From contig CM102285.1 of the NCBI GenBank assembly GCA_046563655.1, positions 4,278,001 to 4,342,000 on the forward strand: DNA of 64,000 nt, in the 5' to 3' direction. Position 1 is the first letter of the stretch. Each line of letters begins with the position of its first letter. The DNA comes from Yuukianura sp. NJ FZ-2021. Taxonomy: Eukaryota. The translations under genes were made by a program, and so were the position numbers. Positions 1 to 64,000 of this stretch are shown here, one piece after another. The notes beneath the pieces were generated by a model. The model ran no database searches. It was not told where the DNA came from and was given only the letters and a program-made list of their open reading frames with translations.

Positions 1-3000
1 TTAATCTTCTTGAAGGAAAATTCCTAAGTCAGATCTACCGCAATTCACAGACTAATTCCAATTGCTCAAAAACTGAAAGTTGTTACGGAGTACGAGGTAT
101 CCTAAAGGAGCCCATGAATCATATTCATTCAATTTTTCCTTCTTATGGTTCTAAACCAACCCTAACATTTCTTCTTCACTTTGGAATACCAAGGAGAACT
201 GGATCTGTATGATTTCAATTCAACTAGGTTGAGGCAGGTGATAATGGTAATTAATCTTTATTCAGGTGAGTAAACGAATCCCACACAATGTCCACTGGAT
301 CCAATGTACCCTTAACATATCAGTGACTGGCTCTCCTTGGAAGGAGACAAACAAAATATAGGCGGCAATTCAAGAAACGATTATCTAATCTTCAAGATGT
401 TTTTCAAGGCTTCTCGAGCGTCCCTTAAGGATCATCTTCAAGATTCAGACTGTTCGGAAATCTGGGGCCCTTCAATTGTTCCGTTGTATCGACAAAAAAT
501 TCTGATTCAAAAAACAAATTTCAAAGTGTGTAAATAACCGACTTTTTGCCTCTCATCCCTTCCCTCCAGAAGAAGATCAATTGAAGTCTATGGATCCTGG
601 ACAAGCAACTTACAGTATGAGATACGTCGTACAAGAATGGGAAATTGATGAGAAATGCCATCTGAATCGTGACATAATTTTCCGCCTCTGGGGCCTTAAG
701 GGCTCCTACATAGCAGCTCTGCCTTCTGGACTCGAGCCCTTAAAATCGCTTTTAGACAATACTTTACCCCTTTCTGTGGTTGGCCATGGGGGTGTTTTTA
801 TTATTTTTTATTAGACTCTCTTGTACTATCATTGAAGCTCGGCAGAATGTACTTTATGATTGCAGCTTCAAAGTAGAAGTAGGAAAGGGGCTTCAGAGGG
901 CCCTTAAGTCCCCATTCTTGTTTTTGCTCAAAAAGGTGTGTCAGTTCCTGCCGCTGGCCAAGTCCTTGGCCTTCCTTTCCCTTCTCAACAGTAATAATAG
1001 CCCATTTGCCCATTGCTCCAGAACACAAAAAAAAAGTTTGAAGGCCCTTGACAACACTGTAAGGGATAACTGTAAGGGGGCCCTGTGAATTCAAAACTTC
1101 AGAAAATAACAAATTAAGAGGCAAGGTTTTTGAACTGAAAATGAATGCAATTAATAACGGGCCCTTGAAGAAATGCCACTATAGACCCTTAAATTTTGAA
1201 TGGGTGCTTGGAAATCAAAAATAAGTTTAAGAAAACTTGAAATTTCGAGAGTTGGTTTGGTTATGATTGCAAAATGGTAAGCAAATACAAAACGAAAAAT
1301 ATAATAAGGTTTATAATAAGGTTTGGTTGATATCCTTTCATTTCCTTAAATGAAAATCAATTATGATTCAATTATGAGATCCTCATTTGTGAATATTCCT
1401 GAGATTTTTTTTTTTTTTGGAAAAACTTGAGTTCAAACAAAAGTTCAAACATTTTGAAAATTTTGATTTATATTTTTTTTTCTGGCGAAACTTTTTTCAA
1501 AGAGGGAAGGTTGCGTAACTAGAATTCGATACAACGCTGAACTCAGAAGCTCGCCCATTGTGTGTTGAATTTTTTGTTGAATTTGCAAGCGATACGGCAG
1601 ATGTTGGATTCGAAATTTTTTGAAAAGTCAGCTTTTCAGCGCGGTTGCATGTGGAGTATGAAAATGCTTAATACAGTCGGGGAGCTTTTGGAATAATATC
1701 GTACAAAGGAAAAGCTGAAAATCATCCATCCGAAATACTTTGCCCCAAGCCTCAATTTCCGCCTAATAGATGCGAGTTAAGTCCAGGCTGACGATTATGC
1801 TGCAACAACTTATTCATAATTAGCCACTTTGATTACAGAGCTGGGCAGGTAGAGTAAAACCACAGAAAATCATCAGCAGCAGAGCATGACATTGATTTGG
1901 AAACGCAACAGCACAAATGGCAGTCCTCCAACTGTCAAAATTCCAAGAAACTTTTTCGCATTTTTTCTTTAAGTTTTTCCAGTTTTTTTGTTTTTGTTTA
2001 GCAACATAAGCACTAGGATCAAATTCTGAATTTTTTCCTATTTTTCAAACTTATGCCAAAATTAGGTCATAATCCACTGGGATAAAAAAATTGAAAAGCA
2101 GCTGCTAGCAGACTCAGATTTAAAATTTGTAACAGGGGAGCAGAAACTGCTGAACTAAAAGGAAAGTGAACATGAGTTTTTTTTTTTTGAAAAACCTTGT
2201 TTTTAAAATTTGAGAATTTTCCCATGCGACGCTGAAACCTTTCCTGTGGTCTCATCCTTCTGTGCCCTAGATTTTGTCGCTTCTGCTGGTGGTCGCCTTA
2301 TGAAGAAAAAAGATGTGGCCTTTGAAACAAAATTTTTTCTCGTCTTGAAAAAAAAACGTCGGGATTGAATTTCTTTTGAGAAAATTTTCTCTCAAGCCTT
2401 ATTTTAAAAAACGACCAGTACAAAAACGGGTTTTACAGCACAGCAGTTACAAAAACGTTTACAATAATCACACAGTAAGGGAAAAAAATACTAAGAAAAA
2501 CTATCGAATCCCATAGCATTTGGTTCCGTTGATCATCGAAGGTTCAGGACAATGACCTCTGGTGACATGTGCAACTTAAATAAAAGTACGAAACTAAAAA
2601 TTTTGTGAAAAAAAATTACATCGCGGTGCATACTGACTTAATCCGTATTTGTTTAAAAATTTTACCTCCCAATTTTTCTTTCAAATACAAAACAAGTATT
2701 TGTATACTTGTATTAATACTGCTTATTTCTAACGCTTTTTTGTGCATTAACATGGTTTTTGCTATCAGTCACAAAAGTGAATTCTAAGTTTAGCGACGAC
2801 GTCAAAGTTTTTCGAAAAAAAAAAAAACAATTTCAAAATTTCACTTCCAGGAAAACATCTTAGAGGCTTCGTCAGCTCAGTAATTTGAGCAATATTTTGA
2901 ATCTTTTAAAGCAAAGTGCATTTTACTTTAGAGGCTTTTCGAACATGGTTAGAAATGAAGTGACCAAGCAGCCCTTAAGGGGTCTCCGGTTGGTGTCGAG

Positions 3001-6000
3001 TAACCCTTCTCGCTTCCAGCAATCCAAATGACTCGACACCTTCCGCTCCATGAAACCACCAACTATTCAAGAAAGCAAAGAAAAATACTTTAAAGAAACA
3101 ATAATGTCACTGTCCAGAAGTTTAACAATCTGAAAGGCTGAGAAATGTTTCAAAATCTCCCACTATGTCTTTCGGAACTAAGAAAGCCTTGAAGGGTCCC
3201 CATCTTCCCTAAGGCCCCTCCTTGAAAATCCCTTTTGCCAGAAGACATTTCTCCACAGGTCGTTGGAAACAGAGTTATGTTGAAGTTATTTATTGTCGGA
3301 GTGCGTAAATTGGAAGAAACCCGAAATCGGGTACAATTTCACTTTCGACCCGAAAAAGATGAAAACGGGCAGGAAGTGGAGGAGACTTTGAGTCAGTGGT
3401 GTCATGCCGTTAGTCAAAAACCGTAGGATTTAAAGGTTAATTTAAAAGTTGTTCTGGATGGTGTTTTAAAAAGGGGGCCCTTTTCAAATTGGATTCAACA
3501 AAAGGGCCCAGGGAGCAAGGAGCCCTTAGTTTTCTAAAAAGGACCCAGATTACTTTTTAAAAGTGCACTTGGATAGAGGCTTGTAGGCTTTGGATTTAAA
3601 TTTTAAAAACTGTCTATTCTGGATCTGGCAGAGGGTGTATAGAATGGATTCTTGTTCAAACAATGGTCTGTTTCTTGTTTTCAATTTTTCACTTTGGACA
3701 TTTTCTTAAGGTGGCAGGCAAAAATATGTCGTGACCACTTTGTGACCCTTGGAAGCTTAAATCTTCGTTTCAAAGGGACACTACTGCCACTGCGGTGTAT
3801 ATATTTCGAAGGATACGAAGAATACCTTCGGTCTTCTTCATGTTCAGTGATAATCGCTTGTCAGATTATCTTAGAGAAAGGAACTAAATCATACATGAAT
3901 ACACTTAAAAACGGTATCCAGCGGTGTTACTATGGTTAGTTGGACAAGGAAGGTGATTTACCTAGTTAAAACCATCACTAATAAAAAGAATGTATTTAAA
4001 ATATATCTAAAACTACGAACTTAACCCAATTAGCCTAAGCTATTTAAAACCTAACATTACTAAAACTAGCAGATTGTTGTAGGTTAGACTAACCTTGTTT
4101 ATCTCACTTTTGCCTAAATAAAATGTTTTCTCCGAAAACGTAACGCTTGATTTAATAAAAGCTAAACTGATGACAATTTTTTTTTTGGATTTTGGAACAA
4201 TAGCAAACAGGAGCGAAAAGTGGTTCTTGGAAGCTTTTCAAAATTTCAAAAGTTTTAGGTTAGTGATGAAGGCAGTTTGAAGAAAGTTTTTTGCACGCGA
4301 CGCAAAATTCTGATGCAAACGGGATGAGTCAGAAGAGAAAGTTTTCCAAGTATTTTTCCCCTGTTTGGTTTTATGGGGCGGCGGTTTGAGACCAGTTTCT
4401 ATCTTTTGCCAAAATCTGTTTTTTCGAAAACAACAACAGTTGATTGTCTAGTATTTTGCGGAGTTCAAAACAAAAACATGTGGTAAATGGACCTACGGAA
4501 ATGCAAAAAAAAAGTGTGTAGGGGACTTTGCCAAACCATGAAGATGGTTGTTATTGCTGGCTCACCGGAAGGAAAAAGAATTAGAGCAAAACGATGACTG
4601 TATCCCTCCCTGCTCATCGCTGGATCCAATCTTCCCGAAAACTTTCGAAAAAAGCAGGCCTTTACTTCCTGTCCGAAGAGGTCACGCAAGGGCCTGTGTC
4701 CTCATGTGCTCTGCAAATCCGGAAACTAACATGCTGAGAACAAAAAATCTATGATATATTTTGGTTTTTGTCAAATCCGGAATATTCACAACTTGTTTTT
4801 AAACAAACGGTATTCACATTTGGTGAAATTTGTGTAACTCAGCAAGTCAAGCTTTGAACGGAATTAGGTCGGAGGTCAAGTAGATCTGAGGTTTGATACG
4901 ACATCGTTTTTGGGAAATTTCAAAATTCAAAAAAATTGTGTTAACATGGTGCTCCACACCTGTTATGCAGAAGCCATTTGATAGAATATGACGTTGAAAA
5001 TTTTAAATTGAGTTCATCCTGTTTTTTTCTTTTCTAAAATTTACAGTGTCACTGGCATTCTTTGAAAAATTGCCTGGGAGAGGAGGACTTGAGGGCTCTG
5101 TACGTTTAAAAATGTTCTTTTTTGTTAAGCTATTTCTAAAAATTTCTCGCTTCTTATTTCATAGTTTCAAAATAAAAGGATTCTTCCGTCTCTATTGTTG
5201 TCTCACATGATCTCCACATTTCAATTTCATCCCACATTCATCTTCCTGCCTAAAGGAAATTGTAAAATTTATTTTCTCCTGACCAAGGTCAACCTACGAT
5301 GTACAGTCACTGGGTCACTCAACCCAAACCTAACTTTTTCTGTTCCCTCAGGGCTGTAGAATTCCTAAGATTCTGATTTTTTTGATGACAAGTTTTTGCG
5401 TACGTGCTTTGCCTCTCAAAGGTTATTTTACTAGATTGCTTAACATACTAGCTTTCATGACCACTTTACGTTAATTAGTTTAGTATTTAAACTTTTAGTT
5501 AAGGTTAGTTTGGTTAAGTTGATTAATTCAATCAACTTGATTTCGTTTTGTTTTGAGATGCACATTACATGTGACATCAAAAACATTTTAGCGTCCTTAC
5601 AATAACGAACTGCATAGAAAACGAGAGAAATACAAACTGAAACTCTCACAGTTTTTCCGCTGGTACACAACTTGTGTAATGCAAAGGAGGTGCTGTTTTT
5701 AGCTTTTTAGATATAAATTCGACCGGACAAAGTTTTGTGTTTAATATCAAATCCGATTTTTTCAATTTCTTTGATTTTGATGAAAATGGGAATTCCTTCG
5801 TCTCTAATGGTTATTGTGACTTTTGGTCTCCTGGAGACGCATTTGCTATATGAGATGTTGAAGACGAATCTTATTTGATGCCATTTTTATTGTGTTTTAG
5901 TACAAAACAACATGAATCTTCACAATTGTACTGCTTTTGACAATATTAACACTGAAATGTGCAATATTCCAGTTGACCTTTGTGGAAGGAGGATCCGCTT

Positions 6001-9000
6001 TGACCTTGGCTGGGCTGAACCGTTGACCCTCTGGATCCCACTGTGGTCGTCCAGAATTGAATCCGAGCAAGTCGTGACCACAATTATTCACAGTCACTCT
6101 TCCCTCCATAGTTAGCGATGTCTTAGGGAGGTGTTTGAGTACCTCACAACTATTTCAAGGCCCATTTTGATGGAAGGGAGTACTTAGAGTGCTAGAATTC
6201 CCTCCATACAATTCCAAATGAATGGCTCCCATTTTTTGTTCTGGAGTCGAACTGGAATTGCTCTGTTCAAGGATGAGGTAGGAAGGTGTTAAGACGCCGT
6301 TCCCAGCGTCTTCACAAGAGTGGAATTATACCGACACATTTTTAATGTGTACCGCCCAATTTCCAAAGAGACGCAGGGAACACAACATATCTTGGCATGT
6401 ATGAACGGTCATTTCTGTACGGTTAGCTACGAACAGTCACTTTAGGCACGGTATTTTCAGAGCAGTTGTGGCTTATACATTTCCCAGGTTACGTTTGGTT
6501 CTGTATGCGTCCAGAAGTGACTGCCCATAAACATATACGTACGTAAGTTACCGTCCGATAGAGTCCAGGGATCGGAACTTGGGAGCCCTTGCAACTTCCA
6601 GGGAACCTTATTTTTACACTCAGTTCGTAAATCATGGAGGCCTCAATTACTCTTAAGGCCATGTCCGCAATTTATTCCAAGTCCGGGACAATGGAAAAAT
6701 TATTTTTATTAGTTTTGTAGTTGTAGCTCCTTGGAAAACCACTTGGACCGCATAGATACATAGAGATGTTGCTGGAAACAGGATCTTTGGAACTGGTCAA
6801 GTACGACGGTTAGAGATGATAGACTAGGCAGAATTTAATTGTTATAATTTCTTTCAAATTGGAATGATCTCACAAATTATAAGCAACAAAATCATTAGGT
6901 ACTGATTGTAAACCACTTTACTTGAGTTCAGCATTTTTTCCACCAAGCTTATCAACCCACGCAATTTTTTGTACCAGTTTGGCACATTACAGAACATAGG
7001 CGAAACATTATTGAGTCAAGATGGACATTTTTTCGCTGATGTTATACATCTTTTGAAAAGTAATTTTGAAACAGCGATTTTCATTTTAAATTTTCAAAAC
7101 AACTTTTGGTTTTCAATACGAAATTGATGTTGACTAACGAACTTTCTGTCAATGCTTGTTACTGTTAGCTTGCACTGCAATGTTCGCTACAAAGCTGTTA
7201 TTGCGCAGACGTGAAGCGTCACTTTTGGTGCCCTGAAGCGTGTCTCATTAGCTGCTTCATTGCTACCACACATGGAAAAGATAGTATATATTTAAACTAG
7301 AAAATATTTTGGAAAATTTTCCTAAAGGAGAAACACTCATCAAAACCGGAAACCACATCAGCTCTCTTCCCCTTAATTAATCGCTTAATCAGAAGTTAGC
7401 AAAACACACTCCAATTAGTGATATCACACTTTAAAACCTACGTTCTCCAAACCGATGAATTTAAATCGCAGTTTTGTCTTGTCACTTTAACGACCGTCCA
7501 AAGCTGGCTTTATAAAAAACCTAAGTGTAATTTCGTATTTCCTGCCCCAGACTTCGATCTGTGGCTTCCACAATCTGTGTTCAAAGTGAAGCTTTGATTC
7601 GGAATAACCCCATTACGTAATAACGTACTTTTAAAATTTGGAGCCGTTGCGGTTTAGCAATTTCCTGTGACTCCAAATCCAGCCAAAATTCTCAGGAGTA
7701 GGCCACCCATGGAAGATCCAGTTCCAGGAGGGCGGCTTGAAAAAGTTACAAGGAGAGCCTTTGTGCAAAGATGTCATGCACAAACTGCCGCCTCGTTTTT
7801 GCAATTTTTTGCACAAGTTGAAACTAACCATCTGCTAATTGTACGAGGAATTGGAAAAGAGACTTTGGAATGGTGAAAAGCATAAGGTAGATGGAGGCGA
7901 ATCCAGTAATTTGCACACAAGACAAACACGTCAAGGATTTGATCACATCCTATGAAGATGATGAGATGAGCCCATTGTAATTTTGGAAGACTCCGCGTTT
8001 AGGTGATGTTTTGCAACTTTTGGGAAGTTGTTTACCTTCGAAAGACGTAAGCGTAATTGTGGGTCTCAATGAAGCAACGAGGTACTTAAGGGACATATCC
8101 AAGGGTACTAGACAAATAAATGTCAGACTCCGAGCAGACACCGTCTAAATTCGCAATACTTCAGCCTCCCAGGGTGCTCCGTTCGCAAGTTTTTGCAAAT
8201 TAAGATTTGCAAATTACAGATGATGTCAACAGGAAATGGGAACTTTTTATTGTTTTGCAAAGTGCCAAGAGACTTGTGATGGCATTGAAGCCGTTTTTTA
8301 AAACTTGTTTGTCTGTATTGAAATTGGAAATTTGGAGTCCAAATATGAGGAGAGAAACCTTGCAAAACTGAACAGAACTAATTTGAAATTTGAAAGGCTC
8401 AATAAAATAGACATTAACTATGCTCTAAAGAGTTCTTCAAGAAAAAACAATGTTCAATGTTAAAGTGTTTATAAATACCGTTGAGGGTTGAAGCCTTTTT
8501 TAGGTCATTGTGACCTATGACTCAAATTTTTAGACAAGTTTTATGAGGTACTTTTTCCTAAATTTTAACATGGGAAAATTCGATTGGCCCAAGGTTTTGT
8601 TCCCATTAGCTTTCCCAATGATGGCAGAAAAAACGAGGCCAACACAGGTCACTGCGGAATTGTTTAAAATTTTTTAGTATAGAATATGAAAATTCGTTAA
8701 CATTCGATGAACAAATTCGAATTTTTCATAAATAGTAATATTTTAAATTGGGTCAAAAATTTCAATAGTATCATGTTTTTTTTTAATTTTAAAGGTTGTT
8801 GTCGTTTTAAAAAATTTTTGGTTACTCGTAGTCAATCAGAAATTTGCAACTACAAAATTAGAACAAACAGCAACAATTCCACCCCCATGATAATTGTTGA
8901 CTTTCACTTTGTTCATATTTTGCTCAATTGGATCCAGCTCCTACTTTTAGTAAAAATTTTACAAATAGATTGGTAAATTCAAATTGAAATGATCAAACAC

Positions 9001-12000
9001 AGCCATAAATTCGAATGAGCAAATGTATTTAATTTACTGGAGTCAAGTGCACTTGTGCATTAACAACGATCGATACAGAAGACATATTGGTAAAACTAGC
9101 TCTTCAAAAAAAAACTAGTATTACTCTAGAAAAAAACACAAAGATACGCATCTTCTCTAAACATACAACTTAAAAAAAACTCGTGACAAAAAGCGTAATA
9201 GTTTGCTCCGCTCCTCCAAGTACTTTTTGTATACTATATTATATAGTATCATATGTAACAAGTATTTTAAATAGTTTTATTTTAAGACACATTAGTTAGC
9301 GAATTACAAAATATTTTTGTTTCTTTAAATTTTGCGTGACTTAGAATAACATCAGGGGAAATGTTGTTTTGTTTTTGTGTTTTTTTTGTTTTAATGTAAC
9401 TTAACTTTCTAAACAATTTCATTTTTGTATAAATTGTACATAACAATCGCATACTGTTGTCGGTTTTCGTTACAACTTTTGTTTTTATGAAGTCTGTGGT
9501 ACAGAGTACAGCACCTAATTTTTTGGACTTTTCCATTTTTAGACGATACAATTTTCCTATTTTTTTAAACACCCAATGAATTCATATTGCCCAAAAATCT
9601 TTCAATTTCAATTAGAAAATGTTAAAAATTTGTGCGAAACAAGAAAATACACCTCCACCGCGCGCACCCAAAGTTCAGAAACATTTTTAGGACCAAAGGA
9701 GATATATACTACACTTAAACTATAACTTGTACACATTTGAATATTATTTATAAAATATTAATATAAAAATTCTTAACTGTTAAATATAATATTTACAACC
9801 ACCGAAAACCCCGTTTGTTTTTCAAGAAAAAGTGTCTACTCCAGTTTAGCGCACCCTAACATCAAAAACCAAAGTTTGAAGTTTTTTCAAAAAAATATTT
9901 TGAAAAATTGAAAACTGAAATATCCCTTTTTCTCAAAGCCCTGTTAAAGAGGTTGGTGTTAAATGCATTGTTGTCTGGCTTTCTTTGAATTTATGGAATC
10001 CTGTTATTTTGGAACTGGAAAACCGCATCAGCGTTTTCAAAAGTTAGAAAACGCGGACCGACCATAACCGCAGCTAACTAAACTTAAGTTAATTTGAAAT
10101 AAAAACTAACTAAATGTAAGTAACTTTTTTCACCTGAGATGTGGAAGGACATTCCTAAGAATTCCACAGTCCAAAACTACTTTGTAGTAAAATCTAGCAA
10201 TACTTTATAAAAGAAAATTTACAAAATGCATTCAACAGTAAAAACCAAAGAAAATGAAAACAAAGTAGCAAAAATGGAACTGCAGTAAATCAGCGGCCGT
10301 TCGCAAACTACGCAATCAGTCTCCCGGGGAAAGTAATGCAAATAGCAACAAAGTTTTTACTAGGAAAGACCTGTAGAAAAAACCATAATAATTTTATGGT
10401 TGGACCAAGTGTAACTATGTATGTATGTTATGTATGGAAGACTATGAAATTTCAAAGTTGAAAATTTTCAAGGTGATAGGGAAATGTGAATGACTTTTGG
10501 AACGGCTTGTCTCTGCGACTTCTCATCCACCCATTTACTCATGATCATGTTTAAAAATAGCCACTACAAGATCACATCTTTCTGAAACAAGTTAATCTAT
10601 GAATTCAAAATGTCTAATGGTAATCATGTTATTAATTCACACCAAATTATAAGAACTCATGCAGTTCACCATCAAACCAATACTGAAATGAAAATCATGC
10701 GAATCATGCAATTTTTGATAAAATGGACCAAATTATGAAACTCGAATTGATCACCGAATAAAAATTTAATCGGCGGAAAGTTGAAAAAAATGTTTACAAA
10801 TTGAAATCATGCAAATTATAACTCAAATTCACCAGGAATGGAAATGAAATTGCAAAACTTTTAAATTTAGTTTCAAAATGTAAATCTGAAATTTTAGTTA
10901 AAATGGAACGGTTTTATTTTGTGAAAAGTGGCGACTTAGACTTCGACTTCGAAATGATTAAAATTTAGAATTCATCGTTGTTAGGTTAGGTTAGACGCCA
11001 TTCGCCTCTTAAGCGATTCAGCGTCAATCGATACTTGAGCATGGAAAAATGACAAAGTCTTGGCAAAATATTTGCACAACTTAAGAGTTTGCCCAAGCCC
11101 AACAAATTAAGACGTTACTTTTGAATTTCAAACGTTCCGTTCAACTACTCCAGTGACACTTCAACATCTTCCAAAAAAGTCGTTGTCAACCTTGCCCAAA
11201 AGTTCATTCATCAATGTTTGAAAAACCACATCCTGTTTTTGGAAAAGTAAAGTCTATTGAGCTCCTCAAAATTTACTTTTCTTCTCCCTCCAAATCTTTC
11301 AGTTTTTGTTCAAGTTCAAAGGTCATTCACATGAAAAGCCCAAGGAGTAAGAAAGTTTATGCCGGAAGGTCAAACTGGTAGCAAAAGCTTTTGAAATTGA
11401 AATTTTGAAAAGCCGCTCTTTCGAATTTCTGCTATTTTCAGGGGGTATGAATCCCAAGACAAATGTAAAATGCCCAGGATTGTGACAAATTTAAATCCAA
11501 ATTCGAAAATTTCTGAAATTTGAAGCAACCAAGGAAATTATTTGTCCATTTCCACTCAAATTAGTACTTTTAGTGGAAGTGACCCTCTGCACTCTGCGCT
11601 TAATGATTTTCCGACATTGTAACTAATCTTGCTGTTGGACTTTTTTTATCCTGCTCAGATAGTAGGAAGGCGCAAACTGCTTAAAAATTTGAGGACAACG
11701 AACAGCCTCTCCCTAAGTGCAATTTCGCTGAAATTCTAATTCCGAGATGAATGAGAAAAGTTCAACTTAAATCTTCTGCAAAGTCCATTTGCTAAAAATA
11801 TGATCATGTTTGGTCTGGAAGAGGCTAATAAGCTGAAAAACCTAATACTGCGTACACAAACAGAACTAACAAGGCACCATACTTACAAGCAGACACTTGC
11901 AAATAACTAACAAGTTTGTCTACTGAAAAAGTAGGACTGAAGAACTACGTCGAAGTTAATAAGTTTAAGATGCGCGGGTGAATGGAGACGAATAACCTAA

Positions 12001-12194
12001 CTTAACCTAGAGTTAACCAAAAACTAGGATTAGAAAACTAAAGACTTGAACTAAAAACTTAACAAAAAGTAGAGAGACTTGCTGTTTAGCTAAAATTAGT
12101 TGAAGGAATGAATCAACTTGGAAAGGAATGAAAGCGAAAATAACGATTTTCTTGTCAGTTCAGATTTTGAAACGCTGGAGGCGACCCCTCAGCC

Positions 12195-15100
12195 TTACTT
12201 GTACAAGACCGTAGCTTCTGCGCAGCCCAAAGCAGCGATCGTCTGCGCATCCATTGTAGTTAGAAAGTGATGCGCACTGCTATGAATGTTGTTATTGTTG
12301 GTTTCAAAGTCAAAGTCCAGAGTGACAGAGGTCAACGGTTTGTCCCAGTTCCAGGTATCCATTTCAGAGAGTTCTCCGCCTGACGAAAGGTCATCGCTGC
12401 TGCACGTCGAGTCTAACTTGAAGTCACAGTCAGTCTGAAGTTGCAGAAAGTCATCGATTGCTTCCAGATCAAGTTCTCCAGTTCCAGTACCATGTTCATT
12501 GTCATCCACATTTGACACGATCATGATACAGTTACCGTTACCGTTGTCGTCACTGTTTTTACCGGGAAAGAACTCTTCAAACTTGAGAACAGGCGACAAT
12601 GGTTCATTTTTGATTGGCATCAATGGAATCATCTCGTCATTTAGAAGAAGTGCTGCCGGAATAGCAGAAGCTAAAATCGGAGCAGGAGCCGGAGGGTTGG
12701 CCACTTCAAATTCAAAATGGCTACTGTCAATCTCCACGGGTTCTTCTTCTACCTCTTCAGGCAGCATTGTATCAAAGGTACCAGTACAAGTCATGGGCAC
12801 TGCCTCCAAAACTACAAACAACAAAAATGCAAAATGGGATAGTAAAATGGAGTTTCAAAAAAACAACAACAGAACTATAAAAAATCTTTTGAGATCTCTT
12901 AAAAGTTGACTTGACAGGAAATAAAAGTTCAAAAATATACGGATTTTTACAACCTCAGGGAAACGGAAGAGTTGCGCAAATACTAATTTGCTGAGGCCCT
13001 AATTGCTAACACTTTAGCCCTTGTTTGGACTTATTTTTCAAATTACCAGTTTAACGCTGAGAGGTACAGTTCGCGCACAAATTGCCTTTTCAACAACAAC
13101 AGCCAAGGTTTCAGTTCAAAAATTTGCATTTCAAGGTTTGTTTTCAGAAAAAAATAGAAAGCAGTTTTTCAAAATAAAAATCAAACTAACTAAAATGTGG
13201 AATAAAATTAGCTCAAGGTTGGTACCTGCTTGAAGGCTGCGCCGACTGCTGGAATCGAAGAAGCTTGACTGCGCATGCCCGCTGCTCGACGAATCATCTT
13301 CATAGAAACTGCCACTTTCCGGAGAAATGGGGGTCATGAGGAACGGCGGAGACTCAGGAACTGTGTCCACTGGAGGAAATGCTAGCTGCGTAATACTAGC
13401 TCCATTACACTTAATAGATTCCTTGTACTTCTGATCAATTGTGAGCCTCATACCGAAGGCTGAGGGAGGAGTTTTAATAGCCGCATTTACAATTTGAATT
13501 TGATTCAATGGGGAGTAACCAGGAGAGCTAGTGCTGGAAGTGTCGCAGAACTTCTTGGGCGTCTCAAAAGTGCTTGAGATTCCGGGTGATTGACATGGGA
13601 GTGCCGTTCTACTGACTTTGACTGGAGTACGGGAACTGATCAACGCCTTGGTCGGAGTCACGTGGGACAATTTCCGACCAATTGCTACCGGTTCGGACTT
13701 AATTGAGCGGATTGAGCGAATGGTAGTCGGGGGAGGAGAAGTACTTGATGATACCATTGGAGAGTGCTGGTTCTGGACGGTGACTGTTGAGCCAGTTTTG
13801 CTGTTTTTGCGGGTAAATTTGGTCGACGGTGTCCCGGGGTCATCGGAAGCTCGTCCTCTCTTCTTCGGTCGATACTTGTAGTCTGGGTATTCCTGAGCAT
13901 GAAGAACCCGAAGTCTCTCGGCTTCTTCGATGTACGGACGACGCTCGGCTTCTGAAAGAAGTTTCCACTGCTTCCCAAGTCTTTTTGAAATTTCGGCGTT
14001 GTGTGTATCGGGAGACTTTTCACAGATTTTCTTGCGCTCGATTTGACTCCAAACCATGAAGGCGTTCATAGGCCGTTTGATGTGATTCGGCGGATGTTTC
14101 TTAGTCTGCAGAAGAAAAAAGAAAACAAAAGGATTCATTAGGCTTGAATCAATCAATCATGAAGTTCATAATGCGACAAAAAAGATTCTTTTGAAACGTA
14201 AAGTTTCAGAAGTCGAGGAAACACGTCTAATTGCATCATTGCTCAGCAAAAGTCGAATTGTGAGTGACATGGAGCCCTTGAAATGTTTTACTTTGATTCC
14301 AACCCTAGATAATGTCATTCTTCCGCTTTCAAAATTTGAAGTTCAAATTTGAACTTCACTAAAAAATTCTAACACAAAGTTAATTTATTCTAACACAAAG
14401 TTAATTTGTTTTTAATTTTCAAAAAAAATGATTGTATGAAACAGGTTTTCACCGTAATTTTTAGTTAAAAATACTCAAAAGAAATCAAAATTAAATCTGG
14501 ATACAAAATCAAATGGTGCAATTTTTTCTCCAAGCTAAAATTAAACTTCAATTTTTTCCTCAAATATTTTCAATCGATAACAAATTGCACGAAACTGCAG
14601 GATTTTGCCTCAGGGATTTTCGATTTGTTCCATAAAAACACATTTGATTGGCCTAAAATTGGAAATTGTTAGAAAAGGGAGTAACTATACACAACCAAGA
14701 CCACGCGCCGAATTGATCTCTAATGGTTATGTTTTCAGAATAATAAATTGTAGTAACTGAGGAAGTAAGTCTACTTTTTAATTGTATCCTGCCCATGCCA
14801 CTCCATGATTACTCCAGAAAAAAAATCCAATTCTTTGATTTTTCATAACAACACGAATAGTCTATGATGAAAGGTACTAGAAGATGAAATTGAGAAATGC
14901 TTCTCAGAATACAATTAATGGAACCACCCACAGGCTTTTCTGGATGGTTTTCTTATTTTGGACTTTTCAAAAGCCGCTGGCCAACAAAACAATTGAAGCA
15001 AGGTTAAACTTTCGTTACGTAAGTCATGAATGCATCAAACTCCCTCCTCTACCATGATTAATTCAACAATTGTTAAGAACAGGTCTCCCCATAAGACCAA

Positions 15101-18100
15101 AGTCAAAGTTATGGCTCTAACGTTATTCTCGGATTATATGGTCATCACATCTCCACAAAAAACGAATCTTCGTTAAAATTTCACCTTCTTCCTTAAGTCC
15201 AGACATCGTCCATATCCCACAGTTTCAAAAACAAAAACTCAAAAACCTTGCCCGGGTTATGTTTAAAAATCTGAACAAAAACGGTGTTGTTTGGAGTTAA
15301 CCTAGGTTTTGCATGGGAAATTTGAGGCTTGTCCTTGTCCTTCATAAGCTCCTCAACCTCTTCAGTGTATCCTCTCAACAGTCACGAGTTTGAAAAACAG
15401 CAAGTTCAAGGAAATTCGCATTCATGCCAATTAAGAGGCATGTGCAAAAAACTATTTTCTCCCATTGTAAACTTTTGACGATCTGCAAAGACTTTTAACC
15501 TCTGCGCAGGACGATGCGCTTAGGTTTTTAAATCTTTAAAATCTGCGGAGTCACCTAGATTAAAATTAGCTAAGTTAGGTAGCTAGGGTAGGGATACGTT
15601 GGTACTAAATTTTCAAGGTACAAGATGAAATGTTGCAGAAAATTTTGAAAGCACAAAATATCGTAGGTATTTAGAAACGATTTTCAAAAAAAAATATTTT
15701 TTTTACATCGATTTTTTAAATTTTAGAAGAAATCGGACTGATTATCTTTTCAGATCAGAGGGGGCGTCATTTCTTGAAATTTTTCTTTGTGCTCAAAATG
15801 TCAGTGTTACTTTAGAGAGCCCTTCAGGAAACGGTTGTCCATTAAGAATTACAGCCCATACAACTATGATTTTGAAGTCCCCCGCCCCTTGATGTAGCAG
15901 CGTTGCGGTGGGGCCTGGAACATTTCTGTCCAGACCGTCCTAATCAGAATCAGCTCACATTCACGTCGATTCCTCTTAAAGGGCCCTCACGATTCTTCGA
16001 ACTTCAATCTATTCAGGCTCAAAAACACTTCCCTTCGACGAGTTGGAAATGGTTCGACATTGACATAGTAACGAATCATGGCCTAAAATTACACAAAAGT
16101 TCTGGGCAGCGGACTGAAGGCCCCTTGGTAAGGGTAACCGCCCGTCTCTTTTTCAAAAAGAAGGTTAGGCTAGGCTTAGTTTGTTACTAAGGGCCCCCAT
16201 TTGTTCTCTTATTTGAGAAAGACTTTTGCCGAAAACAAGTTTAAAACTGTCGAGAAATTGGCCCTTGTCAGAGCCCCGGAAACCCAAAAAGATTTGACCC
16301 CGAGACCGAAGTAGGAGAAAACCTAGCCTAACTTCCCACTGTGTCAATTGTTATTGCCGTAAGATATAAGTATAACATTGCATAGACTTCAAAATGTTGA
16401 GTATATAGGAGCTTAAGTTTTTGGCTTAAATCCGGCCTTTTAAATCCAGTTCCACTCGAGTAAGTCTGTAGACTCTTCCAGTGGTCTAAAACCTAACCTT
16501 AAAAGTTGGTTTATGAGATCCATTATACTGCCATGGAGTTCAGTCGTCATGGTCGGTTCAAAGCCCCTCTCACGAACATAGAAGGTCACCGTAGCCAAAC
16601 ACGCGGTGCAAAAAACGAAACCATAAGAGGCCCACACTAAAACATGATGAGAAGTTGTTGCCAATTTAAATGGCAATGGGAAAACAGCCAGAAATGCTTA
16701 TGAGGCACCAGGTAATACTATGGAAAGGAAAATCTAGATGCAATTCAACTGGAACTGCTCACAAAAAGTATACTTTGGTCTGTCTTTCCCAAGTGTACTG
16801 AAAGCATATGCCAAGATTCAATCGTTTTAGGAACTACGCCATCTCCAAAGACTCAAATCCGACGGTTAGTTTCAAGGTGAACAAAATCTTACGCATGTCC
16901 AAAATCCATCAAGTAGTACCTCACATGGAACTTGGATTTATGCAAGTTCCAGAAGGCGTATTTGGCAAAAACAACCAAAACCAGACACCGACATGGCAGA
17001 AGCAGTTTTGATGCAATTACCTCATCAATTTGTCATCTTTCCATAAATTATATTCAGACTCGTGCACAATTCACTAAATAATACAAAGCGGAAACCAAAT
17101 GACTACAAATGCAAACCAATGAAAACACTCGAATTGCCTGAATATGAATTACTGTGGAATTGTTACATTGATTTTCCGGTATTAATCAAGGTTTTTGTTT
17201 CGTTTTCCATAAACCGACGCCTCCTATGCATTTTGTATTAATTCAAAAAACAAAAAGAATTGTGAAAAACAAATTAGCCGTTCAGGAAATCAGAGTCTAA
17301 GGTCATGGAGTCTACGGAGTCGAAAATCCTGGAATTCACACCATACGCCACTAATTCCCACAAAAGGAAATACAGTGCGAATATTCATTAACTCATTGCA
17401 GTACTTTGCACCATTTTACCATGCAATAAACCAGCACCACTCTAATTATACTCATCAAAAGTTAATGTTATTTAAATACAGAACTGCAAAAAATACAAGC
17501 CGTTTATCATGAAATCAGGCAGGTTTTATGTTAGGTACCGAACCTAATGTTAGAGTGAGTGACCCTCTTCAGTACCTTAACCATTGAGTTTTTTTTTATG
17601 ATTTGAATAATTTTTAAGTTTTAATATTTGAACATAGTGCAAAAAACTTTTCTAAACGAACCGGCATAGCCTACTTTGAGTTCAAGCGCTTTGGCGCAGT
17701 CGCAGCGATAAATCTTTGTCCTGGAACAACCTCCATCATCTTCACCTATCAATCTTTCAATAACTTTTATCTCCAACTGGTTTCACTTCCTACTGGATTT
17801 GGATTTGCAAATGTTGTCAATTTCCTTTTAATGCCGCCCACGCTTAGACTCTGGGCACAAAAACCTCCAAAAAAGCCAGTTGGAACAAAAACATAGTCAG
17901 CACCCAAGCAGCACTTTGGTCATGGGAAAAACAATTGTGGCCATATAGGGAAGAATGATCTCGTAAGCACAAGGAGTGCTGAAACTGTGAGGTACTAACT
18001 GCATGTGCTGGCAAGAAATTGGCACAGTACGACTACTTAATTAATTCCGTGCCTATTCCTCTGCTCAACAAATCATATACAGTACCTACAAGGGGTGATA

Positions 18101-21100
18101 TTCAGGAAATAAAAAGCAACCAAAAGTTCCCCAATTTCCCAAACAGCATAAAGTATAATTTTGATATTAAACTATTATACATTATTCATTTTTAGTATAG
18201 TTGGTTATGTTCCAGCTATTTCTGACTTAGACAATAGAAGATGATGCACTGCCCTTCCTAACAAAAACGAGCCCGAGTAGGCAGGGATGGGCGAAAAGAA
18301 GCAAAAACAGGCGTTGGCCTTGAGCAGAGTTGCAGGGGATGAGGGCCTCATAAAAATCAAAACTAAATCTTCATATTCATAAAAACGAACACCTATTGTT
18401 ACACCTATTATTTCACGTTTCGTGCGTTAGTTTAATAGTCTTATTCACAGGATACTTGTTAACCAGATCAAAAACGAATTCATATTTGTCAAAACGCTAA
18501 TTCGCAAAGACGCCTGTTATTCATGAGGAGTTGACACAAAGCTACAGCCACAAGCATAACCTAACCTAATCTTACACTTCAATTTACTTAAGCCTTTACT
18601 AAAACTGTTCTTGAAACTAATTGCTTTCATTTTAAAAATGTTTACATTATGTATACTTAAATATGCTTAAAGCAAATTAATAAACTCAGACATGGAGACA
18701 AAAAAAATGCTCTCAATGCCAATTGTTTGGATGTTAGACAAAAAAAAATCATTTGCGAGTCAGCGTTTTTCCAGATTCTAATTCAGTCAAGCATATCATC
18801 GTACCAACAAAAAATCTGAAATTGTAACTATACAAATTTCCATTGAAAATTTGAATTTTTTCCATGAAAAGCGGTTCAAGGTGACAAAAACTAAAAATAT
18901 ATCTTCAAAAAAATATATCCCACGACTAAAAATTTGTCACTAAGAAAATTTAGAGTAGGATTCGCCTTAGCTAAATCTAAACCTAAACCCTAACCTATTT
19001 CAGCATGGTTAGTGTAAGACGTTTGAATAATTCAACTGTCAAAAGTCACAATATTGATTTGATTTGTTATGACTTTGACATGTAACAAACAATACAATAA
19101 TACAAATCGAGGCACTTGGTCATCACCTTCACCACCTTCCGTGACATCCCAAACAACAAAATAACAACAAAAAAAGTTGCGGGTGGAAGTTACTACTGCA
19201 CTTTATTACCGTTTTGAAACTTTAATCGACTATGATTCACTAATAAAAACACATCATCTTCTACTACCAGGTATTAAAGTACCTGTCTGTCTGGATGACT
19301 TATACTACACTTTTACATTAAGTTGACTACAATGGAGTTTCCGTGGATTCTATAGAAAAAGAAAGGTGCGCAGTCAGTCAGCCAATGTGCATCTGCGCAT
19401 GGCAGGTTGACCATACACTGTGACTACTTCTGCAAGATTGAAATCTAGATGACTAGTTATATGAAACCGCAAAAATAATTATCCATTTATGAGATGACTA
19501 ATGCCAAGTGTGGAGGTGATTCGGTTTCTGGCGCAAACTTTTGAATTTTTCAGCGAGAAAAGAATTCAAACAGTACTGGCAGTAGGTTAGGGTTTGGAAA
19601 ATGTTGAACATATATTTTGAGCTGTCGTTTTGAAATCTTCGAATCGTTTATTTATAATAACTAATTCTGGCTCTGAGTTATTAGCTGACCTAAGCAGAAT
19701 TCAAGCATGCGTGGCTTGAGAACCCTAACAATTCAAGCACCGACAAAGGCCATGGAGGGGTAAACTGACCACCCAAAGACCTACATCAGACATCAACACT
19801 TTCCAACTTGTGTGCCTAGTCATTTGAAATCCCAGATTTAGCAAAAGTGTGGTAATAAATTGACAAGATGCTTCAAATTGGCAAAGTGGGAAGATGAATT
19901 ATGAATTGGGTGTTGGCGACACCAAGAAAACTGGAGCGATGAGTCTCCCGTTCCTTGGCGTCTCATCCAACACATAACTAAAGTAAAGTTAAATATTAAA
20001 TTGAATGTGATGCAATTTAGGATTCTGGAAGTCATATCAACTTAAGTCTTAAGTTAACGTCACCCGAAGACTGGTGGCTGCTGACTCTTCACTTTAGAGC
20101 AACATTTAATTCCTGATCATATTAATAGAGCAGTTTGTTAACTAAAACAGGAGTGGAGAGGGTCAAAGGCATCATCATCTTCAATCACGTTCGTAAACAA
20201 ATGTCGTCGTGTCGACTAATTCCATCTTAGCTCAAATTCAAATCCTGATCCTGCTGGAAACGACCTGGCTAGACCCATGACTGCACTTTTTTGCAAACAG
20301 AAGTCACTAACTAACCTAGCTTTGGTTATGTTAGGCTAAAAACCTAATAACTTTTTTACAATTGGGTTTAAATTGAATAGAACTGCGGAAATGAACAGGC
20401 GAAGGTGAACAGCAGGGTGACTGAACTGATGACGAATGGTGTAACCTCATGTGTCTGCTAGCTACGTCTGTTTGTTTGTTGTGTCGTGCGTCGATTTCGA
20501 TTCTGTTCGAATAATGGAATAAATTGGTTTGTTTACCTCCACAAGACCATTAACCTCCAATCAAAACAGTTTTCGCTTTTTTAAATTTTACTTTCAGTAA
20601 AAAGTGTATCACCAATAAAAGAAAAAACACTAATAAAAAGTGTTTTGAAAATCTATTTTGAAATCTATTTTTAGAACCTACGATTTTTTAGAAAAAAACA
20701 ATAATCGTGAAAATCCGAAACTGAAAAAAACTGAAATTTCGAACAGCTCAACTGTTTCATCTGAAATGAAAAGTTCACTTCTGTTTTTTTTTGTAAACAC
20801 CTCAAAAAAATCTTATCGCAAGAAGGTGTGCCAGAAGTTAGCGGAGTTTTTGAGTTGAAAAGTGTGCAAAAGCATGCCTTTCTTAAAAACAAAAATCAAA
20901 GGCAACTTGACCTCGAAGTCAAGTAGACCATGACCTACCAAGGTCAAAATGACCTTTTCGAAAGCCAGGACAATGACCTTGAGCTTTCCAAACTTTTCGT
21001 GCCCATAAGCCGTCTCAGCAGCGTATGCTATGGTTGAAACAATAAGTAAAGTGTTTGTTTACCTTAGTTGCATCTGAGTAGGGAGTGGAAGATGACTTGT

Positions 21101-21212
21101 CAATTAGCAGTGAACCGAGACAAGGAGATGCCGGGTAAGATTCGGACGAGGACGTGGACGTAGGTGATGATGACCCGGATGACCCCTGCTCTTCTTTGAC
21201 CCCCGGGAACAT
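12195..21212 (-). CDS. SoxC: SoxC-group HMG-box transcription factor (Sox14/Sox4/Sox11-like), 3 exons, ~548 aa
   Basis: Exons 21212-21063, 14105-13226, 12811-12195 join in frame through GT-AG introns (phases 0,1). HMG box [75 protein letters not shown] is SoxC-type; upstream STPYSDAT and downstream SHFEF motifs fit SoxC. Confidence 0.92.
20908..20982. promoter_or_regulatory. Cluster of nuclear-receptor response elements in SoxC intron 1 (EcRE-like IR1, FTZ-F1-type sites)
   Basis: Five exact AGGTCA/TGACCT half-sites in 75 bp (20908, 20931, 20941, 20950, 20974); AGGACA-A-TGACCT at 20967-20979; CCAAGGTCA at 20938-20946; TCAAGGTCA on the minus strand at 20974-20982. Confidence 0.55.
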
Positions 21213-24200
21213 TATGGTTAAGTGAAGATGAGCGATGAGTTGAAAGCACTGAATGTCATGGACATAAGAGAAGTGATAGTCTGTTGCCAGTGGACGACTT
21301 GACCTGTCGTGGACGTGTCACGTGAGTCCTAACTAATTAAGACAATAGGTTATTGTGAGGTTTAGGTTAGTGGGTATGGATTCACTCCACACCACTTCGA
21401 ATTGAGTTTTGACACTGAGACGACTCTGGACAGATCCTGCTCCTTTTTACTTCTGAACCGTGGGATATCATACCAACCAACCCTCCTTATCCATATGACT
21501 CTTTTAAGCTCTCTCGGGGACCAACATCTTCCAGCAGGCAGTTTATCTTGCCAGATTAACATAAATTGTTGTCAACAATTAGGGCTTTTTAGTCGCTCAT
21601 CACTTGACAACGTTCACTTTTAATTGCAATTAACACCAAGGACAGGTGAGATGCCTCTGTGTGGACAATGACCCCTTGTTTTTAACTTTATTGGAAATCA
21701 TGATTAAAACCGGCAACACTCATATTTTGATCAAAGTTGTTAAAAACATAAAGCGACACTTATGCACGGGCATATGTGAACCGCAATGTGTCTCTAAGGG
21801 CAACTGTCACATGCTCTTATGTAATACGTAGTGAGAGACGGTAAATGGCTTGGCTATTCTCGGGTTGGTAAAATTTTGTACGACGCACGGTACAAAAGTT
21901 TCCGTACATACGATACCCGGGATCATTGTTTTACCGCTGTTTGAGAAATCGTGATTCAAAAGTTTCAAGAATTGTGGTATAGGAATTTGGCATGTCAAAG
22001 TTCTTGTCGAAGGACACAAGTCCAGGTTCTGGAATGGAGAAGGCACACTGAGGTCAGGTCACGATTTCCCGTCACATCGTGTCCTGTGAGGTCGACTTTT
22101 GTAAATTGTCAAGTTCAAAGTACATGCAATGTTGCAAGCTGCAATTTGAATTTTAAGTCTCAAGATATTACTGAAATTACTAAACTGCTAAGGATGAGTC
22201 GTGTTTGAATCTGCATACAATGAAAGTACTTGGAACCAGCAAGCAGCAAGTAATGAATTGATTTTAACAAGTGTTTTCAGTTTTTAATCCATTCCTAATT
22301 CAATTCATTTTCCAACTTTTTCCTGTTTTTGAGTATTTTTCATCAGTGTTATATTAAAAAGCCGGTAACTTGATGCAATGTGTGGTAATGATTTTCAACA
22401 TCTTCCGCCGGAGACTGTAGTGGAGTGAGTGATGATGAGACTGTTTGTATAATTGTTTATGAATTCCAGTCATGTCGTGACTGACCGCCAATCCAGAATG
22501 AATGAGCAGAAGACAGGTGAGTTTAGAATGGCAACATTTAAGATTTTGAATGGGATTCGTCATTTCCAGTCTCCAGACTAACCTAACCACTCACACTAAT
22601 ACGAAACACACCGGAAGGAAACTGCAAAGTAGTTTTGGGATTAATCGTAGGAAAAGATGCTTCCTTTTCATGATTAAGGACGCATGTGCATTTAGCATTA
22701 AGAAAGGAAACACAAAATTTAGCATGAATGACTCTCGAGCAGTCTAAAATGCCACCGTGGGAATTCACAACTTGTGAATCCTGTTTTGGTTTTTGTGATT
22801 ATTATTAGCACAACTTTTAAACTTTTTGTTTAACTTCAGAACTTATACAAGCCTGTCAGGAAATCTTTGACTTCTTGAAGTTTTGAGAGTCTCTTGTACT
22901 CTTTAGGCTCTTCTGAATTGAAACATAACCAGACACTAATGAACGGTAACTTATTAGCCAGCGTTTCTTTGGAAGTCAGTTATGGACATTACACTACTGG
23001 ACAGTGACCTTCGGCTAGTTTTAGGCTAGGGTTATGTAAGTTCTGTACGTTTAGAGATGTAACTTCCGGACGCACTGTCCATAAGTGATCGTTCATGAGT
23101 GTCCGGGAATCGATTGTACATGCTTACAATAGAGATGAAGAGCAGGCATTAGTATTTGAATGGAAATCAATAATATTCCCACGCTTTTCCAGTGAGGCAG
23201 GAAGTGTCAATCAAAGGTCATCTGAGCCGTTTAGACTTGGATTGACACAGTTTCTGTCGTCTCCCCATGTGGGTGTGTCCATCTCTGTCCAAGGTCGTAT
23301 GATACTGCACATCCAGAATTCCAACCATTTTCTATTACAAGAGAATGTTATTTTCGATGAATTTGATTTCGAAACATTTTGAAAACATTGAAAAAGTGTT
23401 CTGCCTGAGTCAAGGGCCCTTGAAAGCAGAAGGGAGGGGGTACTTTTTGGTTGGATACCTCGGGCTCAGCATCACACCAAATATGCTGTCAATGTACGAA
23501 ATTATGGACCTTACTATCTTCAAAAGCTTCAAAATCCTAAAGGATACATCGGATTCTGAAAAATTGAAGGGCCCATGCACCACCCACCCGCAAGAATTGA
23601 GAAATACCGTGTGGAATGTTTAAGGGCTTAAAAAGTGTTAAGGGCCCAGAGACACGCTGAAGGGCTCGGTCGAACTAAAATATATGTTAGGCTGGAGGGC
23701 AGTGCAGTAAAAATGCAGTATCCACTGCAATTCCGTGTAGCTGTTGGTGCCCTTAAACTATTCTTCATTGTTACTAACCAACTGCTTCAGTATGTTGTTG
23801 AGGTTCAAGGGACCCTAGGGAGCCCTTCTTCCTTCCATTGTTTACTTCTGATAATACTGCTTCTGACAAAAAAAAACTAACCGGGCACAGGAGAAATCAC
23901 CCTCATATCCAGGAAGGATGTGTGCTAAAGGGCTCTATGCTCCACTAAATTTAGCTTCCTTTCTAAAAAAAATTCTGAAAATTTCGAACAATCCAAGCAC
24001 TTTGCTCAGGTTTTACCGTTTTTGCAACAAAAAAAAAGTGAAAAAGTAAAAAACAACTTACTATAATTTCAGACTTTGTCACGTGAATAATCTCACTTTA
24101 AATTTGACCAACATACTTTTCATATAGTATCTATTTTTAGCGACTAATGTCGCCAAATATTAGCATATGCTAACATTTGTTTAGCTTATAGTTTTTTAGA

Positions 24201-27200
24201 TTATTAGATAGAGATAATGCAAAAAATAAAGTTTACAACACGGAGAAGTTGACACTCTCGTGAAATTTTCATTTCAAATTAGCAAGGTAAAAGGTATGAG
24301 GTGTTTATTGCAGCAAAATCCCATATTTGGATGATTAATTACATTGTAGAGGGTGATTCATACTTTGTTTTGAGTCCTTGAAATTTGTATCACAAAATTC
24401 TAAAAACTGGGAAATTGTTTCTATTGAAATTGTACTAATCAGAATTAGAAATTAGAATTTTGACCTGGATCTGACTCATAATTTTTAACCAAAATGGGAA
24501 AATACAATGCCAAGGTAGGCTGCGCAGAAAGGTACTCATGCATGCGGCACAGGACACTCTTCAGAAACCTCACGCAATTACTAAAACTAATGTAACCTTA
24601 GCGTAATTCGTTATTAGCGAAAACATTCCCTATGGAATTTTAACAATAGGTTATGCACACCTATTTTTTCTGCAAATGAAGCTGGTTTCTGCAAATGAAG
24701 CTGTTTTCTGCATCTGCTACTTCCGTTCCTTGTGTCCGGCTCCGCACCTTTACTATACGGTTAGGTTTAGTCATCAAATTAATTCAAATCAAGAGCAGAA
24801 AAATGACAGCGGCACCTCAACTCTATTGTTTGTTCTTGGCGCCTTTAAGCCCGAGCTACACCGCTGTTTTATTTTGAAGTGAAAAATTCTGCAAAAAATT
24901 AATGATGCAAAAAAAGTTGAAATTTTTTCACATTTATTTTTTAGGTTTTGGCGCATTTTAAAACAATTGTGGTTGTGGAATAGGATGGACAGGTGGGTTT
25001 TGAGCAGAAGCTACACAGGAAAAGACTGATCTGAAATAAATTTCACCTTCTGCATAACTTTTCAGCTTGGAAGCGTGGTCATTTTTTCTTCCTGAAATTT
25101 CAACTTTTACATGAGAGCAAATACAAAAGAGAGCTACAACTACTGAAAAGATGAAATTGCGTTAATTCCCATACCCACCTGTCATCCGCTCTTATGTGCT
25201 CTCAATGTAATTGTGAATATGGAATTATCTGTACGGAATCAGGCAGAGCAGATGGAACGAACAGGAAGAACTTAATAGACTTGACCCCGCGTCCCTGCAA
25301 AAAGAAAAAATTCTGTCTTTACAGATCAAGACTCAGCTCGAAGTTGACTTTAGCATTATGTACTATGCGGTATATGCAATCTGGTTGCTAGGCACCGCCA
25401 GAATTCCAACCGTTGCGCAATCATGAATGCGCAGATCATATTATATCGAGAAAATAAATTTTTCGCTAAACTGCGGGCGGTTGATCGAATGCTAACTGGA
25501 TATTGCATTAGTTGTGTAAGAAAAATCCCGAAAAACGTTTTCGAAAAAACACTATTTTTGAATTTGAATGCAAACGAAGGACAAACTGCAGAAACTTTGG
25601 TCAAATATGAGCAAACATATCAAGCAGTCTGAAGAATTCGGTTGGAAGATGAGGCACACCGACTCTTTACAGAAAAAAGCACAAATTTTGCCGTTCGCTC
25701 TGTATACTTAAACTGTTTTACGAAAAATCATTCAAAATCGATGCGAAGGGTGTAACGGATCGCTTTGGAAATTTCGCCTCTTTGGTTTTGCTCTAAGCAT
25801 TTTGGCTCATCAGTACACTTAAGTGCACCAAAAAGTTAAGTATTTAGCATATTCATGACTCCCTTGCCTCTGCCACATGCCACTTCCTTGGAAGAAATAA
25901 GTAGTCACAAGAATAAGGCCAGACAGAAGGGCACAGGGCCCATTAAATTATTCACGCGACGGACTTAAAGGAGGCTTCAAGGACTGAACATAGGAGTTCA
26001 AATTCCAGCTGTTGTCGCTTCAGCCGCTTACTGCAGCGACTGCTTCAGACAACTTGAGCATCTCTGCGTATAGTTACTCCCCCCAGCTTGTCTTATACCT
26101 GGATCAATTAAGTTTCTGCTCGAAATGATGGATGGGGATGCACGGGACGACGGCAGCAGTGTCGGACCAGATGGAAAGTGCAGATGATATTTCATAATAT
26201 CTTTGATCTTCCTGAATTTACATCTTCAAGATCACGAACTAAACCACCAAAGTGGCCAACTTAACTAAAAAAAATTGTTCAAATAACGTTTCAAAATTGA
26301 ATTTCCAACTCTCAAGAATTGTTTCTCCTTTTTTTTTTTGCAGTGGTGAATCCCATTAGCTATATTGCATTATTTGAATTTTGAATTCAGAATTTTTTGA
26401 TTTGTGGCGTTTTTTCTTAAGAATACATTTTTGGGTCAAAAACGCCTGAAAAGTTGAAACTTTGAAAGTGGCGATTGGTATTATGTAGCAACTTCTGAAT
26501 GAGAAAATTTGAAAGATTTTTAGCCTCGGCACCTTCTAAATAGCTGGAATTTGCTTTTTGAATTTTTTTTGTTACGATATTAAAAAAGGAAGCGGCGTAC
26601 GGAGAGAGTAGTGGAGGCTAACATGAAAATTTTAAAATCACATTTTTAATCTTCAGCAGCAGTTTGAAGTAAGGTTGTTTAAATTTGTTTAGGATTTAAA
26701 AGCACTTTTGGAAGAGAAGCGATTTGATAAACACTCTTATGCAAGCGAAAGCGTTTCCCCTGCTGCACAACGTTTATGGGCATCACCTGGACTTAATTGA
26801 GAAACAATGAATTCGAATCTGACTTGAAGAGCTTCCGAGGGGTTGCTTTTAGTTGGTTTGGAATAATATGGAATCTAATCCAAAGCAATTTCCCCTTCAT
26901 TTCTGAATAAAATCCCAGTTCGGAGAGATGTCTAAAAATGAGATTTATAAATCAGGGGAGGGCAGCTGAAGGAGCCTCAAAGAACCGGGAGCGGATGCTT
27001 GATACGGGAATTTCAGGGGATCAAAAACTATTTTCTATTATTTTTGAACAGTGCATTCTCTAGTGTACAAGTATTGCAGGGCTCTTCCGTTTCAGGCAGA
27101 CGCTGTACGGAAACTTGCGCACGGAGGTTAGAAGCACTTGGAAAAAACTGAAACAGGCATTTCATCTTTAGTTTATGTGAAATTAATCTAACCTCACCTA

Positions 27201-29308
27201 TGCAGTTAATGATGAGGGCTGCCAAAAATATTTGCTACAAACTTTGAAGTATCGATTTCAATTTTTTAAATAGCCATAATATTTACTTATTCACCATTCA
27301 TGGAATGAGAAAATAAGTATTTACACAGTAGTAACAATTAAACCAAAAACATTCATTTTTTAAATTGTGTAGATATGAAATACGTTTGACAAGCATGCTA
27401 AAACAAATCCTACTAAAAGTTATATATGGATTTACTGCCGACGATGTGCTTAACTTTTCAGTCTAAATAACTAGGTAAAAATAATTAAAAGCAATGTGTC
27501 CTGTAATTAAAATTAAATTAAATAAATTAATTAATTAAAATTCAATAATTAAAAGCACTCACTTGTTAGATTTTTTTTTTAAATTATTTACTTATTCTCA
27601 GCTTTTGTTCTTCCATTCGATTGATTTCGTGAAAGCTCCAAGAAATTTTGAAAATCGGTCCGTTACTTTCCGGTTGTAGGTTTCCTGGTACGAGGGCCTT
27701 CTGCTAGCTGGCACACCGTGTCGTGTCGTAAATTCTGAACAGTTCAGGTATTAGTCTGCACACGAGCCTTTGAGAACAAAGCCCTTCGCACCTGGCGTGG
27801 GCCCTTGGAAAAAGTGAGCTAAGCAGTTGCTTTGGCTACTTTCAGGAATTGACGTACGACTCAAAACTATCCGCGTGGCAGGCACCACCCCTAAAAATCT
27901 GCTTCTACTTTACACTTCTGTCGATGAAGGGACACAATTTCAGGTCAATGATTAATGTTTACTGCAAACGTGGAAAAGTTGCTTCCACATTTCAATAAAT
28001 GTAAAAAGTAGAATTCAAATGAACCAGTGTGACCTTTGTCATCTTAATCATGTCTATTCATGTCATGGCGGCGACGGTGGCAGCAGTTGGAACTTCTGGT
28101 TTACAAAAACAGTGACAAGCCAATTTTTGTTTAGGGTGAATTTTAAGAGAAATTGATGTTAACCCTGTGACCCGTCGGTGTACCTTACACTCTTGGTCGC
28201 CTAGCATTGAATTCACAATGTACGGTAGCAGCTGGAACCCTGCGCGCATTAATGTTCGCTCCTTAAAACATTCTGTATCCTTCAATCATACTCTAATTGA
28301 CGACCACTCCGTAGGTCCCAATGTTAACAGCATGACCATGCAAACTATATGTGCAAAAAACTCTCTCTGCTTGGAAGAGTGGAACGATCCTGGGGTGTCC
28401 CTTTAACATTGCTTCTCCAAGCACAGACTTCCACAAATTCCATCTCAACTCAGAAACCAAAAGCATGGGAACGTTTACCAAAACCAGAATCTATTGCAAA
28501 ACTGGAAGTTTACTTTAACACAAAAAATGTAATAAAGTCCAGTTGCAATAAGTTTTTAGACAGATTTTAAAATTCATTTTTAGAACATAAGAACGAATCA
28601 CACAAGGTTGAAAATTAATTAAACATTAAACTTTCTAAACAGGTTCCAAAATGCCTACTTGGAACTTTGAAGATCAATCTCATTCTGCTTCTTCTCAGGC
28701 CTAACACAACTGCTAAAAAGTTGACAAAAAATGCTTTTTCAATTCTTATTCTTGGAAAATTTTTGTAATTAGAGAGACCACCAGTTTTTAACAAATTAAA
28801 ATAAATTCATTTTTAAACCCAATCGTAGATCCCAATTTTCGGAAGTTAAATAAAAGTTTATTTTAACGCACCACATTCCGAAATTTAATTCCACCGGTAG
28901 AAATCTTAGGCAATTCGAACACTGCATATGGTATTACTTTTTTACATTTACAACTTTGTTTTTCAGTTTCGAAAAGAGAACTGAAAATTTCTAATAATTC
29001 GAAGTTAAAAAACATACCAGCCTAAAATTTCGTTCCCGTGTAAGCAATTGTAAAGTCAAATAAATTCAGAGTACGGTTCCTTAAATTTTAAACACAACTG
29101 GATGGCTTTGGTTTTAGAAAATTGTAGTTAACACAAAGCTTAAAAGACGTTAAGCACTACTTCATTCTAACGTTCATGAAACACCCAATTCCCGTTTACA
29201 CATTACACCATTTACGCGCTTATACGAACTTTTAGAATGTTAGGATGAAGTAGACCTAGAAATGAAACCTAGAATGAAGTAGATTGAATCTGTCGGTTGC
29301 TTTTGACT

Positions 29309-30268
29309 TTAACAGTCGACTTCACCATCATCGGTTCTCTTTTTTTTTGCTGCAACCACTTCATCCCCTGGATCCAAGACTGAAGCCAAAATTTCATCCC
29401 CCTCCTCATCTGATTCCATGGACTTCATCGCAGCTTCCTTCACTTTCTTTGGAGTACCCAAAAAAGTGTCCCCTGATAAAAATGAAACAAAACAATGATC
29501 GAAACAAAGTGTGATATAAATCGGACTCCGATAAAAACGAAAGCGTGAATATTAAGCGGACTGTGAAAGGTGGGTAGTACATACCTCCTAATTCTGAAGT
29601 TGACACCACTCCCTGCTTTTGGTAATTCACTGGATTTTTCTCAAACAAACGTCGACGGACTTCAACAATAGTTTTTTTGATTCCACTGTCGTCCGGGGTT
29701 GACACTCCGCACATGTTACAAAAGTAAAAGTCATCTAGATGTAGGTAGGAATGAAAGTTATGGTTATGATCCGATAAGTACTTGGCTGATATTCCGGATT
29801 ACTGTGATATTGTAATTATCTGTGATATTGTAACGGACTGTGATATGTGAACTGGCTGTGATTTCGGTTATCTTAGGTTTTAAGTTATTTTAGTTAGGTT
29901 AATTGCTTATTTACCATGTATAAAAGCATCACACGATCGACAGTGTATCCAATTAAAGCGGTGGGTAGGTCGTGCTCTTCCCGGTACTAGCAACCGACAG
30001 TTAGGAACTTCACATCGACCTAATAAGACAAGAATGGTTCTGTATTGGAGTAATTTTGTAAAACGATTGATTGTGTATTTAGCATACCTGTCTTATAAAG
30101 AGCTTGATTCACATTCACCTGGCCGCAGAATACACAAAATCTATCCAGGCGCCCCTCAAATCCAGGAGTTTTGAACTGTTGTACAGTAGACTTTGACCCA
30201 CGACCTCGACCTGTGAATCCGGCTTTTGAGCTGCTACTTGAACTATTGCCTCTCCCCCGTGCGGACAT
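29309..30268 (-). CDS. Putative Helitron accessory/captured gene: PHD-finger-like protein, 4 exons, ~216 aa
   Basis: Exons 30268-30088, 30019-29915, 29785-29585, 29472-29309 join in frame through three phase-1 GT-AG introns. Product has RG-rich N-terminus, CVFC, then C-EVPN-C...WIH-C-RS-C-DAFI-H-AK-Y...FYF-C-NM-C, and an acidic tail with KKKR. The acceptor at 29786 has a weak pyrimidine tract. Confidence 0.62.
29801..29865. repeat. 18-bp spaced tandem repeat sharing the CTGTGATAT core, inside intron 2 of the PHD-like gene
   Basis: CTGTGAT(A/T)T at 29802, 29820, 29838, 29856. Confidence 0.85.
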
Positions 30269-30271
30269 GCT

Positions 30272-30400
30272 GAATCGTGATGTATCGACTAATCGTGATA
30301 TGTAACCGACTGTAATATGTAACCGACTGTGATATGTAACCGACTGTGATATGCAACCGACTGTGATATTCGATAAACTGTAATCGGACTGTGATATACA
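30272..30400. repeat. 17-bp minisatellite (TGTAACCGACTGTGATA)
   Basis: Four near-identical units start at 30301, 30318, 30335, 30352, with degenerate flanking units. Confidence 0.9.
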
Positions 30401-30744
30401 ACCATGCGTGATGCAAAAGGAACCGTGCTATGTATAAAGCGGAGCAGAGACACAAACCGTACTGCTATATAAAACCGAGCTGTGATATATCGTACGAACT
30501 CTCGCACTCCGGCACTTACAAAACTTCAGTGTGTTTTCAGACAGCAGGCAGTAACCATTAGGAGATTCTGATTTTGTTTCTTTCCAAAAACAAGTTTTGT
30601 TAATTGTCAGGTTAGATTTATTTGAAGTTAAAATACTTAACGTTTTCCATGTTAAAGTGTATTTCCTTTCATAGTTAAAGTTTTTACATTGTTAAAGTTT
30701 CATAGTTAAAATTAGTTTTCTAAATATAACATTAGGGATTTAGG

Positions 30745-31010
30745 CAATTGTACTTCTTGGTTGAAGTCAGTTGGAGTCAAACAATTGTAACCTCTTGATT
30801 GAGGACAATTGTAATCAGTTGTACTTCTTGATTGAAGTCAATTGAAATTAATTAATAGTCACTCTTGGTTGAAGTGAGCTATCGTTGTACAGTTGTACTT
30901 CTTGGTTGAAGTCAACTATAATTGTACAGTTGTACTTCTTGGTTGAAGTCAACTATAATTGTACAGTTGTACTTCTTGGTTGAAATAAACTATAATTGTA
31001 CAGTTGTACC
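30745..31010. repeat. 37-bp minisatellite (AATTGTACAGTTGTACTTCTTGGTTGAAGTCAACTAT) upstream of RepHel
   Basis: About 3 near-perfect units at ~30885-31008 (CTTGGTTGAA at 30901, 30938, 30975) plus degenerate units back to ~30745. Confidence 0.9.
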
Positions 31011-31054
31011 TAAATTGAATTTACTGTAATTGGACATACAGTTAGATAGGAATT

Positions 31055-34000
31055 ATGCCAGGAACAAAACGGGAATTGTCCATGACACCAGCTGCCGTGC
31101 GCAAGAGGCTTTACAGAGCAAATCGTCCGGCCGATCAAGTTGAGCAACAACGGCATGCTGCGAGGCTGGATGCCCAAATCAGAAGGTCGAACGCGACTTC
31201 TGAACAAATAGCTGAAAGAAGAGAAGCGGATAGATTGAGGTTTCGAAGACGAACCTTATATGACACCATATCGCAATCTGCAGTACAAAACACTGCAAAT
31301 TTTCTTGATGCACACAATGTAGATGAGCATTATTGTGGCCCAATGGATGCCAGGTGTGAATATTGCGGCTCCAAAAACTTTGAAAAAGAGCGAGCCTCAG
31401 ATAAAAAATTCACATCTTGCTGTGAAAAGGGCAAGATTAAATTGAGACCAATACAAGTTAATGATAAAATCGTGGAGTTAATGAAAGGAGAAAATCCGAA
31501 GTCCAAAAATTTTCTGGATTTTATTAGATCCTACAACAGTGCTTTGGCTTTTGCCTCGATGGGAGCTCAGGTTGCACCACCTCCCGGTTACGGACCTTAT
31601 TGTTTCCGAATTCACGGTCAGATCTACCACCGAACTGGACCATTGCATCCAGCTATTGGGGATACTCCACAGTATTCTCAAATTTATATTTTGGACACAG
31701 CAGAAGCATTAAATGCCCGTCTCGGGCAAAAAGCCAATTCTGGCTGCGATCTGACTCTGATGAATGAGTTGGGAATTCTGATTCAAAATATAAACCCATT
31801 CGCCGCTGCTTATAAAATGATGCGCGAATTTGAAATACAAGAAGAGCAAGCAGCCCAAGCAGAAGGTAGACTTCCTCTAGAAGTGACAATGTCAATTGTC
31901 AACAATTCCAGCAACGACCAAAGGAGGTATAACGCACCCAGATGTAATGAGGTAGCCATTATTTTTCAGAACGCAATGGGAGAGCCTCCATTTGACCGTG
32001 ACATACGAATTCATTCAAGAAGTCAAAACAAAACATTCCAAATAAGCTTTCTTCACAAAAAGTGCGATGCAATGACATATCCTTTGTTGTTTCCCTTTGG
32101 TGACAGCGGTTGGACAACAAACTTGACTGTGGACTTAGCTCTTAGTTCCATGTATCACAACAGTATGGGAAGTATTACCCCTGACCCAGAGCAGGATCCC
32201 GAGTACGAGTGTGTAAATGAAAGAAAAATCACTCAACTCCAGTATTATGCTTATCGCTTAGCTGTGAGGGACGAGTTCAATCCGATTCTAAATGCAGGAA
32301 AGCTTACTCAACAGTTTATAGTTGATAGCTATGTAAAAATTGAATCGTATCGACTAAATTTCATCCGATTCAATCAGAAACAGCTACGAGTAGATTCTTA
32401 TGCTGGAATTATGGATCATATTCATAACATTTCAGAGAATCGAGGTCTAAAAGCAGGAACTGCAGTTATATTGCCGTCTTCTTTTACAGGAAGTCCGAGA
32501 GCAATGCAGCAAAATTTCCAAGACGCTATGAGCATAGTGCGAAGATATGGAAAGCCTGACCTTTTCATTACAATGACATGTAACCCAAAATGGCGTGAAA
32601 TCACTGAAAACTTAGAACCATGGCAAAGCCCTGAGTTTCGTCCTGACTTAGTTGCCAGGGTTTTCAAGCTAAAATTCAAACAACTTTTGGAGGATATCCT
32701 GAAAAAAAATATCTTTGGAAAAGTAATCGCACATGTCTATGTGATTGAATTCCAAAAGCGTGGATTACCGCATGCGCATATGCTTTTTATCCTTGACAAT
32801 GATAGTAAGTTACGGACAGCCGAAGACATCGATAAAATAGTATCGGCGGAAATTCCAGACCCGGAAACAAATCCCAGATTGCACAAAATTGTGTTACAAA
32901 ATATGATCCATGGGCCATGTGGTACATTGAACCCTACGTCTGTTTGCATGAGTGAAGGGGTCTGTACAAAAAAATTTCCCAAAGATTTTTGTTCAGAAAC
33001 CAATCCCAATGTGAATGGATATCCAAATTACAAACGCGAAAATACTGGGAAAGTTTATAATCTTGGAAATAAGACCGTGGACAACAAATGGGTTGTACCA
33101 TACAACCGTTATTTGTCATTAAACTACAACAGCCATATTAATGTTGAAATATGCGCTTCAATAAAAAGTGTGAAATATCTTTTCAAATACATTTACAAAG
33201 GACACGACTGCGCAAACATAAGGTTTGACACTTTCAACTGGGACGAACCAGCGATGTACTTAGATACAAGGTATATAAGTGCTCCAGAAGCTATGTGGCG
33301 TATAAGGAAAGAAAAAATGGATGATAGGTCGCATGACATTAAGCGTCTTGCAATTCATTTGGAAAATGAACAGCAAATATACTTTGAAGACGGCGACGAA
33401 TTGGACGCTGTGGATGCAGCTATAGATAAAAAAATAACAACACTACAAGGATTTTTTGAGCTGAATAAATGCGATAGTAGTGCTCACCAATACACATATA
33501 TGGAAATTCCGGAGCATTATGTTTGGAAAAGAAAAATTCCAGGACAATTTATGCCAGGTTGGCAGAAAAGAAGGGCTCATTTTGGCAAAACCATTGGCAG
33601 AATGTACACTGTATCCGTTGCCTCAGGAGAACTATACTATCTCCGATTGCTCCTGCTTCATGTCAAGGGGCCAACGTCATTCAAAGATGTTAGAACCATT
33701 GATGGTGTCGTCCATGAAAACTTTAAAGCTGCAGCTATTGCAATGCAGCTACTCGCAGATGATTCACAATGGGAAAATTGCATTGCGGATGCAGTAACGT
33801 ATCAAATGCCCTCACAGTTAAGAGAGCTTTTTGCAATAATTTGCGTGTTTGGAGAGCCAACAAATCCCATTGAATTGTGGGAAAAATTCAAGGATGAATT
33901 TATTGAGGACTATATCAGAGAACATACTCATGAAATAGCTGTTCAAATGGCATTGAGAGATATTGATGATTCCTTGAGTTTACATAGAAAATCGTGTTCT

Positions 34001-35503
34001 GATTTCGGCCTTCCAATGCCAAGGGAAGATCTTGAGCAATATATACATCAAATAGATTTTGAGGCTATAGCTGCGGAAGCTAATGAGTTGGCAGGGATGT
34101 TAAATGAAGCACAAAAGGTTGCATTCGATGCAGTCCTCCAAGCGTATGTAGCAGACTGTTATAGTAAGTGCTATTTTATTGATGGACCTGGAGGAAGTGG
34201 GAAAACTTTTCTCTATAACACCATCATGAAAACTTTTCAAGGGAAGAAGCTGAATGTCTGCGCAGTGGCCTCCACAGGTTTAGCCGCCACACTTTTGGAA
34301 AGTGGGACAACATACCATTCCAGATTTGGTCTAGGTATAAAAAGCAATGAAACTACAACCTCAAAAATAAAACCAACATCCAAAGAAGCAAAACAGCTAA
34401 GGGAAGCGGCGATTATTATTTGGGATGAAGTCACAATGACGCCATGCTTTAATATGGACGCGGTTGATAGGCTCTTCCGTGAAGTAATGGGGATCAACAA
34501 GCCATTTGGCAATAAGCTCTTCCTAATCGGGGGCGACTTTAGACAAACATTGCCCATAGTAAAACACGGCGGAAGGGTACAGATTGTCCAATCCTCTGTA
34601 AAACAAGCCAAAGTGTGGCGCCATTTTAAATTCCTGAAGCTCCATCAAAATATGCGTACTTCTCCAGATGAAATTGAGTACAATCAATGGCTGCTAAGAC
34701 TTGGCGATGGAGAGCTGTCTAATGGTTACGGTCTTGGTGACGACGTAATTGAAATTCCAGGCGAATGTATCGAGGAAGAAGACTTAATATCCTCAATTTT
34801 TGGAGGCAGTATTACATTCAGTGATGAAACTATTAGCCAATTCGCTAAGAGAGCGATACTGACTCCAAAGAACGAAGACGTTCATGGACTTAATAATGAA
34901 GTACTCGATCGTTCTGACGGCGAGATAGTTACCTACTTCAGTGTTGATTCCGTGGCTGAAGATGGTGAAGGTAGCGTTGAAAACTTTCCAGTAGAGTATT
35001 TGAATACTATAAATCCTTCAGGTGTGCCACTGCATGCTTTAAAAGTAAAAACTGGATGTATTGTTATGCTGCTTAGAAACTTAAATCGGAAACTAGGCCT
35101 ATGTAATGGAACCCGACTCATGATTAAGTCACTAAAGCCTAATGTTATTCAGGCTGAAATCCTTGAGGGTAAATGCAAACGTTCCCAAGTACTAATTCCA
35201 AGAATTGACTTAGTACCTGGTGATACAGATTTGCCATTTGAAATGAAACGGCGACAGTTCCCCATTATGTTAGCCTTTGCAATGACAATAAACAAAGCCC
35301 AAGGACAGTCACTCGAACACGTTGGCATTTATCTTCCGATGCCCGTATTCAGCCACGGACAGTTGTATGTGGCTTTTTCCCGCAGTACTAAGAAAAGTAA
35401 TGTAAGGGTAAAAATATTAAATTCAAAAAATCAAGGCCAATTAATCAAAGGCCAAGACAAATGGTTTACAACAAATTGTGTTTACAAAGAGATTTTTCTT
35501 TAA
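31055..35503 (+). CDS. Helitron RepHel transposase (HUH Rep nuclease + PIF1-family SF1 helicase), 1482 aa, intronless
   Basis: Rep motifs PDLFITMTCNPKW, VIEFQKRGLPHAHML, KYLFKYIYKG; helicase motifs DGPGGSGKT, IIWDEVTM, GGDFRQTLP, LCNGTRL, QFPIMLAFAMTINKAQGQS, FSHGQLYVAFSR; N-terminal charged helical repeats and CxxC...CC zinc motif. Confidence 0.97.
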   Translation: MPGTKRELSMTPAAVRKRLYRANRPADQVEQQRHAARLDAQIRRSNATSEQIAERREADRLRFRRRTLYDTISQSAVQNTANFLDAHNVDEHYCGPMDARCEYCGSKNFEKERASDKKFTSCCEKGKIKLRPIQVNDKIVELMKGENPKSKNFLDFIRSYNSALAFASMGAQVAPPPGYGPYCFRIHGQIYHRTGPLHPAIGDTPQYSQIYILDTAEALNARLGQKANSGCDLTLMNELGILIQNINPFAAAYKMMREFEIQEEQAAQAEGRLPLEVTMSIVNNSSNDQRRYNAPRCNEVAIIFQNAMGEPPFDRDIRIHSRSQNKTFQISFLHKKCDAMTYPLLFPFGDSGWTTNLTVDLALSSMYHNSMGSITPDPEQDPEYECVNERKITQLQYYAYRLAVRDEFNPILNAGKLTQQFIVDSYVKIESYRLNFIRFNQKQLRVDSYAGIMDHIHNISENRGLKAGTAVILPSSFTGSPRAMQQNFQDAMSIVRRYGKPDLFITMTCNPKWREITENLEPWQSPEFRPDLVARVFKLKFKQLLEDILKKNIFGKVIAHVYVIEFQKRGLPHAHMLFILDNDSKLRTAEDIDKIVSAEIPDPETNPRLHKIVLQNMIHGPCGTLNPTSVCMSEGVCTKKFPKDFCSETNPNVNGYPNYKRENTGKVYNLGNKTVDNKWVVPYNRYLSLNYNSHINVEICASIKSVKYLFKYIYKGHDCANIRFDTFNWDEPAMYLDTRYISAPEAMWRIRKEKMDDRSHDIKRLAIHLENEQQIYFEDGDELDAVDAAIDKKITTLQGFFELNKCDSSAHQYTYMEIPEHYVWKRKIPGQFMPGWQKRRAHFGKTIGRMYTVSVASGELYYLRLLLLHVKGPTSFKDVRTIDGVVHENFKAAAIAMQLLADDSQWENCIADAVTYQMPSQLRELFAIICVFGEPTNPIELWEKFKDEFIEDYIREHTHEIAVQMALRDIDDSLSLHRKSCSDFGLPMPREDLEQYIHQIDFEAIAAEANELAGMLNEAQKVAFDAVLQAYVADCYSKCYFIDGPGGSGKTFLYNTIMKTFQGKKLNVCAVASTGLAATLLESGTTYHSRFGLGIKSNETTTSKIKPTSKEAKQLREAAIIIWDEVTMTPCFNMDAVDRLFREVMGINKPFGNKLFLIGGDFRQTLPIVKHGGRVQIVQSSVKQAKVWRHFKFLKLHQNMRTSPDEIEYNQWLLRLGDGELSNGYGLGDDVIEIPGECIEEEDLISSIFGGSITFSDETISQFAKRAILTPKNEDVHGLNNEVLDRSDGEIVTYFSVDSVAEDGEGSVENFPVEYLNTINPSGVPLHALKVKTGCIVMLLRNLNRKLGLCNGTRLMIKSLKPNVIQAEILEGKCKRSQVLIPRIDLVPGDTDLPFEMKRRQFPIMLAFAMTINKAQGQSLEHVGIYLPMPVFSHGQLYVAFSRSTKKSNVRVKILNSKNQGQLIKGQDKWFTTNCVYKEIFL

Positions 35504-35681
35504 ATATGAGAAAAAAACTATTACAAATAATTCAAACCATAAACGAGGGACTAACTCCTAGCCTCGATCTACGGATCAAACATTGGGCACGGGCATGGCC
35601 TTGGGGGCGGTTCCCAAGTGCGCTCAACCGTGAAATACAATGCATAACGCATAACATAATTAATGCATAAGTTTAAGGAAG

Positions 35682-35912
35682 ACTAGCTGGAGCCCGTGAT
35701 GTTTACACATCACGAAATTTACTTGAAAAGTTACAAGCAATTGGTCATTCTGAGTCAAAGGAAGAAGCTAGGGGATTTTTGACAAAATGTTAAAAATCGT
35801 CGACATACATTTCAAAAATCCCCGTGCTTCTTCCTTTGACTCAGAATGACCAATTGCTTGTAACTTTTCAAGTAAATTTCGTGATGTGTAAACATCACGG
35901 GCTCCAGCTAGT
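35682..35912. repeat. 101-bp inverted repeat (foldback) at the Helitron 3' end
   Basis: Arms 35682-35782 and 35812-35912 are reverse complements with 2 adjacent mismatches; 29-nt spacer. Confidence 0.95.
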
Positions 35913-38900
35913 TTTCTATAAACCACTAAATTCAAATTGCCGAAAAAATAGTTTAGAGCGTTAAATGTACGTCCAAAAAAACTCTTCATGGACAGTTTTC
36001 TTTTCAAAATTTCAAGTATATCGATAAAATGGGAACTTAGTTTTTTTTTCTTGGCGCAAATTAAACTCGAACATAAACGTTTTAGCATTTTAGAAACAAA
36101 TCATAAAAAGAAAAAAAGTGCATCTACACACTTTTTAAGTTTGAACGGATTTCCACATAGTAGTAACATAATCAGTCCAGAGTTGCATTCAATACATTTA
36201 CGCAAATGCCTCCGACGCTTTATGCATTACGTAAACGATGAATGTCGTTCGTAACAGAAAAATTTACAATACGACGGGGTTAGCCAACATGCTTTCGTCA
36301 CTCTCACAAGCATGAGGAAAACAGAATCCAGAGGGAGGGGATGAAAACAAGGAGCCCTTGGAACTGAACTTTCATTGGATTATTTTATTATGTTTACATT
36401 ATTTTATTTATATTATAGAATATATTGCCCATGTCTTTTAAAGTTTTAAGCGTAGCGTATTGGCTCATTGCATTGAACAAATTCCATTGTTCCATTAATC
36501 CATGACGAAGACACAAGGGGAAGATGATACTCCCCGTCTGGAGGAAACTTCGGTCCCTATAAGGGCCCCTCCCTTAGTAAACAATTCAAAACTTGACCCT
36601 GTCCCTGTTCCTTTGAGGCTTTTGGAGGACACGCACTTGGTGTGTCCATAAGGGCTCCCTTATCTCGCCATCACTTAAAAGCGGATTAACGGTACTCTTC
36701 ATTCCAGATTCGAATGTGAAACAGTAGTATGTAGTTAAGGGCTCCCTTAAAAAACCTCCGAACCACTCCGGCATGCGAACCAACTGGTTTTCTTTTTATG
36801 GCATGGGAAAGTGAGAACCCTGAAGGGCTCGAACCCCTTTCTTCAAGAATGGATGCGTCCCTTGAACCAGTTCCAGAATCCACAAACAATGAATGAGGAA
36901 ATGCTGATGAGAGACTGATTCAAAATGCTCTTTCGTTCAGGGGAAAACAGTATGCAGGGCCCTTCAACAATTTCCATCTTCGTGCTCAGAATAATAAATA
37001 GAGGGAAATTGGTGGGTTTTAAGTCCCGGTTAGTCCAGAGAATAAAAACAATCAAAGGGCTCCTTTCGTTCTGCTTCAGTATCACATAAACGATCTCTGT
37101 TCTAACAATTTTAAAATGTCTGAGAAAGTGGAAATTAAAGAACTATGAAATCCGGGGGGTTCCATAACTTTCCCACCGGAAACAATCAAATGGAATCACA
37201 GCGGTCACTGCTTTCCCCACATAAGGCGACTAAAAATACTCAAATTACTACTATGATTTCAACAGCTCATTGGTGTCATGTCATTTGTTCAATCTAAACA
37301 GTTCTAAACTAATTCGTTCAAATGAAAATGTTCAAAAGTATTTACAACACTATGCACACCTAACCTCTCTTGGAAACTATTTTTGAACCAATCCGCCATT
37401 TGAACCGCTTGATTTTAAGCAAAATCTATTTGAGCAATTCGATGTGAACCACCGGTAGCTCGATCCTGAATTTGACATTCATTTATATTTTTCTAAACTT
37501 TTTGTTTAGAAAAATATTAGAAATACAGGACAGAATCTATTTACAGAATTAGAACAGAATATGTAACCAAGCCTAACACCAACAAAAACATAAGCGTAAT
37601 AAACCAAAAACATAACCTACATACCTTGTAAATCATAACACAAATACCCACTAAACTATAAAAAACGTTGAAGCATATAGTATTTTAGTACATTTTAGTT
37701 CCGATTTGGAATAATTTTAGTATCTTAGATTTTACATTAGTAAGAATTGGACAATTTATTTTATTCTCTTGAATATTTGTAGATTAACCGTAAAACATTT
37801 TATCCTTTCCTTTCGATTTCTTCAAGAAAATGAATAATTTATACGCTAACAAGTCTTTTTTTGTCCATGCACTTACATGTAAAGTGTCTATAAATTATTC
37901 AAAACCAAATATTCGCCAATAGTTTGGAAGCTATCAACCATTTGAAATGTTGGACAAAAGGTTTTAAGGAAAATTGTTTAGGAAAAGACTAAACAATTTT
38001 AAATTAAAGGTACGTTTTACTTTTTCATTGGCTTTGAATTCTTAACAAATCAATAGTTTAATTAATAATGTCTAAACATAAAATGTAAAAGCTAAATTAA
38101 ACAGGCGTCTTCCCTCTTTCTCTTCAGCTCAAATCCCATTAAGACATGGAATAACAGCCTTCATAATTATTCACAAAAGTTCACAGTTAGTAATAAGTCG
38201 AACATTGGCTTATTACTTGCTCAATTTTTAAGTAAAGTTCAACATTTGAGAACCAAGGAACGCTGTTCACTGGAAACAAAATGTCACTTTTGGAGGTAAA
38301 GACGAGAAGCACATGCTGTTTGCTGGTGAGTTTCCAATCGATGGAAATAGGCGATGCATGTACAACTATTCAACTCCGTGTTTTTAAGTGTTCGTTAAAA
38401 AGAGTTTTATAAAACTGTTTGGTTTGCTGATTTGGAACGACGTGGCTTTGATAGTACACAGAGTTTTTTTTTTTATTTTCAATTACGAATGGGTTGTGTA
38501 AGTAATATTTTTCTTCTTTTTTAATCATCCTCTCCTTCCATTAGAACTGCTCCTTGCGAAGACACATTTGGGGAAACGTGTATGTTATGTGTAGTGTAAA
38601 TTATTCGCGTTTTCAATCAAGGGTTTGTTTGAGGATTCAGGTTGAAAAAAATTTATCTGAAAATCATAAGAAAAAGTTTTGTTAGTTCCCTTATAAGCAA
38701 GAAATCATAAAACCCGACCCCCACGGCAATGCCATTGTTCTAGGGTTCTGTTTCATTTATAATGAAAAAAAAGACAAACTTTTATGAACTTTGTTTCGAT
38801 AAGTGTTTCAGGATTTCGCAAAATGTTTGAAGGATGGTTCCACCCTACGCAAAAACTCCAAAAATGTTCTAGTATGTCATGTGTTTAGTGTTAAAATCCA

Positions 38901-39014
38901 CGATAGTTTCCAGTTTAGTGTAAATCACAACCAAAATAACTAGCATTGTAAGAAAATTCGATGGCTGCCCTCATGATAAAGAAATATGCTTACTTGTATT
39001 AATTTCGGCATGAC

Positions 39015-41474
<2,460 letters not shown>

Positions 41475-42373
41475 CGTTCCGGCAGACCCTCGACGATGAC
41501 GAGCAGGAGACTTCCAAGATGCAAGGTGTCTGGATCGGAGGTATGCTAGTGACGATGGGAGTTGGAAAATACGACTAAGCAACTTGACGAAAATCAGATT
41601 AACTTACTTTAAGTGCTCTAACAATTAAAATTAAATCGGAGTTTGATCCCTTCTCTCAAAATCAAATGGAGAGAACGAGAGAAGTAAAAAAGTGAAACTT
41701 GAAATGAAATGAGAAAAGGGTTTGGAAGATGTTTGGTTGTTGGCGGAGTTGGAAGTGTGTGACTGCGACGCCTCAAACAAGCTCACCCACCTCACCCCAC
41801 TCCACTCGACGTTGCCAAGGTGATGCCTAAAAAGCAGATAACTCACACAGAGGGTTGACCTTTGACGCGTGGCAGTGGCAATTAACTTAACCTTTGACCT
41901 TTGATGAAGCTTCTATGTGTCAATTGACACGTATAAGCTCTGTACATTGTTAAAAATGTACGGCCAGCTTCTTCTATCGGTCTACTACTGCCCGGCTCTG
42001 CAATTCTGCATAGTCTGTGTGCATTTAGCACTAAAAGAGTCCAGTAGCCGTAATCAGACGGAGAGAAGTCAAAGAATCGGTTTTTGGGGAAGATACAAGG
42101 ACAGAATGAAGCAACATTCTTCAATGATAATAGGATACTGCCGTTGATGTATATTTTAATTGTAGCAGTGCTGAGACGGCCTTAAAAGTTATGCATAGTT
42201 GCTAAGTTGGTATCCGGGAAAGTTGTCTGATCTTCTCATAAAGAAGCGTCCTTTGCCATCAAATCTAGGGATGAACCACTTAGACGGGTCAATGTGCTTG
42301 AACACTCAACGACTGATTACAGAAACCCCAGTAGCTGGCAATTCCAATTCTATGTACAGTTAGATGTACAATT

Positions 42374-45300
42374 TTAGGTTTTCAGTATGGAACGTTGCTT
42401 TGGAGTCGACTGGGTTCTGATTTTAAAGGCATCAAACTCTGTTTTTCGAAGACGGAGCTTAAAATGGCCTGTGATTGGTGATATCTGCGGAGAGGATCCC
42501 GGTGGATAAATCATCCATTTCAAATAGAGGAATAACGAGTGGTGAGTTGCAGGTTGCACCGAAGTCCCTTGAGCTTGACGTTCAGGTACCGGTTCGTCAT
42601 AATCAGAATTTTCCCGGACTTGTAAGGCAATACTACGTGTCTCAGACGGCCCAAGCTGAAAGGTCGGGGATTTCTCCGTGAAGTTTTCTCGTGAAATTAA
42701 TTTTTCAATGAGCAGTTTGGGTGGTTTGAACTCTATGTCACCCAGGCTGAGTTCCTGAACCTGAAAACAGACCAAATTAGAATAAGGTGTGATAAACCTT
42801 GTATTATTGATAAACGTTGATGTATAACTCCGTTTTCCTTCATACCGCTGTGAGGTTATGAATTTTGAGCAACGCGAGGTGAGTGAATGCATCCAAAGGC
42901 TTGAGGAAAGAGTATTCTAAGCGAATGCAAGGCTGAAGAGGTACTCTGATCGAAACTTGTATCACTCTATGACTAGGTTCCCAATCCAACTTTGACGAAG
43001 ATGGCGGAGTAGATGGATGAAAAGGATCTTCAGTTCGTTTACACACTTGGTAGACAACTAGAATCCGAAGAATAGCCACGTCACCATGCTGAGGAGCCTT
43101 AAATTGACATGGAACTCTGAGTACTGACGAAGGGCACTCCGGATTCAGTTTGAGGGCAGTATAGTTGTTCGTAGGCGTTTCAATACAGTAAGCATTAGAC
43201 GGGCAAACCTCCAGGAACTCCTTCATTCCATCACTGGCCACAATTACCCTGTGAACGCGTTTTCTTTCTTCTGGATCCTTCGATTTATCACGAAGTATTA
43301 ACGTCAGTGTAGTCAACTGGGAATGCAATATTGTCGAAGGAAGGTCTTCAATCTCGGCCTATTCAAAGCAAAAAAAAAAAAATTGAAACAAAAGAAAGAC
43401 CACAAACGTTTTGGTATGCTTTCGTATTACCTGCAGCAAAGGCATCTGTTCCATCACATTGATTTCATTACGAAAGTCTTTAGCATAAATCTTGCTCAAT
43501 TTTTCAGCTTTGGTGGAATTCAGTCTTGGTCCTTTCAAGTGAATTTTCTGTTGAAAAGGACACACGATATTTCCTGACTTCAACTCATATCGAAGCCAGT
43601 CGTAGGTTATCCGCCCTCTCTTCGTACTGACAACACCAAATCGTACCTGACAAGGACAAAAACGAAAATGTATAATACGTAAACCAAGTAAGCAGTAAGC
43701 TTCCTAAATCGTAGTATTCTATGATTCATCTTACGAATTTCGTTGAGTTGGGTTCAATCGTACACTCCTTTAGTGTAGTACATGTTACGGTAGTTGCGGG
43801 CTCAAACTTAAGGTTAACATTTTGCAAAGTAACAGAAACTGGCAGCGAATTCCTCAGAGGCACTTCAATAAAGATGAATTCTGAAAGCGAAAATTCTGTT
43901 TCAACAACCTGTTCGAATGTCGAACTTCGAAACCAATCATTTTCATTAGCAATGGAATATTAATGTTTTTATAACCATTATTACTCACCATTAGCAGGTA
44001 CGGAAGGATGGACAGTATTATTTGTGGATTCTTCAAAAATAAGTTTAGACGATTTGAACTTTATAAGGGAATGTTCCATTACACAAGCTTTTACAACTTG
44101 CTCTTCCAAAGAATCCCACCTAAAATAAGAAACAACTATTTAAAAACAAAAGTTTCTTGTCAAAAACTAAATACATGCGAAGACTAAACACTAAATACAT
44201 AGGAATTACTTTCACAAAATTCAAATCAAACCTTACAACGTCAACAGTGCATCTTCGGCTAGTGGTGTTTCTTCAATTTCGCCAATGGAGAGATCGGCGT
44301 TACCAATACGAATTGTAATACGAGAGCTGACGATAGCTGGAACAAAGAAGTTCTGGACAATGCCTTCCGCTTGGTAGAGTTTCTAAACACAGATCATGAG
44401 TAATAGATTAAATAGTTATTTTTCCTTTAAAATAAATATTCGTGGTTCACTCCTCCATACCGTCATCATGGCCAGAAACTCGTTATAGTAGAGCTGTATC
44501 TGAGGGGATGGCTGCGGTGACGGTGTGCGAAGTAGCGATTGCAAGTGTTGAGCCAAGCCACGGTGAGAATTCAAAAAGCTCTGATGTTTGGCGATTGTAA
44601 AGAAAACATGATCCTCTGCAAACCTCCATCCTCTACCATAAAATATTTGAGCCGCTTGAAAGTAAGAATTGAGAGAATGGCTTCTTAGTCCGGCCTTGGC
44701 GTAGCGATGACCAGCTAACACACTATGAAGAGCATATTTTCTGGGAGAGTTTAACTTCAGAAACGCATAGGCAGCTTGCTCCAGCATTCTAAAAAAATAA
44801 AACAAAATGAAGACAATGGCGGCACAAAGAAATGTAAGTTACAAACTGTTACAGAGCCGATCGAAGATCACAGTCTTCGGAAGTCATCCTTATGAAAATG
44901 GTTGCAGCCTCTCCATAGTTTTCCAACTGACGCAAGCACTCGCAACAAAGCAGAGCACATCGTACGGCTGAGTCCGGCATTCTGTCCAAAATAAGACTCA
45001 GCAATTAAAACAATTTGGTACGAATATGAAAACTGTGGAACTCTTACAAATATTGCAATTTGCATACCTGCAGTTCTCAAGGTATGCACGAATAGCTTCG
45101 CTAACATAATGCACTGGAAATGACCTTGCACCCGCCAGAGGAGAGTCGATCTGTGTCATGCCAAAATGCGCCAAGGCAGCCATCTCCAATGTAGAGGCGT
45201 AATGTGTCCATGCTTGATCACCTTGAAAATCTTTCTTGAGCTGATGGTAAAGTTGATACGCTCCAGCATAGTAACCAAAGAGGAAGTAAATATCAGCCAG

Positions 45301-47006
45301 TTTTCGACTAGTGATTTCCAGCGAGTCTGCTCCGTATCTAAAAACAAAACATGCGAACATCGTGCATGAATAATCTTTTTCTTCTCTCGAATGATGAAAC
45401 CTCTCAATTCACACGCAACTACTTACACAATATTTGCAACAGCTTTAGAAGTCCCAAAAAGTCTCTTAGTAGCACCGAAAAACGATTTGCTCATACTCCT
45501 TCTATTGACGATCTAAAAATGGAAAGTTGAGAAACATAAGCACAAAAGTTCACATTGAATAGGAACATGTTAAAATCAGCGAGATTGCAGAAAAACTAAC
45601 CGATTCGTTCATTATACGTGTCTGTCTTTCGATGTAAGGAAGTAAAGCTCTGGCGATAAACTCGTTGACGGCGACCTGAACATTTTGCATGTCTTCATTC
45701 GTCATGAACTGACCACGAAGAACAGTTTCTGCAGCGGTGCCAGTGTGATTCTGAGGCTCTGTGCCAGCAATAACCCCATTTTCAACAAACGGTGGAAACT
45801 CGTCTTCTGGACTCAATGGATGCGGCAGAGTGGAAGTATTGACGGAATCATTAAGATTACCCGAGTAGTCTTCGCTTCTAGTTAAACTGGCTCCAACCTA
45901 CATAGAGAAGTATTTTTAACACGGATTAGGTTAAAGCTATTATTTGTGCCACTAAAGGCCTTACGTTTGAGGATGTATCTTGATCCGCCACGTATGATTT
46001 CCAGAGATTGGGAACAAAAGATTTCTTCGGCTCATTCAGATTGATTTCCGAACTATTCACCTTTAGCATATAACAGGCATTCCCCGTATAAGTCGTGCGA
46101 AGAGACTGATAAAGGGCGTCAGCGCTGCAAGTTTGAATTAAACACTTGATAATCGACTTTACGTTAACAACTGGTTAGGATGAATTATTGGATGAGTGAA
46201 TTTACCTTTTCGAATCACCAGCAGAATTGTCGTGCAGTATTAGGTAAAATTTTAGAGTCAACGGAAGAAACCAACAGTTTGGCCATTCGGTTTGATGTTG
46301 CTGCTGCAGCTTGCTCAACTTTCCGATGATGATGCTCAATTCTTCTGCATTTTTTCCTTCGCTGGAGGAAATGACCATGATGCAACCCATGAAGTGACTC
46401 ATGAACTCATGCTGCAAAAGCTGCTGGTCGGACTGTGTCTTAAGAAACGTGGTCCTCCAGGATTCAAACCACGGCGTGGAAGTAGGAACTTCTACAATAT
46501 ATTCCTTTGTCAGTCCTGGTTTACCAAGTTTACATGAAACGAAAGATTGGCGAGCAAGGAGAACTTGGTTTTGATGATCCTCTGAAGCACGGTCGTCTGG
46601 AAAAAATCGAGGAAGGGTTTGAGCCACAGCACTCTGCAGAATGTTCTTGTTCCTGTTCTTTTGAATGTCAGGTTGAGGAGGTTTCCAAGAAGCAAGATCT
46701 ACGGGTGTTATTCGGAAGTATCTTGGGGTAATTTGAGTTCCACCCGGTTCATGCCAGTAAACTGCGAGAAATTAAAGACAAATATGAATTATCTTTCAGA
46801 TTGAATCAAAAACGACTCAACTTGATGCTGATTCACTTACGAGAAGTTGTTAATGTACAAAATGGGCTAATTAGCTGAGTGAAGGTTAGATTGTTCTTCA
46901 AACATAGTGCTTGAGCCTCGGGCGAAGAAATAACAGCGATGCGAGGATTGAAGGCTTGAGCTAGCAGTTCTCTAGCAGCATTGCCAGTGTCCATTGTGGA
47001 GGACAT
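42374..47006 (-). CDS. TRAPPC8: Trafficking protein particle complex subunit 8 (Trs85 homolog), 14 coding exons, ~1181 aa
   Basis: Exons 47006-46841, 46761-46206, 46124-45965, 45897-45601, 45512-45427, 45337-45068, 44996-44853, 44788-44461, 44382-44237, 44119-43989, 43880-43735, 43646-43431, 43358-42846, 42760-42374 join in frame. Recognisable motifs: KNNLTFTQLISPF, STPWFESWR, RKLADIYFLF, KKDFQGDQAW, MTSEDCDLRSALMLEQAA, RKYALHSVLAGHRYAKAG, KGPRLNSTKAEK. Confidence 0.9.
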
Positions 47007-48581
47007 CTTCGTCAGGTTCCGTTTCTGAAAAATCGCTTAGTAAAAGTTGTTGTTTCGCGTTTCCTTTTCTACCTCGACATGTCGCTGCAAACTACTGGTA
47101 ATTTTGTCTAAAAACGCCCTTAGTTAATCGGTAATCCAATCCACTGTGTCCGGACGAAACTAAAAATTCTGCCCGAAGTGTGATGTGTGAATAGGACGAC
47201 GGGTTCGTAAACATTCATCTAAGCAGACTTGGATATTCTAAAAATAAAAACGAAAACAATCAGCCCGAATCTTAAAATCAACATTACATAACTACGAATT
47301 CGAAACCTTGTTTAGATATTTTGTGCATGTACCTTTGATGTTCGGTTGAGATACTTTTGAGCACTACTCCTTTCATGCGAGCTGTAAGAATGTTCCGCTG
47401 AAAAGCAAACGTTGAATGACCGACGGGAGAAAGTTGAGAACCCAAATTAATATCAGTGTATGCTTCTTAATTAGTAATTTATTCAATCGATTCCAGTGTC
47501 CATCCAGTCCAATTCCAGCAGATTCAACTTAGATTCTCTTTTTCTCTTCCTCGATGGAATTTTATTCTGAATTAAATTTTAAAGTGAATTCGTGGACTCT
47601 TTTCGGATTTGGCACTGCAGCTGTTCGTTTTGCCATGATTTGTGAATTGCAATTCCACACTCAACTTCTCTGTTTTCATGATTCCGAGTTGGTTGAAGTA
47701 AAGTAGGAATTTCTCATGTAACGGTCTCGGTCTCGTCCCTATTGTTTACAAAGTACAAGTTATGGTTGCATTCAAACCAATACAAAAACTAAAAACAGCT
47801 AAGAATTTCCACTTCTTTCTCAATGAACTGTTAGTAAATTGCAACCTGTAACTTATGTTTTTGAAACCTTTAATTTTTTGGGATACCGTAAAATTATAAA
47901 GTTTGTGAAGAAATCTTAACGGAAACCGCATCAGATCCAATCAGAAGGACAACGTATGACAGCCTCCTCTCAACCAGCTAACAAGAGCGAATTAAATACA
48001 CAGTTTGTACCGCAATAATAAAAAAAATTAGGTGACCACATAATAGACACTTAGGACAACTCTGCGTAAGTTTATGTTTATGTTTATGAATATAAAGATA
48101 TTCAAACTCCTCCCCTTTTCTCAAAAAGTTACACTGTGGTGATTAATAAAAGTTACACCCAGTGCCACTAACATTTAAACTAATGACAGGTCAATTCAAA
48201 CCACAGTTTTTTTATTTCCACTGTTTACAAGAAAGGGAGCATTACTTTACTCCAACCTGAAATTTGGTTTTGTTTTGTAGTTTGGTTATTTTGATAGTTT
48301 CCCAATCGTGAACGCAAAACAACAATTTTTTTCATTTGATAAATCATATCAATGTTATTTTAGATTGTAAAGAAGACTTTTTTTAAAAGTTAAGAGCAGA
48401 CTTTGATTTATTCTTACGTCGCGGTATCGGAAAAGTTCATTATCTCCTGTATTCCTTCTTCCATCTCCGCTTAATAAGGAGGAGCTGGAGTGTATCGCAC
48501 GGAGATTGGATTCGGAAAATCGTATTAATCCAGTTCGGGTGGTCAAGTCAGGTGAACACTGCTTTAGATTGTAGTCAATCC

Positions 48582-48792
48582 GGCAGGAGTAAGGCAGAGT
48601 CCGTACGGCTTAATTTTCCGTATTCCCTCCGGTATCCCCTCCAATTGTTGCTGATGCAATGCTGCAAGTTAGGTTAGGTTAAGTTCTGTCACAGCGTAGC
48701 CAAATTGGGCAACACTGGAACACCAACAATCGGAGGGGATACCGGAGGGGATATGGAGCATTAAGCCGTACGGACTCTGCCTTACTCCACCC
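48582..48792. mobile_element. 211-bp MITE with GG...CC termini and 8-bp TSD (Merlin- or MULE-like)
   Basis: TIR core GGAGTAAGGCAGAGTCCGTACGGCTTAAT (48586) is perfectly inverted ending at 48788, with imperfect pairing further inward; GTCAATCC direct repeat at 48574-48581 and 48793-48800. Confidence 0.85.
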
Positions 48793-48879
48793 GTCAATCC
48801 GATTGTACATGGTAATATGGCTGAATTTGAATTGTTGTTAACTTAACCTGACTTAAACTTTTCATTATCTTAGGGCAAA

Positions 48880-51800
48880 ATGGACAGCCAAAATGGAGAG
48901 ACAATTCATTTACTTCATCCCGACGGAACTGTGACCGTTCGGTTTATCGCATCTGGTCAAGAAGTTGATGCACGTTACATTATAGAAGGCGGACAGGAAC
49001 GCCAGTTCATAACTGATGAGCCTGGAGAATACATTACGACGACTGGATTGCCAGCTCAGTACATCTTAACAATAAATTCTGATGGAGAACTAGTAGCAAC
49101 TGGCGCAGATTTCATCACTGATGCGGAATCTGATCCTCCCATTGTTTTTGATGAAGGCGTCGGCATTGTCGCGCAGGCCGGCACAGAGGAAGAGGGAGGA
49201 AGCGAAGTTAGCACTGTAACAGCCAGTGAAATCGAAAATAAGCAGCAAGAAGAAGAGGAAATGGCAGCGAGTATGCGGCTAGTGGAAGAAGAAGGACGTG
49301 GACATGAGATTCATGATGCTCTAACCCAAACCGATAATTTAGATCCTATCCCGCCAGAGTTAGATGATATCGATGACCCCAGTAGCTCCCCTGTACTGAA
49401 AATCACAGAGTCATGTCCTGAGCAACCAGAAGATTTGCCTCCAGATTCAGAACAAAGGAGTTCTGTTCTAGACGAAACCGAAAATTTTGTTCAGGAAACC
49501 ATTGAGCAGGACCGACAGCACTGCGCCAATTGTTTCAGGAAGCTAATTTTCCAGCATGGAAGAAGTAAAAAGTTCTCCGATCGTCTTTATCCAGTCCCAG
49601 AACTTCCAGCTGATGCACTGTACAAGAATTTTGAGAAACTTACAGTACAAGAAGCATTGGAGGTTCTGTTTGATTTAAAAGCAAAATCTACAAGGTCCTC
49701 AATTCGCCTATGTGAAGATTATGTCATATGCTACAAATGTGCAACGTCACTCATGAGACTCCACCGAATCTTTGCCGACTTCATCGAAGCTTCCAGTTCT
49801 CCCTCTTTTTTGAAATCCATATTTAATCAGTATGAGTTCGGAGTTTTGAAGCAATTCGGACCTATAATTACCGAAGTCAAAAGTGAAGCAGAAGCTCAAC
49901 ATGATAACGAAGAAGTGGAGGATCCACTGCTAAATCGGATGCAATTAGTAGAAAGTGATTTAGCCGTATCCTTGGAAGAGGCGAGGGGAGTGACAGGTCA
50001 TAAGACGTTACAGAGGAAGCCCTCATCTTTCCTCGACCGGATTCGGAAACGTCGAATGCTTCATCCCGCATCATCATCCTCTTCGAAGGAAAGTATCCGT
50101 GAAAGAAGAAATGAAAAACCTCTTATTATGCAACCGAAGGTAGAGAAGCCTGCAAAATCGAAATCCGGAAAAGGTAAACTAAACTAAAAGAACATTCTAA
50201 ATATATAAGAGGAGAAGGTAATAATAACATCTAACAATATAAACCGTCGAGCAGGCACTTCTTCCGGTCGCTTTCCGAGGTCATGCAAAAGGAGACGAAA
50301 TTATCGGGCGTTGGCGAAAGTAGGATCGTGCAGTGATCCGGATTCCTCGACTGAATGCGACTCAGACGCGCCTGAAGAACAAGTTATTGATAATACTACC
50401 GTACTTCCTGCTCTAACCGCCAATGAGCTTGGCGAGGACGACTCATCTCATGAATTCTTTGATACTGATGTACAAATGCAGAGGAAAACTAAGAAACAAA
50501 ATCGATTAACGGTGAGCCATCTGAAGAGAAGAATTCAAATGGTGAGTGAAAAAGTTTGCTACTTTTCCTCCATCTTACCACTACTTATCATTAGTTTAGG
50601 TCGCAAGCTTTCGTTCTTTCTTATCCAAACCGACTCTCGTCTGTGGTGAAAGTCAATGTATAGTAGTCGGCGACTTATTCGTTATGTATTGATTCCAGTT
50701 CAATCAGGTTGTATTACCTTGAGACTTACAATGTTCTGACTTATTTTATAGCTAACTGAGGACTCACCTCTGGAGCCGGAGCCGGTAGTGAAGCGTAAAC
50801 CTGGTCGTCCGCGGAAAATCAAGATTGAACCGGAACAGGATGCGGAGAATATTGAAATCAAAGTGGAACCACCTGTAGCTTTTCTTGACACGAGTGACAA
50901 TGAAAGAATGAAAGATCCCCTTGGAACTAGCGAACGTGACGATGACGTTACGAAGATGACGCTATCCTTACAAAAGTTGGAAAACGCAGCATCTTCAACT
51001 TCACACTCGCCATATTCCATTGGCTGCTCTCTTAAACGACGGAAACGGAAAGCATGGAATGAGAAGGACTGGAGTTTTGATCAGGAGGATTCTGACGCTG
51101 GGGATATGATGAGTGGAAATGAAGAAAACGACAGTACTGGCGAGACAACGAATGGAAATACTCGTACCAACAGACGTGGGCATATAAAATGTGCTGACTG
51201 TTGTGCTACATTCCAGAGACATAGTCACTACTCCGAGCATTTAGCAGTACACTCTGAACAAGTCATATCCTGTCTAGAGTGTCGTGGTACATTCAACAGT
51301 GTGAAAAACCTCAAACGACATCTTAGCCTCTACCATCGAGCTGATCGTGTTGGAATAGGACGAAGGAAAGCCTCACAATCACACCGAGCAGACGGTGAAC
51401 GTCCTCCACCACGACACTACTCTTGTCCAGAATGCAGTTTCTCCTTTACTAGGTTGTACCATCTCAAGGGTCATCTGGCCAATCAACATCAACGTGATCC
51501 TGACACAGTCATAGGCTCATTTTCGTGCCCAGTGTGTCCTAGGACATTCACTTGTGATTTCCATCTTCAAGCTCATTTAGGCACCAAGCATCTTGTCAGA
51601 ATCAGAGAAATGAAAAACGAATGTGACGAGTGTGGACGTAAGTTTCTGAAGAAGAGTGACCTTGACAACCACATGACAACGCACACCAATATCCGGAGTT
51701 TCATGTGCGAGGTTAGTTTTGCTTCTTTATTCTTCCATTTTATAATTGACTTGCTTACCAAATGTAAATGTTGTACTTGTGTTCCAATTTCCTTGTGGTT

Positions 51801-52410
51801 GATTTAGATTTGCGGATACAGCAGCAAGAGGCCTCAGGATTTGACTCGACACCGGAAGCTCGTTCACATAAAGGAGGTGAAGCACATTTGTCAAACTTGT
51901 GGCAAAGGATTTTTGAGTCTCTGGCAACTGAAGTCTCATCAGTTGTCACATGATGCGGAGAAGAAGTTCCCATGCACAGAGCCCGGTTGCGGTAAATTCT
52001 TCCGATGTCCAAACAACCTCAGACAGCACGTTCAAGTCCACCAAGGTGTCAAGCACGTTTGTCAATTCTGTGGCGAAAGTTATACACGAACAGCATACTT
52101 GGCACGTCACATTAGCACTAACCATGACAGTGCTAGTGTGCCTAAACGCACTAGAGGTCCCCCTGTTCCTATACCGGACTTTTTCGAAGAAGACGGTTCT
52201 TCCCCCGTTGTAGAAGTCGAAAAGGTTCCAAAAGGAAGGAAGCAGAAGAAGACGTACCAGTTGCTGGAGAATGTCATTCAAATCATGGAGCCAGAACCAA
52301 TGGAACTTGACCTTGATTTGCCATCTGAAGACGGATCCACGCAGCAAGTTATTCTACACGGATTCGACGACAGGTATGACGGTGTTATCATGGAGTATGT
52401 CATAAGCTAA
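48880..52410 (+). CDS. ZAD-like + AT-hook + 9 C2H2 zinc-finger protein, 4 exons, ~1047 aa
   Basis: Exons 48880-50173, 50255-50541, 50752-51711, 51808-52410 join in frame. CANC...ICYKC followed by a helix (ZAD-like), KPGRPRK AT-hook, nine C-x2/4-C...H-x3/4-H fingers. Confidence 0.88.
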
Positions 52411-52978
52411 AGTTGTTTTTAATTCATTAATTTTGGAAAACGTGAATATTTTTTATATATATGGTAGTGCTCATTTACCCTTTACATATTGAATAGTTAC
52501 AACAACAGTGTGGAATTAGCCTAAAATTATAGAAAGGAGCTTTTAAATTGACGTTTCGAAGATTGACAGTTATATTATTATTATTGAGTTTTTTCTAATC
52601 TAATATGAACGTCAAGTTGTGAAATATACTATAAACTATGTCCTAACCTTTATGGCTGATCCTGATCGTGATCATCCAGTGTTTTTTGTCTTCAGTCTAT
52701 TTTGCGAAAGTTGACACTTAACTACCAATAGTTGTTAAAAATCATACCCTTTTATACATATTTATAAATTCTAATTAACCTTCTAAATAAAAATGTTGGA
52801 AATTGACACGAATGACGTTTACGTAAACTTACTAGTAGTAAGCGTCGCCGTAGACTTGCAATGGTACTGGTAGAACAATACGTCGGTGGTGTTAGTTTTA
52901 AAAGAACGTAACAACTTGTTCCACAGTAAAAATGCCATTGGGTACTACTACTATTGTAGATTCCGGATCGTAGATTCC

Positions 52979-56180
<3,202 letters not shown>

Positions 56181-57163
56181 TGTTATGTCGTTGTCTTGCT
56201 TCACAACAGCTATTCCAAGACGGAAAGTATAGGCAGTCCGTTGCCGTTCAAGCACAACTTAAAACGAGAAGAACCGCTTTGACTAGGAGTAGCTCTTCCG
56301 TCACGCAGACTTTATTTACTGGCATCTAAAGGTTACCCGGAAGCCAGAGCTAGTTCGCAGAGGAATCGATCGGCGATTGTGGAATCCGAAATCTAGAGGT
56401 ATCCAAGTCCAGAGACCAGCCAAGTGAAGGTACTTTTACACACAAATACTACAATATTTCAATTAAGTCGTATTTAACCAAACACAGAGTACTATCAAAG
56501 CGTATACTGAATTGATAGCAATACGCAAGAACACCACAAACTACGGAAAACAGAGATCTAACGGTAATAAGATTAAGCTTATTTTCAAGGATATTTTGAG
56601 TTACTCCGAAGTGTCAAATCAGATTTTTACAGTATTTTAATAATTTGCGACACTAGCTAACGTAGGGAGTTGATTGTTGAGATTATAGAAATGTAATGTA
56701 ACGTAAATCCACACAATCAAACTAAAACTTTAACCGAGATCCGAAATTTAAAACCAAGATTGAAAAAAGCGAGTATGAAACTTATTAAATTAAATTTAAT
56801 AATAACCTCGTCTCACACAGAAGAATTTTTGTTTACAGAATTGGAATTTGAAATTGGCACACACACGCCGTGTAGCGTCGGAGTCTCCACACCCTCGTTA
56901 CGAATACTAAATTCATGAATTTGTTTCCCACAAAACGTAAACGGTGGTTTTGAATTTTATAGTATTAGTTTTAATACCGCCGGAAATGAAATTAATGGTT
57001 AACATTAATAATATAATTGAAATAAAATAAATTTATTGAAAGTTAAGGTGCATTTACTTTTGTATTCGCGTAAGGACAGAGTAAATATTAATAGTAAATA
57101 CCTTTAGTTGTTGTTACACAATTTAGTGCACAAATTAGTAAAAGTAACAGAGAAGATGTTTTC

Positions 57164-58920
57164 TTAATCGGTGAAATCTTTGCAGCAGTGTTCAGTGTTA
57201 CATGCAGAGGCAAGCGCCATAACGGCAATTTGTACTTCCATGGAAGTAGTTTCTCGTCCAACGCTGAGTCGAATCGTTCTTCGGGCTTCATTTTCAGTTA
57301 GCCCGGAAGCCATCAGAATTTCTGGCAAAATCAAAAAAAACTTGATGAGCAACTCGTGTGTTACGGCAGAATACATTCGCTTTAGTATATTTCTTTGGCA
57401 GCCCATACTAATTAATAGCGAACTTACTGGAAGGTGATGAAACAAATGAGTGACACGCTGCCCCCAAGCTAGCACATAGAACGCCTCCGCATTTCTGCAA
57501 AATGTCGTATCCTGTATTCCCTGTTGGGACAGCTACGCTCAGCGTATTTGGCAGTCGTGTATCGTAGGGCACTGAAGGCCATTCCTTCACTGTCTTGTAA
57601 TGGTCTTCACCAAAATTCACTTTTATGCCAGGGATCGTGCCCTATGATAGATTTAAAACGGAAGATTTAAATAACTTTTTAGAGAATTTGACCAATTATA
57701 GTCTCGGAATTAAGCTCACAAGCAAGCCTGTCTCCAGTCTACGGCGCATGTCTTTCATGTGTTGCTGGTACTCATGAAGGCGGTCGTTTTGCACTATAAG
57801 CTTACAAGCTGCGCCAAGACCTGCGATCATTACAGTATTTTCCGTTCCGGGTCGACAGTTCTTTTCCTGACCACCTCCGTGCAATAACGGAACTACCGGA
57901 ACTCCGCTGGCTTTATCCGCAAACAAAGCACCAATCCTCGGTCCGTAAAACTATAAATAGCACAAAAAAAATTACAAATTGCCTCATCACAAGTGATTCC
58001 CAATCATAACGATTTTATGTGTCTTACCTTATGACCAACGATTGTTGCATAATCTAGACATGCCTCGACGACGTTCACTGCCACTTTTCCAATTGATTGT
58101 GCCACATCGGAATGAAAAAAGATACGCGGAAGGCCATTCTTGAAACGGTCGTCGTTAATAACACGGAGCTTTGTCCCGATGTCCTGAATGGGAAATACTT
58201 GTCCAGTTTCATTATTGGCATGCATAATGGTTATCAGGCATGTGGACTCTTTGATTGAAGAAATGACTTGGTTGAACACGTTTAGAGCAGTGAACGGGTG
58301 AACGGGAACAACGGAAACCTCTGCGAACAAAAAGAATACTTTTAGCGAGTTGAGTTTTTAATTTCATCTTGTCTCCTCTGAGAGTTACTTTACTAACCAA
58401 TTAAACCACGCTTCTCCAAATCCTCTAAGCATTTCATAATTGAATCGTGTTCGACGCTGGATGTGATGACATGAGGTCTTCCCCTGACTTCTTTTCGGTT
58501 GGAGGTAGCCGATATGATCGCCATGTTGTTTGCCTACAAAATAAAAATACTGTTAAAAGTAACTACAAAATTAAAACAGCTGAAAAGTCTCCGTCAGCGT
58601 CAGTCAAAAAGTTTACGATTAGTAGGTACGATAGGAACGTGAAGACACACCTCAGTCCCGCCGGAAGTAAACACGATATGGTCTTTATCTTGTGCACCAA
58701 CAACCCGAGCAACACATTGCCTACTTTCTTCGATGTACTTCATTGCTCGAACTCCATAGCTATGATTTGAACTTGGATTACCCCACCCATACTTCATGAC
58801 CTCTTCCATCTTCTCGCGTACTTCCGCTGCTAAAGGTGTTGTAGAGTTGTAGTCAAGGTAGACCTCAGCTTCCGTAGCTGTTCCTCCATCTTCACAGCTT
58901 GATTCAAGTTGGTACGACAT
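57164..58920 (-). CDS. SCLY: Selenocysteine lyase (PLP-dependent class V aminotransferase fold), 6 exons, ~433 aa
   Basis: Exons 58920-58651, 58533-58398, 58320-58028, 57950-57720, 57641-57428, 57321-57164 join in frame. Motifs YLDYNSTTP, FTSGGTEANN, VEHDSI, TIVGHKFYGPRIGAL, GGGQEKNCRPGTENT, ASLGAACHS match SCLY rather than NFS1. Confidence 0.92.
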
Positions 58921-60289
58921 TTCAAAGTTTCAAAAACGTCTTCACTGAAGCACGTTGTAATTAGCAAAGCAAAGTCTTGGCAACATCAGCAAGTGACGAG
59001 TAGCGACTGCTAAAAAGATAAATGATAAAAGTTGTATTGTAATTGTAATATCCGTGTCTTTAATTCTAATAATAACAAATTAGTATTGGTCTTCAGTGTT
59101 CAGTGAAATGTACCACTACAAGATGACTTATTTACAAACCTTTCGTTTCAAGTGTCTTGTCTTGTCACATAAATAGGATGATCTTGTACAACACTTGAGA
59201 GTCTCTTAGAAGTTGAGAGACTCAAGATTGTGGAGCCCAGAATAGCTACTACTTAAGTAGCGTACTTAAGCTCCACTAGACACAAGTACTTGGTTCACTC
59301 TGAGTTTTTTCAGTACAAAATCCAAAGTTTCAGAGGATGTGCGGCGATGTTCAATGTTTCGTTAACAGTCCCCAGGTTATCACTCCCTCCCTGCTGTAAT
59401 TCCATGAACTCGATCGATTTTATAAAATTCAAAAACTCGTCACCAGAAAACCAAACCAACGCAAAACCTCCAACAAAAGAAGAAGAACGATGGTTAGCGC
59501 ATGGAAAAGTGAATGCTCGCTAACGCATGCGTTCTCATAGGATTCGCATATTTGACTCCGAAGTCCGAAGAAGGGAAAGCTCTGCTGCGGTCTGCGGTAA
59601 ATCCAAGGCAACTTAACAAAATGACACACCGCATTACTAATAAGGTAGTCTCACTGGCCGGGCGTTTTTTACATAGAGTTACCTGGACGATTTTTTGATT
59701 TTTTCTTTTAACTAGAGTGGACATGAGGCATTTTTTCAACAAAATTTTTGAAGCAAATTAAAAGAGGTTAAAAGAGGTAAAAAACCGCTTTCACCACAAG
59801 TTTAAGCACGGTTCTCACGACGAATTCCATTTTTTGAGAACTTATAATCTGCTATAAAATAAAATCTTGTGTGAACCAGGCTTAACTTTTATGAAATTGA
59901 GTAAGTTGTCAGGAGAAACGTCACAAAACATTTGCTTCAAAAATTTTGTTTAAAATGGTCCTAATGTCGCATCTAGTTAATAATTTTTTTGTTTGTTTTT
60001 AAAAATCTTTGGTTTTTTAATTGTTTTTTGCGAAAGTATATTATAGTATAGTGAGTGGTGCGGATTGTGTGTTTTTTACTTTTCTGTGACCTCATTTTCG
60101 TTGGGTTGGACTACAAAGTAAATTCATCCATTGTAACCACCCTTTGCAACCAATCATCCGACCTGTAGTTTATGAGGGGAGATCGACTGCTTTTCAACAC
60201 GATTTGCTGCAAGCTTTTTTTAAAAAACGCAACCAAAAATTCCTTGCTGAAAATCAAAACGAACATTTTCTGCAAGTTTTTTTCTTGCA

Positions 60290-60580
60290 GAAAATTGAGC
60301 CGCTGTTATAAAAAGCTTGCAGAAAATCGAGGCGTTGTTATAAGAAGCTTGCGGGAAATTGAGGCGTTGTTATAAGAAACTTGCGGAAAATCGAGCCGCT
60401 GTTATAAGAAACTTGCGAAAAATCGAGACGTTGTTATAAGAAATATGCGGAAAATCGAGGCGCTGTTATAAGAAAATTGAGGCGCTGTTATAAAAAGTTT
60501 GCGGAGAATCGAGGCGCTGTTATAAGACCATCGAGGCGCTGTTATAAGAAGCTTGCGGAGAATCGAGGTGTTGTTATAAT
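60290..60580. repeat. ~31-32-bp tandem repeat array (GTTATAAGAAGCTTGCGGAAAATCGAGGCGCT-like) inside left TIR, mirrored at ~61154-61445
   Basis: About 10 GTTATAA-anchored units, two of them shortened; mirrored in the right TIR. Confidence 0.9.
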
Positions 60581-60771
60581 TTCTAATGCCACATGCGCAC
60601 TCCACTCTCAGAGCATGGCAAGGCAGTCAGGGCCGTAACCTTTTGCGCTAGGATTCTCCATCCTAGTCTACACTTATGTGAAATAAACTGTTAACCCCCA
60701 GTTGCATTAGTTAGTTTGGCTCCAAACTACTAAATCATAATAAATTTAATAATATTAACTTTAACATTGCC

Positions 60772-61107
60772 ATGAGCCAGTTAACAGAATTAATCCTTAA
60801 TTCCCTTCATGAGTGCCTAGTTCTTCTTAATAACAACTGCTCATCCGACTTAATAGTTCAACGGCTAGAATCCATTCTCCTTGCATTAGACTCTAGTCAA
60901 GAGCCCTTATCCTGGAGGGAAATAGCAATGGATACTGTTCCTGCTGTCATCACAATTTTGTCGAGCGAAGACAACCAGCCCAGCAGAACACCAGGACGCC
61001 AACGAATTTCACTTCCTGTTGCTGACATTGAATACTTATTTTCAATTAAGTTCAAACAAAGAGAGGAGCGTAGGATGGAGAATCCTAGTAGAAGGTTACG
61101 GCCCTGA
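60772..61107 (+). pseudogene. Truncated N-terminus of an IS3EU-like transposase running into the right TIR
   Basis: PGRQRISLPVADIEYLFSIKFK resembles the GRPR...LEYLxSxxF segment preceding the HTH in IS3EU-like transposases (recalled, not searched); ORF then reads into TIR sequence; no DDE domain. Confidence 0.55.
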
Positions 61108-61772
61108 CTGCCTTGCCATGCTCTGAGAGTGGAGTGCGCATGTGGCATTAGAAATTATAACAACACCTCGATTCTCCGCAAGCTTCTTATAACAGCGCCT
61201 CGATGGTCTTATAACAGCGCCTCGATTCTCCGCAAACTTTTTATAACAGCGCCTCAATTTTCTTATAACAGCGCCTCGATTTTCCGCATATTTCTTATAA
61301 CAACGTCTCGATTTTTCGCAAGTTTCTTATAACAGCGGCTCGATTTTCCGCAAGTTTCTTATAACAACGCCTCAATTTCCCGCAAGCTTCTTATAACAAC
61401 GCCTCGATTTTCTGCAAGCTTTTTATAACAGCGGCTCAATTTTCTGCAAGAAAAAAGCTTGCAGAAAATGTTCGTTTTGATTTTCAGCAAGGAATTTTTG
61501 GTTGCCTTTTTTAAAAAAAGCTTGCAGCAAATCGTGTTGAAAAGCAGTCGATCTCCCCTCATAGTAGTTTAGATCAGTTTTAGGATTGGAAAATGGAATT
61601 ATACAAGTTCTACACTTATAGTTATGAAAAATTCATTACGACTCAATGGCAAATAGTTAATTTTGTGACAAATATCGAACACGAGTGACAAGTAGCACCT
61701 CAAGCAACAAAACTTACCTCAACCAACTTTTGCACAAATTTATCTCCTTGGATACCACCACCCCACTATATA

Positions 61773-62774
61773 CAGGGTGTGGCAGCCAAAAGTAGACACC
61801 TTGAATTCGTTGTCATGGGTAACCGCCTAAAATGTCGTAAATAATGGGGAAAGAATTTAGCCCAAATTCAAAAATTGTCAAAAGTCAGAAACCGAAATTT
61901 GAAATCCGTTTTGAGTTATCAGTTTCTTCTCCGTCTTCCAATTTCTTTCTGCAAAACCAAAATGCCGAATTATCCGCCATTCAAAGAGCAGAATTGTCTG
62001 CCATGTTGCTTTCAGCAACTAAGCTACAGAAAAGCCAGGGATTATTTTGCGTAACCTTATCTGAATCTGGTCAGTTCCGGCGATTCGGACACTCGAAATG
62101 GGAGTGAAAAAACAAGTCCAGTTGTGGAATTTGAATAATCGAATGCGGAATTGCTCGAAGCCTGCAACGAACGATGGAAATGCTGGCAGTGTTTTAGCCT
62201 TTGTGAATATGAATCCACACTCGTCACTGAGAGAAATGAGCGGTCATGCTGGAATCTTTGTGCGGTCAATCCGACAAATTATTAAGAAAGAAAAATTTCA
62301 CCCATAAAGTTCCTATAGGAACTTAATCTGTAAAGCATGTAGGGTGAACATTGTAAAGCATGTATACTGTAGACATGCTTTACAAAATGGAAATCCTGAG
62401 AACAGGATGGATTTCTGTGAGGGAATGCTGGATGTGTGTGACCGGGATCTTACTTTGACTTCCTAGATCTGATTGACTGATGTAGACACATTTTGCCTAA
62501 ATGGAAAGATGAACCATTATAACTTCCGGTGCGTTTTCTAAAAGTAAGCTTAACTTCCGATTAAGTAACTGTGTTTTAAAGTAGAATTTTATGGTCACTT
62601 TGAGAACCAAATCTAATTCGTTTAGTTTCAGTTAGAATAACGTACTTGTATTTTATCAGTAAATGTATCACAAATTTTCACTTTTTTGCGCTTCGGTGCA
62701 AGTTTCCCCCCAAAATTACGAAAATAAACAAAATATTTATAATCGAGGTGTCTACTTTTGGCTGCCACACCCTG
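61773..62774 (+). mobile_element. Tc1/mariner-superfamily remnant (rosa/DD41D-like), internally deleted
   Basis: Perfect 29-bp TIR CAGGGTGTGGCAGCCAAAAGTAGACACCT, TA TSD (61771-72, 62775-76). Disrupted transposase fragments NPHSSLREMS...IIKKEKFHP and RMDFCEGM...TDVDTFCLNGKMNHYNFR. Confidence 0.88.
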
Positions 62775-64000
62775 TACTTTCGCAAAAAACAATTAAAAAC
62801 CGGCTCGTGAGACTACCTTAAGGACGGCTTATTGTGGATTATTTAACACGAGTCGTTTCTGTTAACAACTGCAAATCCGGTTTCTGTTTAACAACAGACA
62901 TCGGCATATTTGTTCGTTTTCACACAAATCACTTAGCGGAGGAATCAGAGTGGAATACGGAGATTCGTTGTACCTTTCGTACAAACATTCAAAGAGTTGC
63001 CGATGTCTTGGTGATTTACTTCAATTCGAAATTAAACATCCGGAATTTTTACTCAGTTGGTAAAAACCGTGCCAGGGACCCTCAGGGTGGACTTAGAAAT
63101 GAGATTAATGGTATCAACATTTGTAAAAAGCGATTGCGGGGTTTTCTATAGGATAAAAAGTTAGAAATTCCATCTTTTAAACCTAGAAAACAACGATTAT
63201 TCGTTAACTACTTCTGCTTTATCGCCTGTAACTTTTAAACGAGCTAACGCTTTTAAGGTTTGATTCTATAGAATATCCCACCATGCTCTTCCGCATGTTT
63301 TGATACCTTACTTGACCTTCTACGTCGACCCTACGATTTTTAACTGACTTTAGAAAATGGTCAATTTTGAGTACTTATCAGACCTCTTCGTTGCCGAGCT
63401 AACAGAGCCTTAAGGAGGGACATCAGGTCAATAAAAATAACGTCAAAGAATGTTTTGCAGACATGGCAACGACTGGGAATTGAGAATTTACAACTGCGTA
63501 ATCATGAAAACCCCGAACGGGTGGATTTTTTACGATTGAAATTTTGCACAACTCAGCCTAACTCGCGAATCACTCCGTTAAATTTCAAATTTGACAACCA
63601 TTTGCGGTTTTTCTAAAACTGTTTGGAACAATAAATTCGGCAAAATGGCCACTCGATTTTTTAAGATTTAAATATCGTTTTATATCAACTTTTGGGTGTA
63701 GATTCCGAATCTGAAATCCATTTTTGGCGGTCACACCTCTTTCTTGGTAAGATTCATTAATTAAGATTCTAATGAGGATTTTACATACAGAATGAAATTT
63801 TTTATTATGTAACCAATGGAGATTAGAAATTGTTGCTGTTAAATGCTAACCAAACCTAACGCGCGCCTTCGGCGCGGGGGTATAACAAACTACAATTCTT
63901 GGTATCCATTGGTTACACTTGGAATTCTCATTCTCAGGTTGCCCCAACTCTTGGTGACGTAATACGAAATTGTAAATTGGAAACAAAAAAATCTTGAACT

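Follow-up and report, generated by a model that had tools for sequence, protein, structure and literature searches.

The question raised by this locus is whether a small spliced gene that diverges from a RepHel transposase belongs to the transposon, and what its protein might do. The window, a 64,000-nucleotide stretch of genomic DNA analysed as a whole, had been preliminarily described as holding a two-gene Helitron whose second product is a PHD-finger chromatin reader or histone mimic. The explanation that we favour, and consider rather probable, is a canonical Helitron that carries RepHel and a small accessory gene; more tentatively, the latter may encode a nucleic-acid-binding factor of the element.

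Helitron ends and the empty site

The limits of the element are defined by empty-site contigs from three public DNA runs (X1, X2 and X3) of two studies. In X2, the joint passes directly from 28285 to 35912, skipping 7,626 bases with TC..AG ends, and in X1 and X3 contigs the flanks are joined from 28286 to 35921 with TTTCTAT in between. The skipped segment has Helitron termini, 5′-TC and 3′-CTAG (35908-35911, conforming to CTRR), and is bordered by A28285 on the left and T35912 on the right. The ends thus read A|TC...CTAG|T, and no target-site duplication is present in the flanks. A complete Helitron (28286-35911) would have entered the A|T site in one piece, and it is missing at this site in the contigs, which come from related individuals or species. 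The main parts of the element are:

28286..35911, + strand: whole autonomous Helitron, 7,626 bp, from the empty-site contigs and the reading of the termini
28286..28600, + strand: 5′ terminal region starting with TC, high copy; inner limit approximate
31055..35503, + strand: RepHel open reading frame, 1,482 aa from its ATG, uninterrupted, without introns
35683..35911, + strand: 3′ terminal palindrome of 229 nt ending at the terminus, from inverted repeat, fold and depth

Pfam matches to Helitron_like_N (3.1e-64), PIF1 (3e-57) and Pif1_2B (2.5e-17), and the HAH, YLFKY and GPGGSGKT motifs visible in the translation, identify RepHel by sequence as an HUH Rep domain with a Pif1-type helicase. A hairpin scan places a small hairpin (35880-35887/35892-35899, 8-bp stem, 4-nt loop) 8 nt before the CTAG. 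With RepHel, these termini, insertion between A and T and the 3′ hairpin, the element is a canonical (HLE1) Helitron, and it was probably mobile recently. No viral contig was found with the RepHel query, and Rfam found nothing in the 64-kb window.

The canonical 3′ hairpin is embedded in the unusual 229-nt terminal palindrome, for which a fold pairing 35683-35911 is predicted at −182 kcal/mol. Summed contig depth in the bins 27808-28408 and 28409-29009 is about 10-40 times that of the flanks in X2 and X3, and depth is also high in the bin over the 3′ end (35621-36221). A joint from 28304 to 35682 marks a short derivative of the Helitron, and the 5′ terminal region is common to non-autonomous derivatives. 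We rejected an arrangement in which the autonomous element is nested in a short palindromic one, as the breakpoints 28304/28305 and 35681/35682 lack A|TC or CTRR|T. X3 also contains a deletion variant without 30171-30661. Copies of the accessory gene in one of the sampled organisms (organism B) comprise at least two variants.

A further run, X4, behaves like transcript-derived sequence: the neighbouring CK2-alpha gene shows six CT..AC joints, and bins between genes have no depth. Its coverage extends over RepHel, with one contig of 2,248 nt on 33436-35692, and over the 3′ portion of the accessory gene; the contig there stops at 29471, a single base away from the acceptor of exon 4.

The accessory gene and its relatives

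The accessory gene (ATG at 30268, − strand) and RepHel (ATG at 31055, + strand) diverge across a 786-bp gap, as had been proposed. The gene and the repeats around it are:

30088..30268, − strand: exon 1; ATG with A at −3, RG/Ser-rich N-terminus, first CxxC; from the open reading frame and GT donor only
29915..30019, − strand: exon 2; Cx4C and HCRSC pairs; from a match to the relative L001 and a tblastx block
29585..29734, − strand: exon 3, revised; DFYFCNMCG and a conserved basic helix; from tblastx, alignment, acceptor score and phmmer
29309..29472, − strand: exon 4; TAA at 29311-29309, GDTFLGTPKK, acidic SDEEGDEIL and a basic end; from relatives
30807..31009, no strand: 37-nt tandem repeat, 5.4 copies, just upstream of the RepHel start within the 786-bp intergenic region
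29802..30488, − strand: span of eight exact ATATCACAG motifs, from a motif count that took in all matches in the window

The four exons first proposed (− strand, 30268-30088, 30019-29915, 29785-29585 and 29472-29309) do join in frame to 651 nt, or 216 codons plus TAA, with introns that are all GT..AG and all in phase 1, and the translation contains the CVFC, HCRSC and FCNMC motifs, the RG-rich start and the acidic/basic tail that had been quoted. The conservation of exons 2-4 and the exon 3/4 junction are borne out; the start of exon 3 as first proposed probably is not. Similarity in the tblastx block starts at 29735 rather than 29785, and the aligned relatives are mutually dissimilar upstream of the (D/A/H)FY(F/V/Y)C motif. 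The AG at 29736-29735, 51 nt downstream of the original acceptor, has a pyrimidine fraction of 0.74 against 0.48, and the frame is kept with both. Given the similarity limit, the stronger pyrimidine tract and the preserved frame, exon 3 is probably 29734-29585 and the protein 199 rather than 216 aa. The revision drops 17 His-rich residues and turns the supposed PHD-like stretch into CxxC-x10-CxxC.

Five of the 17 phmmer matches are single-stretch relatives with 47-60% identity, and those of exon 3 have E values from 2.7e-8 to 1.7e-4. The other 12, which match through short repeated stretches, were set aside as spurious: C2H2 arrays (P0003, P0006, P0011, P0014), TPR proteins (P0004, P0008, P0010, P0012, P0013, P0015, P0016) and an Ig-repeat protein (P0017). 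A profile search added one relative, P0018 (4 of 1,197 candidates passed). A word-based search with exon 3 among longer proteins gave 10 candidates, none of which scored, and a three-sequence alignment search found one locus in metagenome contigs and none in viral or prokaryote genome contigs. All relatives lie on environmental contigs of 1-2 kb (JGI, ENA, Logan), and none was found in NCBI/UniRef proteomes.

Conservation follows the exon structure. Exon 2 aligns to the open reading frame of L001, on an unrelated metagenome contig, with 17 of 34 identities (50%, E 2e-11), and tblastx against that contig gives colinear blocks confined to exons 2, 3 and 4 (30035-29910 for exon 2); the introns are not conserved. 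Exon 4 is conserved in P0007, P0009 and L001. In the relatives, LGGD(T/S/K)xF(A/S)TPK is read without interruption through the position of the exon 3/4 junction, the precise point at which P0009 carries 28 additional codons in frame. A relative's 'TFIAD', considered as a match to the end of exon 2, was dropped because L001 shows that the stretch is a probable 60-nt in-frame intron tract. No relative of exon 1 was found by word-based homologue search, and L001 also lacks this part.

Since exons 2-4 are conserved in a metagenome contig and five database proteins, the gene is, on sequence grounds, real and beyond chance, with exon 1 predicted from its reading frame and splice signals. A decayed or chance mosaic of reading frames in the 5′ region of the Helitron is very improbable. 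Such a mosaic would fit the lack of an accessory splice joint among the 15 of 36 contig joints listed, the X3 deletion variant and the absence of relatives for exon 1, but it is countered by four in-frame exons with consensus GT..AG introns and by protein identity of 47-60% that is confined to exons and continues across a splice junction.

The empty-site contigs skip the accessory gene along with RepHel. The gene is therefore carried by the element, which bears out the two-gene Helitron of the preliminary description. That description had also raised a host gene present at the Helitron-free allele; the empty allele lacks the gene. Summed depth over 29010-30812 is near flank level and gives no sign of a further, closely similar copy in the host. 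In X2 and X3 the summed depth over RepHel-like sequence is about double that over the accessory region, and in X1 the excess is greater; some RepHel copies may therefore lack the accessory gene, contig depth being a poor measure of copy number. The accessory exons have no similarity to RepHel, and the window holds no second copy of them.

The 786-bp divergent region would control both genes, the intronless transposase and the three-intron accessory gene. The window holds eight ATATCACAG copies where 0.39 are expected, a count that none of 100 shuffles attains; five of them precede the accessory ATG (30327-30488) and three fall in accessory intron 2 (29802-29846). A 17-nt tandem array (30295-30369) falls within their span.

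L001 is the one relative seen in DNA context. A Helitron-like hairpin with CTAG|T lies about 1 kb downstream of its gene copy, an arrangement that 32 of 2,000 shuffles also reach. The gene there runs in the same sense as the putative Helitron 3′ end, unlike in the window element, and no RepHel is visible on the short contig. The L001 copy is frameshifted before the acidic motif, which marks at least that one as decaying.

These observations bear on whether the gene is an intron-bearing host gene captured by the Helitron lineage, perhaps expressed and useless to the element. Gene capture is typical of Helitrons (PMC11417382), and a passenger would account for three introns beside an intronless RepHel, for the lower depth of the accessory region, and for the frameshift and different placement in L001. 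We nevertheless regard a passenger as unlikely: among 1.84 billion representatives and 5.8 billion clusters there is no annotated host homologue and only six environmental fragments, no extra depth points to a close host paralogue, and the gene is whole from start to stop codon, its splice sites being intact. Its control region, which is rich in repeats, also serves RepHel, and its leader and its intron contain the same 9-mer array.

Protein features and putative function

The predicted accessory protein, of about 199 aa, is basic. Its N-terminus is RG/Ser-rich (pI 12), its basic helix and F-x-TPKK motif are conserved, and its tail is acidic. Its cysteines (45, 48, 63, 68, 87, 90, 101 and 104 in the 199-aa version) form the pattern CxxC-x14-Cx4C-x18-CxxC-x10-CxxC, most simply read as two predicted C4 zinc sites of zinc-ribbon or knuckle type. 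Profile scans were run on single exons and relatives' reading frames rather than on the full-length spliced protein. No PHD match at E<=10 was found for exons 1-4 taken singly, for P0019 (a relative's contiguous 125-aa reading frame, equivalent to exons 2-4), for P0007 and P0009, or for the exon 1 reading frame. The relative's reading frame gave only sub-threshold Zn_ribbon_3 (E 0.015) and Zn_ribbon_6 (E 0.14), and neither exons nor relatives' frames matched an OB-fold or Rep_fac-A family in Pfam. A PDB profile search returned no match (best E 0.35), the best ESM Atlas score (0.83) was under the lead threshold, and the AlphaFold2 model of the relative's frame has a mean pLDDT of 49.7, with the cysteine-rich half below 50. 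The protein is thus, as judged by these profiles, an undescribed family without a Pfam match.

The PHD ligand consensus is C4HC3, arranged as C-x2-C ... C-x2-4-C-x4-5-H-x2-C ... C-x2-C. The window protein departs from this order and spacing, as 18 residues separate its second and third cysteine pairs and the H-x2-C step is absent. A PHD-type chromatin reader or histone-tail mimic, steering integration or blocking silencing in the manner of VANC, is consequently improbable, even though the protein is cysteine-rich with an RG-rich basic N-terminus and an acidic tail, would be divergently co-expressed with RepHel, and has a plausible precedent in the PHD domain that Supplementary Table S11 of HELIANO (PMC11417382) gives as a stable domain of Helitron-like elements. 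Corrected exon 3 leaves no C4HC3 signature, the second half being CxxC-x10-CxxC, and the profile searches in Pfam and PDB gave no such match. The claim of histone mimicry reduces to a three-residue S-x-RG likeness in exon 1, which has no known relatives. In the explanation that we favour, the protein is accordingly predicted not to be a PHD-type histone reader.

VANC proteins are anti-silencing proteins of Arabidopsis VANDAL (Mutator-like) elements, and short tandem repeats near the gene are their binding targets. The window protein resembles them as a non-transposase protein borne by a transposon with short tandem repeats near its gene, but it belongs to another transposon superfamily and kingdom. 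An analogous role in silencing evasion or self-activation would have the zinc module bind the ATATCACAG arrays of leader and intron and so keep the divergent promoter open, while ARGRG...GRGRG would present arginine-methylation decoys to methyl-arginine readers of the germline small-RNA pathway. We consider this role distinctly improbable; if true, the protein would do for an animal rolling-circle transposon what VANC does for its elements in plants.

Our own proposal, tentative and rated somewhat below even, is that the accessory protein is the element's own nuclear nucleic-acid-binding factor. It is suggested by the charge layout, the cysteine pairs, the sub-threshold Zn_ribbon matches and the ATATCACAG array. 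The protein would act on the Helitron's own DNA, either by binding single-stranded transposition intermediates, as RPA-like proteins are thought to do for other Helitrons, or by binding the ATATCACAG arrays present in its own leader and intron. Nucleic-acid chaperones with zinc knuckles or zinc ribbons include retroviral nucleocapsid and the C4 ribbon of RPA70. The resemblance to these is one of working principle, in that CxxC pairs lie between basic, RG-rich segments of a protein from a mobile element; it differs in that the window protein has no profile match and the sub-threshold Zn_ribbon appears on a relative only.

Comparison with known Helitron cargo and significance

The arrangement had been presented as unusual for Helitrons. 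This was overstated, since HELIANO (PMC11417382) lists 17 extra domains in separate open reading frames of Helitron-like elements and its Supplementary Table S11 includes PHD (PF00628). Like HLE1 Helitrons with an RPA-like or OTU gene, the window element combines RepHel with a separately transcribed second gene within TC...CTAG, and as with the OTU gene reported upstream of RepHel (PMC11417382), its extra gene lies upstream. In contrast to the HLE1 cargo catalogued there, the window protein has no Pfam family, OB fold, protease or endonuclease signature, and its gene is head-to-head with RepHel and has three introns. It shares with PHD cargo a small cysteine-rich domain carried by the element, but differs in lacking a PF00628 match and in having four cysteine pairs without H-x2-C. 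In the open literature, with subscription journals and Repbase outside the search, no Helitron accessory gene of this kind was found.

We conclude from sequence comparison that a new accessory-gene family is present on a canonical animal Helitron, within a class of transposon whose extra genes have already been catalogued (HELIANO). Such genes have, to our knowledge, been catalogued so far through Pfam domains. A conserved family without a Pfam match implies that domain-based surveys would miss cargo of this type. We know of few active or recently active Helitrons in animals, and the base-exact ends, empty allele, intact transposase and transcript-like cover make this element a good candidate for a transposition assay. 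If the accessory gene is merely carried along, the locus would be a case of ordinary Helitron gene carriage; if it is needed for transposition or expression, it would represent a new type of helper in rolling-circle transposition.

Boundaries and termini of the element

Contigs from four public sequencing runs of two studies (X1 from organism A, X2-X4 from organism B) were placed on positions 23000-41000 of the window at no less than 80% likeness. An X2 contig runs directly from 28285 to 35912; the 7,626 bases it skips open with TC and close with AG. The same site is crossed by a 1,616-nt X1 contig (left 593 nt, right 1,013 nt) and by X3 contigs, where 28286 leads to 35921 with TTTCTAT between, an A run there differing by one base. 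In the window the insertion site reads ...CTTCAA/TCATACTC......CCAGCTAG/TTTTCTAT..., with slashes at the boundaries. The element sits between A and T, opens with TC, closes with CTAG and lacks a target duplication, and 8 nt separate that CTAG from a hairpin with an 8-bp stem and a 4-nt loop (35880-35887/35892-35899). By these features, which define canonical Helitrons, the element extends over 28286-35911. It encloses the minus-strand accessory gene (29309-30268), which the empty-site contigs lack; the gene is thus not a host gene left at the Helitron-free allele, in keeping with its original assignment to the element. Its neighbour is confirmed as RepHel, the Helitron transposase ORF, by Pfam matches to Helitron_like_N (3.1e-64), PIF1 (3e-57) and Pif1_2B (2.5e-17), and HAH, YLFKY and GPGGSGKT motifs are present in the open frame.

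Other coding features of the region
31055-35503, plus strand: RepHel ORF, a 1,482-aa open frame with Pfam matches
38656-40684, minus strand: casein kinase 2 alpha-like gene, animal type, recognized by eye in the ORF translation

Both termini are present in high copy: in X2 and X3 the bins 27808-29009 and 35621-36221 have about 10-40x the summed depth of the flanks, and a joint from 28304 to 35682 defines a short derivative with scarcely more than both ends. This is as expected of a family with many non-autonomous members. The 3′ end (within 35671-35923) is a 229-nt near-perfect palindrome with 112-nt arms of 96% complementarity, which is unusually long for the terminus of a canonical Helitron. 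The left arm repeats the 3′ terminus in inverted orientation, complete with a CTAG of its own (35683-35686), and the break of the high-copy short derivatives falls exactly at 35682. The 12 nt outside this internal terminus (35671-35682) resemble, by eye, the reverse complement of the true 3′ flank (35912-35923) at 9 of 12 positions, which may reflect target preference or a flank captured from another copy.

Elsewhere in the window, 60171-61563 holds a perfect inverted repeat whose 472-nt arms, made up of 32-nt tandem units, are 100% complementary and 449 nt apart; it resembles a foldback-type element and seems to have no relation to the Helitron. A further palindrome at 48581-48793 has 85-nt arms of 86% complementarity, 43 nt apart.

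A conserved accessory gene with four predicted exons

The exon arithmetic of the preliminary description is correct: minus-strand segments 30268-30088, 30019-29915, 29785-29585 and 29472-29309 splice to 651 nt, or 216 codons and TAA, across three phase 1 introns that all start with GT and end with AG. The start codon at 30268, preceded by A at -3, is separated by 786 bp from the RepHel ATG at 31055. Homology searches were run on separate exons, as the spliced protein is non-contiguous in the window. With the original 66-aa exon 3, phmmer returned 17 matches (E<=1e-3) among 1.84 billion representatives. Five were accepted as relatives (P0001, P0002, P0005, P0007 and P0009; E 2.7e-8 to 1.7e-4), each aligning once, over 43-53 residues with 47-60% identity, and belonging to no Pfam family; the other 12 were C2H2, TPR or Ig repeat proteins matched on short repeated stretches. 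A profile search, in which 4 of 1,197 candidates passed, added one further relative, P0018. All six lie on JGI, ENA or Logan contigs of 1-2 kb and none comes from an annotated proteome; the five that were looked up are singletons. The alignment consensus reads (D/A/H)FY(F/V/Y)CxxCG..PDPxGxKKxIVxxRRxLFxKxP...G..ST..LGG-GDxxFxTPKK.

Three relatives run continuously across the exon 3/4 junction position, and P0009 carries an in-frame 28-codon insert exactly there, an intron in the same place. The exon 4 acidic motif SDEEGDEIL recurs in P0007, P0009 and L001, a 1,756-nt metagenome contig that is the one relative fetched as DNA. The exon 2 equivalent in the L001 ORF is identical at 17 of 34 residues (E 2e-11), and tblastx of the window against L001 gives colinear blocks on exons 2, 3 and 4 and none on the introns. 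Such exon-only conservation in another organism shows the accessory gene to be, as judged from these alignments, a protein-coding gene under long-term constraint. That there is no gene here at all is, against this pattern, highly improbable, even with exon 1 yielding no relative in a word-based homologue search and L001 ending before its equivalent. A 60-nt in-frame stretch of L001 (214-273), at the place of intron 2, could be coding sequence that adds a further CxxxC, or else an intron with GC..AG ends.

Exon 3 itself is borne out by the relatives and the tblastx block, whereas its start at 29785 is not: the block begins at 29735, and the relatives are dissimilar to one another upstream of the FYxC motif, where they look like read-through intron. 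The pyrimidine fraction is 0.74 before the AG at 29736-29735, compared with 0.48 at the original acceptor. Using the downstream acceptor preserves the frame and removes 17 His-rich residues. We prefer the resulting 199-aa form, with exon 3 from 29734, over the 216-aa form; both may exist.

The predicted protein and its control region

Cysteines of the 199-aa product fall at 45, 48, 63, 68, 87, 90, 101, 104 and 199, in the spacing CxxC-x14-Cx4C-x18-CxxC-x10-CxxC. The first 44 residues are RG/Ser-rich (pI 12), and the final 49 are acidic (pI 4.4) with a basic KKKR near the end. A PHD finger has C4HC3 order, with an H-x2-C a few residues past the fourth ligand. That step is absent from the 199-aa protein, and Pfam PHD gave no match at E<=10 with each exon scanned singly, nor any in the contiguous 125-aa ORF of L001, two relatives and the exon 1 ORF, where only sub-threshold zinc ribbons appeared (E 0.015 and 0.14). 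The proposed PHD finger thus fails on both profile and spacing. The family profile found no match among all PDB sequences (best E 0.35), an ESM Atlas search gave no score above 0.83, and the AlphaFold2 model built from an eight-row alignment has a mean pLDDT of 49.7, with only a hairpin and helix at the last CxxC at about 74. The proposed histone-tail likeness reduces to an S-x-RG resemblance in the sole exon without relatives. A chromatin reader or histone mimic, to which these two features had pointed, now seems decidedly doubtful.

All eight exact copies of ATATCACAG in the 64-kb window fall within 29802-30488 in the accessory-gene sense, five of them before the ATG and the remaining three within intron 2 (0.39 expected; 0 of 100 shuffles reach eight). 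A 17-nt array of 4.4 copies contains the ATG-proximal motifs, and a separate 37-nt array of 5.4 copies adjoins the RepHel start; a repeat-built divergent region is thus common to both genes. It suggests regulation particular to the element more than a host promoter acquired recently. The leader may also hold a uORF: an upstream ATG on the minus strand starts an ORF of about 38 codons (30289-30405), which spans the 17-nt repeats and stops shortly before the main ATG. TATATAG lies at about 30470.

Copies, activity and place among Helitrons

Organism B carries at least two versions of the accessory-gene region. X2, X3 and X4 share an 87-for-29-nt replacement at 29241-29271, and an X3 variant without 30171-30661 (start codon, leader and motif arrays) equals the full form in depth. 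X1 and X2 hold a form without 30563-30741, within the repeat region. Exon changes among the differences listed are one synonymous (29598) and one V to A (30007). Contigs of X4, which is labelled 'DNA?', skip six CT..AC-bounded introns of the casein kinase gene and intergenic bins are at zero depth; by the skipped introns, X4 behaves as a transcript-derived run. One of its contigs, 2,248 nt long, covers 33436-35692 and shows 39 differences. A 755-nt contig matches 29083-29241 and 29271-29471, ending one base before the exon 4 acceptor, and 239 of its letters have no placement among the matches listed; it is compatible with, and not proof of, a spliced transcript of a copy 94% alike. Both organisms have the empty site despite containing 64-71% of sampled accessory-gene words, which points to movement or segregation of the Helitron since these genomes diverged.

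Over 29010-30812 the summed depth is the same as in the flanks, and RepHel has about 2x that depth in X2 and X3, more and uneven in X1, contig depth being a poor measure; some RepHel copies may lack the accessory gene. L001 (1537-1575, +) has a possible Helitron 3′ end some 1 kb downstream of its gene copy and in matching orientation, with an 8-bp CTG/CAG hairpin, 7 nt and CTAG/T at 1571-1575. As 32 of 2,000 shuffles reach this pattern, the L001 gene copy has a frameshift and its arrangement differs, a link to Helitrons in other organisms is only hinted at. Beside these observations stands the reading of the accessory gene as a passenger, which we regard as unlikely.

The two-gene arrangement, first thought possibly novel, is already known, and PHD cargo would likewise not be new, as far as the domain catalogue of HELIANO, a survey of Helitron-like elements (PMC11417382), extends: it gives 20 extra Pfam domains stable in such elements, 17 in separate ORFs, with PHD in Table S11 and OTU upstream of RepHel. 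The apparent novelty lies in the cargo family: no Pfam model covers it, and its relatives number only six, all fragmentary. The literature searched, with Repbase and subscription journals outside its scope, held no description of it. This copy also stands out for its quality: its ends are exact, an empty allele exists, RepHel is intact and the cover is transcript-like. From its charge layout, cysteine pairs, position and conservation, we tentatively favour, at somewhat less than even confidence, a nucleic-acid-binding helper. The accessory protein would then be an element-encoded nuclear zinc protein that helps the element, either by handling single-stranded intermediates of rolling-circle transposition or by binding the ATATCACAG arrays and regulating the divergent promoter.
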